Assembly: GCA_023421135.1 (NCBI GenBank)
Contig: JAEZUG010000026.1
Span: 1,155 to 65,154, forward strand
Origin: Candidatus Cloacimonadota bacterium
Lineage (GTDB): Bacteria; Cloacimonadota; Cloacimonadia; Cloacimonadales; Cloacimonadaceae
Direction of reading: 5' to 3'
Length of the DNA stretch: 64,000 nt
In this document: positions 1 to 64,000 of the stretch, piece after piece
How positions within the stretch are numbered: position 1 is the first letter of the stretch
Layout of the letters: the number at the start of each line of letters is the position of its first letter
The notes under the pieces: model-generated
What the model saw: the letters and a program-made list of their open reading frames with translations, nothing else
What the model was told of the DNA's origin: nothing
Databases searched by the model: none
Program-made: the position numbers and the translations under genes

Positions 1-248
1 AACATCAGATGCATCATCATATTCCCTAAAAGCGAGATCTTTTCCCCCTGCATCGAGTCTACTACCAGGACTCGGTAATCGGCATTGAAGGGATGAAGCA
101 GCACCTGCTGGCGCTGGTGATCGAACTTGATACGTTTCAGGGTGATGCCATCATTCAATCTGACAGCGCAGACATAGCCATCGGTATTGCTCCAGTCATC
201 CTTTCTCTGGATCACCACGATGTCGTTTTTCATGATCTGAGGCTCCAT
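1..248 (-). CDS. mini S24/LexA-like peptidase-domain protein, copy 1 (3' end runs off the window; start ATG 248, alternative in-frame ATG 323)
   Basis: My minus-strand translation is MEPQIMKNDIVVIQRKDDWSNTDGYVCAVRLNDGITLKRIKFDHQRQQVLLHPFNADYRVLVVD... It parallels the lambda CI/LexA C-terminal domain (MEP of the G-x-S-M-x-P motif, LKR general-base Lys, LxPxN). It has the same GAGGAAGG RBS as copy 2. It is absent from the ORF track because the window edge truncates it. Confidence 0.55.
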   Translation of the reverse strand, partial: MEPQIMKNDIVVIQRKDDWSNTDGYVCAVRLNDGITLKRIKFDHQRQQVLLHPFNADYRVLVVDSMQGEKISLLGNMMMHLM

Positions 249-271
249 AATCCTTCCTCGGACATACTTTC
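1..271. repeat. direct repeat, copy 1 of the mini-S24 gene plus RBS/leader (pairs with 2712-2984)
   Basis: Hand alignment of 31-271 against 2743-2984 gives about 23 mismatches in about 241 nt (roughly 90% identity). Similarity continues more weakly to position 1. Confidence 0.8.
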
Positions 272-664
272 TATTAAATGACACCCAAAGTGTCAGACAG
301 CGACCAGTATGACAAATCGGCATAAACCTTTATCCGGTGCAGAGATGCTTAGGACTGCATTCGGAAAGATGTCACAGTGGTTTTGGACTTCTTTGGACTG
401 GTTTGTGACAGCTTTGTGTCAAATCTGGACTGATTTCAGACAGATTTCGGAACTGGCTGAGTCTCAACGAAATAGACCAGTTGGAAAGACTCGCAGTGTG
501 AGTGGATTCGAGTCATTTTAAATTAAATGTCAACTCTGAAATACGTCTTAACCCTCTACTAAAAAATCTTTGGACTCAGGCTCTCAAAAAAATTTATGCA
601 TCAATCTGTCTATTGGGATTATTGCATTTAATCGAAACTCGAATAATTAAATGGGGACATAATC

Positions 665-922
665 TCACCCTTTGTACTCAAGGATACCTATTCTCGCCAT
701 AGCCTGTTTGAATCTCGTTTCATTGAAGTTGTGAATCTCATCCAAGACTGCGCTTCCATTACCGACAACGAAATATATCTCCTTCTTAACTACTTTGTAT
801 GTAACGCTTTCTGGACTGTCGAGATCAAACAATTTAACTTCCTCGGGACATAACATTGTGAAGTCACTAAACTTTGGCTGAAAGATAAGAATCAGTCGTT
901 TGCATGACGTCACAAAAATCAA
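665..922 (-). CDS. hypothetical small protein (85 aa from TTG 922; GTG 913 may be the real start)
   Basis: ORF-track ORF in the low-GC cassette, 7 nt after the stop of the 75-aa ORF. AGGAA lies too close to TTG 922 but about 10 nt from GTG 913. No recognisable motif. Confidence 0.35.
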   Translation of the reverse strand: MIFVTSCKRLILIFQPKFSDFTMLCPEEVKLFDLDSPESVTYKVVKKEIYFVVGNGSAVLDEIHNFNETRFKQAMARIGILEYKG

Positions 923-929
923 ATTCCTG

Positions 930-1157
930 CTATATGAAATTGGGATAGTTTTTTAAGGCAGACTTCACACCTTTAATAATGGACACTATTCCAAAGTGAG
1001 TTCTAGATAGACTCTGTTTTTTTGAAAAGCAATCAAGTAATATTTCGTCACTTTTCATCATATCCATCAACTTAGCCTGAATACTGTTTGAAAAATCTCC
1101 GATGTTTACTCCAATTCCTTTTAACTGCTGCACTAGATAATCACGAGTGACTGACAT
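930..1157 (-). CDS. hypothetical small protein (75 aa)
   Basis: ORF with a perfect AAGGAG RBS about 6 nt upstream of ATG 1157. Low-GC cassette. No recognisable motif. Confidence 0.5.
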   Translation of the reverse strand: MSVTRDYLVQQLKGIGVNIGDFSNSIQAKLMDMMKSDEILLDCFSKKQSLSRTHFGIVSIIKGVKSALKNYPNFI

Positions 1158-1418
1158 AACATCTCCTTTAATAGTATGAATTTACTTGTATCTTTTTTTG
1201 CTCCAAAATATACTATATATGACACTCAAGCCACATAAATTCTATACTCTGATGATCGCTATATGACCTAATACTTTTCTTATGAAATAACAGCCAAACT
1301 ACATAGAGTGATTTATATTCTGAAGCAAGAATTTTGTCAATGATATTATACGCACTTGCAAAACTCGTTAACTCATTACAGATCTTTCCTATCTTAATTT
1401 CAGTAACTATGCTTGCTT

Positions 1419-2696
1419 CTAATGGATGGTTGCATCTAAGCTTATTCCCTTTTGTTCGCATGTAACAACATGGCTTCCATTAGTCAAACGATTGATTTCT
1501 TTAAGTGTAACTTGATCAGGATGACCATAGCGATTCCCGTTTGAGCAAGATGTATAGGCATAATCAGGGCTGTAGTAACTTAGGAACTTGGCATTGTAAC
1601 CAGTATTGCTGCAATGATGGGTGACCTTGTAGTACTTTGTACGTTTGTTAGTTAAGTTGCATTTGCTTCCGAGAAACCCATCAATCTGCTCCCAACCTGC
1701 ATCTCCTGGCAGAAGAAGATGTGATTTCTTAGTAACCACATCCATTATTATTCCATGATGATTTTGGTCTGATGAGTTAGCTTTGTTAGCTAGATTACTT
1801 GCAGCAACCAAGCAAAAACCAAAACCACTTTTTGTTCTGGATTCTGTACCTCTGAGCTCGTAGAGAATGTTTCTGTCACTTGCTTCTCTTAGAAGTTTAA
1901 GAGCAGTCGTAGTCTTACCGACTGGCGTATGGCAGAATATAACAGCATTGGGTTGTAAAGTAGTGATGATTTTTTGAGCACTCATGATATGATCATAGTG
2001 CAAATGTGAGATTATGAATCTCTCAATGAAGAATTCAGGATATTTTAGGTAAAGCCAATCATAAAATTCCGATTCACAAATAGCATTCTTATACTGATTT
2101 GAATGCAGATACGCATCAATAAGCCAGATTCTATTTCCTGGGAATCTAAGAACTATTGTGTCCCCTTGTCCTACGTTCATTACGTGGAGATTAATTTGAG
2201 GATGCTGAAGAAACTCAAGGTCAGATATCAGGTCTGATTCTGGAATCACCTTATTTTTAACTTTATCGATAATTTCCTTGTATTCTTTTTCAACAGCTTT
2301 CTCAATTTTTCTATTACGATTGACTGATGCCAATGTGTCATCATTTAGATACCATATGTTCTGCACTTGGCTATTATGTGAATTAACGTATTCTCTTTTT
2401 AGCCCAGGATGATTCCACTCTACCTGAAAAGCTCTTCCACTGCTTAACAATCCATCATCATCAGAAATGAAACTCGCATGACTGACTAGGTTCTTATCTG
2501 CTAATAAATATCGCACAGGTACTCGAACCTGATCATCGACATTAACTAGTTTGATCCAATAACCACTTTCGCTCAGTTTCTTATCCACTCCTGATTTCTC
2601 ACTTACTGGGAATACATCATCTACTATCCAAGTATCTTGCCAGGATTGAACATCAATGTACTCCATTATAGTCTTAATATAATTACTTACTGCCAT
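1419..2696 (-). CDS. MBL-fold metallo-hydrolase (ComEC/Rec2-related type) with an uncharacterised ~170-aa N-terminal domain
   Basis: 425 aa. Motifs: VMNVGQGDTIVL, ISHLHYDH (HxHxDH, nt 1989-2012), LLPGDAG, KVTHHCS, RYGHPD. GAGGA RBS upstream of ATG 2696. AT-rich codon usage unlike the neighbouring genes. Confidence 0.75.
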   Translation of the reverse strand: MAVSNYIKTIMEYIDVQSWQDTWIVDDVFPVSEKSGVDKKLSESGYWIKLVNVDDQVRVPVRYLLADKNLVSHASFISDDDGLLSSGRAFQVEWNHPGLKREYVNSHNSQVQNIWYLNDDTLASVNRNRKIEKAVEKEYKEIIDKVKNKVIPESDLISDLEFLQHPQINLHVMNVGQGDTIVLRFPGNRIWLIDAYLHSNQYKNAICESEFYDWLYLKYPEFFIERFIISHLHYDHIMSAQKIITTLQPNAVIFCHTPVGKTTTALKLLREASDRNILYELRGTESRTKSGFGFCLVAASNLANKANSSDQNHHGIIMDVVTKKSHLLLPGDAGWEQIDGFLGSKCNLTNKRTKYYKVTHHCSNTGYNAKFLSYYSPDYAYTSCSNGNRYGHPDQVTLKEINRLTNGSHVVTCEQKGISLDATIH

Positions 2697-2706
2697 TTGT
2701 ATATCC

Positions 2707-2961
2707 TCATCCCATCCTCAGCTGCATCACCATCGTCCCTATCAGCGAGATATCTTCTCCCTGCATCGAATCTACTACCTGGACTCGGTAATCAGCATTG
2801 AAGGGATGGAGTAGCACCTGCTGTCTCTGGTGATCGAACTGGATACGTTTGAGGGTGATGCCATCATTCAATCTGACTGCACAAACAGAGCTATCGGTAT
2901 TGCTCCAGTCATCCTTTCTTTGGATAAAAACGATGTCGTTATTCATGATCTGAGGCTCCAT
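2707..2961 (-). CDS. mini S24/LexA-like peptidase-domain protein, copy 2 (84 aa, nucleophile Ser absent)
   Basis: MEPQIMNNDIVFIQ...CAVRLNDGITLKRIQFD...LLHPFNADY...LIGTMV matches the lambda CI/LexA C-terminal fold pattern. The in-frame upstream context is stop-KYIRGRI-MEP, so Ile replaces the catalytic Ser and there is no HTH domain. GAGGAAGG RBS lies directly upstream of the ATG. Confidence 0.6.
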   Translation of the reverse strand: MEPQIMNNDIVFIQRKDDWSNTDSSVCAVRLNDGITLKRIQFDHQRQQVLLHPFNADYRVQVVDSMQGEDISLIGTMVMQLRMG

Positions 2962-2984
2962 AATCCTTCCTCGGATATACTTTC
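2712..2984. repeat. direct repeat, copy 2 of the mini-S24 gene plus RBS/leader (pairs with 1-271)
   Basis: See the hand alignment described for copy 1. Similarity ends about 25 nt upstream of the ATG (CATAATCCTTCCTCGGAYATACTTTC). Confidence 0.8.
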
Positions 2985-3473
2985 AAATCCATTTATTGTA
3001 TTGAACTACATTATCTCAATTGCGTCATTATTTGTCAAGATCAATGCACCCATTTCATTGGGTGATCTTGACTGATCCAGGAAAGATACATCATCTCATC
3101 TTGATTGGTCCCTTGAGACAGGCACAGCGAAGAAAAATCTCTTGCTTCAAAAAATTGATAAAGAGGCAGTTACGTATATGAGGAAAAGATTCCACAGCAA
3201 AGTGTCAACCAACTGACGAAAGTGTCCCCTATATATAAGTAAGGGGTACATTGCAGGAAGTCAGGTTCTGATAATGGCTCAGTGGATCGTTTTTCCAGCG
3301 AGCTGGATTGTCGATAGGGCAACAATGCGTGTATCTTTTAGATTAGCACGGCAATGGTGTAAACCAGGGCTCACACAACATTCTATATCACGGTACTCGC
3401 CACGGAGCGGATTCAGAAGCTGCATTGTAAGTGAAAGAAAATGACGAAGATAAGCTAAGTGTACATAAAAAAC

Positions 3474-3503
3474 TTGACAGTAACTGTAAATTTGTTTTAC
3501 AGT
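3474..3503 (+). promoter_or_regulatory. putative promoter (TTGACA -35, TACAGT -10) overlapped by the inverted repeat ACTGTAAA-N5-TTTACAGT
   Basis: TTGACA at 3474-3479, 18-nt spacer, TACAGT at 3498-3503. Perfect 8-bp arms at 3483-3490 and 3496-3503. AGAGGTGA RBS and ATG 3536 follow. Confidence 0.35.
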
Positions 3504-3535
3504 GCCATGTAAACAGAAGTGCGAAAGAGGTGATT

Positions 3536-6500
3536 ATGCCAGAACGCTTGATGCACAAGATGCATAGTTTTGTTCAGGACAGATTCCCGCTCTCCAAGGT
3601 GATTGGGGTGCTCAGTGACAAGAATAGTAGCCACCTTTTGGAGATCACGGGAAAATCGGGATCGGGGAAGTCTTATTTAATTGCCCCAATGCTGGAGGCT
3701 TTGAAGGATAGCTATAGCAAGATTGAGTACTTCTCGCCCAATCCTCTCCGTTACAATCATTTCAGGGATGTAATCAAGATTCTGACGGATATTGAGGATC
3801 AGAAGCTCGAGGACTTGCTGCTTACTCATCAGAAGGATTACAGCACAGGGAAGAGGTACGATTTTTATTACTATATCACCGAGCAATTGCTGCAGGGCAA
3901 GCACTTTCATCAAATGCTGCTGGTGATCGACGATTGTGATGTGCTGGATCATTATACCAGGGACTTTCTGCAGTATTTGGTGCAATATACTGAGGATCTG
4001 GGAGTGCAGATTGTCGTCTTTTCGCAAAAGCGTCTCTTCAGCTTCTCAATCTTGGAACAAGTGCCTTCTGCCAGCGTGGATGAGATTCAAAAGTTACTCA
4101 CCCAACTCTTTCCCCAAACAGACTTTTCTTATGTAAGCGAGAGTGAGATACTCTGCCGGATCAGCGATGGCAATCTGATGATCATGGAGAGGATTCTCAT
4201 GGAGATGCTGAAAGGGAAAAATAAACCCGTCTTTGATCTCAGTCCCTATTTGGAGCGCTCTTTCAATGCAGTTCAGATCTACCACGAAGCTTTGGAAAAG
4301 CTCAGTAAAAGCCAAACTGAGATACTGATCGGTCTCTTTGCTTTGGATGGTCTGGATGAAGAAGGCTTCAAACAAAGCCTGGGAACCGGCAAGACAGCCG
4401 AGAAAGACCTGAACGCTCTATTGGATCTGGGTTTGGTGAATCTGGTTAACCACAGGTTTGTCATTCAAAAGAAGAATGCCTTTTCTGAATGGCTAAAAAA
4501 CAACCCTGGAGTGCTCTCTTCAGCCCTTTTAGTTAAGATCATCAAGCAACTCAGCAAAGATGATGCTACCGGGCAAGTATTGGCCAGGCTGCATTCTCTG
4601 GTTGGCACTTATCCAGAAGAGCTCTTTTTGGGGCTAATGCACCAGTTGGGACTGATCTGTGATAATGAGAATATGATTGCGCTCTTCGAGTATGCACTCA
4701 AGAATACTAAAGAGCCCGAAGCGATGCTAGAGCTCAACCTGAGAATGGGCAGAGCCTTCTCGGATAACAACGAAAAGGACAAGGCCGTTGATTTCTTCCG
4801 CAAGTGTCTGCATATCTGCAGTGAAAACGATCTCCCGGCCGAAGAAGTGATCTTCCAACTTGCCAGTACCCTTTTTGAGATCAATTCATCTGCCTTTGCT
4901 CTGGAGATCATCAAAAAGTACTCACCTTCCACTATAGATCCCTGGATGAAAGTGAGAATCCGTATGCTGAAAGCTGATATCCTGGTAGAATCTGAGGAGT
5001 ATGAGGAGGCTATCCAAACCATCGAAGCAGTGATGCACTCTCTATCCAGCCTGGAAAACAAACTACACAGGTATCTTGCTCAAGCTGAGGCCAAGAAGAT
5101 CAAAGGTAAGATCCATTACTACGTGAATGAATGGGATCAGGCTGAGATAGCCTTCAAAGATGCAGAAAACATGTATCAACTCGCTGAAGACCAGAAGGGT
5201 CTGGCTGCGATATCAAACAACCTGGGTGTGCTATATATGTTCCAGGGTGATTGGGAGAAGAGCGAATACTGCTTTCTCAGAAGTCTTGCCATCGAAAAAG
5301 AGATTTACAACCTTAATGGCATCTCGGTTTGTTACAACAATCTGGGTGGTTTGATGGACGATAAAGGCGATCAGCTCCGTTCCATCTCTTATCTGGAAGA
5401 AGCACTCAAGATTCAGAAGTTGCTCAATGAGCCCTATAATATCTCAAATATATATAATAACATCGGGATTACCCTGATGGATCAGGGGCAATACGCTCAA
5501 GCCGAGGAAGTGCTGGTTAAATCCCTGGAAACGGCTACGGATTTTAACTTTTTCAGGCATATAGTAGCATCTCTTAATAACCTTGGAGCGCTTCACTTTA
5601 AGAAGGGCAATTGGAATCTCTCAATCAGCTATTACGAGCAGGCCATCAGCAAAAGTCAGGAGAATAGCTTCAATGAAGGCCTGCTGAGATCCTTTAATAA
5701 CCTGGGTGAAGTCTATGAGAAACAAAACGAACTAAACTTGGCTTATGATCTCTATTTCAAGGGGCTGGAGCTCTTGAGCACTGTCTCTGATGATTATATC
5801 AAGGCAGAGCTCTATGGTAATCTGGGCTCTGTGCTTACCAAGCTCCACAAGTTCAAAGAAGCCTATGGCTATCTGGTGGAGAGCTTTGATTTCTTCAAAT
5901 CCCTCAATGCCCGTGATAAGATAATGGAAGGATGCCAGAAGCAGGCTTACTACTTTATACTGACTCATAATCTTGAAAGTGCGGATTACTATCTGAAACA
6001 GGCCATGAAGATGGCTCATGAACAGAATCATCCCTTCGAGATTGGCAGATCTTTCTACCTACGGGCACTACTGGAACGTAAGGATCTGGAATCTGCCAAG
6101 ACAAACCTGGAGGAGTCCATCAAGATGTTTGTGCAGACAGGGAGCAGTTACGAGCTTTCTCTGGCAAACTACGAACTGGCTTCGGTTCTCTTTGAGATGA
6201 AGGAATGGGAACCAGCTCTGCAGATTCTGAAGAATAACCGCAAGATCATCCAGGAGTATGGCTCGATTAAGCTGTTGGAACAGAATGATATACTGTTGCA
6301 GAAGATATCCCGGGAGTATTCTGCTCAGATGCAGGACATCAAGTTTGAAGAAAACCTGCTGAATCAATTCTATGAGATCACGCAGAATCTGAACACTCTC
6401 ACCGATTTAGATGTCCTAATCGAGAATTCTCTTTCCAGCCTGATTGAGCTCTCGGAAGCTGATGGAGGAATGCTCTGCCTGCATGAAAGCAGTACCTTGC

Positions 6501-7822
6501 CGGGTTCCTGGGAGTACAAGCTGTATAAGGGTACTTCTCCGGACGATAAGAATCACAGCATCTTCATGGATCTGTGCCATCAGGTTTACAACAGCAAGAA
6601 GCTGGAAAACTACAAACAACCTCACTTTGCACCTGATTACAACAACATCCTCATCTTGCCTTTATCTATCCGCAAGAACACACTGGGCGTGGTTCTGCTC
6701 TTTAGCACCAGCGGAGCTCATTATTTCTCTGAAAGGATAATCAATCTCCTGAGCGCTCTTACCAATCAGGTGATTGTGATCATAGAAAATATCCGCAGTG
6801 CCAATCTGGAAAAGACCCACGCTGTGATCCGTGAGCAGCTCAATTCCAATAACCTCTATGCCAATATCATCGGCACCAGTCCAGAGATGCAGAAGATCTT
6901 TGAGATCATCGAGAAGGTGAAGGATACGCCCACCTCAGTGCTTTTGGAAGGTCCTAGCGGAACAGGAAAGGAACTCATTGCCAGAGCTCTGCACTTTAGC
7001 AGCAACAGGAGCAATAAGTCTTTTGTCGCCCAGTACTGTGGAGCTTTGCCGGAGACACTGCTGGAAAGCGAACTCTTTGGACATGTGAAGGGTTCGTTCA
7101 CTGGAGCAGCCTATGATAAGAAGGGACTCTTTGAGATAGCCGATGGCGGAACCTTCTTCCTGGATGAGATAGCCGATATCAGCCAAAGCACTCAGGCCAA
7201 GCTTCTGCGCTTCTTACAGGAAGGCGAGATCAAGAGAGTGGGCGCCACCAAGACGGAAAAGGTGAATGTGCGTGTGGTCTGCGCCACGAACGTGTCTCTC
7301 CTGGATAAAGTCAAAGACGGTTCATTCCGGCTGGATCTGTACTACCGACTGAACGTGATCAAGATTGAAGTGCCTCCCCTCAAAACCAGAAAGGGGGACA
7401 TCCCTCTCTTATCAGTTCACTTTCTGGATAAGTATAATAAACGCATCAATAAGTCCGTGGTTGGCATCTCTGATGAAGCCATGAAGATCATGGAAAACTA
7501 TGACTGGCCAGGTAATGTGCGCCAGCTTGAAAATGAAATAGAACGCGCCGTGACTCTGGCGGAGAACAATAGCTTCATCAAGCCCTCAGATTTCTCTGAG
7601 GAAGTGCGGAAGTATATCGAAAACGTGCAGACCATCAAGCTGCTGAATAGCAAGCGATCGCTGAAGGATGCCATTGAAGAATTGGAACGCAAGCTGATAA
7701 CTGAAAGTATGGAACAGAACCAATGGAACCAAACTCAGGCAGCCAAGGAACTGGGTCTCTCCCGGCAAGGCTTGATTAAGAAGCTTAAGAGATATAACCT
7801 ATACAAGGAAGAAGAAGCTTGA
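3536..7822 (+). CDS. giant sigma-54-dependent transcriptional activator: N-terminal P-loop (AAA_16/STAND-like) NTPase + TPR array + GAF + sigma-54 AAA+ domain + Fis-type HTH
   Basis: Walker A GKSGSGKS (3650-3673) and Walker B LLVIDDCD. Repeated xNNLGxxYxxxGxxxxAxxxxxxAL TPR units (about 5040-6250). GAF-like block (about 6370-6800). bEBP core: GPSGTGKE (6950-6973), ESELFGH, GSFTGA (7091-7108), FLDEI, NVRQLEN. C-terminal QAAKELGLSRQGLIKKLKRY. The ORF track starts at GTG 3431, but the RBS and promoter favour ATG 3536. Confidence 0.85.
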   Translation: MPERLMHKMHSFVQDRFPLSKVIGVLSDKNSSHLLEITGKSGSGKSYLIAPMLEALKDSYSKIEYFSPNPLRYNHFRDVIKILTDIEDQKLEDLLLTHQKDYSTGKRYDFYYYITEQLLQGKHFHQMLLVIDDCDVLDHYTRDFLQYLVQYTEDLGVQIVVFSQKRLFSFSILEQVPSASVDEIQKLLTQLFPQTDFSYVSESEILCRISDGNLMIMERILMEMLKGKNKPVFDLSPYLERSFNAVQIYHEALEKLSKSQTEILIGLFALDGLDEEGFKQSLGTGKTAEKDLNALLDLGLVNLVNHRFVIQKKNAFSEWLKNNPGVLSSALLVKIIKQLSKDDATGQVLARLHSLVGTYPEELFLGLMHQLGLICDNENMIALFEYALKNTKEPEAMLELNLRMGRAFSDNNEKDKAVDFFRKCLHICSENDLPAEEVIFQLASTLFEINSSAFALEIIKKYSPSTIDPWMKVRIRMLKADILVESEEYEEAIQTIEAVMHSLSSLENKLHRYLAQAEAKKIKGKIHYYVNEWDQAEIAFKDAENMYQLAEDQKGLAAISNNLGVLYMFQGDWEKSEYCFLRSLAIEKEIYNLNGISVCYNNLGGLMDDKGDQLRSISYLEEALKIQKLLNEPYNISNIYNNIGITLMDQGQYAQAEEVLVKSLETATDFNFFRHIVASLNNLGALHFKKGNWNLSISYYEQAISKSQENSFNEGLLRSFNNLGEVYEKQNELNLAYDLYFKGLELLSTVSDDYIKAELYGNLGSVLTKLHKFKEAYGYLVESFDFFKSLNARDKIMEGCQKQAYYFILTHNLESADYYLKQAMKMAHEQNHPFEIGRSFYLRALLERKDLESAKTNLEESIKMFVQTGSSYELSLANYELASVLFEMKEWEPALQILKNNRKIIQEYGSIKLLEQNDILLQKISREYSAQMQDIKFEENLLNQFYEITQNLNTLTDLDVLIENSLSSLIELSEADGGMLCLHESSTLPGSWEYKLYKGTSPDDKNHSIFMDLCHQVYNSKKLENYKQPHFAPDYNNILILPLSIRKNTLGVVLLFSTSGAHYFSERIINLLSALTNQVIVIIENIRSANLEKTHAVIREQLNSNNLYANIIGTSPEMQKIFEIIEKVKDTPTSVLLEGPSGTGKELIARALHFSSNRSNKSFVAQYCGALPETLLESELFGHVKGSFTGAAYDKKGLFEIADGGTFFLDEIADISQSTQAKLLRFLQEGEIKRVGATKTEKVNVRVVCATNVSLLDKVKDGSFRLDLYYRLNVIKIEVPPLKTRKGDIPLLSVHFLDKYNKRINKSVVGISDEAMKIMENYDWPGNVRQLENEIERAVTLAENNSFIKPSDFSEEVRKYIENVQTIKLLNSKRSLKDAIEELERKLITESMEQNQWNQTQAAKELGLSRQGLIKKLKRYNLYKEEEA

Positions 7823-10689
7823 GCTCTGATACATCTGAACAAAAAGTAGAATCTCTGGATAGCATCCTGAATTTCGTCTCCCTGGATATCGAGACCACGG
7901 GCTTGGATACACGCAGGGATGAGATTATTCAGATAGCTGCGATCCGATTCACTGCGGGAAAGAAAACAGAAGTCTTTGATAGCTTTGTGAAACCCAATGC
8001 TAAGGTGCCCACTTTCATCAAAGCTCTTACTCACATCTCATCGGAAGATCTAAAGAATGCTCCGGATATTAAGGCTGTTCTTCCCAAGCTTCTGGAGTTC
8101 ATTGGTGATTCTGTGATAGTAGGCCAAAATATTGCTTTTGATTTGGGGTTTATTGATGAGAATCTGATACGTATGGGCAAGTTTCCCATTCGTAATCAGA
8201 GATGGGATACGGCCGAGATCGGCAGGGTTTATCTGCCATTCATCAATAATCACAAGCTGGGAACCATGTGTAGAGAGTTTTATATAGTGCTGGATAATGC
8301 TCATCGGGCAGACGCAGATGCTGTTGCCACCGGAGAGCTGCTTTGCCACCTGAGTCATCACATCTACGATCACTATAGTCTGGTGCTCAACGCCAGACTC
8401 TTGGATCTTGCCAAACAGGCCAAGCTGGAAGACAGCCTATATCACTATCTGTATAAACTAGTCGAGTTTCAAAGACATTATGCTTTGATTGGTAAGAAGC
8501 CTGAGCCACCTGAAAACAAGCTGGTTAACGTCATCGATCATCAGATTCCGGGCAATGGAGTAGCGGATATTGAGAACGTCTTTGGTCCTTCCGGAATATT
8601 CTCCCAGCGCTTTGAAAACTATGAATTCAGAAGTGGCCAGCTAGAGATGGCCAAACACATTGCTCTGGCTTTTGAGCAGGAACATCATCTGGCAGTGGAG
8701 GCAGGCACGGGAGTGGGGAAGTCTTTTGCATACTTGGTTCCTGCCATGCAATATGGACTGGATAAACGTACCAAAGTTTTGATCTCTACCAACACCAAGA
8801 ACCTCCAGGAACAGCTCTTCTTCAAGGATATACCAGCTCTTCGCAAGATCATCCCCATCCCCTTTAAAGCATGTTTGGTAAAGGGGAGGGACAATTATAT
8901 CTGTGAACGGCGTTGGAATGAGTTGCTGAGCGACCAGAGCAAAGGCTATACAGATTATGAAGCACATGCTTTACTCTATCTGGTGGTTTGGAAGCAGCTC
9001 ACTCACACAGGAGATATCTCGGAGAATTCGTCCTTCGATCGCAGCCGGTTCAGCTTTGTGTGGAGAAAAGTATGCTCAGATCGCTACCTCTGTGGAGGAA
9101 GAAGATGTCCGCTCAATAAGAGCTGCTATCTGATGAAGCTCCGTAAGGATATTGAGGACGCCAGTATAGTGGTGGCCAATCACTCTTTGCTTCTGGCTGA
9201 TATGCAGACCGATAACCAGAGCTTGGGAGAATATAGCTATCTGGTAGTAGATGAGGCTCATAACCTAATGGCTTCTGCTGCTCGTCTTTTGGGCTTTGAA
9301 CTCGGCTATGTGGATTTGAATTCTCTGCTTCAGCAATTGGGTAGCTCTCATCGCAGGCAACACACAGGCTTTTTGAGCCAATTAAACAGGGCAGTTGAAA
9401 AGAGTCTCTGCCCGGATGCTGTGAAGACACAGATGAGCTCACTGGTCAAGAATGTGGAGAAGAATATTGAGTTTCTTCGCAAACCTCTGCAGGACATGTT
9501 CAATGAGGCTGGTCGGATAGTTCTCCAGGCAGATAGCTTTGGAAAGTGCAGGATAAAGACTCAAGGACAGTATCCTGCTTTAGACGAGAAATTGCTTAGT
9601 GTAAGGAACACCTGGAAATCCCTGGTGAAAGATCTCACGGCTATAAGCAATGTGCTCAGCACTATCAAAACGGGTGTTCTGGCTCAATATGAGAACTATG
9701 TGGAAAGCCTGTCTTCCTTTGGTGCTCGCATGTCTGAAATCGAACAATCCATGATGATACTCCTGGATCCAGATCTGGATAACTATGCTCTGTGGTTGGA
9801 AAACAATGGGGGAGACCGGAATACACCCTCAGCGGTTATCTGTTACGCACCAGTTGAGGTGGGAGAGCATCTCAACCGGATTCTTTACAAAAATGTCCGA
9901 AGCATTGTCTTTACATCAGCCACTCTCGCTTTAAGAGGTTCTTTCAAGTTTTTCAAGGGACAGAGTGGCCTTAATCTGGTGGAGGATGGTAAGCTGGTTG
10001 AGGAGATAGTGGATTCTCCTTTTGACTACGATAAACAGTCACGTCTCATGATCAGCAGCTTCTTACCAGAACCCAAAGACCGTTTCTTTGGGAATCAAGC
10101 CCTGGCCTGTCTGGAGCAGATAGTAACATCGGTCAATATCGGTACCATGGTACTTTTTACTTCCTATAAGGACCTGAACCAGGTTTTCGAGCACCTTTCA
10201 GATGTGTTGTATCAGAACAACCGCAGTTTCTTCGCCCAGGGTAAAGGCTCCAGCCGTTCATCTATTCTGAGTGAGTTTAAACAGGTGGATAATGCAGTAC
10301 TCCTGGGCACCAGTTCATTTTGGGAAGGGGTGGACATTCAAGGTAAGTCACTATCACTTCTTATTCTGTACAAGCTGCCCTTCATGGTGCCATCCGAACC
10401 AGTCGTGGAAGCTTATATCGATAAATTGGAACGAGAGCAGAAAGACTCCTTCATGTACTATATGTTGCCCAATGCACTCCTGAGATTACGCCAGGGCTTT
10501 GGCAGACTGATCAGAAGTAAGAGTGATACTGGTATAGTGTTAATAATGGATTCCAGAGTCTCTACCAAGAAGTATGGTAGTTATTTTAAAGAAGTATTAC
10601 CTTGTCAAAGTCGTGAGTTCCAATCTGAACAACAGCTCTTTAGTGAAATCGCTGCCTTTTTCAGAAACCAAGAAACGGAAGACAAATGA
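7819..10689 (+). CDS. dinG: bifunctional DnaQ-like 3'-5' exonuclease / DinG-family ATP-dependent DNA helicase
   Basis: Exonuclease motifs SLDIETTGLD and HRADADA. Helicase motifs AGTGVGKS (8701-8724), VVDEAHNL and a C-terminal GRLIRS. Cys cluster C-x~70-VCSDRYLCGGRRCPLNKSC suggests an XPD-type Fe-S domain. TTG start overlaps the upstream TGA stop. Confidence 0.85.
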   Translation: MSSDTSEQKVESLDSILNFVSLDIETTGLDTRRDEIIQIAAIRFTAGKKTEVFDSFVKPNAKVPTFIKALTHISSEDLKNAPDIKAVLPKLLEFIGDSVIVGQNIAFDLGFIDENLIRMGKFPIRNQRWDTAEIGRVYLPFINNHKLGTMCREFYIVLDNAHRADADAVATGELLCHLSHHIYDHYSLVLNARLLDLAKQAKLEDSLYHYLYKLVEFQRHYALIGKKPEPPENKLVNVIDHQIPGNGVADIENVFGPSGIFSQRFENYEFRSGQLEMAKHIALAFEQEHHLAVEAGTGVGKSFAYLVPAMQYGLDKRTKVLISTNTKNLQEQLFFKDIPALRKIIPIPFKACLVKGRDNYICERRWNELLSDQSKGYTDYEAHALLYLVVWKQLTHTGDISENSSFDRSRFSFVWRKVCSDRYLCGGRRCPLNKSCYLMKLRKDIEDASIVVANHSLLLADMQTDNQSLGEYSYLVVDEAHNLMASAARLLGFELGYVDLNSLLQQLGSSHRRQHTGFLSQLNRAVEKSLCPDAVKTQMSSLVKNVEKNIEFLRKPLQDMFNEAGRIVLQADSFGKCRIKTQGQYPALDEKLLSVRNTWKSLVKDLTAISNVLSTIKTGVLAQYENYVESLSSFGARMSEIEQSMMILLDPDLDNYALWLENNGGDRNTPSAVICYAPVEVGEHLNRILYKNVRSIVFTSATLALRGSFKFFKGQSGLNLVEDGKLVEEIVDSPFDYDKQSRLMISSFLPEPKDRFFGNQALACLEQIVTSVNIGTMVLFTSYKDLNQVFEHLSDVLYQNNRSFFAQGKGSSRSSILSEFKQVDNAVLLGTSSFWEGVDIQGKSLSLLILYKLPFMVPSEPVVEAYIDKLEREQKDSFMYYMLPNALLRLRQGFGRLIRSKSDTGIVLIMDSRVSTKKYGSYFKEVLPCQSREFQSEQQLFSEIAAFFRNQETEDK

Positions 10690-11615
10690 GAGAAACTATT
10701 ACTCAGCGTTTTGGAGCCCTACATGAAGACGGGAGACTGCGGTTTGATGAACCACTTTCCCGTCACTGCAGCTTCAAAATCGGTGGCCCTGCCGACGTTA
10801 TAGCAATACCACAGACAGAAAAAGAATTCATCGAGCTGCTCAGCTTTGCTCTGGAACACCAAGTTCCCTACTTCATCCTGGGCAATGGCTCAAATCTGCT
10901 GATCAGCGACAAAGGCTACCGTGGCCTGATTATCAAGAGCTCTGGAATGAACAAGATATCAAGAGACGAGCTCTTTATCTCTGCTTATGCGGGTACAGTG
11001 CTCTCGCAAGCCTGCAGCTTTGCCAGAGATCTGGGTCTGGCAGGTCTTGAGTGGGCCAGCGGGATACCCGGAACTGTGGGCGGAGCAGTTTTCATGAATG
11101 CCGGAGCCTATGGAGGAGAGATCAAAGACTGCCTCTATTTCAGCAGATGTATTCGCCCTGACTTAGAGTCTTTGAGGGCTAAGAACCCAATCATCTACCT
11201 CAAGAATGAAGAGCATCACTTTGCTTACCGTAAAAGCTCTCTACAATCCAGTGGACTAATAGTCCTCAGCTCCGCTTTCAAGCTTGAGAAGGATTCTACG
11301 GAGGCAATATCTGCCAGAATGGAAGAGCTGAAACAGCAGAGAAACTCTAAACAACCCATGGATCTACCATCAGCTGGCAGCGTGTTTAAGCGTCCGGAAG
11401 GTCATTTCACCGGTAAATTGATTGATGACTGCGGGCTTAGAGGTTATCGGATAGGAGATGCGGCAGTATCGGATAAGCACTGCGGTTTCATTGTGAATAT
11501 GGGGAAAGCTAGCTTTAATGATGTTTTTGCCTTGATCCAACACGTCAAAAGTACGGTAAAAGAAAGATTCGGAGTGGAACTAGAGACTGAGATCAGACTT
11601 CTGGGTGAGCTTTGA
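10686..11615 (+). CDS. murB: UDP-N-acetylenolpyruvoylglucosamine reductase
   Basis: FKIGGPAD, GNGSNLL, PGTVGGAVFMNAGAYG, AGSVFKRP. ATGA overlap with dinG. Confidence 0.9.
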   Translation: MRETITQRFGALHEDGRLRFDEPLSRHCSFKIGGPADVIAIPQTEKEFIELLSFALEHQVPYFILGNGSNLLISDKGYRGLIIKSSGMNKISRDELFISAYAGTVLSQACSFARDLGLAGLEWASGIPGTVGGAVFMNAGAYGGEIKDCLYFSRCIRPDLESLRAKNPIIYLKNEEHHFAYRKSSLQSSGLIVLSSAFKLEKDSTEAISARMEELKQQRNSKQPMDLPSAGSVFKRPEGHFTGKLIDDCGLRGYRIGDAAVSDKHCGFIVNMGKASFNDVFALIQHVKSTVKERFGVELETEIRLLGEL

Positions 11616-12400
11616 GACAATCTGGAAAATACATATATCCTTCAATCCTATTTGTTCTGTTGATTCTTGCTTGGCACGCTCTCAGTCTGAGCCGCAGCCT
11701 GGACTCCTGGATATTGCCATCTCCTCTTAAGGTGCTCTCTGCTTTCACTGAAGCCGGCGATCTACTATGGTATCATTTCAAGTTTACTCTGCAAGCCACA
11801 CTCTATGGTTTTGCCATCAGCATAGTTCTTGGCTTGATCACAGCCATGATAATGGATAACATCAGAGCTTTTCATCAGGCTCTGTATCCCTATATCATTG
11901 CTTCTCAAACCATCCCGATCATAGCTATTGCACCTCTGCTTATCATCTGGTTTGGCTATGGGCTGGCATCCAAAGTCTTCACAGTGGTGCTCATTTGCTT
12001 TTTCCCCATAGCATTAAATTTCTGGATTGGTCTGAGCAGCGTGAGCATAGATCAGATTCGTCTGATTCGCTCAATGGGAGCAGGACGTTGGAAGACTTTC
12101 CTCTATCTTAAACTGCCTGCCTCACTACCAAGCCTGTTTACCGGGCTCAAGCTTTCTGCTACCTACAGTGTAATGGGTGCGATTATTGGTGAGTGGTTAG
12201 GCGGAGTCGGCGGCTTGGGAATCTATATGACCAGAGCCAGCAAATCATATTTGACTCATCATGTCTATGCCATAGTGATTGTGATAGTAATGCTCAGCCT
12301 GGCTCTCTTCTTAGTCGTATCACTATTTGAGCGCTTACTCCTAAAGTGGAACGCTCCTAAACAAGAAGAGTATAAAGATTTCAAGGAATTAAGGAATTAA
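11612..12400 (+). CDS. ABC transporter permease (SsuC/TauC/ThiX-like binding-protein-dependent type)
   Basis: Six predicted TM segments. EAA-like loop IRLIRSMGAGRWKTFLYLKLPASLP. Start overlaps the murB stop. Confidence 0.75.
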   Translation: MRQSGKYIYPSILFVLLILAWHALSLSRSLDSWILPSPLKVLSAFTEAGDLLWYHFKFTLQATLYGFAISIVLGLITAMIMDNIRAFHQALYPYIIASQTIPIIAIAPLLIIWFGYGLASKVFTVVLICFFPIALNFWIGLSSVSIDQIRLIRSMGAGRWKTFLYLKLPASLPSLFTGLKLSATYSVMGAIIGEWLGGVGGLGIYMTRASKSYLTHHVYAIVIVIVMLSLALFLVVSLFERLLLKWNAPKQEEYKDFKELRN

Positions 12401-12475
12401 TTTGTGGTCATAATGATTTTAATGGACTATATTGTTGAATAAGAGCCAAATCTAACAGCCAAAAAGGAGACCCTA

Positions 12476-13303
12476 ATGCTAGCTATCACTGGTATCGGAC
12501 AAGCAATTACAGAATTCTTCACACCAGATAGAATCTCTATGCTGGTTCGAGTTGCCCTTATCTTAGGCATAGGGCTGCCATTGCTATCTTTGATTAAGAA
12601 GATTACGGTCAAGCTAACTCATGGCAAGCTTTCTCCCCAATCCGAGCAGTTGATCCAGAGAGCTGTTTATTATCTCGGTTTCCTGGTTTTGGTGGTTACT
12701 CTGTTGAATGAGTTTGGCTTCAAGCTTTCGGCTCTTCTGGGAGCTGCTGGTGTGCTTGGTATTGCAATAGGCTTTGCTTCTCAGACCAGTGTATCCAATA
12801 TCATAAGCGGTATCTTCCTGATTAGTGAGAAACCCTTTGTTATCGGAGACGTGATTGACATCGGGGGAACGATCGGAACAGTGGCCTCAATCGATCTCCT
12901 CTCCATAAAGCTTAAGACCCCAGACAACCGTTTTGTACGTGTTCCCAATGAGAACATGATCAAGACTGAAGTCATCAATATCACACGATTCGAAACACGA
13001 AGGGTAAACATCAATGTCTCAGTAGCATATGAATCAGATATGAGTAAGGTTCTGCAAATTCTTGACAACATCGCCAATACTGAAGAACTTGCCCTCAAAG
13101 AACCCAAATACATTTCGGTCGTTGATGCCTTCTCCGATTCAGGCATCAATGTCCTCTTTGGAGTTTGGGGAAATACCAGCGACTATTGGACCTTACGGAA
13201 CAATCTGATGCTTAGGGTTAAACAGGAGTTTGAAAATAACGGGATATCGATTCCATATCCCCACGTGCAGATTGTTGCACAGAACAACAAAGAACAAGTA
13301 TAG
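12476..13303 (+). CDS. mechanosensitive ion channel (MscS family)
   Basis: Three N-terminal TM helices, then SNIISGIFLISEKPFVIGDVI..G..GTV..I.L....K..DN....VPN, typical of the MscS beta-domain. Confidence 0.85.
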   Translation: MLAITGIGQAITEFFTPDRISMLVRVALILGIGLPLLSLIKKITVKLTHGKLSPQSEQLIQRAVYYLGFLVLVVTLLNEFGFKLSALLGAAGVLGIAIGFASQTSVSNIISGIFLISEKPFVIGDVIDIGGTIGTVASIDLLSIKLKTPDNRFVRVPNENMIKTEVINITRFETRRVNINVSVAYESDMSKVLQILDNIANTEELALKEPKYISVVDAFSDSGINVLFGVWGNTSDYWTLRNNLMLRVKQEFENNGISIPYPHVQIVAQNNKEQV

Positions 13304-13317
13304 AAGAGGTAAGAATT

Positions 13318-14016
13318 ATGACAAAACCCAAGATCAAAGGCATCATCTTTGATATGGATGGGACACTTTTAGACACACTCAAGGATATTGCTGACGCAAT
13401 GAACGAAGCCTTGGTAGAATTCGGTTTCCCCGCTCATCCTGAAGAAGACTACAAGGGTTTTGTAGGTAGTGGGCTTTCCGAACTTTGCAAAAGAGTTCTT
13501 CCTGAGAAGAACCAAAGCCAAACGCAGATCAACAAGCTGACTCAGAAGTTTTGGGAAAACTATGAGAACAATTGGTTCATGCACACCAAACCGTATTCCG
13601 GAATCATGTATCTGGTTCAGTTGGGGATAGCCCGCAAGCTCAAGCTTGCCATCCTATCAAACAAACCTCATTACTTTACAAAGAAAATGATCAGGCATTT
13701 CTTCAGGGGTGCCATGATCAAGCATTTCAAAAACCCCTTTGGAATTTACAGTGGAGAACAGACAGATAAGCCCGCTAAGCCAGATCCAACGATCGCTCTT
13801 GAGCTTGCTGAGCGCTTGAATGTGCTGCCAGCAAATATAGCTTTTGTGGGTGATAGTGATGTGGACATGCAGACGGCAAAGAATGCAGGCATGATCGCAG
13901 TTGGCGCCGCCTGGGGATTCAGAAGCAAGAAAGAACTCCAGGATGCCGGAGCCGATTACGTCTTCGACACAGCCCTTGATTTGGTGAAGTTCATAGAATC
14001 CGAGCCTGCTATCTGA
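13318..14016 (+). CDS. HAD-family hydrolase (phosphoglycolate phosphatase-like)
   Basis: HAD motif [13 protein letters not shown], motif II ILSNK, motif [19 protein letters not shown]. Confidence 0.8.
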
Positions 14017-14432
14017 TGAAATCATTCAGGAAGGTTCTCACGATCAGAACAGACACCCGACGAGCCTATCTGAACCTCACACCCCAGGTGGAGACTGCCA
14101 TCCGGGAAAGCGGGATCAGAGAAGGAATGTGCTTGGTAAATGCCATGCATATCACGGCCTCAGTGTTTATTAACGATCATGAGAGCGGTTTGCATGCCGA
14201 CTTTGAGAAGTGGCTGGAGAAGCTTGCCCCGGAGAAACCTCATAACCAATATCAACACAATGGCTATGAAGAAAATGCCGATGCCCACCTGAAACGTCAG
14301 ATCATGGGCAGAGAAGTGGTTTGTGCCATTACAGAAGGCAAATTGGACTTCGGTCCATGGGAGCAGATATTCTACGGCGAATTCGATGGTATGCGTGACA
14401 AACGAGTCCTGATCAAACTGATCGGAGAATAA
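14016..14432 (+). CDS. YjbQ/UPF0047 family protein (secondary thiamine-phosphate synthase type)
   Basis: 138 aa. [23 protein letters not shown]...NADAHLK...[18 protein letters not shown]. Start overlaps the stop of the HAD gene. Confidence 0.85.
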
Positions 14433-14454
14433 CCCAGCTATTAATAGCAGATAA

Positions 14455-14485
14455 ACGGGCAGTGAATACACTGCCCGTTTTTTTT
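14455..14485 (+). terminator. rho-independent terminator after yjbQ-like gene
   Basis: 10-bp stem ACGGGCAGTG/CACTGCCCGT, 4-nt loop, then an 8-T run. Confidence 0.85.
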
Positions 14486-14500
14486 CCTCGTCAAACATAG

Positions 14501-14600
14501 TCCTTTCCTATTCCTCCCCAAGATGATTCTTTAGCAATTCATTAGCGATCCTTTAGCGAAAGCTAAGGAAAGACTTATGCTGTATTAAGTTATGGATAAG
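14501..14600 (+). repeat. dispersed intergenic repeat, copy A (pyrimidine tract + 11-bp TTAGCGATCC-type units + hairpin + conserved tail)
   Basis: CCTTTCCTATTCCTCCCC...GATTCTTTAGCAATTCATTAGCGATCCTTTAGCGAAAGCTAAGGAAAGACTTATGCTGTATTAAGTTATGGATAAG aligns by eye with copies B, C and D. Confidence 0.7.
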
Positions 14601-14678
14601 CAATTGAATAAGGGTCCTATCTACATACAGATGGATAGTTTAGAAGCACCACAGTCAACATATTGGAGTGGATGAAGC

Positions 14679-14707
14679 AAAAGAACGGCCTCCCAATTGA
14701 GAGGCCG
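14679..14707 (-). terminator. probable terminator of the T9SS-domain gene
   Basis: On the minus strand: CGGCCTC-loop-GAGGCCG followed by TTCTTTT, about 20 nt after the stop at 14729. Confidence 0.5.
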
Positions 14708-14728
14708 GATATCTTTGTTGATCAAGTT

Positions 14729-16045
14729 TTATCTGAGCTTGATAGCTCTGTAGGAATTGACAGCGTTTCCTATCCTGCTCTTGATAAAGTAGATGCCTGG
14801 TGCTGCTGGATGGCCACTGGTTTCAGAATTCCAATTGATAATGCTTCCGGGATGAGTTCGGTATTTCTGAACTAACTGGCCTCTAAGGTTATAGATTGAG
14901 ACTTCCATTTCCTCGTCCTGCTTGCTGAAGGTCTCTATGGTTAGCTCAGAACTGAAGGGGATGGGGTAGAGCTTCAGGCCAAAATCTGCAGCGGGTACAA
15001 GAACGGGGTCTTCATTGGCTGTGTATGTCTCCCAGATGTATTCCACTTTATCCACATCAACAAAGGCATTATCAATGTACTCCTGTTCAATCTCATGTTC
15101 TAAATTTCCGTTGGCCAGATAGCTGTAGAGCTTTCGGCTGGAATTTTGCCACTGGTTCATATTCCAATAGTAATAGGTGGTTTGAGTGCGCTGGTTTTGA
15201 GCATTGAATTCGGATGCACTCTTATCTGAAAGAACCCAAGCTGCACTTTCCCAATCGTATTCGATTTCTTCGGCTATCATTCCAGGGAATTCAAAGCCGT
15301 CGTTTATGAGCATAAAGGGTAGGTTCTGAGACATGTACTCTATGAACTGCAGGCCAGTACTTGTGTCATTGGGATGATAAGTGCGTGTAATCTTATCATT
15401 GGGAGACCAGTTTATTGAATCAGGTGAGGCATCGGAATATTCGGCGACAATTCTTCCCTGTCCATCTGCATCGAAAGTTGATTTGTAATACATAGCTGTA
15501 CGATTCTCTTCTTCAGACTCTTCCCAATTATAAACAACGGATACTTCGGGCCCATCGTAGAAGATATGTAAACGAGTGAAGGGAATCCACAGCTCCGGAT
15601 CTTTGCTCAATGGCATATCTCCACTGTATCCAAAAAGACTCGTTATGCGGTTCTGATTGTCATACTGTGCTACAGTCTTCATCATCGGCATCAAATTGCC
15701 AAAGAAATTCATGTAGATCACGTTCTCGGCTACGTAACCTTCAGCATTGTAGTAGATATAGGCTACCATCATAGCTGGGAACCACTCCCCGGATTCTGCA
15801 TCATACATGTCCATGTGCATTGAATCTGGTTGAGCTGTTTGCGATGAACTATAGAAGAAATTGGCTCGTGAATTTGGCACCCATGCTGCTCCATCCTTGC
15901 TACTGTATATCTGTTGAGCAATTCTATGAGCCCTGTTAATAGTCTGCGCAGGTCTCAAACGCAACGCTCCGGGATTATCAAAGATACCTGCGATAATCAC
16001 AAGTGGGATGAATAATAGAACCAACGGGACAAGAATCTTTTTCAT
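14729..16045 (-). CDS. secreted protein with T9SS-type (Por_Secre_tail-like) C-terminal sorting domain
   Basis: N-terminal signal/TM MKKILVPLVLLFIPLVIIAG. C-terminal LKLYPIPFSSELTIE...VSIYNLRGQLV...GIYFIKS...AIKL pattern. The central region is not recognisable. Confidence 0.65.
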   Translation of the reverse strand: MKKILVPLVLLFIPLVIIAGIFDNPGALRLRPAQTINRAHRIAQQIYSSKDGAAWVPNSRANFFYSSSQTAQPDSMHMDMYDAESGEWFPAMMVAYIYYNAEGYVAENVIYMNFFGNLMPMMKTVAQYDNQNRITSLFGYSGDMPLSKDPELWIPFTRLHIFYDGPEVSVVYNWEESEEENRTAMYYKSTFDADGQGRIVAEYSDASPDSINWSPNDKITRTYHPNDTSTGLQFIEYMSQNLPFMLINDGFEFPGMIAEEIEYDWESAAWVLSDKSASEFNAQNQRTQTTYYYWNMNQWQNSSRKLYSYLANGNLEHEIEQEYIDNAFVDVDKVEYIWETYTANEDPVLVPAADFGLKLYPIPFSSELTIETFSKQDEEMEVSIYNLRGQLVQKYRTHPGSIINWNSETSGHPAAPGIYFIKSRIGNAVNSYRAIKLR

Positions 16046-16188
16046 GGTACACCTCGTTTTGTTTTTTTTACTACTGTTAAAATAACCCGGAATTGCCTTC
16101 TGTCAAGTCTTCAGGCGATTTGATACTAATTATGGCTGGTTTCACACATCATTCTGCTATTCATTGGATGGTGGAGACACTCTCGCTC

Positions 16189-16216
16189 TTGACAGCATTC
16201 CTGCTTTGATTATCTT
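16189..16216 (+). promoter_or_regulatory. putative ssrA promoter
   Basis: TTGACA (16189-16194), 16-nt spacer, TATCTT (16211-16216), about 30 nt upstream of the mature tmRNA 5' end. Confidence 0.3.
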
Positions 16217-16244
16217 GGTTCATAGATCTTTGAACAGAGTATAT

Positions 16245-16592
16245 GGGGGTGACATGGTTTCGACAGGAAACTTTGAGTGTAAGAGATGCATGCCGGAGAC
16301 GCTATCCACTCCGTTATCAAGTGGCACAAAAATTAATTGCAAACAACAACTACTCCTTAGCAGCATAAGCCGCTAACGTCTCACCTTCCCGTTCCGTCGG
16401 GGAAGAATGAGGCGTCGTAACAGTACGGACGCTCCGGGGTTGGTGCCTGAATATCCCGGCTAAGCTAATAGGCTGGGTTGCATAGTGGTCTGATTGCCTT
16501 CCACATGTGATCAAGATTAAAGACAACTAAGCATGTAGATTCTTTTATGGGCAGTTTTTTGGACGCGGGTTCGATACCCGCCACCTCCACCA
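16245..16592 (+). ncRNA. ssrA: tmRNA (transfer-messenger RNA)
   Basis: The 5' GGGGGUG pairs with the 3' CACCUCC-ACCA, including the G3:U alanine identity pair. T-arm GGGTTCGATACCCGC. Tag ORF GCA AAC AAC AAC TAC TCC TTA GCA GCA TAA (16339-16368) encodes ANNNYSLAA. Confidence 0.93.
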
Positions 16593-16596
16593 TTTT

Positions 16597-16626
16597 AGTT
16601 AATAGTGAGAAGTTAATAGTGAATAG
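16597..16626. repeat. left arm of the imperfect inverted repeat flanking the four-helix-bundle gene
   Basis: AGTTAATAGTGAGAAGTTAATAGTGAATAG. The reverse complement of the right arm reads AGTTAATGGTTAATGAGTTAATGGTTAATGG. Confidence 0.55.
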
Positions 16627-16714
16627 AATCTATACTCGTAGCTGGGGAAGTGTTTGCTAAGGTTAAGAGTATAGCTCTGTAAGTTAGATAATATAAAAAT
16701 AGTTTGGAGGGATT

Positions 16715-17086
16715 ATGATGCATACTGATTTGCAAGTCTATAAAGAAAGCATGCTGCTGGTGAAAGATATCTATGACCTGACCAGGAGCTTTCCCAAGGA
16801 TGAACAGTGGGCACTTACATCCCAAATGAAGCGAGCCGTTATATCGATTCCATCAAATCTTGCGGAAGGATCTGGAAGAAGATCAAGCAAAGAACTTTCT
16901 CATTTCTTGAACATTTCTTTGGGCTCTCTATCCGAGCTTGAAACACAGATAGAGATAGCAAACATATTGGGCTTTATAGAAGATAAGAGCATGACAGAGC
17001 CTATTATAGCAAGGTTGAACAGCGTCAAACGCATGCTGGTCGCGCTACAGAAAAGAGTAACTACTCCACCTCTCAGCTCGAAATGA
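16715..17086 (+). CDS. four-helix-bundle protein (23S rRNA intervening-sequence protein family)
   Basis: 123 aa. ...QMKRAVISIPSNLAEGSGRRSSKELSHFLNISLGSLSELETQ... is the family signature (R-A--SI--NIAEG...F-------GS--E). GGAGGG RBS. Confidence 0.8.
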   Translation: MMHTDLQVYKESMLLVKDIYDLTRSFPKDEQWALTSQMKRAVISIPSNLAEGSGRRSSKELSHFLNISLGSLSELETQIEIANILGFIEDKSMTEPIIARLNSVKRMLVALQKRVTTPPLSSK

Positions 17087-17090
17087 CACG

Positions 17091-17125
17091 CCCATTAACC
17101 ATTAACTCATTAACCATTAACTGCG
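17091..17125. repeat. right arm of the imperfect inverted repeat flanking the four-helix-bundle gene
   Basis: CCCATTAACCATTAACTCATTAACCATTAACTGCG. Can pair with 16597-16626 as two 12-16-bp helices around a small internal loop. Confidence 0.55.
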
Positions 17126-17197
17126 AAGCTAAGATTTTCCTTTACAATAAACCCTTATCCAAAAGACTGGTAAAACTAAATTCATCTGGAGGATGAA

Positions 17198-17467
17198 ATG
17201 CCACTAAAACCTGAGGCTAAACAAGCTATCATGGCAGAGTTTAAACTCCATGAATCAGACACAGGCTCTCCTGAAGTACAGGTTGCCATGCTCACACGTC
17301 GCATTGCCGACATCACTGAGCACTTGAAAGTCCATTCAAAGGACTTTTCAACCCGTAGAGGACTCCTGATTCTGATCGGGCAACGCCGGCGTCTCCTTGA
17401 TTATATGAAGCGGAAAGACATCAATCGTTACCGCACCATTATCAAGGCTCTCGGCATCAGAAAGTAA
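17198..17467 (+). CDS. rpsO: 30S ribosomal protein S15
   Basis: 89 aa. ...[42 protein letters not shown]. Confidence 0.95.
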
Positions 17468-17680
17468 ACTCGATTAGTCCAAGATACTATACTAGAAAAT
17501 ATGAAGAAGTTGGATTCTCTGAAGACAGAAGCATTAGCAATCTGTAACAGGGAGTCCCTTTTTCATTTTAGGCTAAAACCCCTCCTGCCCGAGAAATGAG
17601 CAATAAGCTAAGGTTGTTTATATCATGACTTTGGCCTATTGCTTCTCTCTCTGGCAGTGATACAAACCAATGGAGAATTA

Positions 17681-19915
17681 ATGCATAATTTCCAAATTAC
17701 CCGTAAAAGCCTGGACTTCTGTGGTCGCACTTTAACCATAGAAACAGGCAGAATGGCCAAACAGGCCAATGGTTCCGTCTTCATTCAATATGGCGATACC
17801 TCGGTTCTCGTTACTGCCACTATGGCCAAAGAAGCCACCATGAACACAGATTTCTTCCCTTTGACAGTTGATTTCATTGAAAAAATGTATGCTTCCGGAA
17901 AGATCCCCGGCGGTTTCTTTAAGCGCGAAACCAAGCCTTCCACCGACGCCACTCTCATGGCACGTGTGATTGATCGTTCCATCCGCCCTCTATTCCCTGA
18001 TGGCTTCCGTAATGCCGTGCATGTGGTGCTAAATGTGCTTTCATACGACGGTGTGAATAATCCTGAAGTATTGGGTGTGTTGGGAGCCTCTGCTGCTCTT
18101 TCAATTTCTGATATTCCCTTCCATGGCCCCATAGCAGGAGTCACTGTTGGATACATCGATGATGAAATCGTTGTAAATCCTACTATCAAGCAGATCAAAG
18201 AAGTCTCCAAGCTCAATCTCGCAGTAGCGGGTAGCGCAACCTCTGTTGTAATGATCGAGTCTGCTGCTGCCGAGCTTGCTGAAGACATTATGCTGGATGC
18301 AGTGTATCAAGGTCATGAAGAGATCAAGAAACTGGTTGCTGTTCAAAACGAAATGGTTTCTGAGATTGGTAAAGCCAAAGTCGAAGTGAACCTCGATGCA
18401 GTCCCTGAAGAGATCATGAGCCGGGTCGAAAACGATTATGGCAAGATCATTGCTGACTCTGCGGTGATTCTTGGTAAGCAAGAGCGTCAGGATGCTTTCG
18501 ACGCTGCTGAAGCTGAGATGCTGGAGAAATATGCAGAAGCTGATGGCGATGAGTACGAAGAAAAAGTTCGGTACTACAAGCAAGCTTTTGAAGAGCTGAT
18601 CAGACGCTACGTTCGTATGTCCATTCTGGATAAGCATCACAGAGTGGATGGCCGCGGTTTGGACGAGATCCGTGATATCACCTGTGAAATCGATGTTCTT
18701 CCTTTGGTTCACGGCTCAGCCCTCTTTACCAGAGGCGAGACTCAATCGCTGGGAACCGTTACCCTGGGTGGTGGCTCTGATGAGCAGATTATTGATACTC
18801 TCGAAGAAGAGTATAAGAAACGTTATTATCTGCATTACAACTTCCCGCCCTTCAGCGTTGGTGAAGCCGGACGCATGGGACCTACCGGGCGCAGAGAGCT
18901 TGGTCATGGAAACTTGGCAGAGAGAGCTTTGGCGACTGTCATCCCTTCAGTTGAGAGTTTCCCATATACGATTCGCCTGGTTTCTGATATTCTGGAGTCC
19001 AATGGCAGTTCTTCCATGGCTTCCATCTGTTCCACTTGTCTGGCCTTAATGGCTGGTGGTGTGCCGATAAAAGCACCGGTTGCCGGTATTGCTAATGGTC
19101 TCATTATGGAAGGAGACAAATGGGTGGTTCTGACCGATATTATGGGTCTGGAAGATCATCTGGGCGACATGGATTTCAAGTGTGCCGGTACTACCGAAGG
19201 TATCACTGCCATGCAGATGGACATCAAGATCGAAGGCATCACCAAAGAAATAATGCGGATAGCCTTGGAAAAAGCTAAAGCTGCCCGTCAACATATCCTT
19301 GGGATTATGGGAGAGTGCTTATCAGGACCCAGAGAGGATCTGAAGCCCTCTGCCCCCAGAATCGAATCCTTCAAGGTTCCCACCGATAAGATCGGTGAGG
19401 TAATAGGACCCGCAGGTAAGATGATCAAATCCATCATTGAACTCTGCAAGGTTCAGGTGGATATCACCGATGATGGTACGGTTCGTATTCTTTCTCCGGA
19501 CAAATCTTCCATAGATAAAGCCAAGTCTATGATCAAAGGCATAGTGGAAGTCCCTGAGATTGGCACTTTATCCGAAGGAATCGTCACAAGGATTGAGAAC
19601 TACGGTGTCTTCGCCAAGATCATGGGTGGTGTGAAAGAAGGTATGGTGCACGTGTCTGAGATGCATACCAGCCGTATCAACCATCCTCTTGATATGGTCA
19701 AACTTGGTGACAAGATTCAGGTTAAGATCTCCAAGATCGAGAATGGTAAGATAGGTCTTTCCATGAAAGGTCTTGAAGGCAATCCTGAGCCTGATCCCAA
19801 TGCTCCCAAGGATCGCCCTGAAATGCATCAACACCGTGATGATCGCGGTGGAGATCGTCGTCCGCCCCGTCGTGATGATCGTGGTGGCAGAGACAGAGAC
19901 AATCGAAGAAGATAG
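17681..19915 (+). CDS. pnp: polyribonucleotide nucleotidyltransferase (PNPase)
   Basis: Two RNase PH domains, KH and S1 domains. Motifs FPLTVDF, GRRELGHG, SNGSSSMA, MDIK. Start set at ATG 17681 (MHNFQI...) rather than the track's TTG 17639. Unusual Arg/Asp-rich C-terminal tail. Confidence 0.95.
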   Translation: MHNFQITRKSLDFCGRTLTIETGRMAKQANGSVFIQYGDTSVLVTATMAKEATMNTDFFPLTVDFIEKMYASGKIPGGFFKRETKPSTDATLMARVIDRSIRPLFPDGFRNAVHVVLNVLSYDGVNNPEVLGVLGASAALSISDIPFHGPIAGVTVGYIDDEIVVNPTIKQIKEVSKLNLAVAGSATSVVMIESAAAELAEDIMLDAVYQGHEEIKKLVAVQNEMVSEIGKAKVEVNLDAVPEEIMSRVENDYGKIIADSAVILGKQERQDAFDAAEAEMLEKYAEADGDEYEEKVRYYKQAFEELIRRYVRMSILDKHHRVDGRGLDEIRDITCEIDVLPLVHGSALFTRGETQSLGTVTLGGGSDEQIIDTLEEEYKKRYYLHYNFPPFSVGEAGRMGPTGRRELGHGNLAERALATVIPSVESFPYTIRLVSDILESNGSSSMASICSTCLALMAGGVPIKAPVAGIANGLIMEGDKWVVLTDIMGLEDHLGDMDFKCAGTTEGITAMQMDIKIEGITKEIMRIALEKAKAARQHILGIMGECLSGPREDLKPSAPRIESFKVPTDKIGEVIGPAGKMIKSIIELCKVQVDITDDGTVRILSPDKSSIDKAKSMIKGIVEVPEIGTLSEGIVTRIENYGVFAKIMGGVKEGMVHVSEMHTSRINHPLDMVKLGDKIQVKISKIENGKIGLSMKGLEGNPEPDPNAPKDRPEMHQHRDDRGGDRRPPRRDDRGGRDRDNRRR

Positions 19916-19954
19916 TTGGCAAGCTTGAATTGCCACTGAAGCTAATACATAATG

Positions 19955-19988
19955 GTGGCAGGCTGAAAGGCTTGCCACTGCTTTATAA
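19955..19988 (+). terminator. probable terminator after pnp
   Basis: GTGGCAGGCT-GAAA-GGCTTGCCAC hairpin (10 bp including G-U pairs) followed by a weak T tract, TGCTTTAT. Confidence 0.45.
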
Positions 19989-20000
19989 AACGAGGAATAA

Positions 20001-21404
20001 ATGGATTACAAGATAGCTGATCTTAGTCTGCATGAATATGGCAGAAAAGAGATAGAAATTGCTGAGATTGAGATGCCAGGGCTTGTTACACTACGTAGCA
20101 AGTATGGTGCTGAGAAGCCTCTAAAAGGTGCCAGGATCACCGGTAGTTTGCACATGACCATACAGACAGCAGTTCTGATCGAGACCTTGGTTGAGCTGGG
20201 TGCATCTGTACGTTGGGCAAGCTGTAATATCTTCAGCACCCAGGATCATGCTGCAGCAGCGATAGCCAAGGCTGGCATTCCGGTTTTTGCCTGGAAAGGT
20301 GAGAACCTGGAGGAGTATTGGTGGTGCACACTTCAAGCTCTGTCCTGGGGTGATGGTGGCCCGGACTTGATAGTTGATGATGGTGGAGATGCTACTCTGA
20401 TGATCCATGAAGGATTTCGTCTGGAAGAAGAATATGCTCACACCGGAGTATTACCCCTGACCGACCAGAATAGCGCGGAATTGGCGATATTACAGGGATT
20501 GCTTTTGCAAGACCTTCCGAACAACCCTCAGAAATGGCACAGAATAGCAAAAGCTATCAAGGGTGTAAGCGAGGAAACTACCACCGGTGTTCACCGGTTG
20601 TATCAGATGCTGGAATCCGGTTCTCTGCTTTTTCCTGCTATCAATGTAAATGACTCTGTTACCAAAAGCAAGTTCGACAATCTCTATGGCTGCAGAGAGT
20701 CTTTGGCAGACGGAATCAAGCGGGGAACAGACGTGATGGTTGCCGGAAAGGTTGTAGTTGTTTGCGGCTATGGCGATGTTGGTAAGGGCTGTGCACAATC
20801 CATGAGAGGTCTGGGAGCCAGAGTTGTGATTACAGAGATAGATCCTATCTGTGCACTTCAAGCCAGTATGGAAGGTTATGAAGTGAACCTTCTGGACAAT
20901 ATGCTGGAAACAGCAGACATTTTCGTTACAGCTACAGGTAATTGCGATGTGATCCGTGCTGACCATATGATGATGATGAAAAACAACGCTATCGTATGCA
21001 ACATCGGACACTTTGATAATGAGATACAGGTGGAGAAGCTTTACCATATTGAAGGTGTAAAGAAGATCAATATCAAACCTCAGGTGGATAAGATCAAGCT
21101 TCCCAACGACAAGTCCATTATTCTGCTTTCAGAAGGCAGGCTGGTGAATCTGGGTAATGCAACCGGGCATCCTTCCTTCGTGATGAGCTGTTCATTCACC
21201 AATCAGGTTCTGGCTCAGATGGATCTCTGGACTCATGATCACGAGATATCAGTCATGACTTTAAGCAAAGAGCTGGATGAAGAAGTCGCAAGGCTGCATC
21301 TGGATAAGCTGGGCGTTAAGCTCACAAAACTTACTGAACGTCAGGCCAGCTATATAGGTGTATCTCCGGATGGGCCTTATAAGCCTGAACACTATCGATA
21401 CTAA
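20001..21404 (+). CDS. ahcY: adenosylhomocysteinase
   Basis: 467 aa. [60 protein letters not shown]-terminus. Confidence 0.95.
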
Positions 21405-21456
21405 GAGAAATGCCCGATCACGGGATTATAGAGATAATGCACTATAAGGAGATTAT

Positions 21457-22755
21457 ATGGAATTAATCAAGAAGATCAAAGACAAGTCCCTCACTGTTGG
21501 CGTGATAGGATTGGGTTATGTAGGATTGCCTATGGCAGTCACCATTGCCAAGAAGGGTTTCAAGGTTATCGGTTTTGAAGTCTCTGATTATGCGATAGAG
21601 CATGTGAATGCCGGAGAGAATTATATCGGCGACGTTACCGACGAGGATCTGAAGAAAGTCGTGAGTAATGGGTTACTTTGCGCCACCAAAGATTATAGCC
21701 GTATCTCAGAAGTACAGGCTATCATGATCGCAGTGCCAACTCCTCTGGATCGTTATCATCAACCAGATGTCACTTTCATCAAGCTGGCAACTCAGGCAAT
21801 GGCACCTCATATCGTTCCCGGAACCCTTGTTGTGCTGGAAAGTACCACATATCCAGGAACCACCCGTGAGATCATCCTTCCTGAGTTTGAGAAACAGGGC
21901 TTGATAGTTGGTGAGACTGTGTTCTTAGCCTTTTCTCCTGAAAGGGTTGATCCGGGTAATGAAACCTATAAGACTCACAATACTCCCAAGGTTGTGGGGG
22001 GTATTACTCCAAAGTGTAATGAGGTATCCAAAGCTTTATACGAGAGTATTCTTGATGCTCCCGTCCACTGTGTATCATCACCTGAAGTGGCGGAGATGGA
22101 GAAGATTTATGAGAATACCTTCCGTAATATCAATATAGCTCTTGCCAATGAGATGACAGTTCTCTGCGAGAGAATGGGCATCAGCATTTGGGAAGTGATA
22201 GACGCTGCCAAGACCAAGCCTTACGGTTTCATGGCCTTCTATCCCGGGCCTGGAGTAGGTGGTCACTGTATCCCCATCGATCCCTTCTACCTTACATGGA
22301 AAGCCAGGGAGTTTGAGTTCCATACCCGTCTGATCGAACTGGCTGGAGAAATCAATATAGACATGCCTGAATATGTGGTTCAGAGAGCCATCAAAGTTCT
22401 TAACCGCAAAGGTATTGCCATCTCCAGAGCAAAGATCTTGCTGCTGGGTGCCGCCTACAAGAAAGATATCCGTGATATGCGTGAATCCCCAGTGGAACAG
22501 GTGATCGAGCAGCTTGAGGCTCATGATGCTGATTTTGAGATTCATGATCCCTACGTGGAAGAATTTCACAATGAAAGAAACGGTAAGACCTATGACACTA
22601 TTGCTCTGGGTAACCTGATCAAATACGATCTGATTATTGTGATTACAGACCACTCCTGCGTAGATTATAAAGCTATTGCCGAGAGCGGTGTGAGTGTTCT
22701 TGACACCCGAAATGCCTTCAAGGGTATCAAGGCAGAAAACGTTGAGATTCTCTAA
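21457..22755 (+). CDS. nucleotide-sugar dehydrogenase (UDP-ManNAc/UDP-GlcNAc dehydrogenase-like, WecC/TviB type)
   Basis: N-terminal GLGYVGLP Rossmann motif. Catalytic GPGVGGHCIPIDP. Same family as the downstream Ugd but a different subfamily. Confidence 0.85.
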   Translation: MELIKKIKDKSLTVGVIGLGYVGLPMAVTIAKKGFKVIGFEVSDYAIEHVNAGENYIGDVTDEDLKKVVSNGLLCATKDYSRISEVQAIMIAVPTPLDRYHQPDVTFIKLATQAMAPHIVPGTLVVLESTTYPGTTREIILPEFEKQGLIVGETVFLAFSPERVDPGNETYKTHNTPKVVGGITPKCNEVSKALYESILDAPVHCVSSPEVAEMEKIYENTFRNINIALANEMTVLCERMGISIWEVIDAAKTKPYGFMAFYPGPGVGGHCIPIDPFYLTWKAREFEFHTRLIELAGEINIDMPEYVVQRAIKVLNRKGIAISRAKILLLGAAYKKDIRDMRESPVEQVIEQLEAHDADFEIHDPYVEEFHNERNGKTYDTIALGNLIKYDLIIVITDHSCVDYKAIAESGVSVLDTRNAFKGIKAENVEIL

Positions 22756-22771
22756 GAGACAAGATATACAT

Positions 22772-22805
22772 GCAAAGCCCGTATTCTATGCGGGCTTTGC
22801 TTTCT
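22772..22805 (+). terminator. rho-independent terminator between the dehydrogenase and the UpxY-like gene
   Basis: Perfect 10-bp stem GCAAAGCCCG/CGGGCTTTGC, 9-nt loop, then TTTCT. Confidence 0.75.
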
Positions 22806-22811
22806 AGTGAA

Positions 22812-23384
22812 ATGGCGACTCATAAACCCGTCACAATTGATGAACTCTTTGGCAAGCTGGAGCAAAACCAGACTGAGCTCTGGTATGTGATTCATACCAA
22901 GCCCCGCCAGGAAAAGAAGCTGGCAGGATTCTGCCATACGGAAGGTATGTGGTATTACCTGCCCCAGATGCCCAGAGAACATCTCTATAACCATCGAAAA
23001 GTCATGTTCGATGTACCTATGTTTCCTGGATATATCTTTACCAGTCTGGATGAGGAAAAACGTGAGAGAATAAAGTATTCAGGGGCTATCGTAAACATCA
23101 TCAAAGTTAAGAATCAGAAGGCTCTGCTATCTGAATTGAATAGTATTCTCTTAAGCAAACAGAAGCATCTGGATTTTGAAGCAGCAGTCTGGTTGGATAA
23201 AGGTCTTGAAGTAATGGTAATCAAAGGCCCACTCAAAGGAATCAGGGGCGTTGTGGAGAGTCACACCAAGCTGGAAGAAGTCCAGCTTCAAATTGATATC
23301 CTCAGGCAAGCAGTACGCGTGAAAGTAAAAGCGGATCAGCTTAGAATACTGGGAGATTACAAGATAGTGGAGAGCGAAGCATGA
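22812..23384 (+). CDS. UpxY-family NusG-like transcription antiterminator
   Basis: NGN domain WYVIHTKPRQEKKLAGF. KOW-like VMVIKGPLKGIRGVVE. Start moved to ATG 22812 because the track's ATG 22770 lies inside the terminator hairpin. Confidence 0.7.
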   Translation: MATHKPVTIDELFGKLEQNQTELWYVIHTKPRQEKKLAGFCHTEGMWYYLPQMPREHLYNHRKVMFDVPMFPGYIFTSLDEEKRERIKYSGAIVNIIKVKNQKALLSELNSILLSKQKHLDFEAAVWLDKGLEVMVIKGPLKGIRGVVESHTKLEEVQLQIDILRQAVRVKVKADQLRILGDYKIVESEA

Positions 23385-24310
23385 AGATAGTAGTAACAGG
23401 TGGAGCAGGGTTTATCGGTTCAAACGTAGTTGATGCCTTCCTGGGTGCCGGTCATGAAGTAGTAGTAATTGATAACTTGAGTACTGGTTACAGGCATAAC
23501 ATCAATCCATCAGCAAAGTTCTATGAGATGGATATTTGTTCCTCGGAACTGACCTCAGTTCTGCAAAAAGAGGAAGCAGACATCATTTGTCACCATGCTG
23601 CTCAAGCCAGTGTTCCAGTTTCGGTAAAAGACCCCTTATACGATGCTAACACAAATGTTATGGGCTTCATCAACCTTTTGCAGGGTGCTGTGATAAACAG
23701 AGTGAAGAAAGTAATCTTTATCTCCAGTGGTGGTGCTTTGTATGGAGAAGCAGAAGAGTATCCCACTACAGAAAACTATCAGCCTGTACCTCTATCTGTA
23801 TATGCTATAAACAAAATGGTTGGCGAGATCTATCTACATTTTTACAAACACCAATATGGCTTGGACTACACAGTTCTACGCTATGCCAATGTCTATGGCC
23901 CCAGACAGGTTTCGCACGGTGAAGCAGGGGTTGTCTCCATCTTCATCGAAAAGCTTCTCGGAGGTGAAACACCAACCATCAATCGTTACGAGGATCAGCC
24001 TAATGGAATGATTCGAGACTATGTCTTTGTTCAGGATGTGGTCAAAGCCAATCTGGCAGCGCTGGAAAGGGGAAGCGGAGAAGCCTTCAATATAGGCACA
24101 TGCATTCCCACATCTACTCTCACATTGTACAATGAGATTTGTCTCCAACTTGGTATCGTTACCGAGCCATACTTTGCACTGGCCAGGTTGGGAGACCTGA
24201 AAAACAGTTTATTGAACTATGACAAGGCTGCCAGTGTTCTGGGCTGGAAACCAGATTACAGCTTAGCTTCTGGCATAGCTGAAACGATCAAGTATTTTAA
24301 GAATAAGTAG
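23381..24310 (+). CDS. NAD-dependent epimerase/dehydratase (extended SDR, GalE-like)
   Basis: VTGGAGFIGSN, SSGGALYG, catalytic YAINK. Start overlaps the upstream stop. Confidence 0.85.
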   Translation: MKIVVTGGAGFIGSNVVDAFLGAGHEVVVIDNLSTGYRHNINPSAKFYEMDICSSELTSVLQKEEADIICHHAAQASVPVSVKDPLYDANTNVMGFINLLQGAVINRVKKVIFISSGGALYGEAEEYPTTENYQPVPLSVYAINKMVGEIYLHFYKHQYGLDYTVLRYANVYGPRQVSHGEAGVVSIFIEKLLGGETPTINRYEDQPNGMIRDYVFVQDVVKANLAALERGSGEAFNIGTCIPTSTLTLYNEICLQLGIVTEPYFALARLGDLKNSLLNYDKAASVLGWKPDYSLASGIAETIKYFKNK

Positions 24311-24319
24311 AGGTTTACA

Positions 24320-25645
24320 ATGAAACTCGCTGTTATAGGCACTGGGTATGTGGGCTTGGTGACAGGCACTTGCTTTGCCGAAATGGGGAACAACGTAGTC
24401 TGTGTTGATAATGATCTGAAGAAAATAGATATGCTCAACAACGGCAAAATACCCATTTGGGAGCCTGGTTTGGAAGAGATGGTGCGCCGTAATCATCAGG
24501 AAGGCCGGCTTAGCTTCACTGCAGACCTTCAAACAGCCGTAAAGAACTCTCTGATGCTCTTTATTGCAGTTGGAACCCCTCCCGGTGAAGACGGCTCGGC
24601 CGATCTGCAGTATGTGCTTCAAGTGGCTGCAGGTATAGCAGAAGCTATGGATGGATATAGAATCATAGTAAATAAGTCCACTGTTCCAGTGGGCACGGCA
24701 GATCTGGTGAGAAGAACCATCAGTGATATACTGGAAATGCGTGAACTGGATGCAGGGTTTGATGTTGTATCAAATCCTGAATTCCTGAAGGAAGGAGCTG
24801 CGATAGATGACTTTATGAAGCCCGACCGAGTGATTGTTGGCACAGATAAGAAAGAAGTCGCAGACCTGATGAGAGAGCTCTATGCTCCATTCAACAGAAC
24901 CACAAATCGCGTGATAACCATGTCCATCAAATCTGCTGAGATGACCAAATACGCAGCCAATGCCATGCTTGCCACCAAGATCTCCTTTATGAATGAGATT
25001 GCCCGTCTCTGTGACAAATTGGGTGCTGATGTAGCAGAAGTGAGAAACGGGATTGGTAGCGATAGTAGAATAGGCTACAAGTTCATTTACCCCGGTGTCG
25101 GCTACGGGGGATCCTGCTTCCCCAAAGATGTTAAAGCACTAATTCACATGTCCAATAAGAACTCACTGGATGCCAAAGTCTTAACGGCTGTCGAAGAAGT
25201 GAACATCGAGCAGAAACGCATCCTGGTTGATAAACTAATTAATCGTTTTGGAAAGGATCTATCCGGCAAGTGCTTTGCCATTTGGGGGCTAGCCTTCAAG
25301 CCCCAAACTGACGACATGCGGGAAGCACCATCAGTAGTGATCATCAAAGAGCTTCTATCTTTGGGTGCCAAGCTCCGGCTCTACGATCCGGTAGCTATGA
25401 ATGAATCCAAAAAGATTGTCCCGGAGAGCGATAGAACATGCTACTGCGACAATGAGTATGACTCTCTGGAGGGATCGGATGCCATGCTCTTAATCACTGA
25501 ATGGCATCAATTCAGATACCCGGATTTTGAAAGAATGAAATCACTTCTGGTTCAACCGATCATCTTCGATGGCAGGAATCAGTATGATGTTAAACAACTG
25601 AATGAGCTGGGATTTGAGTATTACTGTATAGGTCGAGGGAACTAA
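24320..25645 (+). CDS. ugd: UDP-glucose 6-dehydrogenase
   Basis: [58 protein letters not shown]. Confidence 0.92.
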
Positions 25646-25664
25646 CTACAAACTACAATGAATT

Positions 25665-25702
25665 ATGGGCACTGCTATCCAGAGATCGCAGTGCCCATTT
25701 TA
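25665..25702 (+). terminator. terminator hairpin in the convergent gap ugd / thioredoxin
   Basis: ATGGGCACTGC-loop-GCAGTGCCCAT followed by TTTATT. It abuts the thioredoxin stop on the other strand, so it may act for both genes. Confidence 0.7.
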
Positions 25703-26014
25703 TTATTGAGTTAACTGGCTCAGTTTAGAAGAGAGAATTGGTTCTGTCAATACTCCAACCAGCATCTCTTTCATTTCACCATTTCTAAAGAATAGAGAGC
25801 TGGGCACACTACTGATCTTATAGCCATCAGCAAGCTTGGGAAACTTATCCACGTCAACTTTCACAATCTGTACAGATTGATGCTTGAGGGATAGCTGCTC
25901 CAGAGTGGCCTGATAATTGCTGCAAGGCTTGCACCACTCAGCAAAAAAGACCAGAACCCTGGGCTCCGGGGATTCCAAAATCTCCAGATTGTCATTCGAT
26001 AAATATATAATCAT
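25703..26014 (-). CDS. thioredoxin-family protein
   Basis: 103 aa. Active site WCKPC. ...VDVD....LA..Y.I.SVPS...F.NG pattern. Confidence 0.8.
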   Translation of the reverse strand: MIIYLSNDNLEILESPEPRVLVFFAEWCKPCSNYQATLEQLSLKHQSVQIVKVDVDKFPKLADGYKISSVPSSLFFRNGEMKEMLVGVLTEPILSSKLSQLTQ

Positions 26015-26097
26015 GCTTATCTGCTCCTGTCGTCTTCGTATCTGAAGACATTATAAGCAGATGAGCGCTCCAGGCAAACTGCCCTTGTTGTGGCGGA

Positions 26098-26934
26098 CTA
26101 GATACCTGCAGTAGAAGCCAGCGTGACAAGTGCCATCACAGCCTCAAAGATCACGCTATAGTCATTATCGGTATAGCTTACAGTACGGCCATCCAAACGC
26201 TTCACATAGGGCATCAGGCAAGCCTGATCTGTCATGGCAGTAGAGTGAAACTCTATCTTGAGCTCATAGGGACTTTCCAGCTTGTAAAGTGGATAGATTG
26301 GATGCTTGAGGGCAGAATGTACTGCAGTAATAAACTCTCGCTGAACTTTATGGCGGGGATAAAGCTTGGCAGAGAATTTGGAATGAGCTTCCTTGGTGCA
26401 GACATAGTGCAGCCAGGGCATAGCATCGGGATCCAATAGCTCATTCTGCAGCGCCAGATCCCCACTCACCAGACTCACGGGAATACCCAGTGAGCCGGCA
26501 TAAGCCGCATTGATCAAGGCTTCGCTCATCCGGATGCCATTGATCCAGATCTTCTGAATTCTGCTATTGGAGTAACTGTGATCCATGTTACCCTTCAAAG
26601 CTCCCGTGCCAGCGTGATAACCCAAGAGCATCACCTGGCTAAAGCTACTATCCAGCATGGGCATCATATAAAAGGGTCTGGGTCCTCCGGAGATTAAATT
26701 GACCCGGTCATCCAGGGCTGTAACTGAATAATCCAGATTATCACCGGCGGAGTGAGAATCCGCTATGAGAATCTCAGTGATCTCGCCGTTCTGAGCACTA
26801 CTCTTTACTGCCTCGATCAGATCTGTCACATGATCCATCATTGCCTGTCTCACTGCCGCCCGGTTGCTCTTCTCTTGCTCCCAGTTGAAGGTTCCGGGCA
26901 TTCCTTCCATATCGATAGATACATAAAGCTTCAT
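26098..26934 (-). CDS. M55-family D-aminopeptidase (DppA-like)
   Basis: MKLYVSIDMEGMPG start, ADSHSAG, GYHAGTG. Confidence 0.8.
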   Translation of the reverse strand: MKLYVSIDMEGMPGTFNWEQEKSNRAAVRQAMMDHVTDLIEAVKSSAQNGEITEILIADSHSAGDNLDYSVTALDDRVNLISGGPRPFYMMPMLDSSFSQVMLLGYHAGTGALKGNMDHSYSNSRIQKIWINGIRMSEALINAAYAGSLGIPVSLVSGDLALQNELLDPDAMPWLHYVCTKEAHSKFSAKLYPRHKVQREFITAVHSALKHPIYPLYKLESPYELKIEFHSTAMTDQACLMPYVKRLDGRTVSYTDNDYSVIFEAVMALVTLASTAGI

Positions 26935-26940
26935 ATTGAT

Positions 26941-27867
26941 CTACACTCCTTTTAAGGCTTTGGCCAGTTTAGCCGCAAGTCTGGCATTGTTTTCCAGCAG
27001 CGCCAGATTTGCTACCACCGATTCACCTGCGGTTGCGCGGGCAAGATAGTCAAGTAAAAATGGAGTCAGAGCTTTCCCCTTTATCCCTTTCTCTGCTGCA
27101 GAAGAGAGAGCTTGTTTGATCACAGGTTCTATCCTGGAAGCAGAAATTTCGGATTCCTCAGGAATCGGATTGGCAATTAAAACTCCACATCGGGAAGCTC
27201 TGAGCTGCCTATGAAAGCTATGAAACATCACGAATTCTTCAATAGAATCCAGTGAGTCTATTGTTATAGCGCTGGAACGGCTGTAGAAAGTGGGGAAGAG
27301 CTCTGTTTTCCAGCCCAAAACCGGCACTCCGTGAGTTTCTAGCGTTTCTACAGTGGCGCTTACGTCCAGGATAGCTTTACATCCGGCTGAGACTACTGTC
27401 ACCGGTATCTGAGCCAGAGCCAGAATATCCATCGAGATGTCACTGCTGTTTTGCCAGTCTCTGTGAACCCCTCCGATCCCACCAGTAGCAAATACATCAA
27501 TACCTGCCAGACTGGCGAGCAACATTGTAGCAGAAACAGTAGTTCCTCCACACTGCTTCCTGACCATAGCCAAAGCAATATCCCTCATGGAAAGCTTCTG
27601 AATTTTGACCTCAGAGTCATTCAGCCTCTCTTCCAAGAGTTTGATTTCCGCCAGATCCACACCGATATGTACCAAACCGTCAATCATGATTATTGTTGCA
27701 GGTGTGGCTCCTTCTTGGCTGATGATCTCTTCCAGGCGGTTGAGAGTCTCAAAATTCTTCGGATATGGCAGGCCATGAGTGATCACGGTAGATTCCAGAG
27801 CGACGATAGGGGACTTGCTATCAAGAGCAGATTGAACAGAGGGTGAATATTTGAATTGTGTGTTCAT
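26941..27867 (-). CDS. psuG: pseudouridine-5'-phosphate glycosidase
   Basis: VALESTVITHGLPYPKN, GGTTVSATM, VFATGGIGGVHR, DISADL-like block. Start set at ATG 27867 (family-typical ~308 aa) rather than ATG 27927. Confidence 0.88.
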   Translation of the reverse strand: MNTQFKYSPSVQSALDSKSPIVALESTVITHGLPYPKNFETLNRLEEIISQEGATPATIIMIDGLVHIGVDLAEIKLLEERLNDSEVKIQKLSMRDIALAMVRKQCGGTTVSATMLLASLAGIDVFATGGIGGVHRDWQNSSDISMDILALAQIPVTVVSAGCKAILDVSATVETLETHGVPVLGWKTELFPTFYSRSSAITIDSLDSIEEFVMFHSFHRQLRASRCGVLIANPIPEESEISASRIEPVIKQALSSAAEKGIKGKALTPFLLDYLARATAGESVVANLALLENNARLAAKLAKALKGV

Positions 27868-27947
27868 AAAGGTGGGTTCCTGCAGATAAAATGATGGAAT
27901 CAATCTTTGCTCACTGCGCTCGAACAATGATTGATTCCATTCCGGAT

Positions 27948-28466
27948 CTAGTTCAGAGTGAGTTCTTCTGAAGTAGTCTGGATATCACTGAGTTGTGTTT
28001 CTTGAGGGTAGATTAGGACATCGACAGGCGCTACGCCGATAGCGAGCAAACCTAACTCTCTGGCGGCAGCATAGGAAATATCCAGCTGTCTGCCACGTAC
28101 GAAGGGTCCACGATCAGTGACGCGAACGATTACGGACTTGCCGTTTCTGGGATTGGTGATTTGAAGGAGGGTGTTAAAGGGGAGGGATTTGTGTGCGCAG
28201 GTCATTGCATTGCGGTCATAGCGCTCACCGCTGGCAGTATAACGTCCATGGAATCTTCCACCGTAGTAGGATGTAACCATGGTTTCCCGGATCGGGGAGA
28301 TCCCCGGCGGTTCTTGTGTTTGTAGTGAATCGATCACCAAAGCTGACTGCTCCAGGCTGATCTCCTCACTACCGATTCCGCTAACTTGTTCCGCTACTAC
28401 AGGTGCTATTACAGCTAGCTGTAGGCAGAAAAAGGTAGCAAATAGTAGTTTCGTTTTTTGATTCAT
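27948..28466 (-). CDS. rlpA: septal ring lytic transglycosylase RlpA-family protein (DPBB domain)
   Basis: Signal peptide. TSYYGGRFHGRYTASGERYD...TCAHKSLPFNTLLQITN..NGKSVIVRVTDRGPF..GRQLDISYAAA. Confidence 0.85.
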   Translation of the reverse strand: MNQKTKLLFATFFCLQLAVIAPVVAEQVSGIGSEEISLEQSALVIDSLQTQEPPGISPIRETMVTSYYGGRFHGRYTASGERYDRNAMTCAHKSLPFNTLLQITNPRNGKSVIVRVTDRGPFVRGRQLDISYAAARELGLLAIGVAPVDVLIYPQETQLSDIQTTSEELTLN

Positions 28467-28654
28467 AAGTTCTTACCATTAAGTATAGGATGCAGGTGAT
28501 CTTTCTGAGACGCTCAAATCTGTCAAGAAAAAAATAGCCAAAAACAACGTAACTCCATCAGGTATAATGGTTTGACCATGAGTGCCAGAAGCCTCGGATT
28601 AGGGACTTGACAAGTTCATTCTGCTTCTCAGACTGGCACAGATAAGGAGATACT

Positions 28655-28999
28655 ATGAAAAATACATATTCACCCTGCGGGATTGATTGCAATAGCTGCG
28701 ATGCCTTCATTGCAACTCAGACTAATGACCTGGAGCTCTTCGAGAAGCTCGCAGAACAATTCAAGGTTAATCAAGGCTTAGAGATCGAGCCGGAGAAGCT
28801 AAGATGCAATGGCTGCATGAACGAAGGCGTTCACATCGGTTTTTGCGATGAATGTGGCATCCGGGCCTGCGCAATTGAAAAAGGATACCAGAACTGCGCC
28901 GATTGCGATTTACTGCCTTGTGAAAAGGGTTCGTTCATTTGGACAGAGGGTTCCGCTTCCTTGGCCAATCTGAGATCAATCCGGAGAGTAAGAAGTTAG
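28655..28999 (+). CDS. DUF3795-type Cys-rich protein
   Basis: PCGIDCNSCDAF...CNGC...CDECGIRACAIEKGYQNCADCDLLPCEK. AAGGAGA RBS. Confidence 0.7.
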   Translation: MKNTYSPCGIDCNSCDAFIATQTNDLELFEKLAEQFKVNQGLEIEPEKLRCNGCMNEGVHIGFCDECGIRACAIEKGYQNCADCDLLPCEKGSFIWTEGSASLANLRSIRRVRS

Positions 29000-29225
29000 G
29001 CGCGAGAGCTTCGCTGCAGACGCTTGTGAAGAAGCTTGCGCTAGAATGCTGATGGACTGGATCAGCAGGATAAGATTGAGCTCTGTTGACATGATGATTA
29101 TGATTTACGCAGATTGCTCTCTTTGTAATCCACAAACTCTGGTTATCTATCCTTAGTCTCCCAGCAACACACATTGCTATCTAATCACTTGTCACTATTC
29201 ACCTTATAGTCACCCGCTACACTCA

Positions 29226-29337
29226 TTATCCATAACTTACTATAGGATAAGCTTTTCCTTAGCGTTCGCTAAAGGATCGCTAAGGCATCACTAAAGCATC
29301 ACTAAAGAATCCTGTTAGAAGGGAAGGAGGGAGAAGC
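29226..29337 (-). repeat. dispersed intergenic repeat, copy B (inverted orientation)
   Basis: The reverse complement reads CTTCTCCCTCCTTCCC...GATTCTTTAGTGATGCTTTAGTGATGCCTTAGCGATCCTTTAGCGAACGCTAAGGAAAAGCTTATCCTATAGTAAGTTATGGATAA. Confidence 0.7.
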
Positions 29338-29435
29338 GCATACCACATTCAGGATTCTGAGAAATGAATTGACAGAATAGGCTGATTATCTTGGCATTGA
29401 CTCTAAGTAAAAAATAACGAACTAAGGAGAAACCA

Positions 29436-29639
29436 ATGCCAAAAATGACAGTGGATCCAAAGTACTGTAAGGGTTGTGGATTGTGCATAGCAGCCTGCCC
29501 TAAAAAGATCATTCGGTTTTCGGAGAACATCAATCAAAAGGGTTATCATTATGCGGAGTGCTTCGATCAGGAAGCCTGTATAGCTTGTAAAATGTGTTAT
29601 CAGACTTGCCCGGATGTGGCAATCACAATCGAGAAATGA
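29436..29639 (+). CDS. 2-oxoacid:ferredoxin oxidoreductase delta subunit (2x[4Fe-4S] ferredoxin)
   Basis: 67 aa. CKGCGLCIAACP and CIACKMCYQTCP. AAGGAGA RBS. First gene of a 4-gene operon. Confidence 0.8.
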   Translation: MPKMTVDPKYCKGCGLCIAACPKKIIRFSENINQKGYHYAECFDQEACIACKMCYQTCPDVAITIEK

Positions 29640-29646
29640 GGATAAT

Positions 29647-30726
29647 ATGGCGAAAGTATTAATGAAAGGAAATGAAGCTGTAGCCGAAGCCGCAATCCGG
29701 AGCGGATGCAGACTTTATTTTGCCTATCCCATCACTCCCCAAAGCGAGCTGATCGAGTATATGGCAAAGATGATGCCCAAGGTAGGAGGAACTTTCCTCC
29801 AGGCAGAAAGTGAAGTGTCTGCCATAAACATGGTATATGGCGCCGCAGGAGCCGGGAAAAGGGTGATGACTTCATCTTCCTCCCCCGGAATCTCCCTCAA
29901 AGCTGAAGGTATATCCTATATTGCCGGTGCAGAGCTTCCTGCTGTGATCGTAAACGTTCAAAGAGGCGGACCCGGTTTGGGTGATATCCAACCAGCCCAG
30001 GGTGACTATTTTCAAGCCACCAAAGGTGGGGGACACGGAGATTACCGTCAGATAGTGCTTGCTCCAAGTTCTGTTCAGGAATTTGCCGATATGGCTTCTG
30101 AAGCTTTTGACTTGGCGGATAAGTATCGCAATCCAGTTATGATCCTCGCCGATGGTATGCTTGGTCAAATGATGGAACCGGTAGAATTCAAGCCTGCCAA
30201 AACTGATGCAGAGATTGCCGAGCTGGGAAAACAACACCATTCCTGGTGTATTTGTCCCAATGAAGACGGCGACAAGAAGCACCACCATGAAATCAACTCT
30301 CTGGAGATAGATCCTGCCGTCTTGGAAAAACACGTGAACGATCTCTATGCCAAGTATGCAGTGATCGAACGTGACGAAACCAGGTGGGAAGAATACAATA
30401 TTGCCGATGATAATGAGATTCTCTGCGTCGCTTGGGGCACAGCTTCCAGAATAGTGAAATCTGCAGTCAACGAAATGCTGGCCAAAGGCAAGAAAATTGG
30501 CTTGATCCGTCCCATCACCTGCTGGCCCTTCCCCTATGAAGCTATCGCCAAAGCCATCGGACCCAAAGTGAAGAAAGTCTATGTATTCGAGCTCAACACC
30601 GGTCAGATGCTGGATGATGTTAAGATAGCTGTTAGCGGAAAAGTTCCGGTGGACTTCTGGGGCAAGGTGGGTGGAATAGTCTTCACCCCTGCAGAAGTAG
30701 AAGCTAAGCTGGACGCTTGTTTTTAA
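29647..30726 (+). CDS. 2-oxoacid:ferredoxin oxidoreductase alpha subunit
   Basis: MKGNEAVAEAAIRSGC..FAYPITPQSE, ESEVSAINMVYGAAGAG, VNVQRGGPGLG. Start set at ATG 29647 rather than the track's 29614. Confidence 0.9.
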   Translation: MAKVLMKGNEAVAEAAIRSGCRLYFAYPITPQSELIEYMAKMMPKVGGTFLQAESEVSAINMVYGAAGAGKRVMTSSSSPGISLKAEGISYIAGAELPAVIVNVQRGGPGLGDIQPAQGDYFQATKGGGHGDYRQIVLAPSSVQEFADMASEAFDLADKYRNPVMILADGMLGQMMEPVEFKPAKTDAEIAELGKQHHSWCICPNEDGDKKHHHEINSLEIDPAVLEKHVNDLYAKYAVIERDETRWEEYNIADDNEILCVAWGTASRIVKSAVNEMLAKGKKIGLIRPITCWPFPYEAIAKAIGPKVKKVYVFELNTGQMLDDVKIAVSGKVPVDFWGKVGGIVFTPAEVEAKLDACF

Positions 30727-30736
30727 GGAGATATCA

Positions 30737-31489
30737 ATGGAAGTAATAGCAACAAGACCAAATTCACTCACCGCTACTCCTTTTACCTATTGCCCAGGTT
30801 GTTTACACGGAGTCGCTCATAGATTAGTCGCAGAATCAATAGAAGAACTGGGGCTCACCAACATGATGACAGGTGTTGCACCGGTAGGTTGCTCTGTGTT
30901 TGCCTACAAGTTTTTCAATTTCGATATGGCCCAGGCTGCTCATGGCAGAGCTCCTGCCGTTGCCACAGGCATGAAGCGTGCCCGTCCTGATATGCATGTC
31001 TTCACTTATCAAGGCGATGGTGACCTTGCTGCCATTGGAACCGCAGAGATTGTTCACGCTGCAAACCGGGGTGAGCATATTTCCGTGTTCTTTGTGAACA
31101 ATGCCATCTACGGTATGACAGGCGGTCAAATGGCGCCTACTACTCTTCCAGGAATGAAGACAACTACCTCACCCTATGGAAGGAATGTGGATGACATCGG
31201 TTATCCCATTAGAGTTAGTGAGCTGCTTGCGACGTTAATTGCGCCTTATTATATTGAACGGGTCTCTCTCCTGAGTCCTGCCGATATTATCAAGGCTAAG
31301 AAAGCCGTACACAAAGCTCTTACCTATAATAAAGAAGGCCGAGGCTTCACCTTTGTGGAGCTTATCTCAACCTGTCCCACAAACTGGGGCATAGACCCAA
31401 TCAAATCCAGAGAATGGGCCAAGGAAAACATGCTGCCTTTCTTTAAGCCGGGCTGCTTCCGCGACAAAGGTGAGGAGGTGAAGGCATGA
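30737..31489 (+). CDS. 2-oxoacid:ferredoxin oxidoreductase beta subunit (TPP-binding)
   Basis: YCPGCLHG, GDGDLAAIG, NNAIYGMTGGQ. Confidence 0.9.
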   Translation: MEVIATRPNSLTATPFTYCPGCLHGVAHRLVAESIEELGLTNMMTGVAPVGCSVFAYKFFNFDMAQAAHGRAPAVATGMKRARPDMHVFTYQGDGDLAAIGTAEIVHAANRGEHISVFFVNNAIYGMTGGQMAPTTLPGMKTTTSPYGRNVDDIGYPIRVSELLATLIAPYYIERVSLLSPADIIKAKKAVHKALTYNKEGRGFTFVELISTCPTNWGIDPIKSREWAKENMLPFFKPGCFRDKGEEVKA

Positions 31490-32028
31490 AATGCGAGATG
31501 ATTTGTGCTGGTTTCGGTGGTCAGGGCGTCCTGACTATTGGAAAGTTCATCGCCAAAGCTGGAATGGCTGAAGGTAAAAATGTTTCCTGGCTTCCTTCCT
31601 ATGGACCTGAGATGCGCGGTGGAACTGCAAACGTCGCAGCAGTCGTATCCGACGAACCCATCGCCTCTCCCATTGTGAGCTATCCGGATGTTCTGGTGGC
31701 GCTGAACCAACCCTCTTTGGATAAGTTTGGTGCTTCGGTCAGAAAAGACGGAGTTGTGATCGTTGATACCAATATGTGTCCTCACGGTTTGAAGCGTGAT
31801 GATGTCTGTATTATCAACGCACCCATGAGCGACATAGCCCTTGAGATTGGCTCCATGATGGTGCTGAACATGCTGGCTATCGGCATAGTGATTGGCAAGA
31901 CCGGGGTCATCAAGTATGAGACCATGGAAGAAGATCTCACCGCTTTCCTCAAGGCTAAGAATCCAGATCTGCTGGAGAAGAATCTCATAGCTATTAAGCG
32001 TGGTATGGAGATAGGTAAGCAACAATAA
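31486..32028 (+). CDS. 2-oxoacid:ferredoxin oxidoreductase gamma subunit
   Basis: GFGGQGVLTIGKFIA, YGPEMRGGTA. ATGA overlap with the beta subunit. Confidence 0.9.
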   Translation: MKCEMICAGFGGQGVLTIGKFIAKAGMAEGKNVSWLPSYGPEMRGGTANVAAVVSDEPIASPIVSYPDVLVALNQPSLDKFGASVRKDGVVIVDTNMCPHGLKRDDVCIINAPMSDIALEIGSMMVLNMLAIGIVIGKTGVIKYETMEEDLTAFLKAKNPDLLEKNLIAIKRGMEIGKQQ

Positions 32029-32044
32029 GATAATCAGATCAAGT

Positions 32045-32079
32045 ATAGTGAAGCTCTTCAGGGAGCTTCACTATTTTTG
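32045..32079 (+). terminator. rho-independent terminator of the oxidoreductase operon
   Basis: ATAGTGAAGCTC-loop-GAGCTTCACTAT followed by TTTTTG. Confidence 0.75.
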
Positions 32080-32248
32080 TGCATATTGTTTAGCTATGGT
32101 ATTATTTCCTCAATCCCTGTGAGTTTTCTAGTGTCAAATCCTATTGAGTGCTTGACAATATTATGAAAACAACTTCAAATGTATTCACGGTAATAATACG
32201 GTATCGGATCTGAAAGAGTGATCTGATTTATATCTGTTGGGAGATTAT

Positions 32249-32854
32249 ATGAAACGTACTAAGCTTAGGCAAGTTAATCGTTTAGACAAGAAAGAGAGAA
32301 TACTGAAGGCAGCCATTGAGGTTTTTGCCCACAGAGGTTTTGAAAATTCCTCCGTGTCGGATGTTGCCAGCCATGCCGGTGTGGCAAATGGTACAGTATA
32401 TCTTTACTATAAAAATAAAGTGGATATGTTCATTCAGGCGATGCAATCTGTGATAACAGAGAGACTGAGCCAGATTAAGCAAATTATTGAGAAAGATCAG
32501 GATCCCACCAGTAGGATTTTGGGATTCGTCCATTATCACATCACTCTCTTTACCAAGAGTCCTGATGTACTACGTTTTATGGTTATAGAGTGGAGAAAGA
32601 GTGAAGTCTTCCGGTTGGAGAATCCCGGCTACAATCCCTTTAGTGATTATCTGAGCTATGTTACAGAGCTATGCAACGATTGTATCGAGAAGGGAGTCTT
32701 CAAACCAGTTAATCCCAGGACTCTTGCCTTCATGATCATGGGATCGATGGATTTTATCCTTACTCAATGGGCTACCAGCAATGAGAAGATAGATCTCGTG
32801 CAGGTAACAGAAGAGATTCGGCAGATCTTGAAGTTTGGAGTGTCCAGCCTTTAG
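32249..32854 (+). CDS. TetR/AcrR-family transcriptional regulator
   Basis: N-terminal HTH ILKAAIEVFAHRGFENSSVSDVASHAGVANGTVYLYYKNK. GGGAGA RBS before ATG 32249. Confidence 0.85.
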   Translation: MKRTKLRQVNRLDKKERILKAAIEVFAHRGFENSSVSDVASHAGVANGTVYLYYKNKVDMFIQAMQSVITERLSQIKQIIEKDQDPTSRILGFVHYHITLFTKSPDVLRFMVIEWRKSEVFRLENPGYNPFSDYLSYVTELCNDCIEKGVFKPVNPRTLAFMIMGSMDFILTQWATSNEKIDLVQVTEEIRQILKFGVSSL

Positions 32855-32857
32855 ATC

Positions 32858-34678
32858 CTAGATCTCATTCTCTGGATGGAAATAGGCATAGATTTTCTGA
32901 GCCGTAAGTTCACCAATGCCTTTTACGGAAAGCAACTGATCGATGCTTGCCTCACGGATAGCTTCGACAGATCCCATGCTCTTTAGCAGGGTAAACTTGC
33001 TCAGTTCGCCTATTCCGGGGATTGATTCCAGCTCGCTAATCAACGTGCGTTTTGAGCGACGGCTGCGATGGAAGTTTATGGCAAAGCGGTGAGCTTCGTC
33101 CCTGATTGTGGTGATGAGGCGCAACGAGGAGCTGGAACGCGGCAGAATGACGGGCTCAGACTGATTGGGCAGGTAGATCTCTTCTATCCTTTTTGCCAGT
33201 GATATGATTGGAATATCTGAGTGAGGAGAGTTAACCAATTTCTCAAAGCTAATGCCAAGCTGTCCCTTCCCACCATCGATAATAAAGAGGTCTGGTTTGA
33301 TCGTGGGATCTTTGTCTATCTCAACCAGGAATCTCTCCATCGTTTCCGCCATGGCAGCAAAGTCGTTTTGAGATTCTATGGAGCGGATGATGAAGTGGCG
33401 GTAAAATTTCTTCTTGGCTTTACCATTTTCAAAGAATACAGCAGAAGACACTGTGTCGGTTCCCTGGATGGTGCTGATGTCCATACAAACGATCTTTCTG
33501 GGAAGCTTGGCCAGGTTCAGCTTCTCTTTGAGTTCCTGGATGGGGAAGATGGTACGATTGGCTTTGCGGAGGTGAGCTAGCTTTTGCTCTTCAATCAGAT
33601 GGAAGGCGTTACGTTTTGCCATGGCCAGAAGCTTGGTTCTCTCCCCTTTCTGAGGGATCAGGAGCTTGTGATTGAGCCAGTTGTTAAGCTCTGTATATTC
33701 ATTGATTTCAAAGGGTAATAGGATTTCATCGGGAAGCTCGTCTTTTCCGGAGTAGTAGAGTTTAACAAAGGCAGCCAGGCTTTGTTCTCGTTGGCTATAT
33801 TCCAGGTGTTTGAGAGGATAGTTCTCCTGATTCATGATCTTACCATTGATCATTTTCAGCACCACAACCACTGCCAAATTCTCTTCCTGGTAGAATCCCA
33901 GTATATCGACGTCCCGGCTGTCTTCATGGGTAACTGCCTGGCGTTTTTGAATGCTTTCAATAGCCAGTATGTGATCTCTGATCTTGGCCGCTTTCTCAAA
34001 TTCCAGTTGCTCGGCAAAGCTGTTCATTTCGGCCCGGAACTCATCACTGAGTTCTTGGTATTTACCCTTGAAGAAAGCTAGCATCCGGTTCACTGTGATC
34101 AAATAGTCTGGTTGGCTTATGTAGCCAACACAGGGGGCTGGGCACTTGCCCAATTGGTGATTAATGCAGGCTTTCTTAAATCTGATCTGGTCAGCAGGTA
34201 TAATCCGTGAGCAGGTTCTGAGTGGGAATATCCATTCCAGAGTGCGGAGAATTCTTCTGAGCGATCTTACATCAGTGTAGGGGCCAAAATACTTGCTACC
34301 ATCTTTGATTAGCTCCCTGGACACCATGATTCTGGGAAAGGGTTCTGCCAGAGTGAGCTTCACATAGGGATAACGTTTATCGTCCTTGAGGTTGATATTG
34401 TACTTGGGCTGGTGTTTACGGATAAGGTTTGCTTCAAGCAGGAAAGCGTCTGCTTCACTATTGGTAATGGTGTATTCCAGATCTGCAATGTGAGCAACGA
34501 GCTGCTGTGTCTTAGGGTCTTTGATTCCTCCGCTGACATAGCTCTTGATCCTGTTGTGCAGATTAAGGGCTTTGCCCACGTAGATAATCTCTCCCTGGGC
34601 ATCTTTCCAGATATATATACCCGGTTGAGTGGGAAGAAATGAGAGTTTATCCTTTAGGCTCTGCGGAATCTTTTCCAT
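32858..34678 (-). CDS. uvrC: excinuclease ABC subunit C
   Basis: GIY-YIG (PGIYIW...IIYVGKA), UvrBC domain, C-terminal (HhH)2. Confidence 0.95.
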   Translation of the reverse strand: MEKIPQSLKDKLSFLPTQPGIYIWKDAQGEIIYVGKALNLHNRIKSYVSGGIKDPKTQQLVAHIADLEYTITNSEADAFLLEANLIRKHQPKYNINLKDDKRYPYVKLTLAEPFPRIMVSRELIKDGSKYFGPYTDVRSLRRILRTLEWIFPLRTCSRIIPADQIRFKKACINHQLGKCPAPCVGYISQPDYLITVNRMLAFFKGKYQELSDEFRAEMNSFAEQLEFEKAAKIRDHILAIESIQKRQAVTHEDSRDVDILGFYQEENLAVVVVLKMINGKIMNQENYPLKHLEYSQREQSLAAFVKLYYSGKDELPDEILLPFEINEYTELNNWLNHKLLIPQKGERTKLLAMAKRNAFHLIEEQKLAHLRKANRTIFPIQELKEKLNLAKLPRKIVCMDISTIQGTDTVSSAVFFENGKAKKKFYRHFIIRSIESQNDFAAMAETMERFLVEIDKDPTIKPDLFIIDGGKGQLGISFEKLVNSPHSDIPIISLAKRIEEIYLPNQSEPVILPRSSSSLRLITTIRDEAHRFAINFHRSRRSKRTLISELESIPGIGELSKFTLLKSMGSVEAIREASIDQLLSVKGIGELTAQKIYAYFHPENEI

Positions 34679-36216
34679 AGATTCTCTCTGGCTTCTTGCA
34701 GGTAATCAAGCTTCAGTGCCAGTCCAACCAGATAAAAGAAGATAAAGCTTAGCAGTGCTATCACTCCATCCTTGATTATCAGGAGAAGTTTTGAATCTAC
34801 CATTATGTATTGATTGGTGAGCGCAATGCCTATATAGATTAATCCGCAGATCAATACTGCTTTAATAAGGTTCCACCATATTCTGCTATAACTTACCATG
34901 GGAAGCTTACGCTTTAGAGTGATAATCAGGACTACGTAATTTACCGCTGCTGTGATGGATGTGGAAAATGCCAAACCGCTGTGTCCCATAAACTGCATCA
35001 GGATATAGTTCAGGCAGATATTCAAGAGAACAATGAAGGCAGCTATCTTGACAGGAGTTCTGGTATCTTTATTGGCATAGAAGATTGGAGTCATGGTTTG
35101 ATTCAGGCTATAAAAAATTAAGCCTATGGAGTAGAATAGCAACGCCTGTGTGGTCATTAGTGCAGCTTTGGTGCCAAACTCCCCTTGAAAGAAAAGGATG
35201 CGCACAAAGTCACCACCCAGAGCCAGAATAAGAGTTGTGATCGGGAGTATCAGGTATCCTAAAGTGATGGAGGAGAAACGCAGGCTCTCATTCAGTTCTT
35301 CATAGTTCTCTTGTGCAACACATCTGGAGTATAGGGGAAGAACTGCTGTCCCTGCAGAAATAGCAAAAATACCCAGTGGTAATTGCATTAGCCTATTGCC
35401 ATAACCAAGAGCTGTAATGCTTCCAATAGGTAGAAATGATGCCATGATGCCATCGGCAATAAGGTTGATCTCTCTGATTCCTATCCCTATCATCGAGGGT
35501 ATGAATCTTCTCCAAAGCAGGCTGATATATTCTCCGCTGAATCTAACAATCAGTACCCACCTGTATCCTATCTTTCGAAGGTATGGGAGGTTGATAGCTG
35601 TCTGTAGGAATCCACCCAGAAACACTCCCCATCCTGCCCAAATGATCAGATCTTCGGCTTTAAGCTTTAGAAACCACCAGGGTAGTATGACCGTAAGAAG
35701 CATTCCCAGATTCAGGAGAGCAGAGGATAGCCCGGTCATAAAAAAGTACTCGTGTGAGTTCAGTATGGCTATCATCGTTGATGAGAGACCAATAAAAAAG
35801 AGATAGGGGAAGATTATGCGAGTGAGTTTGATGGCAAAGAAGGCAGTGTCTGGGGCTAATCCCGGGTATATGAGCTTGATGATCAGGGGAGCAAAGACTA
35901 TCCCAATTCCCACCAACACTGCTAAGAAAAGAGTGAGAATGGAAAGGACGTTTAGGGCAAACTCAAACTGCTTCTCCTTGTTGCTCTTGGTTCCAATCTC
36001 GTTGTAGATAGGAACAAAAGCGGTGGACAAGGCACCTTCACCAAACAGTCTTCTGAGGAGATTTGGGATTGTGTATGCCACATTGAAAGCGTCATTGAGG
36101 AAGTTTGTCCCAAAGAAATAGGCCATCACCTGATCCCGCACTAAACCGAGTATTCTGCTCAGGAAGATGGCAACAGACATCACGGCTATGTTCTTTGCAA
36201 GCTTCTTATTTGCCAT
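34654..36216 (-). CDS. murJ: lipid II flippase MurJ (MviN)
   Basis: 520 aa, about 14 TM segments. SRILGLVRDQVMAYFFG, FGEGALSTAFVP. Confidence 0.9.
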   Translation of the reverse strand: MANKKLAKNIAVMSVAIFLSRILGLVRDQVMAYFFGTNFLNDAFNVAYTIPNLLRRLFGEGALSTAFVPIYNEIGTKSNKEKQFEFALNVLSILTLFLAVLVGIGIVFAPLIIKLIYPGLAPDTAFFAIKLTRIIFPYLFFIGLSSTMIAILNSHEYFFMTGLSSALLNLGMLLTVILPWWFLKLKAEDLIIWAGWGVFLGGFLQTAINLPYLRKIGYRWVLIVRFSGEYISLLWRRFIPSMIGIGIREINLIADGIMASFLPIGSITALGYGNRLMQLPLGIFAISAGTAVLPLYSRCVAQENYEELNESLRFSSITLGYLILPITTLILALGGDFVRILFFQGEFGTKAALMTTQALLFYSIGLIFYSLNQTMTPIFYANKDTRTPVKIAAFIVLLNICLNYILMQFMGHSGLAFSTSITAAVNYVVLIITLKRKLPMVSYSRIWWNLIKAVLICGLIYIGIALTNQYIMVDSKLLLIIKDGVIALLSFIFFYLVGLALKLDYLQEARENLWKRFRRA

Positions 36217-37325
36217 TATGCTGCCAGGCAGTTCTTGAGGCTATTGTAGAGCTTTATCAGGATCAGGCTGAGATTCACGTTCCCGCTTATCTTGCGGTTC
36301 AGATCCTGCAGAGTAAGCAGAAAACCCAGAGCTTTGTCGGTGATCCCAGTTCTTTGCAGGCTGATTGATATAAGTAAATCCATCTGATCTATATTAGTTA
36401 CTTGTTCAGGATCGGTCTGCACTATCACCAGATCATTCACCAGAGCGGTCATGAAACGGATCAGTTCCTTAGCCTTCTCTGCGTTGAGTGAGTCTCTCAA
36501 CTTGCTGATGAAAGTGTAGAAGGCCATATCATCTGCTTCGAAGGCTTGATTTAGGATGTCAAAACTGAGAATTCTCATCTCGCTGTTACTATCCAGAGCT
36601 AATCGGGCTGCTTCTTTGAAACTCCCATTTGCTATTCTGGCTGCTGTTTTTGCCAAGCTGGCCCCGACGTCAAACTTATCCATCAGACAAGTCTCGATAA
36701 CATGGCTGGATAAAGGTTTGAAGTAAACCTGCTGACAGCGTGATATCAGAGTAGGCAGCATCATGCTTAAGCGTTCGGTGATAAGAATCAACACTGTGTT
36801 GGGAGGGGGCTCTTCCAGTTTCTTGAGGAAAGCATTTGCAGTTGCCGGATTCATCATGTCTGCATCATCAATAATAACGATACGATACTTTGCTTCGGTT
36901 ATTGAGAATTCCAAACGCTTACCCAGCATTGTGATACTCTCTTTTCTTATCTCGACGGCTCCAGAATTATGCAGATCCTTCCAGGGGCTATTGATCTTGT
37001 TTTCAATATGCTCCATATACTGCTTGCGGCTCTCATTGTTTTTGATCTCACCATCAGAAGTCATCTGCAGGTTTGTGCTGGGAAAGACATAGATAAAATC
37101 CGGATGCTCATAAGCCAGAAACTTCTTGCATGAGTTACATACCCCACAGGGTTTGAATTGATTGCTGGACAGACAATTCAAGCTCATGCCAAAGTAGAGG
37201 GCTGTGAGATGCTTCCCAATGCCATCCTGACCATGAAACAGATAGGCCTGAGCCACACGATCGTTGGCTATCTGGGTGGAAAGCAGGGATATGACCTGAT
37301 CTTGTCCTTTGATCTGCCTGAACAT
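36216..37325 (-). CDS. holB: DNA polymerase III delta' subunit
   Basis: AQAYLFHGQDGIGK, Cys zinc module CGVCNSC, IIDDADMMN, LKKLEEPP, SRCQ. Confidence 0.85.
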   Translation of the reverse strand: MFRQIKGQDQVISLLSTQIANDRVAQAYLFHGQDGIGKHLTALYFGMSLNCLSSNQFKPCGVCNSCKKFLAYEHPDFIYVFPSTNLQMTSDGEIKNNESRKQYMEHIENKINSPWKDLHNSGAVEIRKESITMLGKRLEFSITEAKYRIVIIDDADMMNPATANAFLKKLEEPPPNTVLILITERLSMMLPTLISRCQQVYFKPLSSHVIETCLMDKFDVGASLAKTAARIANGSFKEAARLALDSNSEMRILSFDILNQAFEADDMAFYTFISKLRDSLNAEKAKELIRFMTALVNDLVIVQTDPEQVTNIDQMDLLISISLQRTGITDKALGFLLTLQDLNRKISGNVNLSLILIKLYNSLKNCLAA

Positions 37326-37930
37326 TAAACTATGGTTATCTTGCTCTTTCCGGCATCCTCAGAAGTACTTTTTTCAAAGACCTCTTTCACATAAGGACTG
37401 GTGAACTCACAAGCAAGGATATCGTAAAGCAAGACATCATGATAAGAGCCAGCCATGAAGACATATTGACGTCTTCTGCCAACATACTTGAAGCCAACTT
37501 TTTCATAACACCGGACAGCTCTTTGGTTGTAAGCCACAACTTCCAGGCTGATGTTATTTAGATTGAGTATATTGAAGCCATAATCAAGCACCAGGGCTGT
37601 AGCTTCCGCTCCAATGCCACGATTCCAATATGTCTTATCGCCGATGAAGATGCCAAAGGTAGCGCGTCTGTGGGTATCATTCGCATCATGCAAACCCACG
37701 TTACCAATGACCTTATTGTTATCCTTCTCCACAATAGCAAAGACATGATGATTATCCATCAAACTCTGCAGCGTGCTCTTTTCTTTCCCCTGATCCAGCA
37801 CTCCAGAGGAGAACAGTACAAACTGACCCACTTCCAGGTCGTTTGCCCATTCGGTGTATTTATCCACGTCATCCAGCGAAATAGGGGAGAGGTAACACTG
37901 CGCTCCGCTAAGCTTTCTGTAGTATTTCAT
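37325..37930 (-). CDS. GNAT-family N-acetyltransferase (RimJ/RimL-like)
   Basis: WNRGIGAEATALVLDYGF motif A and a YEKVGFKYVG C-terminal block. Confidence 0.8.
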   Translation of the reverse strand: MKYYRKLSGAQCYLSPISLDDVDKYTEWANDLEVGQFVLFSSGVLDQGKEKSTLQSLMDNHHVFAIVEKDNNKVIGNVGLHDANDTHRRATFGIFIGDKTYWNRGIGAEATALVLDYGFNILNLNNISLEVVAYNQRAVRCYEKVGFKYVGRRRQYVFMAGSYHDVLLYDILACEFTSPYVKEVFEKSTSEDAGKSKITIV

Positions 37931-38110
37931 GATATACTCCCTTTGAAAATAATCTGTTAAACTCGTGAGTCTATACGCTGGAGTTTTCTTCCATTTGTCA
38001 AGATAATTCGCTCCCCATGGTCATTTATTCTTCGATCACATGATGCTGACAAAGGCATTGACAATATCCTGCTTGTGTAGAAAAAGCTCCCCAAGAGGAA
38101 ATGGAAGAAA

Positions 38111-40978
38111 TTGAAAACGAAGATCATCATCAAAGGTGCCTCAGAGCATAATCTGAAGAATATAAACTTGGAAATACCCCGTAATCAGTTAGTAGTATTC
38201 ACTGGTGTGTCCGGGAGCGGGAAAAGCTCTCTAGCGTTCGATACCCTGTATGCTGAAGGACAGCGCCGGTATGTGGAATCCTTATCTGCTTATGCCCGGC
38301 AATTCCTGGGACAGATGGAGAAGCCAAAGCTGGACTATATCGAAGGGCTCTCTCCTGCCATCTCTATTGAGCAAAAATCTGCCAGCAAGAATCCCCGATC
38401 CACTGTCGGAACAGTGACCGAGATTTACGATTATCTAAGAGTGTTGTTTGCCAGGGTGGGAAAGCAATATTGCTATTCCTGCGGAGACCCGGTGGGCTCT
38501 CAAACTGTTGACCAGATGGTACAAAGCCTCATGGAGTATCCTGAATCTACCAAGATCCAGATCCTGGCACCTCTGGCGCAGAATCGTAAAGGTGAACATA
38601 AGGAAGAGCTGGATATCCTCCGCCAGGCTGGTTTTATACGCGTTTTGATCAATGGTAAAATGCGCAGCCTCGATGAAGAGATAGTCCTGGACAAGAAGAG
38701 TAAGCACACCATTGACGTGGTGATCGACCGTTTGGTAATCAAAGAAGGCATCCAATCCAGGTTGGCTGAATCTCTCGAACTTGCTCTTAAGACCTCTGAC
38801 GGCTTTGTGAAGATAGACCTTACTGACAACAAAGAGACGCTGCTCCTCTCTGCCCAGAACTCCTGTTCTAAATGCAATATTGGCTATGAAGAGCTTGCTC
38901 CTCAACACTTCTCCTTCAACAGTCCCCTTGGAGCATGTCCCACCTGTAATGGCCTGGGCTACAGGCTGGAATTTGATCCTGAACTGATAGTTCCTGATGA
39001 ATCACGCAGCATTATGGATGGAGCTGTAAGCCCATGGGGTAGGCTGGAAGAAAAAAAAGGCAGCTGGACTCTGAATACAATTAATAATATGGCCAGAGCC
39101 TATAACTTCTCAGTTGATGATCCTTGGAGCAAACTCCCCCTCGAGATCAAGGAATTGATCTTCCACGGCAGCAAAGGCAAACGCTTCAAAATAGCCTGGA
39201 AAAATGCCCATGGTTCGGGTGAGTTTATGGTGAAGTTTGAGGGTGTGATTCCCCAATTGCAACGCAGAATGCACGAAACCACCTCCGAAGATATGCGCCG
39301 CTATTACATGCAATACATCAGCGATAAACCCTGCCCAGATTGCGAAGGCCACAAACTCAAACCTGCTATGCTGGCAGTACGTTTGGGAAAGATGAACATA
39401 GCTCAGATAACAGCCATGAGTGTGAAACAAGCATACGATTTTTTCAGCAGCCTGAAGCTCAAAGGAAACGACCTTCTGATCGCAGAAGAAGTGCTCAAGG
39501 AGATCCGAAACCGCCTAGGCTTTCTGAATAGCGTCGGCCTCCATTATCTTAGTCTGGATCGCAGATCTCCAACCCTTTCCGGCGGTGAAGCTCAAAGAAT
39601 ACGTCTTGCCAGCCAGATAGGTTCACAACTGGTGGGCGTGATGTATATCTTGGATGAACCCAGCATCGGCTTGCATCAGAGAGATAACAATAAACTGGCT
39701 GAGATGCTGGTGAAGCTGAAAGAACTGGGGAATTCTGTGATCGTGGTGGAACACGACGAAGAGACCATGCGAAAAGCTGATACTATAGTAGATTTTGGCC
39801 CCAAAGCCGGAATCAATGGTGGCGAGATTGTTGCCCAGGGAACGATTCAGGAGATCATGAAGAACCCAAAAAGTCTCACTGGAGCCTATCTCAGCGGGAA
39901 GCTCTCCATTCCAGTTCCCTCCCAGAGGATTAAAGCAGATTCCCGCCAGATCAGCATCAGAGGAGCTGTACACAACAATCTAAAGAATATCGATGTCGAT
40001 ATTCCGATCGGAATGCTGGTCTGCGTGACCGGAGTCTCAGGCAGTGGGAAAAGCTCTCTAATCAACCAGACTCTCCATCCTCATCTGCACAACATGTTCT
40101 ATCGCACAAACCACAAAGTAGGAAAGTTCAGATCTATATCCGGAACAGACCATATAGACAAGATTATTGCCATCGACCAACAACCCATCGGTAGGACACC
40201 CCGATCCAATCCTTGCACCTATATCAAGCTCTTCGATCCCATCCGCAATCTCTTTTCCGAGCTTCCAGCCTCCAAGATGAAGGGCTATAAGCCAGGACGC
40301 TTTTCCTTCAATATCAAAGGTGGCCGCTGCGAAGCCTGTGAAGGTGCGGGAGTGAAACAGATCGAGATGCATTTTATGGCAGATATCTTCGTAACTTGCG
40401 AGGTCTGTAAAGGGAAGCGCTACAACAACGAGACACTGGCGATCAGATACAAAGGTAAAAATATCGCCGAAGTGCTGGATATGGACGTTCAGGAAGCTTT
40501 TGAGTTCTTTGAACACATCCCTTCCATCCGCTCAAAGCTGGGCACCTTGATGGAAGTCGGAATGGACTACATCAAGCTTGGCCAATCCTCAACCACTCTT
40601 TCCGGAGGAGAAGCTCAGAGGATCAAGCTTTCCCGCGAGCTTTCCAAAGTGAGCACAGGAAACACTCTTTACTTGTTGGACGAACCTACCACCGGACTTC
40701 ATTTTGACGATATCAACCGTCTGCTCAAAGTCCTGCGCAAACTAGTTGCCATGGGTAACACAGTGCTGGTGATCGAACATAACCTGGATGTAATCAAGAG
40801 TGCAGATTGGATCATTGATCTGGGTCCCGAAGGTGGGGCAGAGGGAGGGCAGGTGCTGGCTTGTGGTACACCTGAACAAATCTCCGAATTGCCCCATTCG
40901 TACACAGGACAATACCTGAAGAGTCATTTGAATCCAACACCTGTTCCGGTGAAGAAAACCCGCAGCAAGAGTAAATAG
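38111..40978 (+). CDS. uvrA: excinuclease ABC subunit A
   Basis: IKGASEHNLKNI, two ABC modules (GVSGSGKSSL twice, LSGGEAQRI twice), zinc fingers. TTG start preceded by AGAGGA. Confidence 0.97.
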   Translation: MKTKIIIKGASEHNLKNINLEIPRNQLVVFTGVSGSGKSSLAFDTLYAEGQRRYVESLSAYARQFLGQMEKPKLDYIEGLSPAISIEQKSASKNPRSTVGTVTEIYDYLRVLFARVGKQYCYSCGDPVGSQTVDQMVQSLMEYPESTKIQILAPLAQNRKGEHKEELDILRQAGFIRVLINGKMRSLDEEIVLDKKSKHTIDVVIDRLVIKEGIQSRLAESLELALKTSDGFVKIDLTDNKETLLLSAQNSCSKCNIGYEELAPQHFSFNSPLGACPTCNGLGYRLEFDPELIVPDESRSIMDGAVSPWGRLEEKKGSWTLNTINNMARAYNFSVDDPWSKLPLEIKELIFHGSKGKRFKIAWKNAHGSGEFMVKFEGVIPQLQRRMHETTSEDMRRYYMQYISDKPCPDCEGHKLKPAMLAVRLGKMNIAQITAMSVKQAYDFFSSLKLKGNDLLIAEEVLKEIRNRLGFLNSVGLHYLSLDRRSPTLSGGEAQRIRLASQIGSQLVGVMYILDEPSIGLHQRDNNKLAEMLVKLKELGNSVIVVEHDEETMRKADTIVDFGPKAGINGGEIVAQGTIQEIMKNPKSLTGAYLSGKLSIPVPSQRIKADSRQISIRGAVHNNLKNIDVDIPIGMLVCVTGVSGSGKSSLINQTLHPHLHNMFYRTNHKVGKFRSISGTDHIDKIIAIDQQPIGRTPRSNPCTYIKLFDPIRNLFSELPASKMKGYKPGRFSFNIKGGRCEACEGAGVKQIEMHFMADIFVTCEVCKGKRYNNETLAIRYKGKNIAEVLDMDVQEAFEFFEHIPSIRSKLGTLMEVGMDYIKLGQSSTTLSGGEAQRIKLSRELSKVSTGNTLYLLDEPTTGLHFDDINRLLKVLRKLVAMGNTVLVIEHNLDVIKSADWIIDLGPEGGAEGGQVLACGTPEQISELPHSYTGQYLKSHLNPTPVPVKKTRSKSK

Positions 40979-40979
40979 T

Positions 40980-42839
40980 TTGGCTTCTGTTCGTTTTGAA
41001 TACAGTCCACCCACGTCTGGGCAGCACAGCGTTGGACTCTGTGCCGAATTCACAGGATGGAGAATCATAGACATGCCTTCGGAGAATGGCGTGTACAACA
41101 TTGAGTTTGATCTCAAACCCGGCCGCTACCTCTATAAATTTGTAGTTGATGGTTTTTGGATGCCGGATCCTGCCAATCCCTTGGTAGAAGCAGATCCCTT
41201 TGGCTCCTTTAATTCCGTGCTGGATTTTGGCATGGCAGAGCCATTCACCCAAACTAAGAGGCTGGATGATTTCCCCGTGCCTGCCTGGGTGAAAGAAGGC
41301 ATTGTCTATCAGATATTCCCGGATCGTTTTTACAATGGTAATCCGCACTTGAACCAGGATTTCCAGGAAGACTACTATCAGGGAAGCCTTCAAGCACCTC
41401 CAGAAGGACAGTATTTACACCCTAATCAAGAGTATTACCACTTTGTCTCCGACTGGAACGACTCTAGAACCTTAAGTCAAAGTCCCTGGCTTCCCAAGGG
41501 ACGACCAGACTGGTGGTCTTTTTATGGCGGTGATCTTCCTGGTGTGATCCAAAAGCTGGACTACCTGAAGGATCTTGGGGTTAGCATTATCTACTTCAAC
41601 CCTCTTTGGCCAGCAAAATCTAATCACAGGTATGATGCTGCTTCCTATATAGGAATTGATCCTCATTTGGGCAGTCTTGACGATTTTAAAAGCTTGGTGA
41701 ACCTGGCTCATGAATACGGTATGAAGATCATCCTGGACGTAGCTTTTAATCACACTGGAGAGACTTTCTGGGCTTTCCGGGATTGTGTGAAGAAGGGTGC
41801 TGATTCGGGGTATTGGAACTGGTACGATTGGAAAAAGTGGCCTTTGCCAGAGCCTCTGCCCGAAGACTTTAATCCCAAAGACTACTATCAGTGCTGGTGG
41901 GGAATCCGGAATATGCCAGATCTGAACTACGATCTTTCCCGTCAACATCCGGAAGAAAACGAAGTTCACGATATTAGATATGCCTCTCCAAATCTAAGCT
42001 TGTTGGAGTATCTAAAGGAAGTTTGCCGCTGGTGGCTGATAGAAGCAGACATAGATGGGTTCCGCCTCGATGTCCCGGATGAAGTGCCTTTCTGGTTCTG
42101 GGAGCTGTTCAGGGCTTGGGTGCAAGAGTACAAACCGGATGCCTGGCTGGTGGGAGAACTGTGGAACAATGCTCAAGCCTGGGTAGGACCCAAATACTTT
42201 GACTCCGTAATGAACTATGCCTATTTCAAGGCCCCGGTTCATGACTACTTTATCAAAGCCAAGATATCCAAGGATGAGTTCGTTAGACGTAGCTCAGAAG
42301 CCTTCGAGATATACCCCGAATCTGCATTGAAAGCCATGATGAACCTTCTGGGCAGCCATGACACCTGGAGAGTCTGGGAGCTTGATCCCGAAAGAGCCGC
42401 CGGAGTAGAACTAGCCTATCTTTTCCAGATGACATATATCGGAGTGCCTCACATTTATTATGGTGATGAGATTGGCATGAAAGGTGCCGGAGATCCGGAC
42501 AATCGCAGACCCTTCAATTGGAATTGGGAACAGGATGAACAAGCCGCCAGAATTCGCCGCTTCCTTAAGAACCTGATCAAACTGCGCAGTGAACATCGCT
42601 GCCTGACGGATGGAGGATTCGAGTATCTGGAAGATGACATGCTACTGCGTTACAAACGCTTTCATGAAACGGGTTCATTGGAGATCCTGATCAATCGAGA
42701 TCCTGTCTCACTGATTATCAAAGGCCTGACTTATGATGACTTGCAGAACCGCCTTGTTTTCAGTCATGGAACAACCGAGCGGGTGATCAATGGAACCTGT
42801 AGCTTGGGGGCCTTTTCTGCCCTGATACTCAAGAGCTGA
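40980..42839 (+). CDS. GH13 alpha-amylase-family glycosidase with N-terminal CBM48/E-set domain
   Basis: GH13 regions DVAFNHTG, DGFRLDVPDE, VGELWN, LGSHDT. N-terminal FTGW...GRYLYKFVVDGFWMPDPANP. TTG start 2 nt after the uvrA stop. Confidence 0.85.
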   Translation: MASVRFEYSPPTSGQHSVGLCAEFTGWRIIDMPSENGVYNIEFDLKPGRYLYKFVVDGFWMPDPANPLVEADPFGSFNSVLDFGMAEPFTQTKRLDDFPVPAWVKEGIVYQIFPDRFYNGNPHLNQDFQEDYYQGSLQAPPEGQYLHPNQEYYHFVSDWNDSRTLSQSPWLPKGRPDWWSFYGGDLPGVIQKLDYLKDLGVSIIYFNPLWPAKSNHRYDAASYIGIDPHLGSLDDFKSLVNLAHEYGMKIILDVAFNHTGETFWAFRDCVKKGADSGYWNWYDWKKWPLPEPLPEDFNPKDYYQCWWGIRNMPDLNYDLSRQHPEENEVHDIRYASPNLSLLEYLKEVCRWWLIEADIDGFRLDVPDEVPFWFWELFRAWVQEYKPDAWLVGELWNNAQAWVGPKYFDSVMNYAYFKAPVHDYFIKAKISKDEFVRRSSEAFEIYPESALKAMMNLLGSHDTWRVWELDPERAAGVELAYLFQMTYIGVPHIYYGDEIGMKGAGDPDNRRPFNWNWEQDEQAARIRRFLKNLIKLRSEHRCLTDGGFEYLEDDMLLRYKRFHETGSLEILINRDPVSLIIKGLTYDDLQNRLVFSHGTTERVINGTCSLGAFSALILKS

Positions 42840-42845
42840 CTACTT

Positions 42846-42952
42846 GTCTCCCCGTTCCCCTCTCATTCGAATCTTTAGCGATCCCTTAGCGATTCTTTAG
42901 CGATCCTTTAGCGAAAGCTAAGGAATAGCTTATCCTATAGTAAGTTATGATT
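42846..42952 (+). repeat. dispersed intergenic repeat, copy C (best-preserved)
   Basis: GTCTCCCCGTTCCCCTCTC...TTTAGCGATCC CTTAGCGATTC TTTAGCGATCC TTTAGCGAAAG CTAAGG AATAGCTTATCCTATAGTAAGTTATGA. Hairpin CCTTTAGC-GAAA-GCTAAGG at 42905-42923. Confidence 0.75.
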
Positions 42953-43121
42953 ACTTGGTGGAATGAGAGACTTGGCTGAGAGATATCTGCATTCATCCCA
43001 TGATCATAAAGACTGGAGAAAGACTTCTGTTGTTATGGAATGCTTAGGTCTGATTATGTTCCCTGAGGATAGGAAGAACTACTTTATGTATGTAAGATTA
43101 TCTTATTGTAATACAGGGAGA

Positions 43122-44012
43122 TCACTTGAACATATCATAAGCGCTCTTCCAGCGTTTATGCACCCAGAACCACTGCTCCGGATTTGCTCTGATGTAACGC
43201 TCCAGAACCTGATCCAGCTCACTCAGGATTAGCTGGTAGTTCTCATCTTTATCTTCAAGCTCAGGATGATAGATCATCTTCTCAAAACAGAAGTTCGTGC
43301 GTTCATCGTCGGTGCGATGTGAGAAGCCCGGAACAATTGGAATTTTGTAGCGCAGAGAAAGCTTTGCCACACCCAACCAATGGGAGGCTGGATAACCCAT
43401 GAAATTGAAGATCAACCCATGTTTCCCGGCATTCTGATCTGCCAGGATAGCCACCATCTCGTTCTTCTTCAGGGTTTCCAGGATATCACGTAAGCCCTTA
43501 CGCATGTCTATAATGCCTACTCCTTCACTGCTTCTGATAGCATCGGTGTAACTATTGAACAGACGGTTTCTTTGTTTCTTGGTTATGACCGCTACAGGAA
43601 TGCCAAACAGCGGGAAGACTCTGGCTGCCTCCCAGTTACCATAATGTGCAGTCCCCAGGATAACTCCTCTGCCCAGGGCAAAGGCTTCATCACAGTTCTC
43701 TCTTCCGGTTGTGAAGCTTCTGGCATACATCTCCTTAGCGGAGAGCAGATACTCCTCGGCTGCGTTCAGAGCCATCATGCGGTAGTGTTTGCGCAGGACT
43801 GCGTGTCTTTGGACTTTGTCCAGCTCGGGCATGGCTTTCTCCAATTGGATCAATGCCACTTCTTTGCGAATTCCTATCCGGTAACCAATCAGGTCAAAGA
43901 GCCCGCAAAGGATTTCCTTGGCCCGGGGGTAGGGAAGAGCTTTCAGCACCCCAATGGCTCCTCTGAAAGCGATGTATTCCAGCCTGTTCTGGATCTTTCG
44001 GGAGAGTTTCAT
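43122..44012 (-). CDS. lysophospholipid/lipid A (LpxL/HtrB-family) acyltransferase
   Basis: ...GVILGTAHYGNWE (HX4D/E-type block)...ILADQNAG...PGF. Start set at ATG 44012, which forms an ATGA overlap with the upstream stop. Confidence 0.7.
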   Translation of the reverse strand: MKLSRKIQNRLEYIAFRGAIGVLKALPYPRAKEILCGLFDLIGYRIGIRKEVALIQLEKAMPELDKVQRHAVLRKHYRMMALNAAEEYLLSAKEMYARSFTTGRENCDEAFALGRGVILGTAHYGNWEAARVFPLFGIPVAVITKKQRNRLFNSYTDAIRSSEGVGIIDMRKGLRDILETLKKNEMVAILADQNAGKHGLIFNFMGYPASHWLGVAKLSLRYKIPIVPGFSHRTDDERTNFCFEKMIYHPELEDKDENYQLILSELDQVLERYIRANPEQWFWVHKRWKSAYDMFK

Positions 44013-45139
44013 TGACCCAGGAGATCTCGCACCTTGTTCAGTTCGGCAGGTATATTGATCTGTTGGGGACATTTACTGAGGCAAGCTCCACAGTTGGTAC
44101 AGTTTCCGGCTCGGGCAGACTCCGGTATAAAGAGAGTATATTCCTTTTGCGCTCTGTCTGCACTATTGAACATCATGGCCTCATTATACATCCCAAAACA
44201 GTCAGGAATTGCCACGCCACTGGGACAAGGCATACAGTAACGGCACTCGCTGCAAAGAACAGCGATACGCTTCAGATAGGCTCTGCGCACTTTCATATAG
44301 AGTTTGTGATCTTCAGGACTCAAGCTATTGGAACTAGCTGCATCGCAGTAGGCTAGGTTTTGTATCAATTGCTCCAAATCGGACATGCCAGAGAGGATTG
44401 TGGAGATGCCTTCGTGATCCCAGACCCATTTTAATGCGTTCTCCGCCATGCTGATCCCTGGTTTGTGTTTGCTCCAGATTTTACTGATCTCGGGAGGTAT
44501 GGGATGCACCAGTTTGCCACCTCGCAAGGGTTCCATTGCTATCACACCCATAGAGCGTTTCACTGCAAGTTCATAGCCATTTCTTCCAGCTTGATAGGTA
44601 GTGTCCAGATAGTTGAATTGAATCTGGCAAAAAGTCCAATCGTAGGAATCGACTATCTTTTTGAAGGTAGGATAGTTATCGTGGAATGAGAAGCCAATAT
44701 GCCGGATCTTTCCTTTCTTTTGTGCGTCTTCCAAGAACTTAATTACTTTGAGTTTCTTCATTTTGGGCCAGCTTTTACGGTTTAAAGCATGAAGCAGGTA
44801 ATAATCAATATAGTCTGTATTCAGTTTCTCGAGCTGTTCTTCCAGGTATCTGTCCATATCCTTGGCTTCTTTGATCAGCCAGCAAGGCTGCTTGGTGGCG
44901 AGCAGGATACTCTTCCGCGGATGAGCGGAGAGGAACTTGCCCACCAAAGGTTCGCTATTACCACCGTGGTAGGGGTATGCTGTATCAAAGTAGTTCACAC
45001 CATTATCATAGGCATAATTCAGGAGTTCCAGGGAGCGGTCTTCATCGATTAAACCGTCTGCTGTTACAGGAAAGCGCATGCAACCAAAACCAAGGCTGCT
45101 GATCTGATCTTCCGACTTGGGCATTTTACGATACTTCAT
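44009..45139 (-). CDS. aldo/keto reductase with C-terminal 4Fe-4S cluster domain
   Basis: LGFGCMRFP, DTAYPYHGG, then C-terminal CSECRYCMPCP and CTNCGACLSKCP. Confidence 0.8.
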   Translation of the reverse strand: MKYRKMPKSEDQISSLGFGCMRFPVTADGLIDEDRSLELLNYAYDNGVNYFDTAYPYHGGNSEPLVGKFLSAHPRKSILLATKQPCWLIKEAKDMDRYLEEQLEKLNTDYIDYYLLHALNRKSWPKMKKLKVIKFLEDAQKKGKIRHIGFSFHDNYPTFKKIVDSYDWTFCQIQFNYLDTTYQAGRNGYELAVKRSMGVIAMEPLRGGKLVHPIPPEISKIWSKHKPGISMAENALKWVWDHEGISTILSGMSDLEQLIQNLAYCDAASSNSLSPEDHKLYMKVRRAYLKRIAVLCSECRYCMPCPSGVAIPDCFGMYNEAMMFNSADRAQKEYTLFIPESARAGNCTNCGACLSKCPQQINIPAELNKVRDLLGQ

Positions 45140-45145
45140 AGTGTC

Positions 45146-46870
45146 TTACTCCGTTACTTTCAGGCTTACAGTCTTCACTCTGGCAATTCTGACCTTTTCA
45201 TTCATCCAGAGGTCAAACCAATTTGGTTCAAGGCTCTGTACAAAAGCTTTTCGGATATCCTGATAACTGCTCCGGGAAGCTTGTTCCACAGTAAAGCTTC
45301 TTACCAAAGGCACTAGGATCAGATCTCCCAACTGGTAGTACTGGGGAGTTTGTCTCTTTTGAAATGCCATCACAGCTTTGTAATATATATTCGATACATC
45401 AAGGTTGTTGAGGCTATCGCCATAGTTTTGATCCGATATACTAAAGACCTGCATATTCGGGTCTTGCTCCGGGAGATTGTAGAGGGGTTGGTTTTGATCC
45501 AGCCAGATCCGGGCTTGTTGGACGGTGAGCTCTTGTTTTCGGCTATTGACGAGGATAGAATTGATCTCATCCCGAACGGTGCTCAGCGCTTTAGGATCGT
45601 TGTTCTGTTTCTCCTCCAGATGCACGACAATCCAGGCAGATTGGGTTGTGGAAAAGAGGGGTTCAAGATAGGAGCCAGCTACTGCACTGGTCATGCTGCG
45701 GAGGAATTGCTGTTCCAGCTCGGGATTCTCCAGCCAGGGATCCCCGGGAAGCATTCTTTCCAGGCGTTTTGGCACGAGATCCATCTCATCACAGGCATTG
45801 GAGAAGCCTATGCTGGCAGAGAGCTGTCTCAAATTCTCTGCATTTCGTCTGGCCTGTGTGATACTGGTCTCACGAGCCTTGATTGGGATGCTTAGCTTGG
45901 TGAATTTGACCATGGAACGGGTCATATGTTCCATACGATATAAATCTATAGAAGCGGGAGTCCGGAGGGGGGCACTGCACTGCCCGGGCTGAAGATCGTT
46001 GATCTGGTTCTTCAGTTCTGTGGGTAAATCCGGGATGAAGAGGTACCCGGTGTCATAAACGCTCAAGCCTTCTCTGCTGCCCATGCTGCTGCTGATAATA
46101 GATTCTAGGCTGCTTCCTTCGCTGAGGTGTTGCACCACGGTGTCTTGCAGAGCCAAAGTATAGTTCAGATCCGCTTCCGAAACAAGTGCGGGTAGCATGG
46201 TATAGGAGAAGCTGTAGTATGGTTCATTGAGATAGTTCTGTAGGTTAGCATTATAATAGGATTCAATCTCATTGTCTGCTATTCTGATGTTCTGAGCATT
46301 GGAATCGAAGACTAACCAATCGATGGAGGCTTTGCCCTTCAATATTCTGGAGACGTTCTCACGTTCGGTTCTGGTCAGAAACTCGTTATCGATGAGTGCT
46401 TCTTTCAGCTTGAGAATTGGAATCACGTTATCAAAGTAATGCTTGCGAACTGGTCTTAGGTTGCGAGGGCTGTCAAAGTTCAATGACTGAAGGTAGGAGC
46501 TTTGATCGAAGGAGCCATTCACCTGAAACCAGGGAGAGTTACGGATGTATTCAGGAGGATTGGTGCTGAGGCTATCCAGAACTTCTTCATGGGTAACGCT
46601 GATCCTGTATCGGCGGTAGTAGTCCTGAAGTATCACATACTTAGTGATGTTCAGCCAAGTCTGCTGCTCCAACAGTCTTTTTTCTTCGAGATCCGGGGGT
46701 CTGCCATTCTGGGTATAGAAATTCTCGTAATGGCTCCTGTAGGAAGCGATATATTCATCGTAGGGGATACGTTTACCATTGACGACGCCCACACTGTCAC
46801 CAGTTATAGTGCTGCAGGCAGCCAGCAACAGCATAAGGGCCAGGATTGCGAGCAAAGCTAGTTTTCTCAT
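45146..46870 (-). CDS. SurA/PpiD-like periplasmic chaperone lipoprotein (assignment tentative)
   Basis: Lipoprotein signal MRKLALLAILALMLLLAAC. VGVVNGKRIPYDEY resembles a SurA N-terminal domain. I saw no clear PPIase motif. Start set at ATG 46870 with an AAGGA RBS. Confidence 0.4.
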   Translation of the reverse strand: MRKLALLAILALMLLLAACSTITGDSVGVVNGKRIPYDEYIASYRSHYENFYTQNGRPPDLEEKRLLEQQTWLNITKYVILQDYYRRYRISVTHEEVLDSLSTNPPEYIRNSPWFQVNGSFDQSSYLQSLNFDSPRNLRPVRKHYFDNVIPILKLKEALIDNEFLTRTERENVSRILKGKASIDWLVFDSNAQNIRIADNEIESYYNANLQNYLNEPYYSFSYTMLPALVSEADLNYTLALQDTVVQHLSEGSSLESIISSSMGSREGLSVYDTGYLFIPDLPTELKNQINDLQPGQCSAPLRTPASIDLYRMEHMTRSMVKFTKLSIPIKARETSITQARRNAENLRQLSASIGFSNACDEMDLVPKRLERMLPGDPWLENPELEQQFLRSMTSAVAGSYLEPLFSTTQSAWIVVHLEEKQNNDPKALSTVRDEINSILVNSRKQELTVQQARIWLDQNQPLYNLPEQDPNMQVFSISDQNYGDSLNNLDVSNIYYKAVMAFQKRQTPQYYQLGDLILVPLVRSFTVEQASRSSYQDIRKAFVQSLEPNWFDLWMNEKVRIARVKTVSLKVTE

Positions 46871-46899
46871 CTTATGTCCTTTGTTTGTCCAATTCATCT

Positions 46900-49524
46900 T
46901 TAAAGCTTGTTTTTTAGTTCTTGTAGGTATTGCCAGGCTTGGTTGGGGCTGAAATCGTCAAGTTCGAGCTCACGTATCTCTTTGAGCACAGCATTCTCTT
47001 CTTCAGCCTTGTCAACCAGTACTTCAAAAAGATCAATCTGTGGACTCTTCTGGCTTAATCGTTTGCGTATGGAAGCTGTCAGTCCCTGGGGACTGATCTC
47101 ATGCTCCTCGAGGTTTCTCAATATCTCTTTGGCGCGGCGAATCACTTTTTCAGGAACGCCTGCCAGCCTTGCTACCTGAATACCATAGCTTTGGTCAGCC
47201 CCGCCACGTTCAATCTTCCTGAGAAAGACCATCTGGTCGTTAAACTCTCTCACTGCTACGTTGTAGTTTCTGATGTCCGGATAGATGTTTTCCAGCTCGG
47301 TCAGTTCATGATAATGAGTAGCAAAGAGCGTGAGAGACTTCTTGAATTTCTGGATATGCTCTATGATAGACCAAGCCAGGCTCAGTCCATCAAATGTGGA
47401 GGTTCCTCTACCTATCTCATCCAGTAGGATAAGTGAGTCGGAAGTGGCGGAGTGTAGTATATTAGCTGTTTCGATCATCTCCACCAGGAAAGTACTTTGT
47501 CCCTGAGCGAGATTGTCTGAGGCTCCCACACGGGTAAAGACACGATCAAACACAGGTAGTTGCATGCTGGTTGCAGGCACATAGGAACCTATCTGAGCCA
47601 TGATCACCAGAAGTCCTACCTGTCTTAGGTAGGTAGATTTACCGGCCATATTTGGTCCAGTGATTATAGCTATTGAGGTTTCAGGGCTTCTGAGTTCCGT
47701 ATCATTGGGAATGAACTCATCACTGATGAGCTTTTCTATCACGGGATGGCGTCCATCTTGGATGACCAATTGCCGTTCTGCAGTAAAGCATGGTCTGCTA
47801 TATTTGTACTGCCAAGCTATGAAAGCCAAAGTGGAGTAGAGATCTATCTGGGCAAGCTGCTCACCCAGTTCCTGAAGAGCAGGAGTCTGGTTTGCCATCT
47901 CCACGCGGAAGTCTCTGAATAGCTCATACTCGAGGTTCTTGATCTTCTCTTCGGAGCTCAGCACTTTTGCTTCGTATTCTTTGAGTCTGGGAGAGATGTA
48001 ACGCTCGGCATTGGATAGAGTTTGTTTTGCTATATAGTAATCCGGGATCTTGTGCTTGTGTACCGAAGTAACTTCTATGTAATACCCAAACACCCTGTTG
48101 TAGCCAACTTTCAGGCTGGGTATCCCGGTCTTGGCTCGTTCATCTTCTTCTAGCTTGGCTATCCAGGTCTTACCATCGTGGATCAAGCTAAGAAGCTCAT
48201 CCAAATCCTCATTGTATCCTCTGAGGAAGATACCGCCATCAGAGATAGTGAGCGGAGGACTCTCTACAATAGATGCTTCTATCAGGCTGCTCAGAGGTTG
48301 AAAGCTCTCCAGAGTCTTTATCCAGGATGCAAAGAACGGACAATCAAACTGCCTTAAGTGTTTTGCCACTTCAGTTGCAGCACTAAGGAAGCCTCTGAGG
48401 GACTGCATCTCGCGAGGATTGATGCGCAAAGAAGATAGCCTGGAGACCAGCCTGGAGACGTCGCCCACATTCTTAAGTTGTTGTCTGAGATCCTTCAGGT
48501 ATGCCGTATTTGAAAGGAAGTACCCGACGTATTCCTGCCGGGTAACTATCTCCTCTGTATCGAGCAGGGGGTGCAACAGCCAGTTCTGTAGAAGCCTGGA
48601 ACCCATCGGTGTCTGGTTTTGATCCAGAACCGCTATCAGGCTGCCGTGACGGTTACCGTAGCGGATTGAGCGGAGCAGCTCCAGGTTTCTGCGGCTTATC
48701 TCGTCCAATTGCATGAATTGAGAGAGGGAGTAGTAAACCAGAGCTGAAATATGATCCAATGGTATCTTATACAGAGATTGGATATAGGCCAAAGCAGCGC
48801 CGGCAGCGGTTGCTCCACAGGTTTTATCGTGAGCACCATAGGCTTCCAGACTGCTTACTTTGAAGTGCCGTTTCAGAGTAGCTATCGCTTCTCCAGGCTG
48901 GAAACTCCAACTATCGAAGATAGTAATTGTGGGGTCATTATCCAGGCTGAATGAACGTATAAAGGCTTCAGACTGGCTGGAATTAACGATCAGTTCTGCA
49001 GGTCTGATACGTGATAGCTCATTAACCAGCTCAGTTTTCTTGAGCTCAGTGAAGATGAACTCTCCGGTGGAAATATCCAAAGCAGCAAAGCCGATTGTTT
49101 TGTCCGGGTCATCATAGTAGAGGGATGCCAGAAATACGTTTGCACTGTCACTGAGCAATTGATTATCAATTATTGTACCAGGAGTGATAATCTCAGTGAC
49201 TTCCCTTTTTACTATCCCCACAGCCTTCTTGGGATCTTCCACTTGCTCACAGATAGCAACTTTCAGACCGGCTTTTACCAGTTTATCCAGATAGTTATCA
49301 AGAGCTTGGTAGGGGAAGCCTGCCAGAGGCACTGGTTTCTCTTCGTTCTTACCTCTGGAAGTGAGAGTGATATTCAATACTTTGGCTGTAGTATAGGCAT
49401 CCTCAAAAAAGGTTTCGTAGAAATCTCCCATGCGGAAAAGCACCAACTTATCGGGATGTACTTGCTTCACCTCGAAGTACTGCTTGAGCATGGGGGTTAG
49501 TTTGGGGCTTGTTTCGGGTTTCAC
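46900..49524 (-). CDS. mutS: DNA mismatch repair protein MutS
   Basis: TPMLKQYFEVK, GFPY, GPNMAGKST, LLDEIGRGTST, THYHEL. GTG start. Confidence 0.95.
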   Translation of the reverse strand: MKPETSPKLTPMLKQYFEVKQVHPDKLVLFRMGDFYETFFEDAYTTAKVLNITLTSRGKNEEKPVPLAGFPYQALDNYLDKLVKAGLKVAICEQVEDPKKAVGIVKREVTEIITPGTIIDNQLLSDSANVFLASLYYDDPDKTIGFAALDISTGEFIFTELKKTELVNELSRIRPAELIVNSSQSEAFIRSFSLDNDPTITIFDSWSFQPGEAIATLKRHFKVSSLEAYGAHDKTCGATAAGAALAYIQSLYKIPLDHISALVYYSLSQFMQLDEISRRNLELLRSIRYGNRHGSLIAVLDQNQTPMGSRLLQNWLLHPLLDTEEIVTRQEYVGYFLSNTAYLKDLRQQLKNVGDVSRLVSRLSSLRINPREMQSLRGFLSAATEVAKHLRQFDCPFFASWIKTLESFQPLSSLIEASIVESPPLTISDGGIFLRGYNEDLDELLSLIHDGKTWIAKLEEDERAKTGIPSLKVGYNRVFGYYIEVTSVHKHKIPDYYIAKQTLSNAERYISPRLKEYEAKVLSSEEKIKNLEYELFRDFRVEMANQTPALQELGEQLAQIDLYSTLAFIAWQYKYSRPCFTAERQLVIQDGRHPVIEKLISDEFIPNDTELRSPETSIAIITGPNMAGKSTYLRQVGLLVIMAQIGSYVPATSMQLPVFDRVFTRVGASDNLAQGQSTFLVEMIETANILHSATSDSLILLDEIGRGTSTFDGLSLAWSIIEHIQKFKKSLTLFATHYHELTELENIYPDIRNYNVAVREFNDQMVFLRKIERGGADQSYGIQVARLAGVPEKVIRRAKEILRNLEEHEISPQGLTASIRKRLSQKSPQIDLFEVLVDKAEEENAVLKEIRELELDDFSPNQAWQYLQELKNKL

Positions 49525-49525
49525 T

Positions 49526-50677
49526 TCAATAACGTACTACAAAACAATCTATGTTGCTTGAAGCAAGTGTCTGTCGGGCTTGCTCAGACGCAGTTGTGGA
49601 ATCGAAAGGACCACTCATGACAACCCAGGTTGCTCTTCCTCCCTGCTGTTCTTCAAAATAGCTGCAAGGCATATTCCGAGCTCTGATCTCATTTGCCCGG
49701 GAGATAGCATTTGCCTCAACTGAAAAACGGCCAGCTTGAAGGAAGATACCACGATTAGGACGTCCTGATATCCTCAGAGGAGAGTTTTGGATAGCCGGAT
49801 CGGGCGTGTTTCCTGGTGGATTTGTGACAACCGGAGCAGATGAACTGGTGGCGGTGCTATCTTCTATCACTGTATATGGATAGAGGAAGCTGATATCAAG
49901 GCTGGAGCCAACTCTTGCCCGCATGGCAAATAGACGATCTTCCACCATATAGGCTGTCTGAGTAAATTTGTTCATCTCATAAGCCCGCTGATAGGAGTTT
50001 AGAGCATCCCTGGTAGAACCGGAGCGTTCCTGAGCGTATCCCAGGCGATAATAGAAGTACTGTTCATCTGTGGGATAGGAGCTAATGCCTCTGAGACGAT
50101 TCAAAGTGCTCACGGAATTACTGTGTCGGTTTTGTTGTGATTGAGCATCCGCAAGCAAGTAGTAGGCTGGCTCAAAATAGTCACCACTACTGCCTTGCCT
50201 GATGTAATTCTCTGCAAAACCAGCAGATTCCTCATACTCTTCGAGCTGAAAAGCACAGACTGCCTGCCAATAGAGCCTTTCTTGAATATCGGGATGTGTT
50301 ATCCTGCGCAAGAGGGCTTTGGCGCTGGCAAGGTCATGCTCCAAAATCTGGCTCTTTGCAACCTCCAGCATACTCAACTGGCCATGATAGGTAGAAGGAT
50401 AACGGCTGATATTCTGTTGATGCAGACTAGTGGACTCTGTCATTGCTGCTTTGAGCATTGCTCCGTAATGGAGAATGAAAGCCCGCTCTTCGTCACTGTT
50501 TGCCTGTAATCTGAGAATCTGCTCTGCAACGTTGTCTATCTGACCTCTACGATACTGATTTGCCAGGTTCGCAAAGTCCCGCCGCAGCTCCACAGCATGT
50601 AATGTAAAAGCAGATAGCATTGCAGCCATCAATAAAGCCTTGCCCAAAATGCCGCAGGAAAGCTTTTCTATACTCAC
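49526..50677 (-). CDS. TPR-repeat protein with C-terminal SPOR domain
   Basis: Signal/TM at the N-terminus. C-terminal IFLQAGRFSVEANA...ATWVVMSGPFDSTTASEQARQTL matches the SPOR fold pattern. Confidence 0.65.
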   Translation of the reverse strand: MSIEKLSCGILGKALLMAAMLSAFTLHAVELRRDFANLANQYRRGQIDNVAEQILRLQANSDEERAFILHYGAMLKAAMTESTSLHQQNISRYPSTYHGQLSMLEVAKSQILEHDLASAKALLRRITHPDIQERLYWQAVCAFQLEEYEESAGFAENYIRQGSSGDYFEPAYYLLADAQSQQNRHSNSVSTLNRLRGISSYPTDEQYFYYRLGYAQERSGSTRDALNSYQRAYEMNKFTQTAYMVEDRLFAMRARVGSSLDISFLYPYTVIEDSTATSSSAPVVTNPPGNTPDPAIQNSPLRISGRPNRGIFLQAGRFSVEANAISRANEIRARNMPCSYFEEQQGGRATWVVMSGPFDSTTASEQARQTLASSNIDCFVVRY

Positions 50678-50691
50678 TCGCTTCTCTTCTA

Positions 50692-51951
50692 TTAGTTACT
50701 CATAGAGTTTAAGAGGTCTGTATTGGTCTCGGTCGATTGCATTTTCTTACGCAGCGTTTCGATACCCTGGATTGGGCTGATGGTCTTGAGATACTTCCGC
50801 AGCACATACATGCGGTTAAGTTCATTCTGAGTAAGCAGAAGCTCTTCACGACGTGTACCGGATTTTACCAAGTCTATAGCGGGATAGAGGCGCATATCAG
50901 AGATACTGCGATCCAGCACCAGCTCCATATTACCCGTGCCCTTGAATTCTTCAAAGATCACCTGATCCATCTTGGAGCCCGTATCTATCAGGGCTGTAGC
51001 GATGATAGTGAGACTGCCGGCTTCTTCTGTGTTACGAGCAGCTCCAAAGAACTTCTTGGGTTTGATAAGTCCATTGGCGTCCACACCACCAGATAGAACC
51101 TTTCCGCTGGAAGGGGTAACGTTGTTATAGGCTCTGGCCAGACGTGTAATACTATCCAGCACGATCACCACATCTTGTCCCAGCTCTATCATACGCTTGG
51201 CTTTCTCCAGCACCATTTCGCTTACAGCAGTATGGTTCTTGGGAGATTCATCAAAGGTAGAGCTGACCACTTCTCTTTTTCCGGGCTTGAGGATCTTTTT
51301 CATCTCTGTCACTTCTTCGGGGCGTTCATCTACTAGCAAGACAATCAAGTTGACTTCCGGATGATTGGATAAAATGGCATTGGCGATATCCTGAAGCAGA
51401 ATGGTCTTACCGGTTCTGGGGGCGGCTACGATCAGGCCACGCTGGCCTTTACCGATGGGGGTGAAGAGGTTTACCACACGGGTAGAATAGTTCTTGGGAT
51501 CAAACTCCAGATTCAAACGCTCGGTGGGATAGTAGGGGGTGAGTTCGTCAAACAGCCTGCGATCTTGCATACAATTGGGGGGAAGGCTGTTAATGGATTC
51601 CACGCGCAACAGAGCGTAATATTTTTCCCCTTCTTTGGGTGAACGGGCGGGTCCTGAGACCATGTGCCCCGTCTTCAGCCCAAATCTGCGAACTTGAGTG
51701 AGCGAGACATAGACGTCGTCTCTGCCGGGGTTGTAATTATTGGAGGCAAAGCGCAGAAATCCAAAGCCATCATCCATTATCTCCAGGCATCCTGTAACGA
51801 AGGTAAGCCCTTCCTGGCTGGCCTGGAATTCCAACATTTTAAAGATCAGGTCTATACCCTGAAGCTGCGTATATCCCGGTACTCCGAGTTTCTTGGCGAG
51901 TTTGTTTAACTGCGCCGGAGTGAGTGAAAACAGATCGTCTTCTATAAGCAT
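50692..51951 (-). CDS. rho: transcription termination factor Rho
   Basis: Rho N-terminal and CSD (GFGFLR), Walker [25 protein letters not shown]. Start set at ATG 51951 with an AGGGAG RBS. Confidence 0.95.
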
Positions 51952-51962
51952 TAATATCTCCC

Positions 51963-52679
51963 TTAAGATTTGTATCCCAATATCATCACGCGGCTCGCAC
52001 CGGCACATCCGATATTATTAATACGTTCAATGAGTTCATTTCCTTTATTTATCAATTCCGGAGAAGCCTCTGAGGCCTCCAGCCGCTTGATACTTTCTCT
52101 ACAATTGTTTAGCAGGGTCTCACAGTTCCGGTTCATCTTGGGGTTATCCACAGGAAGGTAGTAGTCAAAGACTTCGAGCTTCTTTAAGGGAAGCTTCTTG
52201 ATCATCTTCTGGATATCTTCCCGGGCATAGGTCTCCCGGTGAGAGATGCCAAACAGCCGGTCTATGGAAGCCAGCCAGTGATGCATCATGATATGCGTCT
52301 GCTGAGCTTCGGTTTGCTCCCCGTCTTTATACATCTCCGTCACAAGAAAGAGTCCACCAGGCTTGAGAACTCTCAATAACTCGACAAAGACCTTATCAGT
52401 ATTCTCCAGATGGTGCAGTGAATTGGCTATAGTCACCGTATCGAAATGATCACTCTCAAAAGACAGCTTTTCCAGATTCATACGATAAATCTCGATATCA
52501 TTCTCGGGAAAGACCTTTTGAGCATAGTTCACACTCTTCTCCGAGCTATCCACGCCAATGACTTGGGCATAGGAACGGAAGTCCGTCTTGATGACATTGA
52601 TAAATTCACCTTTGCCGGTTGCGGCATCCAAAGCAATGCCTGCATCTATCTGAGCTAATCTCTGATAAACGTCCTTCAT
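51963..52679 (-). CDS. class I SAM-dependent methyltransferase
   Basis: Motif I ALDAATGKGEF. IANSLHHL; LKPGGLFLV. Start is ATG 52679 (GAGG 9 nt upstream) or GTG 52694. Confidence 0.8.
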   Translation of the reverse strand: MKDVYQRLAQIDAGIALDAATGKGEFINVIKTDFRSYAQVIGVDSSEKSVNYAQKVFPENDIEIYRMNLEKLSFESDHFDTVTIANSLHHLENTDKVFVELLRVLKPGGLFLVTEMYKDGEQTEAQQTHIMMHHWLASIDRLFGISHRETYAREDIQKMIKKLPLKKLEVFDYYLPVDNPKMNRNCETLLNNCRESIKRLEASEASPELINKGNELIERINNIGCAGASRVMILGYKS

Positions 52680-52827
52680 GTGATTAAACCTCACTTGTGA
52701 TTGTGATTGAAGCGATAGATCGCTTTACCCATTTTGGACCTTTCCCATAGCTGGGAACGTCTCATGCATAACTGGTGTTAGTTTGGCAAATCCCTGCTTT
52801 TTCGTCAAGCCTTTTTTATCAGTACTT

Positions 52828-52940
52828 GTTTCCTTCCAGTTGCTCACTCTTTAGATTCCTTAACACTGCCATAGCGATCCCTTAGCGATCCCTTAACGAA
52901 AGCTAAAGAATCCCTTATCCTATAGTAAGTTATGGTTAAT
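52828..52940 (+). repeat. dispersed intergenic repeat, copy D (more degenerate)
   Basis: GTTTCCTTCC...CTCTTTAGATTCCTTAACACTGCCATAGCGATCCCTTAGCGATCCCTTAACGAAAGCTAAAGAATCCCTTATCCTATAGTAAGTTATGGTTAAT. Confidence 0.65.
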
Positions 52941-53053
52941 CTGTTTAATGAGAGAGCTATCAGTGTGCCTCTAGTGGCTCCAATGATAGGCTGGATCTGG
53001 CATAGATAGTGTATTCTACCTGCTTCCCGATCTTAAGGCAGGGCCTCTTAGAA

Positions 53054-53830
53054 CTAGTTTCGATACTCCAGCACTCTGCTCTTATTATCTGAGATAAACA
53101 GGTGTTCCCGGAGCTCTAAGGGCACCAGATCAGCATGATCTTCCAGATGGGAAAGATGATGTGCATCGGAGGCAATTGTGAACAGGCGTCCACCTAAGGA
53201 GAGATACTGCTCCAGGTAGTCCGGCTCTGGAATCACGGATTGATAGATCTTTCTGGCACAGGCATAGTTGATCTCCAGAGCAATCTCACGCTCTATCATA
53301 ACCGAAAATATCTCTTTTATAATATCCTGATGCCTGGGTTCTTCAGGTCTTTGGGTAAAGAATCGTTTATAGACACCCAGATGAGCCAGGGCATCGATCT
53401 TGCAGCTCTCGACCAGTTTTAGGTTGCTGCGGAAATACTCATCAAGATCGCAAGAACTGAGCTTCCTCTTGATGGGCACTGCCAGGTTGGTGTGATCTGA
53501 GAGAAAGTGTACTGATCCCAGCACTATATCAAAATCAAACTGATCCAGAATGGCTTGAGCGAAGCTATTGTGTTGCTGGAAGTCTCCCACTTCAATACCC
53601 TTTAGGATAATGAGTTCCGGGTTGTTCTGGATCAATACTTCGAGGCGTTTGAGGTAACGGGATAGGGAAGGGGTGCCAAAGTATCCCATCTCTTGTGGCA
53701 GCAGATCGTAATGCTCGGTGATGGCTATAAGGTCATACTTGTTTTGTTTGGCCCAAGTCAGCAGTTCAGCAGAACTGAGCCCGCTATCGTAACTATCTTC
53801 TGTGTGTATATGGTAGTCTGCCTTGATCAT
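53054..53830 (-). CDS. PHP-domain phosphoesterase (HisJ-family histidinol-phosphatase-like)
   Basis: DYHIHTEDSYD, ITEH, GSVH, SDAH metal-ligand pattern. Confidence 0.75.
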   Translation of the reverse strand: MIKADYHIHTEDSYDSGLSSAELLTWAKQNKYDLIAITEHYDLLPQEMGYFGTPSLSRYLKRLEVLIQNNPELIILKGIEVGDFQQHNSFAQAILDQFDFDIVLGSVHFLSDHTNLAVPIKRKLSSCDLDEYFRSNLKLVESCKIDALAHLGVYKRFFTQRPEEPRHQDIIKEIFSVMIEREIALEINYACARKIYQSVIPEPDYLEQYLSLGGRLFTIASDAHHLSHLEDHADLVPLELREHLFISDNKSRVLEYRN

Positions 53831-54597
53831 TTATCCGCCAATAATGCTGCGCCAATAGCTCCGGAGTATTCGGGCTGAGGGCAGGCTAACACTTTAGTGT
53901 CCAATATCTTCTCCAGGCACATCCCAAGATCGGCAGATCTGGCCAAACCTCCAGTGAAGATCACTGGTGCACGGCATGGGAGCGCAGCCATCTGGGAATG
54001 AATCCTGCGGGCAATAGAGAGATGAACTGCCCGGGCGATGTTTTCCGATGAGGCGTTTGCCGCCATCATGCCTATAATCTCGGATTCTGCAAAAACCACG
54101 CAGGTGCTGGATAGCATCAGGTCAATTGTGGCAGCCTGGGCAATTGTGGATAGTTCATTAATGTCAATTCCCAGACGGATCGCTGTCATCTCCAGGAAGC
54201 GACCAGTTCCAGCAGCACACTTATCATTCATCACAAAATCATCAATCTTGCCGGCAGGTGTGAGGCTGATAATCTTGGAATCTTGTCCGCCAATATCAAT
54301 CACTGTGGCTGCTTCAGCAAAGTGGAAGCGGACACCTGCTGCATGACAACTGATCTCCGAGAGTGTTTTCCCCGTGAGTTTGAACAGATGGCGCCCATAA
54401 CCTGTGGCACAGGAACTTGTTATCTGAGATTCTGGAACCCTGGATTCTTGCAGCATTCTGTTGTAGAGATCCTGGGCAGAATTGAGCGGGGAGACATCAG
54501 TGAGGCAGGAGCCCAGCCAAACCAGGCTGTTATTGTCTGAATTCAGCAGACAGAGCTTTGTATAACGGGATCCGATGTCTATACCATAATTATACAT
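53827..54597 (-). CDS. BadF/BadG/BcrA/BcrD-type ATPase (2-hydroxyacyl-CoA dehydratase activase-like)
   Basis: GIDIGSRYTK, DIGGQDSK, NDKCAAGTGRFLE, FTGGLA. Start set at ATG 54597, just after the upstream stop. Confidence 0.8.
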   Translation of the reverse strand: MYNYGIDIGSRYTKLCLLNSDNNSLVWLGSCLTDVSPLNSAQDLYNRMLQESRVPESQITSSCATGYGRHLFKLTGKTLSEISCHAAGVRFHFAEAATVIDIGGQDSKIISLTPAGKIDDFVMNDKCAAGTGRFLEMTAIRLGIDINELSTIAQAATIDLMLSSTCVVFAESEIIGMMAANASSENIARAVHLSIARRIHSQMAALPCRAPVIFTGGLARSADLGMCLEKILDTKVLACPQPEYSGAIGAALLADK

Positions 54598-54599
54598 AA

Positions 54600-57263
54600 T
54601 TATACCATGATGTAAGAGTATATGTTTTCTGGTTGCAGCCATTTGGCAGCAACTTCACGGAGGAGACCGGGACTGAGTTCTTTCAGACGTTGTTCCCTCT
54701 TGAAGAAATAGTCCGGAGCATAATTCAAAGCCCTCAGATTAGCAATGGCTGCTGCAGACCAGGACAGGCTTTCATAATCGAAGCGTTGCATTCCCAGGAG
54801 ATAGTTTCGACTCTGCTCCAGCTCCAACTCAGTTATCCCATTAAGGCACACATCACCAATAATTTCCTGCATCAGATGGAAGACAGCGTTGTGGTCTTCC
54901 GGTGCACAAAACGCAAAAGCTGTCCAGAAACCAAGATCATTCACGGAATTATAGTCCATCCCTGCTTGATAAGTGTAGGAATGCTTCTCGCGCAAGATGT
55001 TATAGAATCTGGAGGCGATGTCACCACCTATAGCGTGGCAGATCACCTGCATGGCTGTGTCGTGCAGATATTCTTGCCGATGAGGCAGCAAGACACCCAT
55101 GTGAATAATGGCCTGATCACTACCTCTCTTTTCTTTCAAAAAGTGTCTCTGGGCTGAGTGATAGACTGGGTTTGGAGAAAGTGGAGCCAAACCTGAGTTC
55201 TGTAAATGAGAAAAGCATGAATCAACAATCTGAGTAAGTTCTGCAGGATCGTAGTCGCCCACGATTGCCAAGGCAGAATCTCCGGGGTTTAGAATGTGTT
55301 GATGCCATGCCCGAAGCGCTTGCGGGTTTATTTGTTTTATCTGTGAGATGTTTCCACTGCTGCGATCCAAGTTTGAGCCGTTACCTGTGAGAAGCTTGAA
55401 CCAGCGATTAAAGGCATAAGTGCTGGGAACTTCTTTCTCTCTGCGGATGCTATCAATAGTGCTGTGTTTAAGAGTTCTTAGATATCCGGAATGAAAGACT
55501 GGCTCTCGGATTATCTCAGATAGTAGCTCCAAGGCTTTTTGCAGATCCGGATTGAAGCATTTGCCTCTCCAGGAACTGCAGTCCAGATGGTGCACAACTC
55601 TCAGATTCATGCCCAAAGCTCTGGAAAAATCCATAATGCGATCATGATTACGCTTCTTGGTTCCATAAAGCATGGCAGTGGTAGTGAAGAGATTTATACC
55701 CCGATTATCAGAACCCTCCATCAATTGACTGAGGGAGTTGGAATAGGCGAAACCAGTTAGTGTCCGTCCTCTGGTTCTATGAAAGACTACTCTCAGTCCA
55801 TTCTTCAGAGTGAAGTGATACACTTCTTTATCCTGCAGCCCGATACCATTAAGCTTGGAGAGGGCTATGGAGTTAACAGGAGCTAGGGGCTTTGCTTCCA
55901 GTAGATTATCATGTTTGGTTGAGATCCTTTTTATCGGGAGTATTGGAAGTTCTTCAAAGAATTCTTGCTTCAGAGACTTCAGAAAGTTCCAATTGCCTTT
56001 TCTATTTCCCAGATAATAGAGTGCCAGACTATCGAAAGTCCAGATTGGAGTGATCCTTTGGGAAATCTCTGCCGGAGTGATAGATTCTATCCTTTCACTA
56101 TAGTGGTACAACTGGCTATAAGAGCCCAGCAGCTCTTCAGAAGCCAAGCCGGAGGCAAACCCTTCCATAGTATCAAAACCAAAGAGCCAGCTATGTAGAA
56201 TATCACTACGGATCAGCTCAAAATCCTTGGAGCTGATCTGAAAGGCCAGAGCTCGGTGAAACTCCTCCTTGAAGATCTGCATGATCCGGGTGAAACTTGC
56301 TCCGGCCAGGGGAGAGATCAGGATGATGGTAATTCCAGACATCAATCCAGAAACCGAAAGAACCCGGATAGAAGAACAGAGCTTTTCCTTATCGATCAGT
56401 CTCCTATGCAGGAGTGAAGACTTCCCAATTGCCAGATAGCGCATGGCAAAGAGTAAATGCTCGCTATCTGGATGCAATTCACTTAGTTCCGGCAGAGTGA
56501 TAGCGACATACTCCAGATCGGTTGAAATTGGAGCTTTCTCTGCCTTAAAACCATTCTTTTCCGGCCACAGAAGTGATTCATTAGGAGGCAGCATTCTTTG
56601 AGATGATACACTGGGTTGCCAATCGGCAAACTCATGCTCCACCATGTTCCGGAGTTCTTCAGGAATAAAAGCACCAGTAGCTACCATGAAGCAATTGGTA
56701 GGATTGTAGTACTTCTGTTTACAAGCCATCACTTGCTCATGTGTAACTGCTTTAATACCGCAAACAGTACCAATAATTGGGTGCCGTAGGGGAGAGCTGA
56801 GAAAATAATCGTTCTGGATATATTCTGTAAAAGCGGATTCGGGATCTGTGTCGTATTGTCTGATCTCCTCCAGAACTATCTTCTTCTCCGCTTTCAAATC
56901 CTGAGCCGAGCTTTGGCTGCGTCGAACTAATTCAGCCAAAGCTTTCACAGCAACTCCCAAGCATTCTGAGGGTAGCAGCATGTAGTAGCAAGTGGAATCA
57001 AAATCTGTGTAAGCATTTACAGATATGCCCAGAGATGAAAGATAATCGGAGAGATCGTTGTCTGGGAAGGAAGAGGTTGATTTGAAACTAAGATGCTCTA
57101 GCAGATGTGAAAGGCCTCTTTCTGTGTCAGTTTCAAAAGCAGAGCCTATCCGCACTATAAGTTGTAAACAGATAATCTTGTTGTCATGATCCGGATAGAA
57201 GATATAGCGAAAACCGTTATCGAGTTCGCAGTGCTGAGCCTGCGGAAGTTTTATCTGTGGCAT
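54600..57263 (-). CDS. M16-family zinc peptidase (fused double-length, pitrilysin/insulinase-like)
   Basis: 887 aa. HLLEHLSFKS (HxxEH inverted zinc motif) in the first half and a second, inactive-looking M16 pair in the C-terminal half. Confidence 0.85.
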   Translation of the reverse strand: MPQIKLPQAQHCELDNGFRYIFYPDHDNKIICLQLIVRIGSAFETDTERGLSHLLEHLSFKSTSSFPDNDLSDYLSSLGISVNAYTDFDSTCYYMLLPSECLGVAVKALAELVRRSQSSAQDLKAEKKIVLEEIRQYDTDPESAFTEYIQNDYFLSSPLRHPIIGTVCGIKAVTHEQVMACKQKYYNPTNCFMVATGAFIPEELRNMVEHEFADWQPSVSSQRMLPPNESLLWPEKNGFKAEKAPISTDLEYVAITLPELSELHPDSEHLLFAMRYLAIGKSSLLHRRLIDKEKLCSSIRVLSVSGLMSGITIILISPLAGASFTRIMQIFKEEFHRALAFQISSKDFELIRSDILHSWLFGFDTMEGFASGLASEELLGSYSQLYHYSERIESITPAEISQRITPIWTFDSLALYYLGNRKGNWNFLKSLKQEFFEELPILPIKRISTKHDNLLEAKPLAPVNSIALSKLNGIGLQDKEVYHFTLKNGLRVVFHRTRGRTLTGFAYSNSLSQLMEGSDNRGINLFTTTAMLYGTKKRNHDRIMDFSRALGMNLRVVHHLDCSSWRGKCFNPDLQKALELLSEIIREPVFHSGYLRTLKHSTIDSIRREKEVPSTYAFNRWFKLLTGNGSNLDRSSGNISQIKQINPQALRAWHQHILNPGDSALAIVGDYDPAELTQIVDSCFSHLQNSGLAPLSPNPVYHSAQRHFLKEKRGSDQAIIHMGVLLPHRQEYLHDTAMQVICHAIGGDIASRFYNILREKHSYTYQAGMDYNSVNDLGFWTAFAFCAPEDHNAVFHLMQEIIGDVCLNGITELELEQSRNYLLGMQRFDYESLSWSAAAIANLRALNYAPDYFFKREQRLKELSPGLLREVAAKWLQPENIYSYIMV

Positions 57264-57269
57264 CAGGTG

Positions 57270-58058
57270 TTATCTGTCTGAGAGTGCTTTTATCCTGTGA
57301 ACACAGGCATAAGCGTTGTGGTTGTGGATGGATTCAAAGTTATCAGATTCCACTTCAAACTCGATGATACGTTCATCACTTTCAAGCTTCAGAGTGATCT
57401 CCCTCACGATGTCTTCAACAAACTTGGGATTGTTGTAGGCCTTTTCTGTGACATACTTCTCATCCACTCTCTTCAGCAGAGGATAAATCTCACAACTAGC
57501 TGCAGACTCGGCCATTTCGATCAGTTCTTCCAGCCAGACAAAACCCTGATAGCGGATTCTGATGCTGATCTCAGAGCGTTGGTTGTGAGCGCCGGCTTCG
57601 CTGATCTCTTTGGAACAGGGACACAGGGTAGTAACCGGAACTTTTACTCCTATCCATAAATCATAGGCTTCCTTGTATCCGGCTGTGAAGTAGCAGGGGT
57701 AAGAAAGCCAGGACTTGATTTTTGAGACCGGAGCAGCTTTTTGCATGAAGTAGGGAAACGCTAGCTCAATATAAGCCGCATCGGCTTTGAGAGTCTTCCT
57801 GAGGTCTTTCAGGAAGCTTTCCAACTGCTCAATCAGTTTCTCTTGATGATAGCGGTTCAAGATCTCGATAAACCGGGACATATGTGTGCCCCGCATGTCA
57901 TGGGGAAGCTCTACAAAGATATTGAGATCAGCCACTGTGTGCTGAACTCCCCGGGACCGGTCTTCTACTACTATGGGGTATTGGATACCTTTCACACCAA
58001 CTTTGTCGATGCTAATTTTGCGTGTGTCAGCGCCGGACTGGATATCTGGAATTGTCAT
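57270..58058 (-). CDS. folE2: GTP cyclohydrolase FolE2/MptA
   Basis: PDIQSGADTRKISIDKVGVKGIQYPIVV, GTHMSRF, TLCPCSKEIS. Confidence 0.85.
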   Translation of the reverse strand: MTIPDIQSGADTRKISIDKVGVKGIQYPIVVEDRSRGVQHTVADLNIFVELPHDMRGTHMSRFIEILNRYHQEKLIEQLESFLKDLRKTLKADAAYIELAFPYFMQKAAPVSKIKSWLSYPCYFTAGYKEAYDLWIGVKVPVTTLCPCSKEISEAGAHNQRSEISIRIRYQGFVWLEELIEMAESAASCEIYPLLKRVDEKYVTEKAYNNPKFVEDIVREITLKLESDERIIEFEVESDNFESIHNHNAYACVHRIKALSDR

Positions 58059-59080
58059 AATCTCTCTGAGAATCCTAATTCCTGCATACCTTTGGTCTTA
58101 ATGGAGCTAATACTGCCATCCTGTGTGCAGTAGATCACAGCATTGGCATTGGGCATAGTTTTGACAAGTTCAATAGCTTTGAGAGGATCCATGGTAAACA
58201 GAGCTGTGGAAAGCCCATCTGCCCAAGCAGCACTGGGATGGATTACTGTGACGGAATAGACTGCCGGAACGGGAGTCCCTGTCTTGGCGTTGAGGATGTG
58301 ATGATAACGCTTTCCCTGGTACTCAAAGTATTGCTGATAGTCTCCTGAAGTGCCCAGAGAAGAATTGGAAAGTTTGAAAGAAGCAATCTCCCGATTAGGG
58401 TTTCTGGGGTCCTGGATCAGGATCACCTGTGGTGTATCGCTGCCAAAGAGAGTCATACTGCTGCGGCAAGAGATGTATCCCTTATCCAGATTGAGGCCCT
58501 GCATGTACTCTCTGGCTTTATCAAGTATGTATCCTTTAGCAATTGAACCCAGAGATATCTGCATTCCGGCCGGTTTATAGATTCTCTTTCTATCGTATCG
58601 AAGTTTAGGGAACGATACCAATGTAAGCTTCTCCTTGATCAGCAAAGAATCCGGAGGTGCCTGTGTAAGGCTATCACTGATCTCCGGGGTTTTGGATCCA
58701 AAGCCCCAAAGATCGAAGACCGGCTTGATAGTGATATCAAATGACCCGTCTGAGATTGCATAAAGGCTATCCGAGATGGTTAGTAGCTCGTAAACATCTT
58801 CATCCATGGGAAAATACCCCGATTCCAGAGCATTGAATTTGCTTACCCAACTTCCAGAATCATATTCATCGAGTTTAGATTCCATTCTTTCGATGAAGAC
58901 GAAAACCGAATCCACCTCTTTGCTGACTGTCTTGCTTTTGGAACTGGCAGATATATCAACGATAGTATCGAGCAGAAAGCGTGTCTTGGTGGCTGTGAAT
59001 GTGCGATTGAAGTATTTGTAGGCCGCAAAACCAATTACCAGAACCAGAATGATAAGTGAAAAGACTTCTCTCTTAGTCAT
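58055..59080 (-). CDS. apbE: FAD:protein FMN transferase (ApbE family)
   Basis: GSFDITIKPVFDLWGF, LGSIAKGYILDKA, GTSGDYQQYF..GKRYHHILN..TG.P, AWADGLSTALF. Confidence 0.85.
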   Translation of the reverse strand: MTKREVFSLIILVLVIGFAAYKYFNRTFTATKTRFLLDTIVDISASSKSKTVSKEVDSVFVFIERMESKLDEYDSGSWVSKFNALESGYFPMDEDVYELLTISDSLYAISDGSFDITIKPVFDLWGFGSKTPEISDSLTQAPPDSLLIKEKLTLVSFPKLRYDRKRIYKPAGMQISLGSIAKGYILDKAREYMQGLNLDKGYISCRSSMTLFGSDTPQVILIQDPRNPNREIASFKLSNSSLGTSGDYQQYFEYQGKRYHHILNAKTGTPVPAVYSVTVIHPSAAWADGLSTALFTMDPLKAIELVKTMPNANAVIYCTQDGSISSIKTKGMQELGFSERL

Positions 59081-59084
59081 GTGC

Positions 59085-59876
59085 TTACCTTCTATAATCC
59101 AGGAGTTCGTATTCGATCAACTTACTTGTGTAATCGCGGACACAGAACCAAGTAAATGGAATGGTAACCAGCAATCCCAGCAGCAGGAAAGCAAATGCTA
59201 AAGTATTCAGAACCACCAGGATCAAAGCCATGAGATACAGGTTCCATCTGAGATCGTGAAAGTGCTTGTAACTCAGAGCAATTGCCCTGAGGGCTCCAAT
59301 ATCCAGCTTCATCATCAAAACAGGCACAGGTAGCACTATTGCCGCCCAGTAGTTTACTAGAACGATCCACACTAATCGTAAGATTGGATCACTGGCAAAA
59401 AGAGGAAGCCCATAGCAAACGACGTAGATCAAAGCATAGAATAGTGCTGAGATAAAGCTAAGCAGCAAGAAAGAGGGATAATACCTAAAGCTCGAGAGCA
59501 GTTGTTTCACACTGAGTTCATACTCATTACTGTTAGAAATGGAGGCAAATGCCAGAACTGTGATTGGGATCACCAGGCTAAAGGCCACTACCCTAAGAAT
59601 GATGTTTAGAAAGTAATCCACCGTAGAGGATTGCCCTACACTGAAGCTGATCTGGAGAAACATCAGGATCAACAGAGCTATTGGGATGATTCCCATTAAT
59701 GCGATCATCGCTCCTGCAGGTGCCAGAGGACCTTTCTTATCTTTTATCTTATCCCAAGTGCCTTTCATGCTACCAAGAGCCGATAGTTCTAGCTTGGGAA
59801 CTTGGGTCTGTCTTCCGCAACTGACGCACCATATATCATGTTCTGCAAGTTTGTTGTTGCAATGCTTACAACGCAT
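59085..59876 (-). CDS. zinc-ribbon-containing polytopic membrane protein (function unknown)
   Basis: N-terminal CKHC-x12-CVSC zinc ribbon followed by about 5-6 hydrophobic segments. Confidence 0.5.
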   Translation of the reverse strand: MRCKHCNNKLAEHDIWCVSCGRQTQVPKLELSALGSMKGTWDKIKDKKGPLAPAGAMIALMGIIPIALLILMFLQISFSVGQSSTVDYFLNIILRVVAFSLVIPITVLAFASISNSNEYELSVKQLLSSFRYYPSFLLLSFISALFYALIYVVCYGLPLFASDPILRLVWIVLVNYWAAIVLPVPVLMMKLDIGALRAIALSYKHFHDLRWNLYLMALILVVLNTLAFAFLLLGLLVTIPFTWFCVRDYTSKLIEYELLDYRR

Positions 59877-59889
59877 TTCTACTCCTTAA

Positions 59890-62136
59890 TCAACACTTAG
59901 ACCAGCCGCAATTGGGGCATTTCAAGCAACCCTCAACGTGCTCTATAGTCGAAGAACAATCCGGACAAAGGGCTGCAGTAGTCCTTTGAACAGTTGTTTC
60001 CACCTTCTTATCATCCACAAAGGCCAGAGATTGAATGTCTCCATTGGCATGAATAGCCAGAAACTGCTCCAATGCCTGTCCCACAGCATCTCCACAAGAT
60101 GTGATCATCTTGCCCTTGTGCCACATGGGAGACTGACATCTGATGCCTTTGAGTTGTCGTATGATAGCCTCCACCTTGATATTGGATCTTAGGGCAAGTG
60201 ATGACAGCCTGGCGATTGCCTCAAGCTGTGCAGAGGCACATCCCCCCACTTTACCCATCTGAACAAAGACCTCGCAGGCACCCTGTTCATCGGTGTTTAC
60301 TGTCACATACATATGACCACACCCAGTCTCAAGTCTTTGTGTGATACCATGGGTAAATTCTGGTCTGTGCCGGGGAGCGACTTTATTATCGGTTCCTACT
60401 GGTGCTTTCTGAGTTCCCGTGCTGAGCACTTGGTTCTCTCTGCTGCCGTCCCGATAAACAGTTACACCCTTACACTTGAGGGTATAGGCCAGTTCATAGG
60501 CACTGCGAATATCTTCGATTGTGGCACTTGTGGGGAAGTTTATAGTCTTACTAACAGCATTGTCTGTATATGCCTGGAATGCAGCTTGCATTCTGACATG
60601 CCATTCCGGGCTGATATCATGAGCTGTTTGGAATACACTTTTCAATTGATCTGGAAGCTCATCTATATGGGCAACGCTTCCTGTTTCTGCTATCTGTCCC
60701 AATAGATCCGGATTGAAGAGATTCAATTGCTCCAGCTTGGCTTCCAGATGCTTGTTTACATAGTGGAGCTTCTCACCATCCATAACGTTCTTCACATACA
60801 CCAGAGAGAATTGAGGCTCAATGCCACTCGATGTATCTGCTATCATACTAATGGTACCTGTGGGGGCAATGGTGGTCAGAGTAGCATTTCTGATGCCCTT
60901 TTCTTTGATCTGGGAGATCAGGCTGTTCCAATCCTGAGCAATCGCATCCCGCTCCAGTTTGCCGGATTGATAGGTGCTTCCCGGGAAGCTGGGAAAAGGA
61001 GACTTCGCTTGGGCGAGTTCCATGGAGCGTTGTTTGGCCTCAAAATCAATGAATTCCATAAGGCGACCTGCCAGGTTCACGGCTTCATCACTGGCATAGG
61101 GTATCTCAAGCTGGTAGAGTAAATCTGCCCAACCCATGATTCCCAAACCTATCTTCCGGTTGGTTTTTACCATCTCATCAATTTGAGGGAGGGGATAAAG
61201 GGATTTGTCTATTACGTCATCAAGGAAATCCACGCTTTCTCTCACCACAGATCTCAGCAGTTCCCAATCGGGGGCGTTATCTTTGATCATTACTGAAAGA
61301 TTAATCGAGCCCAGGTTACAGGCCTCATTGGGCAAAAGTGGCTGCTCACCGCAGGGATTGGTGGATTCGATCTTCCCAAGCTGAGGAGTGGGATTGGCGT
61401 TGTTTATCCTATCCAGAAAGATGATGCCAGGCTCTCCATTTCTGTGAGCCATTTCTACTATCAGGCTAAAAACATCAGAAGCCTTCTGGCGCCCGACAAG
61501 TTTCTTTGTTGCTGGTGAGATCAGATCGTATTCTTCATTGGCGTAAACAGCACGCATGAATTCTTCGGTTATGCCGATACTGATGTTAAAATTGGTTAGT
61601 TCGCTGGTGTCTTCCTTACAAGTGATAAACTCCATTATCTGAGGGTGGTCCACATTCAGGATAGCCATATTGGCACCTCTGCGGGTTCCTCCTTGTTTCA
61701 CAGCGTCTGTGGCGGAGTTAAACACCTTCAGGAAAGAAAGAGGGCCGCTGGATACTCCGTTTGTAGATCTAACTCTGGCATTGGCTTCACGAAGCCTACT
61801 GAAAGAAAAGCCGGTGCCGCCTCCGCTTTTATGGATCAGAGCAGCGTTTTTAACCGATTCGAAGATACTATCCATACTGTCTTCAATGGGCAGTACAAAG
61901 CAGGCGGAAAGCTGTTGAAGATCGTTTCCGGCATTCATGAGAGTGGGGGAGTTGGGCAAGAAATAGCCTGAATCGAGGAGCTTTAGGTAGCGCTCTCTCT
62001 TGGCTGCATCATCTCCTGCGATGTTCTCGGCTACGCGCGTGATCATTTCGTTCCAGTCTTCAATCAACTCGCCGTTATCATTCTTCCTAAAATAGCGTCG
62101 TTCCAGAACCTTGAGAGCATTATCTGTTAACTGCAT
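59890..62136 (-). CDS. nrdJ: adenosylcobalamin-dependent (class II) ribonucleotide reductase
   Basis: LPNSPTLMNAG, CFVLP, NPCGEQPL, TIAPTGTIS, KTINFP. C-terminal Cys4 zinc ribbon CPDC...CPNC. Confidence 0.93.
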   Translation of the reverse strand: MQLTDNALKVLERRYFRKNDNGELIEDWNEMITRVAENIAGDDAAKRERYLKLLDSGYFLPNSPTLMNAGNDLQQLSACFVLPIEDSMDSIFESVKNAALIHKSGGGTGFSFSRLREANARVRSTNGVSSGPLSFLKVFNSATDAVKQGGTRRGANMAILNVDHPQIMEFITCKEDTSELTNFNISIGITEEFMRAVYANEEYDLISPATKKLVGRQKASDVFSLIVEMAHRNGEPGIIFLDRINNANPTPQLGKIESTNPCGEQPLLPNEACNLGSINLSVMIKDNAPDWELLRSVVRESVDFLDDVIDKSLYPLPQIDEMVKTNRKIGLGIMGWADLLYQLEIPYASDEAVNLAGRLMEFIDFEAKQRSMELAQAKSPFPSFPGSTYQSGKLERDAIAQDWNSLISQIKEKGIRNATLTTIAPTGTISMIADTSSGIEPQFSLVYVKNVMDGEKLHYVNKHLEAKLEQLNLFNPDLLGQIAETGSVAHIDELPDQLKSVFQTAHDISPEWHVRMQAAFQAYTDNAVSKTINFPTSATIEDIRSAYELAYTLKCKGVTVYRDGSRENQVLSTGTQKAPVGTDNKVAPRHRPEFTHGITQRLETGCGHMYVTVNTDEQGACEVFVQMGKVGGCASAQLEAIARLSSLALRSNIKVEAIIRQLKGIRCQSPMWHKGKMITSCGDAVGQALEQFLAIHANGDIQSLAFVDDKKVETTVQRTTAALCPDCSSTIEHVEGCLKCPNCGWSKC

Positions 62137-62145
62137 CGCATCACC

Positions 62146-63000
<855 letters not shown>

Positions 63001-63005
63001 TTATT

Positions 63006-63809
63006 TTAGTCTGTAAACCAGCTCTCAAAAAGCCGAACACGCTTTGGCGTGATGCTGATCTTGGGCATGATACGCCCTGCTATTGAGGCAAATTTCTCTT
63101 CGTTATCGCTCACAAAGAAAGTATCTGTTCCGGGCTGACCATCAGATTCACCAGCTATCATTCTCTGTAAATAAAGAGCAATGGATTCGGCACTGTCAAC
63201 CAACCGGACCTCTGAGCCCAAAACAGCCTGAATTATCTCCCGAAGCAAGGGGTAGTGTGTACAACCCAATACTAATGTATCTATATCATAGCTCTTGAAG
63301 ACATCAAGATACTGTCTGGCAATAAGCATTGCCGTTTCAGTGTCTTGCCAGCCTTCCTCAACAATTGGTACGAAGAGGGGACAGGCTTGGGAATAGACCA
63401 CAGCTTCGGGTAAGATTCTGCTAATGGCTAGACGATAAGCTTGGGAACGCACTGTACCTTCTGTGCCAATGATACCAATCCTCTTCTTTATCGTGTTTAA
63501 TACTGCTTGCTCAGCGCCGGGATCTATCACCCCGATAATGGGAATACCAGTGATATCCCGCAGTCTGTCCAAGGCATAGGCGGAGGAAGTGTTGCAAGCT
63601 ACGATTAGTATTTTGATCCCTCTCTGTATAAGGAATCTGGCATTCTGAATGGAATAGTCAATAATAGTATTGGGAGATTTGGGGCCATAAGGCACCCTGG
63701 CGGTATCTCCAAAATAGATCAAATCCTCTTCGGGGAAGTACTCCCTGATCATTTTGTAGACTGTTAATCCACCAACTCCAGAATCGAATATCCCGATAGG
63801 CTTCTTCAT
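63006..63809 (-). CDS. murI: glutamate racemase
   Basis: IGIFDSGVGGLTV, VACNTSS, LGCTHYPLL. Confidence 0.93.
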   Translation of the reverse strand: MKKPIGIFDSGVGGLTVYKMIREYFPEEDLIYFGDTARVPYGPKSPNTIIDYSIQNARFLIQRGIKILIVACNTSSAYALDRLRDITGIPIIGVIDPGAEQAVLNTIKKRIGIIGTEGTVRSQAYRLAISRILPEAVVYSQACPLFVPIVEEGWQDTETAMLIARQYLDVFKSYDIDTLVLGCTHYPLLREIIQAVLGSEVRLVDSAESIALYLQRMIAGESDGQPGTDTFFVSDNEEKFASIAGRIMPKISITPKRVRLFESWFTD

Positions 63810-64000
63810 TTCTTTCCCTTTCTATTCTTATGAGAAGCCAGTTTCCCATGGCCTGCTTTATAGTCAACCCGTTTTCTGGGCTTACCATCTTTTCTTTGAT
63901 CTGGCCTTGATTCACGGCGGATGGAGGCTTTGCTGTCTCTGGCAGGGCTCTGATGAATGTGGTTCTCTTCGAGATTGCTAAACTCAAGATAAACATCGTC
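63806..64000 (-). CDS. 3' end of an unidentified gene with a Lys/Arg-rich C-terminal tail (5' part lies outside the window)
   Basis: My minus-strand translation is an open frame ...DDVYLEFSNLEENHIHQSPARDSKASIRRESRPDQRKDGKPRKRVDYKAGHGKLASHKNRKGKK*. Its stop forms an ATGA overlap with the murI start. It is not in the ORF track because no start codon lies in the window. Confidence 0.4.
   Translation of the reverse strand, partial: DDVYLEFSNLEENHIHQSPARDSKASIRRESRPDQRKDGKPRKRVDYKAGHGKLASHKNRKGKK

Follow-up and report, generated by a model that had tools for sequence, protein, structure and literature searches.

The left end of the window (the whole 64,000-nt stretch of DNA analysed) carries a compositionally foreign block. 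The GC content of positions 507-2706 was 35.9%, in comparison with a mean of 46.1 +/- 1.3% for 2.2-kb windows over the rest of the window, and this was the lowest value of 618 windows (z = -7.7), in agreement with the low-GC block originally placed at about 500-2700. The minus-strand ORFs listed in the original prediction were all present at 2961..2707 (84 aa), 2696..1419 (425 aa), 1157..930 (75 aa) and 922..665 (85 aa), with a 10-nt gap between the first two, and so was the second S24 copy at the window edge, which begins at 248 and continues beyond the window. A direct repeat pair was located at 5-271 and 2718-2984 (89% identical, 2713 nt spacing). No transposase or other phage genes were found within the window. 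The features of the region are the following:

1..248, minus strand: repressor stump copy 1, starting at 248 and running off the window edge (Peptidase_S24 4.5e-10, profile positions 45-115)
249..271, minus strand: 23-nt leader with RBS (GAGGAAGG), copy 1, abutting the last base of the 235-nt element
272..549, minus strand: conserved non-coding element, with core el235 at 506..272, a variable spacer upstream and motif AGACNNNTTTCAGA at 549..535
665..1157, minus strand: broken 164-aa cargo ORF, function unknown, with an intact counterpart in L001
1419..2198, minus strand: ComEC-type metallo-beta-lactamase (MBL) domain, aa 167-425 of the 425-aa protein (ComEC_Rec2, PDB 9ic4, Foldseek, conserved motifs)
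2199..2696, minus strand: family-specific N-terminal domain, aa 1-166 of the same protein (AF2: beta-barrel plus long helix)
2707..2961, minus strand: repressor stump copy 2, 84 aa (Peptidase_S24 8.3e-11), mosaic with a crossover at 2772/2773
2962..2984, minus strand: 23-nt leader with RBS, copy 2
3010..3038, minus strand: sigma70-like candidate promoter, TTGACA-17-TGnGATAAT, with 11/12 consensus matches, about 50 nt upstream of stump 2

In both S24 fragments the match to Pfam Peptidase_S24 was confined to profile positions 45-116. The sequence left of the window was read from L118, which is 100% identical to window positions 1-12696; there copy 1 is complete (84 aa) and is followed, after its stop codon, by a 341-aa cargo gene. 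In tblastn comparisons copy 1 aligned to residues 154-239 of a phage repressor, whose full-length form in related Cloacimonadota contigs is a 242-aa HTH_19+S24 (CI/LexA-type) protein encoded divergently from Mu-transpos_C and AAA_22 genes. As judged from these alignments, the mini-S24 ORFs are 3' stumps of this repressor gene, comprising its last 84 codons, and not the regulator-like small proteins originally proposed. Aligned with LexA, lambda CI and UmuD, they cover the C-terminal two thirds of the S24 domain, with the Ser-Lys dyad reduced to its Lys; unlike these proteins, they lack the DNA-binding HTH, the Ala-Gly cleavage site and the Ser nucleophile (GQSMEP of the full-length protein has become GRIMEP), and constraint on copy 1 is relaxed. 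Private changes in stump 1 amounted to 11 nonsynonymous and 1 synonymous, versus 12:37 in full-length alleles (Fisher p = 3e-5), a ratio compatible with neutrality (p = 0.32); this copy is decaying. The stumps of other genomes are truncated at different points (residues 121, 157, 173, 198, 214 and 215). The two leader copies are identical at 22/23 positions, and the leader was absent from phage repressor genes, all fetched loci and JGI metagenome contigs. The reading frame is open in both stumps and has an RBS, and stump 2 has a promoter-like site upstream; from its sequence, the site at 3010..3038 is a candidate promoter that may drive a stump-MBL transcript.

The genes surrounding the full-length repressor pointed to a transposable phage. 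PHROG comparisons identified a transposase (1.6e-79), a DNA transposition protein (2.2e-21) and a transcriptional/CI-like repressor (3e-33), and the MuA-like protein had 71 IMG/VR relatives (52-62% identity), many of them in 30-37 kb contigs with the same gene order. In intact elements, the genes for a 197-aa protein, a MuA-like protein, a MuB-like protein and a 175-aa protein are transcribed in this order divergently from the HTH-S24 repressor gene, which is followed by variable cargo and by the 235-nt putative end element. In Mu and in D3112/B3-type phages the repressor gene is likewise transcribed toward the left end, divergent from an early operon encoding transposase A and the AAA+ B protein. 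The Cloacimonadota elements also resemble these phages in genome size (about 33-37 kb) and in having an end region rich in repeated sites, and differ from them in their self-cleaving S24 (CI/LexA) type of repressor and in the cargo slot between repressor and end.

The stretch of about 400 bp originally described as non-coding includes a conserved 235-nt element (el235, 272-506), which is itself non-coding. In 31 genome stretches (genome_contigs), mostly from Cloacimonadota, this element occurred with sharp bounds and with 80-97% identity along its whole length; it contains repeated (C)AGTC(C/T)NAA and TGTSAC motifs. It is interrupted by stops in many copies and shows no codon periodicity, it had no Rfam or tRNA match, and no fold signal was detected (z = -0.9 and -0.5; alifold about -22 kcal). 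The flanks of the slot are far better conserved than the core genes beside the site: nucleotide identity of el235 was 93.6%, versus 46-58% amino acid identity for these genes. Contigs L001-L003, which differ in length, all end at the same point inside el235; in the IMG/VR Mu-like phage contigs the repressor gene runs straight into a homologue about 200 nt long, and several of these contigs end 42-127 nt past this homologue. A phage right end, terminal inverted sites and a target-site duplication were searched for and not found. From its position and conservation, we infer that el235 represents the physical left end of the Mu-like phage.

The 425-aa protein has a ComEC/Rec2-type MBL domain in its C-terminal part, as had been predicted (ComEC_Rec2 1.5e-14; ComEC MBL domain PDB 9ic4, hmm E = 6.8e-22; Foldseek 1.3e-13, TM 0.78). 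Its catalytic motifs are intact, GQGD, HxHxDH, D332, HH360/361 and H392 being invariant or nearly so among 30 homologues, and its size (about 260 aa) is that of the ComEC domain, with no large insertions. ComEC MBL domains are DNases (PMC8579336), and the domain in the window is predicted to be a metal-dependent DNase. Unlike ComEC/Rec2, the protein is soluble, lacks the membrane competence domain and any DUF4131 match, carries an unrelated N-domain and scores 53 bits against a ComEC_Rec2 cutoff of 190. The N-domain (aa 1-165) was as unrecognisable as originally stated: it had no Pfam match, and Foldseek returned nothing at E < 0.05, the weak matches being mostly OB-fold/SSB proteins. AF2 modelled it alone with pLDDT 77, and the full-length protein with pLDDT 86 and pTM 0.90. 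A profile of this domain recovered 45 proteins from 1.84 billion representatives, mostly of 370-480 aa with the domain N-terminal as in the MBL family, together with a few shorter fragments; the MBL family itself is a rare one, with 34 clusters among 5.8 billion proteins. ComEC-like MBL DNases have been reused as effectors by defence systems such as HamM (Hachiman), Avs1a (AVAST type 1), Lamassu and CanC (canu) (PMC12799240), and partial matches were obtained to LmuA (3e-13) and Avs1a (7.5e-6) in PADLOC and to Avs1a in NCBIfam (2.7e-9). No PADLOC or NCBIfam defence model was matched above cutoff (36 versus 420 bits for Avs1a). A near-identical protein, different in 1 residue, follows a full-length 242-aa HTH_19+S24 repressor; distant family members lie inside type I R-M operons or in CHAT/C11/patatin neighbourhoods, and one (P0031) has a context that is not obviously defensive.

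In other elements, different genes occupied the slot that separates the repressor from the phage end: AbiLi (4e-84) with AbiLii (1e-22), Old (4e-204), a methyltransferase with DUF1848 (1.5e-51), and DUF4238, all of 36-39% GC. Because of these contents, the slot is a defence hotspot. Since it carries AbiLi/AbiLii, Old and others elsewhere, and distant relatives of the MBL protein occur in type I R-M operons and CHAT/C11 contexts, defence is the most plausible role for the 425-aa protein, and the gene for this rare and soluble metallo-nuclease of ComEC type probably acts against phages. L040 has a GmrSD-like gene between two end-element copies, immediately upstream of an S24 stump. Comparison with phage L001 placed a recombination breakpoint at window 2772/2773, within stump 2: nucleotides 1-189 of the stump ORF showed 20 differences from L001, nucleotides 190-255 were identical, and the following 2.3 kb of cargo differed by just five substitutions and two short indels. 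The original prediction had named a shared syntenic context in related genomes as evidence against it; the site is indeed syntenic in four lineages, as an S24 stump, cargo and el235 were also found beside the gene for a 1463-aa sigma54 activator in L007, L013 and L022, but cargo and truncation points differ among the lineages. The breakpoint in stump 2 and the different cargoes at one chromosomal site indicated that cargo is swapped by flank homology.

Taken with the homologies, slot architecture and variable content described above, it is likely that the repressor-proximal (left) end of a Mu-like prophage has survived as a fossil at window positions 1-3100, with a swappable slot that holds a candidate MBL defence gene. 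The phage body would have been lost here, leaving two or more cassettes in succession, each of which begins with the final 84 repressor codons: one in the window, with stump 2, the MBL gene, the broken 164-aa ORF and the end element, and another beginning at the window edge, with stump 1, the 341-aa gene and more. The repeats originally thought to bracket one element would thus be the 5' homology arms of these two cassettes, the latter of which was seen in L118. In lysogens the slot would presumably be co-transcribed with the repressor, as rexAB is with lambda cI; like such repressor-linked morons, it comes right after the lysogeny repressor gene and on the same strand. Slots of different elements would supply different anti-phage systems, and cargo may be traded with phages in circulation through homologous recombination within two conserved flanks, the S24 3' end and the end element. 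The 425-aa protein would be cytoplasmic, an N-terminal beta-barrel fused to a compact ComEC-type MBL nuclease domain, most likely a metal-dependent DNase that attacks invading DNA of phages or plasmids, and the N-domain may serve in target binding or control. A fixed temperate-phage position with conserved borders and alternative anti-phage systems also characterizes the P2/P4 prophage defence hotspots, as described by Rousset et al. (2022, PMC9122126). Different from these hotspots and morons, the host phage here is a Mu-like transposable phage of Cloacimonadota, the slot lies between repressor and end, and the window holds a fossil without phage that is apparently still exchanging cargo. The accessory, foreign and mobile-element-derived nature proposed for the cassette was thereby supported; a defence role stood as the most plausible reading for the MBL protein of the proposed module, and the mini-S24 regulator, the orphan ORFs and the bracketing repeats were not supported.

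Other readings were weighed against the fossil prophage end. It is unlikely that the MBL protein serves the phage or its host otherwise than by defence, for instance in degradation of host or competitor DNA at induction, in nucleotide scavenging, or as a housekeeping phosphodiesterase picked up by phages. The ComEC-type fold does cover non-nuclease esterases such as Pce/CbpE, the recent exchange with phage L001 may have run in either direction, and at this chromosomal site the ADurb.Bin080 lineage carries a homologue of 48% identity, close to the divergence of neighbouring core genes, so that the gene may have had a long vertical residence and hence a host function; against this, the family is rare and patchy, its gene sits in an otherwise defence-filled slot and inside R-M operons, its GC in this genome is about 9 points under that of flanking genes, and it is replaced at the same site in other lineages. 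The mini-S24 protein could instead be a functional small regulator forming a two-gene module with an MBL effector, or an anti-repressor acting as a C-terminal-domain-only dominant negative of phage repressors. Two intact 84-codon ORFs with strong RBS, the promoter-like site upstream, the short gap to the MBL gene, retention of the general-base Lys (TLKR) with part of the S24 beta-barrel, and few nonsynonymous differences between stump 2 and full-length alleles (dN/dS 0.03-0.14) would fit such a role. However, the low dN of stump 2 is due to its recent phage origin, and the missing HTH, Ala-Gly site and Ser, the neutral-like changes of stump 1, a leader and start context found nowhere else, the varying truncation points, and MBL homologues that occur with a 53-aa stump or in R-M operons without any S24 make it quite improbable.

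We regard as most improbable a pairing in which the S24 repressor would activate the MBL protein as a pro-nuclease, by analogy with HamM, Avs1a and CanC, an arrangement that would tie DNA degradation to SOS signalling or to prophage induction. The known MBL nucleases of defence systems are synthesized as proenzymes, which a neighbouring protease, trypsin or caspase, activates (PMC12799240), in phages this nuclease gene immediately follows a protease-fold gene, and two distant family members adjoin CHAT and Peptidase_C11 genes (caspase-like proteases). But AbiL, Old and other unrelated systems occupy the same post-repressor position, so the adjacency is explained by the hotspot; S24 enzymes cleave themselves, and the stump in the window lacks the catalytic Ser. 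Moreover, the MBL domain (260 aa, TM 0.78 to 9ic4) is compact and lacks the two gating insertions that define pro-nucleases. The protein in the window also differs from these enzymes in having no trypsin or caspase gene adjacent and in its extra 165-aa N-domain. Very improbable, too, is that el235 is a cassette-associated recombination site or a structured RNA in an integron-like array, with a 2713-nt unit of leader, stump, cargo and element. The tandem arrangement in which the element abuts the next leader to the base, similar two-element arrays in L040, L021 and L004, and a conserved inverted motif pair (AGAC..TTTCAGA / TCTGAAA..GTC) recall such arrays, but no integrase or recombinase is associated with el235, diverged phages have the homologous sequence directly 3' of the repressor at contig ends, and the mosaic stump 2 indicates homologous rather than site-specific recombination. 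An RNA is further disfavoured by the missing fold signal and Rfam match and by a consensus fold that is weak and sparse.

The 75-aa and 85-aa ORFs, originally taken for tiny orphan ORFs, are the halves of one 164-aa gene, which is intact in L001 (6287-6781) and split in the window by a 2-nt deletion at about 955. The same split was called in L118 and L119, which are independent assemblies. The 164-aa ORF had no match in Pfam, PHROG or PADLOC, and the MBL homologues of both L004 and L007 lack it as a neighbour, so that it is no obligate partner of the MBL protein.

The first 3100 nt of the window had been proposed, in the original prediction, to form a defence or mobile-element-derived cassette in which a small regulator (mini-S24) accompanies a hydrolase-fold effector and small orphan ORFs. 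All ORFs were located by ORF search at their predicted positions, and the following features were assigned to this segment and its neighbours:

Window 2961..2707, minus strand: 84-aa S24-like ORF, here called stump 2 (ORF search)
Window 2696..1419, minus strand: 425-aa ORF coding for the metallo-beta-lactamase (MBL) protein, after a 10-nt gap from the 84-aa ORF
Window 1157..930, minus strand: 75-aa ORF (ORF search)
Window 922..665, minus strand: 85-aa ORF (ORF search)
Window 272-506, minus strand: discrete 235-nt element (conservation)
Window 248 to beyond the window edge, minus strand: second S24-like ORF, here called stump 1 (tblastn, repeat)
Window 3431-7822, plus strand: 1463-aa AAA_16-TPR-GAF-sigma54 activator, a fixed neighbour of the locus
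Window 7819-10689 and 10686-11615: DinG-like RNase_T-helicase and MurB neighbours

The two S24 ORFs, together with 23 nt upstream of each, constitute a direct repeat of 267 nt (5-271 versus 2718-2984, 89% identical, spacing 2713 nt). The atypical composition claimed for the segment was confirmed by computation: the cargo block (507-2706) has 35.9% GC (z = -7.7), the lowest of 618 windows, against 46.1 +/- 1.3% for 2.2-kb windows outside the first 3.5 kb. An 82-aa ORF (1213-1461, minus strand), located in the most AT-rich stretch (31% GC), was rejected as a gene and is probably spurious: it runs into the final part of the MBL gene, gives only chance-level Pfam matches and is a gene call in none of the assemblies looked up. 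A consensus-matching sigma70-like promoter was found at 3038-3010. Sigma54 control by the adjoining 1463-aa activator, a protein with a P-loop AAA_16 (STAND-like) N-terminus, TPRs, a GAF domain, a sigma54-activator AAA+ domain and HTH_8, was also rejected: the site TGGTTG-N5-TTGCT (~3213-3198) failed a 2-mismatch test, no -24/-12 sigma54 site was common to the four syntenic loci, and no sigma54 promoter pointing at the cassette was found.

Both mini-S24 ORFs match Pfam Peptidase_S24 (8e-11 and 4.5e-10) over profile positions 45-116 only. A full-length relative of 242 aa contains HTH_19 and Peptidase_S24, and the full-length repressor carries an Ala-Gly site (AEISAGMP), a Ser nucleophile (GQSMEP) and a Lys (TLKR). 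The start codon of the mini-S24 ORFs is the Met of the repressor's SM motif, the window reading GRI-MEP at this point; they lack the Ser nucleophile (G-x-S-M motif) and the Ala-Gly self-cleavage site, and they keep the Lys general base (TLKR) and the C-terminal beta-barrel. A stop codon lies 7 codons upstream of the stump 2 start, and tblastn detected no HTH-coding remnant or degenerate repressor N-terminus in the window or upstream of stump 2. The repressor sequence upstream of the ORFs is replaced by a 23-nt leader with an RBS, GAAAGTAT[G/A]TCCGAGGAAGGATT, of which no further copies occurred in the fetched loci or the metagenome scans. The start at the SM motif, the leader in place of repressor sequence and the missing HTH remnant identify the mini-S24 ORFs as 3' stumps of the phage repressor gene.

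A protein that differs in one residue from the window MBL protein is encoded on three Logan contigs directly after a 242-aa HTH_19+Peptidase_S24 repressor. A 197-aa ORF and the genes of a 683-aa Mu-transpos_C protein and a 246-aa AAA_22 protein are oriented divergently from this repressor. An MBL homologue with 69% identity from a Cloacimonetes MAG has the same setting. Comparison with PHROGs returned a transposase (1.6e-79), a DNA transposition protein (2.2e-21) and a transcriptional/CI-like repressor (3e-33). A DDE transposase (rve + Mu-transpos_C) and an AAA+ B protein beside a divergent repressor were found in the fetched contigs L001, L004, L012 and L031, in others, and in IMG/VR contigs. 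The transposase has 71 IMG/VR relatives (52-62% identity), many in contigs of 30-37 kb, in which the gene order is kept (repressor <-> 197 aa, A, B, 175 aa). Judged by gene content and order, elements with this repressor/transposition module are Mu-like transposable phages. The window contains no transposase or other phage gene, only stumps, cargo and the end element; it is therefore a remnant and not a prophage.

The approximately 400 bp taken originally for apparently non-coding DNA turned out to contain the discrete and conserved, though not coding, 235-nt element. This element shows 93.6% nucleotide identity between loci in which the identity of the MBL protein is no more than 48%. With an exact 22-mer of its sequence, 31 stretches were retrieved from the genome collection, mostly from Cloacimonadota MAGs and frequently located at the ends of contigs; nearly all align along the full 235 nt with 80-97% identity. 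The element is rich in direct repeats (C)AGTC(C/T)NAA and in TGTSAC motifs, and roughly 30 nt upstream of it stands a conserved motif, AGACNNNTTTCAGA. Its coding potential (70-aa ORF, 309-521, plus strand) was discarded, as many copies contain stops and the three codon positions vary equally. The element was likewise discarded as a tRNA, a known RNA or a structured RNA, there being no Rfam or ARAGORN match and no fold signal (MFE z-scores of -0.9 and -0.5; a weak consensus fold of about -22 kcal for 300 columns). In distant IMG/VR phages, the repressor stop is directly followed by a homologue (about 200 nt) that shares the order of motifs and the terminal motif, and three such contigs end 42-127 nt beyond it. 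Beyond its left end, Mu DNA in virions is joined to a short piece of host DNA, which would fit contigs ending just past the element. Its position and conservation thus point to the 235-nt element as a candidate phage left end. Neither a phage right end, an inverted copy of the element nor a target duplication was found in the DNA available; the right-end search, by inverted repeats and a terminal-motif scan, yielded no more than a single match in each contig.

The 75-aa and 85-aa ORFs, regarded originally as small orphans, are really the halves of one 164-aa gene that is intact in the phage contig L001. In the window it is broken by a 2-nt deletion near position 955, and the same split is present in independent assemblies. 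The gene has no family match in Pfam, PHROG or PADLOC. It was ruled out as an obligate partner of the MBL protein, being missing beside the MBL homologues in the related loci L004 and L007.

Synteny of the site beside the 1463-aa activator, murB and the DinG-like gene extends to three further lineages (L007/L009/L011/L016; L013; L022), each of which has an S24 stump, cargo and an end element there. The truncation points in these lineages correspond to repressor residues 215, 214 and 173, and the cargo differs in two of the three. At this site the end element keeps 93.6% nucleotide identity, compared with 46-58% amino acid identity for neighbouring core genes. As the original prediction had proposed, the DNA to the left of the window was inspected. 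Two metagenome scans for it gave no match. A contig retrieved by exact-protein look-up (L118) is identical to window 1-12696 and reaches further left; there (L118 12449-13760) stump 1 is complete (84 aa) and heads a further cassette, the next gene coding for a 341-aa protein whose ChaN/Tiki-like match is weak (Pfam 1.2e-4, below cutoff). Homologues of the 341-aa gene in two related genomes (L029 and L027) are followed by a 249-aa ORF, an end element and polA. The complete stump 1 with its 341-aa gene, and the end element behind the homologues of that gene, indicate at least two successive cassettes in this genome. The leader of the second cassette starts at the base directly after the end element, and the unit measures 2713 nt; the tandem could have arisen by unequal crossing-over or from the insertion of a circle of one unit, either being compatible with this layout.

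Comparison with phage L001, which stops inside the end element at window 469, revealed 20 substitutions in nt 33-189 of the stump 2 ORF and only five substitutions plus two short indels from stump nt 190 to window 469 (~2.3 kb), one of the indels being the 2-nt deletion in the 164-aa gene. This uneven distribution places a crossover at window 2772/2773. The locus is probably a prophage-end fossil that appears to be still exchanging its cargo.

Across the fetched loci, a repressor gene or stump came first and the end element last, with 0.9-2.3 kb of unrelated genes separating the two. Different cargoes between the S24 gene and the end element numbered at least 13; in distant phages the slot is empty. 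PADLOC hits, which come from proteins tested out of five cargoes, included AbiLi (4e-84) with AbiLii (1e-22), Old (4e-204) and a methyltransferase with a DRT-associated DUF1848 protein (1.5e-51); another cargo contains DUF4238 (Pfam). The cargoes in the L012-L036 intervals all have 36-39% GC, the surrounding locus having 36-49%, and this uniformity suggests a common origin pool or a common constraint. The conserved flanks, the variable content and the enrichment in known defence systems mark the slot as a phage-borne defence hotspot, like those reported for P2 and P4 (Rousset et al. 2022). Both phage defence hotspots and MBL nuclease effectors are kinds already known. In phage lambda, rexAB is located behind cI, and the slot has a like position behind the repressor. 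Another Cloacimonadota MAG (L040, 1-5633) contains a two-cassette array in the order 326-aa ORF, end element, GmrSD-like 552-aa gene, 91-aa S24 stump, AbiLi/AbiLii, end element; the GmrSD-like gene is just outside the slot, upstream of the stump and between two end-element copies, and the stump has another junction, its cut lying close to repressor residue 157.

The ComEC-type MBL domain predicted in the C-terminal part of the 425-aa protein was recovered by several methods: its 260 aa match NCBIfam ComEC_Rec2 (1.5e-14) and, by profile, the ComEC MBL domains in the PDB (9ic4, 6.8e-22; 30bt, 1.5e-20), and the globular AF2 model (pLDDT 86, pTM 0.90) has a TM of 0.78 on 9ic4. GQGD, HxHxDH, D332, H360/H361 and H392 are invariant or near-invariant in 30 homologues. 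Only the MBL part of ComEC/Rec2 (TIGR00361) is matched (profile positions 437-659; 53 bits versus a cutoff of 190), and the 425-aa protein has no Pfam match to the polytopic competence domain or to DUF4131 (N-terminal OB). The statement that it fits no named defence family also held, PADLOC/NCBIfam scores being far below cutoffs: Avs1a gave 36 bits against 420 (residues 305-401 only) and 6A-MBL (NF058524) 22.6 bits against 220, and the LmuA model matched at 3e-13 over residues 303-405 only. The N-terminal 165 aa, which had resembled nothing recognised, are modelled by AF2 as a beta-barrel with a long helix and gave nothing significant in Pfam or in PDB and BFVD Foldseek searches; weak structural matches lean toward OB-fold ssDNA binders. 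A profile of this N-domain retrieved 45 proteins among 1.84 billion representatives, most of 370-480 aa with the domain N-terminal, as in the MBL family, and no other architectures. The MBL family is rare, with 34 clusters among 5.8 billion proteins. Among the distant members, some are placed between hsdS and hsdR in type I R-M operons, others close to SNF2 and HATPase genes, and one in a non-informative context; two more (P0020/P0022 on L116 and L142) stand with Peptidase_C11, a 330-380-aa unknown protein and a CHAT-PASTA protease, plus patatin in L116, a conserved neighbourhood that resembles the canu caspase-nuclease loci described recently.

The MBL domain of ComEC is a metal-dependent DNase (PMC8579336), and Hachiman, AVAST, Lamassu, DRT and canu systems use ComEC-like MBL DNases as effectors (PMC12799240). 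The MBL protein would most likely be a cytoplasmic DNase that attacks invading DNA, its N-domain serving either to bind the target or to hold the enzyme in check; nuclease activity, defence role and expression are all predicted. In lysogens, expression of the gene would go together with that of the repressor; in the window it would perhaps start from the sigma70-like promoter.

Other explanations for parts of the locus were weighed against this one. That the mini-S24 ORFs act as a functional regulator or anti-repressor, as originally suggested, is unlikely: the catalytic and DNA-binding parts are absent, the leader is unique, truncation points vary between genomes, and the drift of stump 1 looks neutral. 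Private changes in stump 1 are 11 nonsynonymous and 1 synonymous, compared with 12 and 37 in eight full-length alleles; this ratio departs from that of the functional repressors (Fisher p = 3e-5) and is compatible with neutrality (p = 0.32). We give only the slightest chance to an S24-MBL protease-nuclease pair, attractive as the analogy is with effectors that are proenzymes whose two gating insertions are removed by a neighbouring trypsin-like or caspase protease (PMC12799240). The adjacency of the two genes is explained by the hotspot, and, in contrast to the gated pro-nucleases Avs1a, LmuA-MBL and HamM, the window protein scores below cutoffs, has no gating insertions (its 260-aa MBL domain superposes, in the AF2 model, on the 266-aa ComEC domain without large insertions) and has no protease gene beside it, its neighbours being the S24 stump and the broken 164-aa ORF.

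An integron-like cassette site in place of a phage end is very improbable for the 235-nt element, since there is neither recombinase nor fold and the phage contigs speak against it. A non-defence or housekeeping role of the MBL protein is rather improbable; in its favour, the same-site homologue of the ADurb.Bin080 lineage is about as diverged as core genes, and the recent phage-chromosome exchange could have run in either direction. We regard the feature as probably a prophage-end fossil, composed of repressor stumps, a broken ORF, a phage-end element and a swappable defence slot that holds a predicted nuclease of rare N-domain plus ComEC-type MBL. The original idea of a defence or mobile-element-derived feature stands, and the feature is real and accessory; its anatomy is revised to a prophage end with repressor stumps and one broken ORF.

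Cloacimonadota have few cultured members and are abundant in anaerobic digesters. The unexplained "regulator + hydrolase" cassette can now be defined as a defence hotspot belonging to a hitherto undescribed family of Mu-like phages in this phylum. With its mapped crossover, it is also a clear natural example of cargo exchange via conserved flanks. For mining further cargo, the 3' terminus of the S24 gene and the 235-nt element offer simple handles, and the rare N-domain plus ComEC-type MBL protein is nominated as a single-gene anti-phage nuclease candidate. Tentatively, and with somewhat less than even expectation, fossil prophage ends (stump plus 235-nt element beside a core gene) may serve as heritable landing pads, through which Cloacimonadota would capture and swap defence cargo of Mu-like phages by homologous recombination and stack tandem cassettes without the phage; the MBL protein would on this view be one such cargo, a novel antiviral DNase acting on its own, with an orphan and perhaps OB-like domain for sensing or binding the DNA of invaders.

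Palindromes on CACTGTGACAC were observed several times in the phages' first early gene, which codes for 197 aa (L031 3069-3277; L004 7246-7433) and once inside the end element of the window (~340-350); they are candidate repressor-operator or transposition-enhancer sites. The MAG contig L004 also encodes a second repressor type (2495-3480; 248 aa, 44% identical), after which a diverged end element comes at once, without any cargo in between. Immediately beside it is a full transposition module of the other type, so that tandem or nested Mu-like elements are present on this one contig.

Follow-up and report, generated by a model that had tools for sequence, protein, structure and literature searches.

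Within a 64,000-nucleotide stretch of DNA from a Cloacimonadota bacterium (the window, by which we mean the whole stretch that was analyzed) lie two short and closely similar genes whose products comprise only part of an S24 domain, the domain that forms the C terminus of LexA- and CI-type repressors, and which begin exactly at the catalytic motif and lack its nucleophile. The question raised by this locus is whether such genes encode small regulators in their own right or are what remains of a larger gene. The first-pass annotation favored the former, taking a conserved ribosome-binding site and an intact reading frame in two diverged copies as signs of an expressed, catalytically dead S24 domain acting as a dimerization decoy, an anti-repressor or a sensor partner of the effector encoded downstream. 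Our analysis favors the latter: we estimate the probability at about 85% that the two 84-aa open reading frames (ORFs) are vestigial 3' ends of a CI/LexA-like repressor gene, left behind as transposon remnants. The features of the window that bear on this question are the following.

1-248, minus strand: S24 remnant copy 1, cut by the window edge; a ChaN-like cargo gene (341 aa) comes next, outside the window
249-271, minus strand: the 23-nt leader again, here directly abutting the tip of the putative transposon end
272-506, minus strand: putative repressor-proximal transposon end ('elt'), 235 nt, with its tip ...TTTGGGTGTCATTTAATA at 272
665-1461, minus strand: three small ORFs (1213-1461, 930-1157 and 665-922) with no family match, making up the rest of the cargo slot
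1419-2696, minus strand: cargo gene for an MBL-fold protein of 425 aa that resembles the ComEC C-terminal, LmuA and Avs1a nucleases
2707-2961, minus strand: S24 remnant copy 2, an 84-aa ORF corresponding to codons 159-242 of the transposon's XRE-S24 repressor
2962-2984, minus strand: 23-nt junction or leader GAAAGTATATCCGAGGAAGGATT, which carries a Shine-Dalgarno sequence and has no homology to the parent gene
2985-3210, minus strand: region U, upstream DNA specific to this lineage, containing a terminator-like hairpin and a predicted sigma-70 promoter
3431-7822, plus strand: gene for a sigma-54-dependent activator with TPR and AAA domains, the chromosomal flank

The descriptive part of the earlier account holds well. 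Both ORFs start at the Met that directly follows the catalytic Ser position, and in each of them the preceding codon specifies Ile. Translation of the in-frame codons upstream of copy 2 gives K-Y-I-R-G-R-I, confirming the R-G-R-I that had been read there with Ile in place of Ser, and a stop codon lies 8 codons before the ATG. The copy 2 protein (84 aa, MEPQIM...QLRMG; MEPQIMNNDIVFIQRK...TLKRIQFDHQRQQVLLHPFNADYRVQVVDSMQGEDISLIGTMVMQLRMG) matches positions 45-116 of the 116 in the Pfam Peptidase_S24 profile (PF00717; E 8e-11, above the gathering score) and positions 127-197 of the 203 in the LexA model TIGR00498, and the C-terminal parts of the NCBIfam LexA and UmuD models match it as well. Missing from both window ORFs are the nucleophile Ser (G-x-S-M), an Ala-Gly (or Cys-Gly) cleavage site and an N-terminal HTH domain, together with about 45 S24-domain residues that precede the Ser. 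The general-base Lys is kept in both copies in the TLKRI context previously noted; this residue, K38, is equivalent to K196 of the full-length parent described below and aligns with K156 of LexA, while the missing Ser corresponds, via the same parent, to parent S158 and LexA S119. The two copies are 88.5% identical over 278 nt, in agreement with the earlier figure of about 90%, and their homology begins 23 nt 5' of the ATG and is absent further upstream. Copy 1 leaves the window two codons short of its stop, and a second contig (L058, 100% identical) contains the complete 84-aa ORF. The population is present in anaerobic-digester samples, for example ERZ27268864. PADLOC matched nothing for the S24 ORF or the small ORFs. 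AlphaFold2 models had a pLDDT of 53 for the 84-aa ORF and of 37 for a 132-aa variant, low values that stem from a shallow alignment and are hence uninformative on foldability.

A full-length parent of these ORFs was found via genomic contexts (for example L002:7035-7778 and L018:6259-6987). It is a protein of 242-247 aa that consists of an XRE HTH domain (HTH_3/HTH_19), a linker and an S24 region with the motifs AEISAG, GQSMEP and TLKRI. Its alignment to E. coli LexA pairs A119-G120 with A84-G85, S158 with S119 and K196 with K156. An exhaustive HMMER search recovered P0066, a 242-aa allele that matches copy 2 at 96% amino acid identity over its last 84 residues; nucleotide identity between copy 2 and several full-length alleles is 87-90%, including 87% to positions 475-719 of the full-length gene in L002. 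A word-indexed protein search returned only 31 close relatives (>70% identity), all from Cloacimonadota-type metagenomes, which have a constant C terminus and lengths ranging from 50 to 143 aa, the longer ones including PLMAEISAGMP and NGQSMEP. The 90%-identity cluster to which copy 2 belongs has 261 members of 40-244 aa. The promoter of the full-length repressor gene contains a palindrome, CCTGACTAATCAGG.

The genomic setting of the parent points to a mobile element. A scan of one genome per GTDB species yielded 25 loci, 15 of them full-length, with several copies per genome. Most are in Cloacimonadota metagenome-assembled genomes (MAGs), and 7 are in MAGs binned to other taxa, on contigs of 2-7 kb. 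In the 15 full-length loci, as well as in several metagenome loci, the order is a core, a promoter, the XRE-S24 gene, cargo and an end. Wherever the flank of a full-length locus reaches far enough, the repressor gene is divergent from a transposase operon, the exception being L025, in which the first gene of the operon is reduced to a 47-residue stub. The products of this operon are an HTH protein of 197 aa, a MuA/TnsB-like DDE transposase of 683 aa (rve and Mu-transpos_C) and a TniB/MuB-like AAA+ protein of 228 aa (AAA_22/TniB), and the operon is followed by a gene for a small winged-helix protein where the flank extends further. Based on this gene content, the parent appears to be the repressor of a Mu/Tn7-like family of DDE transposons that is present in multiple copies in Cloacimonadota. 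Between the repressor gene and a conserved 235-nt end is a slot of 0.9-2.6 kb that holds unrelated genes and, in most loci, begins directly at the S24 or repressor stop codon. The cargo is mostly of defense type (AbiLi/AbiLii, Old, a methyltransferase with DUF1848, HEPN with DUF4238, MBL), and ChaN-like and S41 proteins are also found. A full-text literature search gave no description of this family, an apparently undescribed one that combines a LexA-like repressor with a slot for defense cargo between the repressor gene and the element end.

The window contains one copy of this end. Its 235-nt elt is 85-97% identical to sequence that in more than 25 loci lies 0.9-2.6 kb past the repressor gene, and ends ...GGGGTGTCACTTTATA in related loci. 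It holds repeated GTCC(A)AA and TGTCAC motifs, and more AGACTnnTTTCAGA repeats extend leftward from it, in the window to about position 560. Past the tip, sequences are unrelated among loci; several short contigs terminate within about 100 nt of the elt; and its last 27 nt recur in inverted orientation at the left ends of four loci (L044, L036, L002 and L034). From the divergence at the tip, the contig ends and the inverted 27-nt match, we interpret the elt as the repressor-proximal end of the transposon. An Rfam scan of window positions 1-3600 (E<=1) assigned no RNA family to the 235-nt element. The DDE transposase, its AAA+ partner and the terminal inverted repeats are features of related loci only, and the window itself has one end and no transposase. 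Taken together, the alignments show the two ORFs to correspond to 3' parts of the transposon repressor gene, collinear with its cargo slot and its end.

Read on the minus strand away from the activator gene, the window presents region U, the leader, copy 2, the MBL gene, the three small ORFs, the transposon end, the second leader, copy 1 and the ChaN-like gene. This arrangement is most readily interpreted as two decapitated right arms of the transposon, stacked head to tail in tandem and still carrying defense genes. The position of the stack is shared with other strains, in that remnants adjoin an orthologous sigma-54 activator gene in L004, L010-13, L044-45, L048, L051-52 and L058; the intergenic region upstream of the activator thus appears to be a recurrent insertion site of this transposon family. 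What lies beside the activator ortholog varies: a 132-aa remnant and an MBL gene in L004; a restriction-modification system, then a 129-aa remnant, then an AAA_23 protein in L010; a left end and a solo decayed remnant in L044; and in L048 a 53-aa ORF with only about 30 S24 codons, accompanied by an MBL gene. In another locus, L047, the order is end, U, leader, copy-1-like remnant and ChaN-like gene, and the MBL module is absent. Given its absence there, the MBL arm would seem to represent a gain or loss between two S24 repeats.

The conserved ribosome-binding site that had been cited in favor of an expressed gene is real: the Shine-Dalgarno sequence GAGGAAGG is contained in the 23-nt leader GAAAGTATRTCCGAGGAAGGATT that is common to both copies. 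The parent gene has AATGGACAAAGC at the position before the corresponding ATG, unlike the leader, and we rejected the idea that the leader is diverged parent sequence, as per-position identity is near random in the leader versus about 88% in the ORF. The leader is limited to the window, L001, L047 and L058-61. Because it is confined to this single lineage, its presence before both copies reflects shared descent and not convergence. An exact-match scan of JGI metagenome contigs for the junction CCGAGGAAGGATTATGGAGCC found no occurrence.

Upstream of the leader of copy 2, region U contains a terminator-like hairpin (3064-3047) and a near-consensus sigma-70 promoter (TTGACA-17-tgnGATAAT, 3038-3010) about 50 nt 5' of the ATG. 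This predicted promoter probably drives both copy 2 and the MBL gene. Since it is strong and so close, expression of copy 2, as the first-pass annotation proposed, is plausible, and would probably serve mainly the downstream MBL nuclease gene. The sole homolog of U, at 95% identity, is L047:869-1117, where an intact transposon end abuts U. A search for an intact or left transposon end upstream of U in the window gave only a degenerate tip-like sequence, TTGACACTTTGCT, at about 3201-3213, and a weak resemblance to left ends, neither of which we count as a feature. Homology of U to the DNA upstream of other remnants (L044, L048, L036 and L056) was likewise rejected, the only common element being the promoter-like CTTGACAAAT.

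If the window ORFs are transposon debris, related loci might be expected to contain the same gene cut at other places, and this is what we observed. Truncation points in relatives form a continuum, with endpoints in the promoter (positions 22, 52, 93, 106 and 112) and throughout the gene (positions 308, 325, 332, 400-406, 470, 474, 517, 559 and 592). The same cargo is found behind intact and truncated repressor genes: AbiLi/AbiLii is preceded by a full-length copy in L025 and L029 but by a fragment in L037, and for HEPN with DUF4238 the corresponding loci are L002 (full-length) and L028 (fragment). Decay is also evident, with five stop codons in the L043 fragment and a frameshift in a full-length copy in L018. 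Among the possibilities set against its own proposal, the first-pass annotation had listed 3' fragments of one rearranged full-length repressor gene, and it is to such fragments that the parent, the collinearity and the truncation continuum point.

The coincidence of the ORF start with the catalytic motif can be understood in the same terms. The Met of G-x-S-M is the first usable start codon once the 5' part of the gene has been lost or frameshifted, and because this Met is conserved, gene callers restart truncated S24 genes at the post-Ser position. Three predictions illustrate this: the 84-aa P0001 represents the end of a full-length gene that has suffered a frameshift; P0104 belongs to a distant S24 lineage and retains FRVNGHS before its start; and P0075 (L056) is a remnant abutting a related transposon end. 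Junctions within a few nucleotides of the Met do occur in the window lineage, in L037, in L044 and in the sister family represented by L056. We nevertheless attribute the apparent truncation hotspot at this codon to ascertainment, since only one of about seven fragments is of such type in an ORF-independent tblastn set.

Substitution patterns provide a further line of evidence. With the 15 full-length alleles as reference, pN/pS measured against the full-length consensus is higher in fragments (0.14) than in full-length copies (0.06; Fisher odds ratio 2.26, p 4e-6), and replacements at positions invariant among full-length alleles are about 4 times as frequent in fragments (5.8%) as in full-length copies (1.5%; Mann-Whitney p 0.008). 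The pooled p-values are optimistic as alleles and fragments share ancestry, and some of the loci were gathered by protein (ORF-based) searches, which favor intact ORFs. Because the excess pN of fragments (0.029) is close to their excess pS (0.031), these data suggest that change after truncation has been roughly neutral. Copy 2 is too young to show decay, differing from the consensus by 4.5 nonsynonymous and 12.5 synonymous changes, of which one replacement is private to it. In copy 1, four replacements fall on positions that do not vary among full-length alleles. As for dN/dS between the two window copies, proposed earlier as a check, its low value has a source other than selection on the fragments: Y25, K41 and E69, which differ between the copies, are already present in the full-length allele L029, so that the low ratio was inherited from functional parents.

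The sequence of events by which the stack arose can be proposed in outline. A single truncation event would have made the junction between the leader and Met159, and a later element with MBL cargo could then have recombined with the resident remnant through their S24 homology. Such unequal homologous recombination would have duplicated the leader-remnant unit and removed the transposase module of the newcomer, leaving arms devoid of a transposase module and of repressor codons 1-158. Recombination between the direct repeats might delete the MBL arm again, giving the L047 state, and more generally the S24 3' end and the transposon end may serve as conserved anchors for cargo exchange. Since both copies share the 23-nt junction but differ in cargo, a single truncation followed by unequal recombination is the most economical history, one that we infer rather than reconstruct.

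The peptides themselves cannot be proteases or RecA-responsive substrates, and in themselves are most likely functionless; at most, the copy 2 ORF may act as a leader whose translation carries ribosomes to the MBL gene along with transcription from the U promoter. A stronger form of this idea is that the remnant has been exapted as a cis-acting leader ORF whose translation is needed for cargo expression (by coupling or by unmasking of a ribosome-binding site), such that the peptide is irrelevant and the frame is kept open. The local geometry is suggestive, as the MBL gene starts 10 nt past the copy 2 stop and its Shine-Dalgarno motif, GAGGA, lies inside the last S24 codons. Comparable junctions exist elsewhere: in L048 the MBL start codon and the remnant's stop overlap in the sequence ATGA, in L002 the first cargo gene overlaps the stop codon of the full-length repressor gene, and the start of the cargo slot exactly at the S24 stop codon in most loci fits as well. 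However, in many loci the first cargo gene is 80-130 nt downstream or, as in L019 and L042, on the opposite strand, and coupling is therefore not general. We regard exaptation of this kind as unlikely.

The nature of the MBL gene is relevant to the proposal that the S24 protein acts as its partner. Its matches to ComEC C-terminal, LmuA and Avs1a nucleases are all below family thresholds, with the LmuA and Avs1a matches being partial, and the LmuB SMC-like protein and the Avs1 STAND NTPase that partner these nucleases are absent from the MBL module. Two of the three small ORFs are called as genes in L058, and all three are absent from the L002-type MBL module. Homologous MBL cargo is found behind a 132-aa S24 remnant in L002-L009, and close homologs overall follow remnants of 132 aa, 84 aa or about 30 codons (L048, where the peptide was read directly from the DNA), while distant homologs are located between hsdS and hsdR in type I restriction-modification operons that have no S24 gene. 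As the MBL gene follows remnants of variable extent and its distant homologs do without S24 altogether, we rejected a specific S24-MBL partnership, and with it the suggestion that the S24 protein is a sensor partner of the MBL effector.

More broadly, the original proposal was of an expressed and selected Ser-less S24 protein that serves either as such a partner or as a dimerization decoy or anti-repressor against full-length XRE-S24 proteins. Lambda CI and LexA dimerize through their C-terminal domains, which makes a dominant-negative effect biochemically conceivable, and full-length repressors, the possible targets, are abundant in the same phylum. Copy 2 has a strong promoter and a Shine-Dalgarno sequence upstream, and the frame is intact in all three known versions of the 84-aa form (copy 1, copy 2 and L047). 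In addition, copy 1 and L047 differ with a pN/pS of about 0.19, which would suggest constraint if all differences had arisen in place. These differences are clustered, however, and the nearest relative of the first third of the copy 1 ORF is the full-length allele L029 rather than L047; this indicates that copy 1 probably underwent gene conversion, which confounds the ratio. Both copy 1 and L047 also have radical changes (Q61L, V78M, Q80H and R82M) at positions that are invariant in 15/15 full-length alleles. Copy 1 further lacks the promoter of copy 2, a transposon end abutting its leader, and the ORF lacks the roughly 45 S24 residues N-terminal to the Ser. The relaxed constraint on the pooled fragments, the restriction of the common leader to one lineage, the continuum of truncations (with remnants of 132 aa, 84 aa and about 30 codons all preceding MBL homologs) and the lack of an S24 neighbor for distant MBL homologs likewise argue against a selected protein. 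We consider it improbable that the window ORFs were retained as decoys or partners, and of the earlier interpretation retain the possible expression of copy 2.

A related and equally doubtful idea is that HTH-less S24 proteins derived from this repressor have been domesticated as regulators of the adjacent defense cargo. The best candidates may be the widespread 132-aa form, an in-frame deletion that keeps the native promoter, the Ala-Gly site, the Ser and the Lys, and possibly its 84-aa derivative in the window. If this were true, such proteins might act as a self-cleaving switch triggered by RecA*/ssDNA, or as dominant-negative partners of incoming repressors through which DNA damage or an invading transposon would switch on the MBL nuclease. 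Finally, while contigs of this family often break at these repeats, we give almost no weight to an assembly or binning artefact in which a chimeric contig joins two strains at the repeat, as L058 is 100% identical to window positions 1-3600, the two-copy arrangement recurs in at least 4 independent assemblies, and the copies differ at 11.5% of positions and are thus not collapsed repeats.

The reading of the ORFs as vestigial repressor ends has consequences for annotation. Small ORFs called 'S24 peptidase' or 'LexA' in Cloacimonadota MAGs would be scars of transposon repressors and not SOS regulators or new mini-proteins. As markers these scars may be useful, since each flags the start of a former transposon arm, and here they delimit a defense-gene hotspot beside the sigma-54 activator gene. 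If the repressor is RecA-responsive, the element would link DNA damage to expression of the transposase and the cargo, which is not unusual for mobile elements. The finding itself is of an ordinary kind, a by-product of the turnover of mobile elements, and its transposon and defense-island context is interesting but conventional.

Comparison with known systems places the protein and the element in different relationships to what has been characterized. Relative to LexA, lambda CI and UmuD (MEROPS S24, PF00717), the homology of the window ORFs covers the C-terminal two thirds of the catalytic domain and includes the Lys. The LexA-type set of Ala-Gly site, Ser and Lys is complete in the parent, whereas the window ORFs, unlike characterized S24 proteins, have neither the Ser, the cleavage site, the N-terminal strands of the domain nor a DNA-binding domain, and cannot work like any of them. 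The element resembles the early region of phage Mu, in which the c repressor is divergent from ner-A-B, and Tn7/Tn5053-type TnsB-TniB transposons with defense cargo. The common features are a repressor gene near one end that is divergent from genes for an HTH protein, a DDE transposase and an AAA+ protein, terminal inverted repeats, a multi-repeat end, defense cargo and stacked remnants left at an apparently preferred chromosomal site. This likeness to Mu and Tn7 is based on genes and ends in related loci, the window having no core genes. The repressor differs from that of Mu in being of XRE-S24 (LexA/CI-like) type and not Mu c; unlike Mu and Tn7, the element has its cargo slot between the repressor gene and the end, and the flanks examined contain no phage structural genes and no recognizable TniQ/TnsD.

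At the level of the site, the locus is comparable to the gene remnants of tandem arrays of integrative elements and of defense-island hotspots, such as stacked Tn7-like elements at att sites or P2/P4 hotspots with conserved genes at their flanks: conserved anchors, here the S24 3' end and the transposon end, flank interchangeable defense cargo, older arms are truncated from one side and a site by a conserved chromosomal gene is reused. It differs from these in that the anchor on the left is supplied by the repressor gene of the element itself, through its 3' end, and every decapitated arm consequently begins with an S24 fragment that is annotated as a small 'LexA' or 'S24 peptidase'.

Beyond the window, we identified a multicopy Cloacimonadota transposon family that carries an XRE-S24 (LexA-like) repressor and is apparently undescribed. 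The loci concerned (L numbers, related Cloacimonadota or metagenome loci) are as follows.

L002:2899-9852, L018:2169-9305, L021, L023, L032 and others, all outside the window: multicopy transposon
L036:785-3118 and L044:5846-6258: mini-elements
L002:10001-10399, L004:10001-10399, L034:762-1152 and L035:9999-10413: repressor variants of about 132 aa that carry in-frame deletions

The core of the transposon consists of a wHTH protein, a TniB/MuB-like AAA+ protein, a 683-aa MuA/TnsB-like DDE transposase and a 197-aa HTH protein. The repressor gene is divergent from this core, with a palindrome, CCTGACTAATCAGG, between the -35 and -10 elements of its promoter, and is followed by a defence-cargo slot of 0.9-2.6 kb and then by an end of 235-300 nt.

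Several loci carry parts of this arrangement. The L036 mini-element, about 2.1 kb in total, comprises a left-end inverted repeat, a gap of about 150 nt, an S24 fragment, cargo and the right end, and is joined tip to tip with the end of another element; it looks like an internally deleted derivative that is possibly non-autonomous. L044 contains a left end and a solo decayed remnant. The arrays at L029:3347-7115 and L028:1411-9616 consist of two or three directly oriented transposon ends with different cargo between them, in some cases without any remaining S24 fragment, and show that right arms have been repeatedly stacked and eroded.

Truncation of the S24 gene near the same Met codon is also seen elsewhere. 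At L037:1055-3009, a transposon end adjoins a DUF262/GmrSD-like gene that has lost its 5' part. At its 3' end this gene runs into an S24 remnant, and the junction lies a few nt 5' of the Met codon, here mutated to TTG. This junction is independent of, yet close in position to, the junction in the window. L056:894-1400, from a sister S24 lineage (42% amino acid identity), repeats the pattern of the window, with an 84-aa remnant that starts from the same Met and is immediately followed by a related end with GTCCAAAA repeats.

The surroundings of the S24 remnant in the window (copy 2) comprise the following features.

3431-10689 (+): chromosomal flank gene pair
3010-3064 (-): terminator-like hairpin, then a near-consensus extended -10 promoter
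1419-2696 (-): 425-aa MBL-fold protein, with distant homologues at L053:5001-6245 and L055:1697-2974
665-922, 930-1157 and 1213-1461 (-): three small ORFs that separate the MBL gene from the transposon end

The flanking pair encodes a large sigma-54-dependent activator (an AAA_16/TPR/GAF-like region, Sigma54_activat and HTH_8) and, in an overlapping gene, a fusion of a DinG-like helicase with an RNase T-type exonuclease. In every related genome examined, this pair is conserved beside the variable island. The promoter (TTGACA-17-TG-GATAAT) lies immediately 5' of copy 2, and in L044 and L048 similar CTTGACAAAT(A/C)AT boxes occur 76-80 nt 5' of the remnant ORFs, within non-homologous surrounding DNA.

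The N-terminal region of the MBL-fold protein (about 160 aa) matches no family. Genes for distant homologues of the protein (32-35% identity) lie inside type I restriction-modification operons, flanked by hsdS and hsdR, which suggests a restriction-modification-associated or defence nuclease family. The three small ORFs gave no Pfam, NCBIfam or PADLOC match; the MBL module of L002, although homologous in other respects, lacks them, and two of the three are called as genes in L058.

The deletion variants of about 132 aa, which trace back to no fewer than two or three separate deletion events, include P0003 (24 contigs) and P0182 (30 contigs), and their pN/pS of 0.08 is at the level of the full-length genes. 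As candidates for a functional S24 protein without an HTH, they are stronger than the 84-aa ORFs. They have lost the HTH and linker but retain the native promoter and start codon along with the Ala-Gly site, the Ser and the Lys, and so resemble UmuD as stand-alone S24 proteins.

Follow-up and report, generated by a model that had tools for sequence, protein, structure and literature searches.

Here we show that the 1,428-residue protein encoded at 3536-7822 of the 64-kb window (the whole stretch of Cloacimonadota DNA that was analyzed) combines a STAND module in residues 1-945, made up of a P-loop nucleotide-binding domain (NBD), a helical domain (HD), a winged-helix domain (WHD), an arm and 13 TPR hairpins, with a complete GAF-AAA+-HTH_8 sigma-54 enhancer-binding protein (bEBP) in residues 950-1428. 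The gene is a Cloacimonadota-wide orthologue carried by nearly all species sampled. From the established behavior of both protein families, we infer that the STAND module gates the sigma-54 activator. Taken as one explanation, a composite activator that is gated by a NOD switch and autoregulated through a palindrome is a reading that we hold to be reasonably probable.

The region 3431-7822 (+ strand) is a single uninterrupted ORF, and its likely start, ATG 3536, with AAGAGGTG at 3525-3532 just ahead, gives a product of 1,428 aa. The translation contains GKSGSGKS (residues 39-46), LLVIDD (residues 128-133), GPSGTGKE (residues 1139-1146), ESELFGH and GSFTGA (residues 1186-1191). The first-pass annotation had described one ORF of ~1430 aa with two NTPase modules, which was confirmed at the exact length of 1,428 aa with matches to AAA_16 and Sigma54_activat, and Pfam and NCBIfam domain mapping together with the motifs agrees with its GAF-like block, full bEBP core and Fis-type HTH. 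The TPR array that it had put at ~600 aa is real, but its length is ~515 aa, with ~13 helical hairpins at residues 394-908 in the AF2 model of residues 1-945. The features of the gene and its promoter are as follows.

3474..3503, + strand: sigma-70-type operon promoter, TTGACA at 3474-3479, 18-nt spacer, TACAGT at 3498-3503 (consensus scan, 10/12)
3485..3501, no strand assigned: 17-bp palindrome TGTAAATTTGTTTTACA, consensus TGTMAA-N5-TTTACA, overlapping the promoter spacer and -10 hexamer; putative operator/enhancer-type site
3536..7822, + strand: whole gene, STAND-TPR-GAF-AAA+-HTH regulator (ORF, translation, Pfam, NCBIfam, family alignment)
3536..4135, + strand: STAND NBD, residues 1-200 (Pfam AAA_16, AAA_22, NPHP3_N; AF2 beta-alpha-beta fold)
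3650..3673, + strand: Walker A GKSGSGKS of the NBD (translation)
3917..3934, + strand: Walker B LLVIDD of the NBD (translation)
4136..4555, + strand: HD and WHD of the NOD, residues 201-340 (AF2 helices, then a beta-hairpin at 301-310; Foldseek)
4556..6259, + strand: arm and TPR sensor, residues 341-908 (Pfam TPR_12, TPR_1, TPR_MalT; AF2; Foldseek PH0952 (6mfv), LGN/Pins)
6266..6367, + strand: long linker helix from the TPR array to GAF, residues 911-944 (AF2)
6386..6805, + strand: GAF domain, residues ~951-1090 (Pfam GAF_2; NifA model; GAF-AAA+-HTH relatives)
6866..7612, + strand: sigma-54 AAA+ core and lid, residues 1111-1359 (Pfam Sigma54_activat, AAA_lid_14)
6950..6973, + strand: AAA+ Walker A GPSGTGKE (translation)
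7091..7108, + strand: GSFTGA loop (translation)
7673..7795, + strand: Fis-type HTH_8 DNA-binding domain, residues 1380-1420 (Pfam HTH_8, E 1e-13)

Whether the N-terminal region is an NTPase or STAND module had been raised as a check, and it is identified as a STAND NOD by Pfam, by the AF2 model of residues 1-395 and by the Foldseek match of that model to MalT. AAA_16 matched residues 33-154 (E 2e-13), and AAA_22 and NPHP3_N were also matched. With input alignments of 13-19 sequences, all of them family members, AF2 gave a pLDDT of 88.9 and a pTM of 0.87 for residues 1-395, and 88.6 and 0.78, respectively, for residues 1-945. The top PDB match of the shorter model was MalT (8bob_C, E 3.5e-9), followed by CED-4, plant NLRs, ORC/Cdc6 and Avs3; the longer model matched the TPR-sensor STAND PH0952 (6mfv) first (E 4e-14, 704 columns) and then the TPRs of LGN/Pins. 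Matches to TPR_12, TPR_1 and TPR_MalT are spread over residues ~400-900, and the family alignment reveals six 40-aa repeats, in each of which an NNLG motif is invariant (an "Asn ladder", at about residues 561, 602, 642, 681, 721 and 761).

The C-terminal half was matched by Sigma54_activat over residues 1111-1278 (E 3e-68, 229 bits) and by AAA_lid_14, while the GAF_2 match at residues 956-1084 (E 1e-5) scores 26.3 bits, slightly below the cutoff of 28.6. The NifA model TIGR01817 aligned to residues 942-1421, and a PDB sequence search with this half returned NifA as the best match (8e-80), then ZraR and NtrC1. Walker A, ESELFGH, GSFTGA, Walker B and the Arg residues of the AAA+ core are invariant in the family alignment. 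Across 69 readable loci the sigma-54-contacting loop is near-invariant, reading GSFTGA in 66 and GAFTGA in 3.

Full-length orthologues of 1,414-1,440 aa are found in ~80 species-level Cloacimonadota genomes, where the gene is at a fixed locus and apparently in single copy; the ~90 protein clusters all have lengths of 1,415-1,438 aa. Mean pairwise identity is highest in the AAA+ domain (80%) and lowest in the NOD and arm (33-40%), with values of 68% for TPR-B and 67% for the linker helix at residues 911-944. A natural paralogue of 788 aa, P0209, lacks the NOD and has the organization TPR-B-GAF-AAA+-HTH with the same HTH as the giant regulator, indicating that this part can stand alone.

All 75 loci with a readable N-terminal region retain Walker A (GxxGxGK[ST]), and G39, G44 and K45 are invariant across the family alignment at phylum-level divergence. 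Of the 73 species-level loci in which Walker B can be read, 29 (~40%) have hhhh[YF]E, DN, EN or YR in place of its acidic pair (hhhhDD), and the HD motif is GNLMI where AAA_16 usually has GNP(L/F)F, the GxP proline of the AAA_16-relative consensus being a Leu. Because of these two changes a classical ATP-hydrolyzing switch is not assured, and the sequences suggest that the NOD in part of the phylum may bind nucleotide without hydrolysis, or may not switch at all. Together with a sensor-1 Arg that varies among family members, the low identity of the NOD and arm, and the existence of a NOD-less paralogue with the same upstream palindrome, they would fit a NOD that is a degenerate, non-switching scaffold, with a P-loop domain that holds nucleotide constitutively or never and a role only in structure or dimerization. 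Regulation would then be like that of an ordinary GAF-type bEBP, either by a small ligand bound to GAF or by a protein partner of the TPRs. We regard this as possible but unlikely, given that Walker A and K45 are retained throughout, that the fold is predicted at high confidence, that full length is held in ~80 species and that STAND switching requires nucleotide binding and exchange, not fast hydrolysis (PMC6468293).

For the gated composite activator that we prefer, a mechanistic model described for TPR-STANDs (PMC6468293) offers a guide. At rest, the protein would be a monomer or dimer, unable to form an active AAA+ ring, with its nucleotide-bound NOD clamped by the arm and TPR in the manner of PH0952 and MalT. 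A ligand would dock in the TPR groove that carries the conserved Asn ladder, allowing the NOD to open and NOD-NOD oligomerization to proceed; by analogy with LGN/Pins, the ligand is probably a peptide or a stretch of protein in extended form. Oligomerization would concentrate the C-terminal halves locally and relieve GAF-mediated repression, after which the sigma-54 AAA+ hexamer could remodel the closed complex of sigma-54 RNA polymerase via its GSFTGA loops, at target promoters that would lie elsewhere in the genome.

Upstream of the gene, the TTGACA-18-TACAGT block is conserved in an alignment of 24 species. The palindrome at 3485-3501 is the sole perfect match in the 64-kb window, and when up to two mismatches are allowed, 64 of the 68 species loci have a copy in the 160 nt that precede the start codon, with just 18 other matches in 1.14 Mb. 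TGTMAA-N5-TTTACA is also found upstream of P0209, and judged from sequence it is most likely the site recognized by HTH_8. Its location in the regulator's own promoter suggests that the operon (regulator, exonuclease-DinG, murB and downstream genes) is probably autoregulated, and the palindrome provides a motif usable for finding the regulon. In a divergent clade it lies ~15 nt upstream of TTGACA and not over the -10, so the sign of regulation may differ there. The putative operon continues as follows.

7819..10689, + strand: exonuclease-DinG gene, 956 aa, a fusion of an RNase_T-type 3'-5' exonuclease and a DinG-family helicase (Pfam RNase_T, DEAD, Helicase_C_2)
10686..14480, + strand: rest of the putative operon, murB to terminator (Pfam; terminator scan)
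10686..11615, + strand: murB (Pfam), ATGA overlap with the preceding gene
11612..12400, + strand: ABC permease (Pfam), TTGA overlap with murB
12476..13303, + strand: MscS channel (Pfam)
13318..14016, + strand: HAD hydrolase (Pfam)
14016..14432, + strand: UPF0047 (Pfam)
14453..14480, + strand: strong intrinsic terminator at the operon end, 12-bp stem then T-run (terminator scan)

The exonuclease-DinG gene, whose ORF has no ATG ahead of the DIETTG exonuclease motif, overlaps the regulator gene by TTGA. It immediately follows the regulator, in the same orientation, in 65 of the 68 species loci, and synteny extends to murB and the permease in the closer clade. The TTGA overlap into dinG-murB that the first-pass annotation had noticed is thus real, with ATGA and TTGA overlaps continuing into murB and the ABC permease, as is its divergent low-GC cassette (32-41% GC vs ~45%). 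This upstream cassette differs from species to species, and here it contains an LmuA/Avs1a-like effector ORF.

The presence of rpoN had also been raised as a check, and the phylum has it, on a table entry for one species: CLOAM1757 of Ca. Cloacimonas acidaminovorans is listed as rpoN, with AID-CBD-DBD domains (PMC12316311, S9 table). No rpoN was seen in the 64-kb window or the orthologous loci, and no nif, nor or hyc genes near the regulator. The proposed scan for -24/-12 promoters of a regulon yielded no promoter or target gene in these regions: the window shows no enrichment of such sites (41 vs 35 expected), nor do the 1.2 Mb of DNA from orthologous loci (19 vs ~25 expected), and none of the intergenic candidates in the window stood out. 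With the sole candidate binding site in a sigma-70-type promoter and the regulator-DinG linkage so widely kept, the protein could instead be a classical repressor or activator of its own operon, acting through the palindrome mainly independently of sigma-54, with the AAA+ domain serving only oligomerization or ATP sensing as in TyrR. This appears improbable in view of the RpoN of Ca. Cloacimonas acidaminovorans, the nearly invariant AAA+ core and a GSFTGA/GAFTGA loop in every readable locus; bEBP relatives that gave up sigma-54 have degenerate GAFTGA loops. Moreover, PspF and NtrC combine sigma-54 activation with negative control of their own expression from a sigma-70 promoter.

The structural match to Avs3, the similarity of DinG to type-IV CRISPR DinG models and the effector ORF in the adjacent cassette would be compatible with an Avs-like antiviral or conflict STAND, whose TPRs sense a phage protein and whose effector is the adjoining exonuclease-helicase. 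We think this very improbable, as defense genes usually have a patchy distribution, whereas this regulator keeps its locus, copy number and length in ~80 species; its sensor is highly conserved and not diversifying, its neighbors are housekeeping genes (alaS, GT9, murB, MscS), it is the upstream cassette that varies, and PADLOC matched only generic RtcR/PspF AAA+, TPR and weak mad8 models. A sequencing error joining adjacent STAND-TPR and GAF-bEBP genes, also raised earlier, is refuted by the intact single ORF in independent NCBI, JGI, ENA and Logan assemblies and by its constant length across the protein clusters and genomes; some database entries split into two ORFs (P0201 and P0204) are frameshift errors in the same full-length gene, since their contigs have fragmented neighbors or an AAA_16 ORF abutting the gene.

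The architecture had been called unusual, and so it appears: when 1.84 billion representatives were searched exhaustively with the NOD profile, none of the detectable relatives outside the Cloacimonadota family was a sigma-54 fusion, and full-text literature searches found no description of a STAND-TPR and sigma-54 activator combination. Matches beyond the family begin at E 1e-8, and the 31 nearest outside relatives tested carry AAA_16 (31/31), TPR_12 (21), TPR_MalT (17) and Guanylate_cyc (17), none of them with a GAFTGA or sigma-54 module. These nearest relatives by sequence are AAA_16-TPR signaling proteins whose output is a cyclase, a Ser/Thr kinase or LuxR, a class that includes mycobacterial PknK and the LAL regulators. 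In these proteins the effector usually precedes the NOD, whereas here it is C-terminal, after the sensor.

MalT of E. coli and PH0952 of Pyrococcus horikoshii share the NBD-HD-WHD-arm-TPR order, are the top structural matches (8bob_C for the NOD, 6mfv_A for NOD and TPR), and have the Pfam AAA_16 and TPR_MalT matches in common with the Cloacimonadota protein. Both regulate transcription and are expected to do so once inducer and nucleotide have brought about multimerization (PMC6468293). As output they have a simple LuxR or ArsR HTH working with the housekeeping polymerase, in contrast to a whole GAF-AAA+-HTH sigma-54 activator, a second ATPase. The sequence similarity is remote, with GNL in place of GxP in the HD and a Walker B that is degenerate in ~40% of readable species.

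Among GAF-type EBPs, the comparison set comprises NifA, NorR, FhlA and the ~500-aa GAF-AAA+-HTH proteins of Calditrichota, KSB1 and Gemmatimonadota. The nearest non-family relatives align end to end with residues 940-1428 (38-43% identity, 97-100% coverage); the Cloacimonadota protein has an intact GAFTGA-type loop, Walker motifs and HTH_8, and NifA is its top match both in NCBIfam and, by sequence, in the PDB. It differs in its 940 extra N-terminal residues and scores under every NCBIfam equivalog cutoff (NifA, 360 vs 528.85). Its candidate site is a 17-bp 6-5-6 palindrome like those of NtrC, with TGT-N11-ACA compared with the TGT-N10-ACA of NifA, and lies, as in PspF and NtrC, over the regulator's own sigma-70-type promoter.

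The regulator is encoded by a single plus-strand ORF (window 3431-7822) whose probable start, the ATG at 3536, lies six bases 3' of AAGAGGTG and yields a protein of 1,428 aa. Its features, taken from Pfam matches and from the translation, are as follows (regulator residues, gene on the plus strand):

33-154: AAA_16 (Pfam, 51 bits, cutoff 32.6); AAA_22 and NPHP3_N also match
39-46: Walker A, GKSGSGKS, read from the translation
128-133 (window 3917-3934): Walker B, LLVIDD, read from the translation
about 400-900: series of TPR_12, TPR_1 and TPR_MalT matches (Pfam)
956-1084: GAF_2 (Pfam, slightly under its cutoff)
1111-1278: Sigma54_activat, PF00158 (Pfam, 229 bits, cutoff 20.2; all 168 profile positions aligned)
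1186-1191: GSFTGA loop, read from the translation
AAA_lid_14: a further Pfam match
1380-1420: HTH_8 (Pfam, E 1e-13)

The first-pass annotation had described an ORF of about 1430 aa with about 600 aa of TPR repeats; all of the motifs it named are present, and small corrections apply, to 1,428 aa for the protein and to about 515 aa for the repeats. Its interpretation holds, and both halves belong clearly to known superfamilies. Public annotation names the protein 'sigma 54-interacting transcriptional regulator' or 'transcriptional regulator with GAF, ATPase, and Fis domain/TPR repeat protein'. No NCBIfam equivalog cutoff is reached. The NifA model TIGR01817 aligns over residues 942-1421, and identity as NifA is ruled out by the score (360 bits against 528.85) and by the neighbouring genes dinG (an exonuclease-DinG fusion), murB, an ABC permease and MscS.

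The possibility that the ORF is an artefact of two genes joined during assembly is refuted by intact orthologues of constant length throughout the phylum. Residues 1-940 used as a query found about 90 clusters of 1,415-1,438 aa with the same Pfam set and identity down to 37%, and all entries with a source name came from Candidatus Cloacimonadota. Scanning a single genome for each GTDB species gave 86 matches, from which 80 loci were kept, nearly all of them labelled Cloacimonadota; complete genes of the family are 1,414-1,440 aa throughout. Shorter-looking entries are contig-end fragments or frameshift-split copies, with one exception. P0201 and P0204, two short TPR-GAF entries ending in a sigma-54 enhancer-binding protein (bEBP) core, were considered as natural forms without the N-terminal STAND nucleotide-binding, helical (HD) and winged-helix module (NOD), and were rejected as frameshift-split full-length genes. 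In one locus (L083; JGI 3300045909 contig Ga0496406_001699) alaS, the regulator and dinG are each split into several ORFs, and this pattern points towards assembly indel errors; apparent 'short' regulator entries in the databases arise from indel-broken assemblies such as this one. The exception, P0209, has 788 aa and occurs in two independent assemblies (L081:3286-5652 and L082:2872-5238). It aligns to regulator residues 671-1422 with 47% identity, carries no NOD, arm or first half of the TPR array, and lies in another gene context, with CoA-transferase genes rather than dinG on its 3' side. It is a genuine NOD-less paralogue, the sole real short form among the entries examined.

The assignment of the N-terminal half as an NTPase of the STAND type is borne out by the AAA_16 match and by structure prediction. 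An AlphaFold2 model of residues 1-395 (pLDDT 88.9, pTM 0.87) contains a beta-alpha-beta core, a helical domain and a winged helix, and a Foldseek search of the PDB with this model placed MalT first (8bob_C, TM 0.57, 419 columns), with lower-ranking matches to CED-4, plant NLR resistosomes, ORC/Cdc6, RuvB, RFC and Avs3. In a model of residues 1-945 (pLDDT 88.6, pTM 0.78), 13 helical hairpins at 394-908 are followed by a 34-residue helix at 911-944. The nearest structure to this longer model is PH0952 (6mfv), a crystallised STAND protein carrying a TPR sensor, which was matched over 704 columns ahead of the TPR domains of LGN/Pins. The overall layout is that of a STAND protein, with the NOD followed by an arm and repeat sensor and the effector (GAF-AAA+-HTH) at one end. 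Six 40-residue TPR repeats carry an invariant NNLG motif. The equivalent Asn residues in LGN/Pins line a groove that binds extended peptides, and by this analogy we infer that the ligand of the regulator would be a peptide or protein.

The features of a STAND NTPase that sequence and predicted fold can show are present in the regulator with the exception of the HD GxP motif, which packs on the P-loop and the adenine in STAND proteins; at the homologous position AAA_16 relatives have GNPxxIEE, whereas the regulator has G-N-L (GNLMI). The Walker A motif is kept in 75 of 75 family loci, with K45 invariant. The Walker B motif, readable in 73 species-level loci, is distributed as follows:

hhhhDD: 44 loci, the regulator and its clade
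hhhh[YF]E: 21 loci
DN: 6 loci
EN: 1 locus
YR: 1 locus

The DD pair is thus replaced in 29 of 73 orthologues in which the Walker A motif is still intact. The NOD and arm are also the fastest-evolving part of the protein, with a mean pairwise identity of 33-40% against 68% for the later half of the TPR array (TPR-B) and 80% for the AAA+ core. A rival and less likely explanation is that the NOD is vestigial and that the GAF domain or the TPR array is the real sensor, a reading supported both by the decay of Walker B and by the existence of the short paralogue P0209. Given that Walker A is kept everywhere and Walker B is variable, nucleotide binding by the NOD seems, from the motif pattern, to be universally required, and hydrolysis may not be. 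The loss of Walker B in part of the phylum provides a natural series on how much of a STAND switch is needed.

The C-terminal half has all the protein-level features of a bEBP, and on this evidence it is predicted to be a competent one. A sequence search of the PDB gave NifA as the best match (8e-80), followed by ZraR, NtrC1, FleQ and PspF, and 29 orthologues show no change in the GPSGTGKE, ESELFGH and GSFTGA motifs, in Walker B (...FFLDEI...) or in the conserved Arg residues. In the wider set of loci the sigma-54-contact loop reads GSFTGA in 66 and GAFTGA in 3. There is no GerE match, and the C terminus consists of Sigma54_activat and HTH_8, so the output is not of the MalT/LAL type. To our knowledge, the sole role of a GAFTGA-type loop is contact with sigma-54, and its invariance across phylum-level divergence implies, at the level of sequence, a working sigma-54 system in Cloacimonadota. 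A regular-expression search of six-frame translations of the window and the 80 loci (1.1 Mb) found no RpoN box. Ca. Cloacimonas acidaminovorans, which carries the regulator orthologue P0063, has an RpoN entry, CLOAM1757 (AID-CBD-DBD), in the S9 table of PMC12316311.

The architecture had been called unusual, and wider searches bear this out. An HMMER search of 1.84 billion representative proteins with a NOD profile gave only 76 matches at E ≤ 1e-3, of which some 30 belong to the family, complete or as fragments; beyond these there is a gap, and matches resume at E ≈ 1e-8. All 31 distant matches tested carry AAA_16 and 21 carry TPR_12, with outputs that include Guanylate_cyc (17), Pkinase (3) and GerE (2). 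Among these 76 matches, the relatives that this NOD profile detects, no protein from outside the family has a GAFTGA motif; independent fusions built on other NOD subfamilies may exist elsewhere. The nearest relatives of the C-terminal half are GAF-AAA+-HTH proteins some 500 aa long, found in Calditrichota, KSB1, Gemmatimonadota and elsewhere, with 38-43% identity across the whole half, and for the TPR-B/GAF segment no relatives were found outside the family. With NOD relatives that have no sigma-54 domain and a C-terminal half nearest to ordinary bEBPs, the regulator appears to have arisen by fusion, within this lineage, of a divergent AAA_16-TPR STAND to a complete GAF-bEBP. Full-text literature searches found no description of a STAND-bEBP architecture.

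For 24 species we aligned the 220 nt that precede the start codon and found one conserved block, which in the window reads CTTGACAGTAACTGTAAATTTGTTTTACAGTGCCATGTAAAC. Two elements are found within it:

window 3474-3503: sigma-70-type promoter, TTGACA-18-TACAGT, by match to consensus
window 3485-3501: 17-bp palindrome, TGTAAATTTGTTTTACA

In 64 of 68 species the pattern TGTMAA-N5-TTTACA (at most 2 mismatches) lies no more than 160 nt from the start codon, and elsewhere in 1.14 Mb it has only 18 matches; the sole perfect match in the 64-kb window is in the regulator's own promoter. In the closer clade of regulator loci the palindrome lies at -51 to -59 from the start codon and overlaps the -10; in the divergent clade it lies mostly at -85 to -94, about 15 nt 5' of TTGACA. 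A similar palindrome with TTGACA precedes P0209, which has the same HTH. The 6-5-6 geometry is like that of NtrC sites, and the TGT-N11-ACA of the palindrome resembles the NifA UAS. PspF and NtrC autoregulate via their own HTH, and by analogy the simplest reading is that the regulator does so through its HTH_8 at this putative site. A reading in which the protein instead acts at its own promoter without sigma-54 is unlikely, since the invariant GSFTGA loop speaks against it.

The regulon that a scan for -24/-12 promoters had been proposed to reveal did not emerge from the window and the loci, with sites at chance level and none assignable: the window gave 41 matches against 35 expected, none of them both intergenic and correctly oriented, and the loci gave 19 against about 25. 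No sigma-54 target candidate was found among the genes near the regulator. A match at 16322 is ruled out as a promoter by its position inside the tmRNA gene, AGGCACACTGATAGCT at 52970, 5' of the rho-mutS operon, is dismissed for its weakness and its housekeeping surroundings, and the CoA-transferase genes 3' of P0209 have no -24/-12 site. With scans of complete genomes, the 17-bp palindrome would give a direct computational way to find the regulon.

The regulator is the first of a series of plus-strand genes that overlap or lie close together, and the ORF map confirms the TTGA overlap noted towards dinG-murB:

next after the regulator (+): RNase_T-exonuclease/DinG-helicase fusion, TTGA overlap
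after dinG (+): murB, ATGA overlap
after murB (+): ABC permease, TTGA overlap
after the ABC permease (+): MscS, HAD and UPF0047, end of the run
window 14453-14480: terminator with a 12-bp stem, closing the run

In 65 of the 68 species for which enough sequence is available, the gene immediately 3' of the regulator, in the same orientation, is exonuclease-DinG. In the closer clade murB and the permease come next and the genes 5' of the regulator are variable, and this left border may be a recombination or insertion hotspot, to judge from gene order. In the divergent clade (loci L048-L080) the order alaS - (methyltransferase or PD-(D/E)XK) - GT9 glycosyltransferase - regulator - dinG is conserved. 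Membership of the antiviral STAND (Avs) defence systems is rejected, given that there is no match to an Avs model, that PADLOC returns only RtcR/PspF for the AAA+ domain, generic TPR and a weak mad8, and that the locus is syntenic core genome in about 80 species rather than a set of patchy islands.

A 267-nt direct repeat (89% identical; window 5-271 and 2718-2984) brackets a low-GC cassette at 272-2717, and each copy encodes a C-terminal Peptidase_S24 domain on the minus strand. Other species have the S24 ORF in the same place with 79-93% aa identity, although their regulators share only about 65%, and this suggests recent exchange or duplication of the module. Within the cassette, a 424-aa ORF (window 1419-2696, minus strand) has no Pfam match, but the PADLOC models LmuA (Lamassu effector, E 3e-13) and Avs1a match the 100 residues at its C terminus; from these matches, a small defence-type cassette may adjoin the regulator. 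Elsewhere in the window the genes are of housekeeping type (PNPase, AdoHcyase, UDP-sugar enzymes, UvrA, UvrC, MurJ, MutS, Rho and LpxL), with three further features:

16245-16592 (+): tmRNA gene, tag peptide ANNNYSLAA
16715-17086 (+), after the tmRNA: 23S rRNA intervening-sequence protein gene (bAvd-like)
22770-23384 (+): NusG-domain paralogue, located between two UDP-glucose/GDP-mannose dehydrogenase genes and an epimerase (21457-25645 (+)), an arrangement resembling the RfaH/LoaP-type antiterminators found in polysaccharide operons

Beside the observed architecture, conservation pattern, cis-element and operon structure, we infer a coupling mechanism whose STAND steps are drawn from the STAND literature (PMC6468293) and whose sigma-54 steps follow general knowledge of bEBPs. 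The arm and TPR array would clamp the nucleotide-bound NOD, a ligand in the Asn-ladder groove would open it, and multimerisation of the NOD, relayed via the 911-944 helix and the GAF domain, would let the sigma-54 AAA+ hexamer assemble. In its full form the proposal is tentative, and we consider it rather unlikely to hold: the regulator would represent a new class of bEBP in which a STAND switch with a peptide-binding TPR array drives a sigma-54 hexamer, with two different oligomerising ATPases in series on one chain, and it would be the phylum-universal, autoregulated master activator of the sigma-54 regulon, possibly its only one, hard-wired with the exonuclease-DinG operon.

Cloacimonadota are an uncultivated phylum prominent in anaerobic digesters, and the regulator is probably central to their regulation. 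It bears on the fields of sigma-54 activators and of STAND switches alike, and it poses the structural question of how a NOD oligomer, whose stoichiometry is variable among STANDs, is matched to a hexameric AAA+ ring. Known bEBP inputs are small sensory domains (REC, GAF, PAS, V4R and PRD), and known STAND outputs are LuxR-type HTHs, cyclases, kinases, and caspase-recruitment or nuclease effectors. A complete sigma-54 activator driven by a STAND-TPR module would, if true, constitute a new input class for the former and a new output class for the latter.

Follow-up and report, generated by a model that had tools for sequence, protein, structure and literature searches.

A dispersed, non-coding intergenic repeat family with exactly phased 11-bp units and a conserved tail in Candidatus Cloacimonadota

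The repeat that occurs four times in the 64-kb stretch of Cloacimonadota DNA analysed here (the window) is best read as an undescribed, non-coding dispersed repeat family of about 100-150 bp, belonging to the general REP/BOX/MITE class. The initial annotation had offered an element of REP/MITE kind as one reading, and the dispersed, strictly intergenic and non-coding nature of the family supports it. REP, BOX, ERIC and Correia repeats are known from a few cultured phyla, and their maintenance and function are debated; Cloacimonadota are common syntrophs of anaerobic digesters, known only from metagenomes. The family thus extends dispersed intergenic repeats to Cloacimonadota. It is unusual in that an exactly phased 11-bp array is joined to an invariant tail, and in that the element at orthologous sites is conserved above the neighbouring coding DNA. 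We tentatively propose, as a prospect that falls a little short of even, that a sequence-specific protein reads the phased TTAGCGA units and the tail of what would be a REP/BOX/MITE-like DNA element.

Sequence inspection, counts of tail and unit patterns, TRF and a core profile all bear out the four copies and the layout initially described for them, where none would be expected by chance. The 21-nt tail CTTATCCTATAGTAAGTTATG has four matches with at most 3 mismatches in the window (exact in copies B, C and D, 3 mismatches in copy A) versus none in 100 shuffles, and the two-unit pattern TTAGCGATCCTTTAGCGA has 10 matches versus 0.03 expected, every one of them within the four copies. TRF reports a period of 11 in copies A, B, C and D, with 3.2, 3.9, 3.8 and 2.5 units, respectively, and a core profile HMM run over the 64-kb window gave no fifth copy. 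Copy A (14498-14634, + strand; core profile 14498-14595, E 8e-23; right-arm profile 14593-14634) lies between genes for YjbQ/UPF0047 and a T9SS-tail protein and is the most diverged of the four, with three clear units and the mismatched tail. Copy B (29230-29340, − strand; core profile 29333-29230, E 9e-27) has four units, a GAAC loop and an exact tail, and lies between a DUF3795 gene and a ferredoxin-POR operon. Copy C (42840-42990, + strand; core profile 42853-42950), with four units, a GAAA hairpin and an exact tail, lies between the genes for alpha-amylase and LpxL; its left arm begins directly past the alpha-amylase stop codon (42839), and its right arm GAATGAGAGA pairs with the left-arm sequence TCTCATTC in the predicted fold of both strands. 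Copy D (52825-52976, + strand; core profile 52838-52935; right-arm profile 52933-52976), between a methyltransferase-rho operon and a gene for a PHP phosphatase, has an exact tail and the right arm AATGAGAGAGCTATCAGTGTGCC, with units 1 and 2 degenerate. The loops are as first described (GAAA in A, C and D, GAAC in B, with the hairpin arms of copy D mismatched on the + strand), and all four copies do lie strictly between genes, the flanking ORFs having Pfam support. The distance to the adjacent stop codon, given initially as 110-225 nt, comes out nearly the same when measured from the tail end (134, 231, 172 and 119 nt).

The modules follow one order: a pyrimidine-rich left arm, four 11-bp units, a 7-bp hairpin formed from the last unit, a tail of about 30 bp and, in most copies, a right arm. 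The left arm is CT-rich and ends in GATTC in all copies. The right arm, a purine-rich and loose inverted copy of the left arm with the consensus TAATC.GTT.AATGAG.GAGCTATCTG..TGCC, lies about 10-50 nt past the tail in most copies, so that the length of about 100 bp first assigned to the element was too short. In a second subtype (copy B, L002, L003, L005, L010), arrays of purine-rich heptamers continue after the tail in place of the right arm. The direct-repeat array is typified by copy C (42873-42914, + strand), in which four units of (C/T)TTAGCGAT(C/T/G)C give 3.8 TRF copies at period 11 with 0% indels. Each unit consists of a conserved 7-bp core, TTAGCGA, and a variable 4-bp linker. The period is 11, with 0% indels and 2.5-4.3 units per array, in every copy, and both phase and unit number (four, counting the last unit as the 5' arm of the hairpin) are alike in nearly all 17 copies of the family, with three units in copy A and L078C. 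The phasing noted initially is therefore exact in every copy, which keeps an iteron-like protein-binding array plausible. In hairpin P2 (CTTTAGC-GAAA-GCTAAGG, 42908-42925 on the + strand in copy C), the last unit provides the 5' arm of 7 pairs; its loop reads GAAN, with A, C, T or G as fourth base across copies, and does not bear out the GNRA type that had been suggested. The tail (consensus GGAA.(R)GCTTATCCTRTAGTAAGTTATG(G), 42923-42951 on the + strand in copy C) is the most conserved module, near-invariant in all 17 copies. It can form a small hairpin, P3, (A)GCTTA-TCCTRTAG-TAAGT(T), whose inner pairs never vary, and it contains GTAG only in those copies in which it reads CCTGTAG. Across genomes, unit and tail variants such as GCTAATGAAAC versus GCTAAGGAAAG occur.

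Several resemblances to known motifs were considered and set aside. Because the fourth loop base varies, P2 is neither a GNRA tetraloop nor the stable GCGAAAGC DNA mini-hairpin described in a report (PMC13037366). By eye, the tail reads TTATCCTGT where a DnaA box reads TTATCCACA, and clustered Dam GATC sites are not kept from unit to unit. The ATG of the tail is not conserved either, which eliminates it as the start of a small ORF common to the copies; the short ORFs that follow the tail differ between copies, and the element is accordingly counted as non-coding. The tail resembles what we take to be the IncP-type nick site, YATCCTG/Y, and the units contain what is presumably the ssoA CS-6 motif, TAGCGA; these are short matches that serve as leads only, since three window copies have A in place of the G that precedes the putative nick and the vicinity contains neither a relaxase nor a Rep gene.

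In all, 17 distinct copies were found, restricted to Cloacimonadota, where orthologous copies of different genomes are counted apart and identical copies on contigs of the same strain are not. A scan of species-representative genomes with a degenerate hairpin-plus-tail pattern gave 8 loci, all in Candidatus Cloacimonadota MAGs (two MAGs, with seven loci in one), a scan of metagenome contigs gave 2 more copies and syntenic contigs of sister species gave 3 more. The family is confined to one genus- or family-level group of uncultured Cloacimonadota. Its absence from Rfam holds at the gathering score, at which the window yields only tmRNA and L001-L010 yield nothing, and a permissive scan of copy C gave only chance-level matches (E >= 1). 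Neither plasmid nor phage records contain a match to the element, and the literature searched holds no description of Cloacimonadota repeats. A viral origin was rejected, as the 49 matches to a 15-base pattern in viral contigs are all chance matches, none with TTAGCG units upstream. Some public contigs end inside a copy or within a few hundred bases of one (L069, cut inside the element at 4485-4556; L083, 1-262; L002, L007, L009), as expected if the repeat breaks short-read assemblies, and the copy numbers of MAGs are thus likely underestimated. Copies break the assemblies of these MAGs and could serve as markers of the clade.

Window proteins led to syntenic contigs of the same strain, of strains with 98-99% identical proteins and of two sister species (~81-89% identity in the proteins compared); synteny is lost in relatives whose MurJ protein is 69-73% identical to that of the window. 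The element is inherited at the same intergenic sites across species. In one sister species (L071/L079) it is present at both the B site (L079, 16857-16951) and the C site, with core identities to the window of 80% and 81%, respectively. The amylase beside site C is 81% identical in protein and 74% in DNA between the window and this species, with 4-fold sites saturated at 38%, and the spacer around the orthologous elements in L079 cannot be aligned. A core that stays at about 80% in such surroundings indicates that the element changes more slowly than the adjacent coding sequence, and it has varied far less than neutral DNA. Such conservation speaks against mere junk, and either a trans-acting partner or a host function is needed to account for it. 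In the other sister species (L073/L078), the C-site copy (L078C) combines decayed units with an intact tail. The two copies of L079 share GCTAATGAAACGC at a place where all other copies have GCTAA(G/A)GAA, and in copy B the first unit has the same sequence as the second, both differing from those of the ortholog; such shared changes within a genome suggest gene conversion or co-evolution with a common reader. The elements are identical in two strains that differ by about 1% or less from the window, with no insertion polymorphism. In an alignment of 12.9 kb with a strain at 99.0% identity, substitutions number 0 in the element and 6-7 in the adjacent spacer, but purifying selection was not inferred from this comparison because divergence along that contig is patchy, almost absent over 1 kb on the left and 2-5% on the right.

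This conservation bears on the notion that the copies are relics, with no present function, of a burst of a TA-targeting, non-autonomous transposon with terminal inverted repeats, i.e., a neutrally decaying MITE. The consensus arms CTCTCTCATTCGA and TTGAATGAGGGAG are inverted copies of each other, as such an origin predicts, with 9-13 bp of perfect arm pairing in some copies (copy C, L079C), and by eye a TA adjoins the outer GCTC...GAGC in several copies. Size, lack of coding capacity and intergenic position fit as well. Neutral relics would, however, be as unalignable as the surrounding spacer at this distance, and the orthologous copies are not. No empty site was found, the orthologous B and C sites being filled in sister species, and the close strains show no polymorphic insertion. 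In addition, conservation runs about 10 nt past the putative TA, so that no target duplication can be defined. Neutral decay is, for these reasons, a very unlikely account of the family.

Copies are restricted to intergenic spacers, where they occur in both orientations; most adjoin the 3' end of a gene, and they are tied to no particular gene. Convergent, tandem (in both senses) and divergent spacers are all occupied, and the flanking genes are unrelated housekeeping or sensor genes without a common theme, the neighbours being chromosomal housekeeping genes in conserved synteny. The proposed rule that the tail points at a gene 3' end holds for the four window copies and breaks down outside the window, where at least three copies (L004, L006 and L008) face the start of a gene in the same direction; among 12 independent loci, for which ORF lists were read by eye, the tail points toward a gene 3' end in 6 and toward a gene start in these 3. 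The left end follows the 3' end of a same-strand gene in 8 of the 12 loci by the same reading, a split that is not significant. Copies B and D are antisense to both neighbouring genes. Neither the window nor the fetched loci contain a transposase gene, and no rep, par, mob, RAYT (Y1 transposase) or other partner-protein gene lies beside any copy in the fetched neighbourhoods.

The position of the left end after gene 3' ends, as in those eight loci, is compatible with an RNA element of the + strand, which would act as a 3'-UTR module of the upstream gene or as an independent or antisense sRNA, with UUAGCGA binding or titrating an RNA-binding protein and with P2 and P3 as structural parts. The tails of all four window copies run antisense into a gene's 3' end, and the sequence is conserved above neutral expectation, as an RNA element would be. 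Here the copies that are antisense to both neighbours (B and D) do not fit, nor does copy A, which is shut in a 205-nt pocket between two facing intrinsic terminators, 14453-14480 (+) and 14707-14686 (−). RNAalifold predicts two small hairpins only, P2 and P3, of which 93% of cells over the 17 copies are paired on the + strand. Non-Watson-Crick hairpin cells that pair as G-U number 33 on the + strand versus 5 on the − strand, an asymmetry that gives a weak hint in favour of a + strand RNA or a single-strand form. The check for covariation that had been suggested gave 1 compensatory cell in 221, and 452 of 500 column shuffles score at least as high. MFE z-scores, which range between about +0.7 and −3, lie mostly within 1 SD of the shuffle mean on either strand. 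No promoter-like site was seen in or before the element and no terminator after it; the scan gave no sigma-70 promoter above threshold within the four window copies, and no intrinsic terminator (GC-rich hairpin plus T run) lies within any of them on either strand. Together with the lack of an Rfam match, these results leave the initial reading as 3'-UTR or antisense sRNAs without positive support, and an RNA element appears unlikely.

A long-range closing stem, P1, looks convincing by eye in copy C versus L079C, L001 and L004, and was rejected since its duplex energies are no better than those of mononucleotide shuffles in most copies. Left and right arms pair no better within copies than between copies (permutation p = 0.74). 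The pairing is strong in some cases (9 bp in copy C, 13 bp in the ortholog L079C) but not family-wide: the arms pair well in copy C, L079B, L079C, L004, L006 and L002 (about 6 of 17) and poorly in the others. A CsrA-type GGA sponge on the − strand was also dismissed, as GGA falls in the variable linker and is missing from about half of the units.

The composition of the left part raises the possibility of a Rho-loading (rut) site, in which a C-rich, G-poor left arm and the units would provide the Rho hexamer with at least 6 pyrimidine tracts spaced 11 nt apart and end read-through or antisense transcripts. The left arm and units are indeed pyrimidine-rich on the + strand, where TCC or TTC recurs at 11-nt intervals for about 65 nt. 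Intrinsic terminators are absent from the spacers of copies B, C and D, and copy C begins 7 nt past a stop codon. A rut site, however, needs composition rather than a conserved AGCGA core or a 30-bp invariant tail. Its role would also be hard to see for copy A, which sits after a strong intrinsic terminator, or for copies B and D with their antisense placement on both sides, and the 8 of 12 orientation split lends it no significant support. We consider Rho loading extremely improbable.

The phased units could alternatively belong to an activator-dependent outward promoter. Here TATCCT would be the -10 and the last TTAGCG, 17 nt away, a poor -35, with the phased heptamers as activator sites of OmpR/PhoB/SARP type and with a start in TAAGTTA, directed outward from the tail. 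In pho-box and SARP promoters, 7-bp direct repeats with 4-bp linkers stand in phase with the -35, an arrangement that the element shares with respect to its putative -35. Conservation ends abruptly a few bases past the putative start site, and L004, L006 and L008 are followed by a co-directional gene. The window's tmRNA gene (tag peptide ANNNYSLAA) has a canonical TTGACA-N16-TATCTT promoter directly upstream (promoter and gene together at 16190-16218 and 16245-16592), and this apparent promoter makes TATCCT credible as a -10. Cloacimonadota are usually grouped with Bacteroidota; at the tmRNA gene the organism appears, judging by these hexamers, to use promoters of sigma-70 type and not of Bacteroidetes type. 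Against this promoter reading, the -35 matches at 3 of 6 positions and TTAGCG-17-TATCCT at 7 of 12, below the scan threshold in the four window copies, and each of these is directed toward the 3' end of a gene. Between L008 and the start codon of the gene that follows it lies a separate TTGGAA-17-TATAAT promoter for that gene. Furthermore, the spacer is conserved as much as the hexamers, so that conservation is not shaped like a promoter, and the inverted half-unit inside the spacer is left unexplained. An outward promoter is therefore regarded as quite unlikely.

What is constant in the family is its sequence rather than its structure. This points to a sequence-specific protein that acts in trans on all copies, as do the variants that are shared genome-wide and the strict 11-bp phase of a 7-mer whose 4-bp linker is free to vary. 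On the tentatively preferred reading, the element would work, or be retained, as DNA, offering a platform to a protein whose gene lies in another part of the genome and which would read the phased TTAGCGA repeats on one helix face together with the tail. Such a protein could be a mobilising or homogenising enzyme (of transposase, HUH nuclease or recombinase type) or a host DNA-binding protein, and the sequence constancy would derive from protein recognition, helped by gene conversion among copies, and not from a conserved RNA fold. Several findings count against this protein platform: no copy has a partner gene beside it, neither an empty site nor an insertion polymorphism among close strains was seen, clear terminal inverted repeats are present in only about 6 of 17 copies (with arm pairing at p = 0.74), and G-U cells are biased toward the + strand (33 versus 5). 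Just as good an explanation of the conservation would be purifying selection with an RNA or a host regulatory site as its target.

A bolder extension of the protein-platform reading, which we regard as unlikely, is that the repeats form the cis half of a two-part system maintained by selection, in which one protein reads the four phased 11-bp "address" units and the tail at perhaps at least 100 intergenic sites. The protein would then be a domesticated enzyme of HUH or tyrosine-recombinase type, or a DNA binder of nucleoid or partition type. If address and protein co-evolve, this would explain the genome-specific changes that all copies within a genome have in common, and it could also account for the foldbacks of the 11-nt design, with different unit sequences, that stand at the same sites in related genomes.

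Other repeats were seen in these spacers and elsewhere in the window. Purine-rich heptamer arrays (GGGAYTA, GTGAACA, AGTGACA), which recall the heptamer STRR repeats of cyanobacteria, recur in spacers, often directly past an element tail (window 29100-29225 on the − strand; L002 207-229 and 426-455; L003 420-449; L005 1510-1529; L010 5822-5862; L001 7702-7724). The purine-rich heptamer-like repeats that follow copy B, toward lower coordinates, occupy about 140 nt and are absent from the ortholog spacer of L079. In the MAG JAZHDE01, the element is flanked by GTAGGGGCAGACC and its complement GGTCTGCCC (L002; L003 at about 250-330), a REP-like arrangement of GTAG followed by a palindrome half, and this motif hints at a second repeat family in that MAG. 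Just after the tmRNA gene lies a 123-aa gene (16715-17086, + strand) with Pfam matches to 23S_rRNA_IVP and bAvd (four-helix bundle). On either side of this gene stand arrays of ~7-nt repeats, inverted relative to each other: TAGTGAA-like ones at 16596-16626, and four CCATTAA at 17092-17122, which are the reverse complement of GTTAATGG-type units. The stretch 16596-17122 thus has the look of a hairpin-flanked cassette. Near the start of the window, non-coding DNA at 382-448 contains clustered 10-11-nt repeats (TTTGGACT.., TTTGTGACAG, GACAGATTTCA); with a cumulative GC skew minimum at ~2-4 kb, this cluster may be proximal to the replication origin. At the start of the methyltransferase gene (52695-52709), 2.5 copies of TTGTGA (CTTGTGATTGTGATTGAAGC) are retained by every relative down to a PHP identity of 66%, and might serve the methyltransferase-rho operon as a regulatory or leader motif.

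Among the systems with which the family can be compared are foldbacks of 11-nt units in intergenic spacers of other Cloacimonadota (L073 10935-10995, L070 10935-11000, L080 3237-3316, L076 10948-10989), with the units TGCCGCATATC, CTTGGGTGCCT and CCTGCTTGNAN. At the site that holds copy D in the window, two sister species have a different foldback of 11-nt GCCG-type units, and it is there that the L070 and L073 foldbacks sit. The L073 and L080 foldbacks form near-perfect, extremely stable hairpins (DNA-fold z −9 and −8), and that of L070 is far weaker (z −2.7); in a more distant relative, (CTTGGGTGCCT)n / (ACCCAAGAGGC)n make up a near-perfect hairpin within a different spacer. The foldbacks in L073 and L080 resemble the family in their 11-nt units, in a loop made from the last unit, in CT-rich left and GA-rich right arms and in the kind of spacer they occupy. 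They differ in having unrelated unit sequences and no tail. The core and arm profiles do not detect them, and the likeness therefore appears to be architectural only. A "superfamily" with swappable cores, considered since the L070 and L073 foldbacks share the design and one of them shares the 12-mer AATTGAATAAGG with copy A, was rejected on the same grounds.

Phased 11-bp repeats are also a feature of plasmid loci. The double-strand origin of pMV158 has three 11-bp repeats and a nick hairpin, and parC of R1 has 11-bp ParR iterons. Like these loci, the Cloacimonadota element has three to five direct repeats, each exactly 11 bp long and set so that a protein would lie along one helix face, beside a hairpin and a conserved sequence. 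The plasmid loci, in contrast, are single and lie beside the gene for their binding protein, whereas the Cloacimonadota copies are many and chromosomal, with no rep, par or mob gene and no plasmid match. In pMV158, the bind locus is 84 bp from the nick locus, according to excerpts of two reports (PMC1851628, PMC4753449). With MITEs in general, the family shares small size, non-coding sequence and dispersal in multiple copies (4 in 64 kb, at least 7 in one MAG). With those of ERIC and Correia type, it shares size, inverted end arms, placement between genes in both orientations and the occupation of orthologous sites in related species. Unlike in these elements, the arms pair well in a minority of copies, neither a target duplication nor an empty site was found, and a phased array is not a feature of MITEs.

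REPs are imperfect palindromes of 20-40 nt with a 5' GTAG that usually form inverted doublets, whereas the Cloacimonadota element consists mainly of direct repeats plus one short hairpin. In it only stems of 7 and 4-6 bp are palindromic, GTAG is present in some tails only, and no inverted doublets were seen. The likeness to REP/REPIN-RAYT systems lies elsewhere: in both cases the repeats are extragenic, mostly by gene 3' ends, multi-copy and long persistent at orthologous sites, and a constant family sequence is accompanied by genome-specific variants common to the copies of one genome, as if one enzyme reads them all. In modular form, the element recalls the BOX repeats of Streptococcus pneumoniae, which are built as boxA-boxB(n)-boxC with a variable number of 45-bp boxB units. 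Sequence similarity to BOX is lacking and the host phylum is unrelated; in addition, the Cloacimonadota unit measures 11 bp and not 45, is essentially fixed at four rather than variable in number, and is joined to an invariant tail that is unique to this family. Both are nevertheless modular, non-coding intergenic repeats of ~100-200 bp in which an internal tandem module stands between partly complementary ends, with no link to particular genes. REP-RAYT in the manner of maintenance and BOX in modular form thus appear to be the closest analogues of the Cloacimonadota family.
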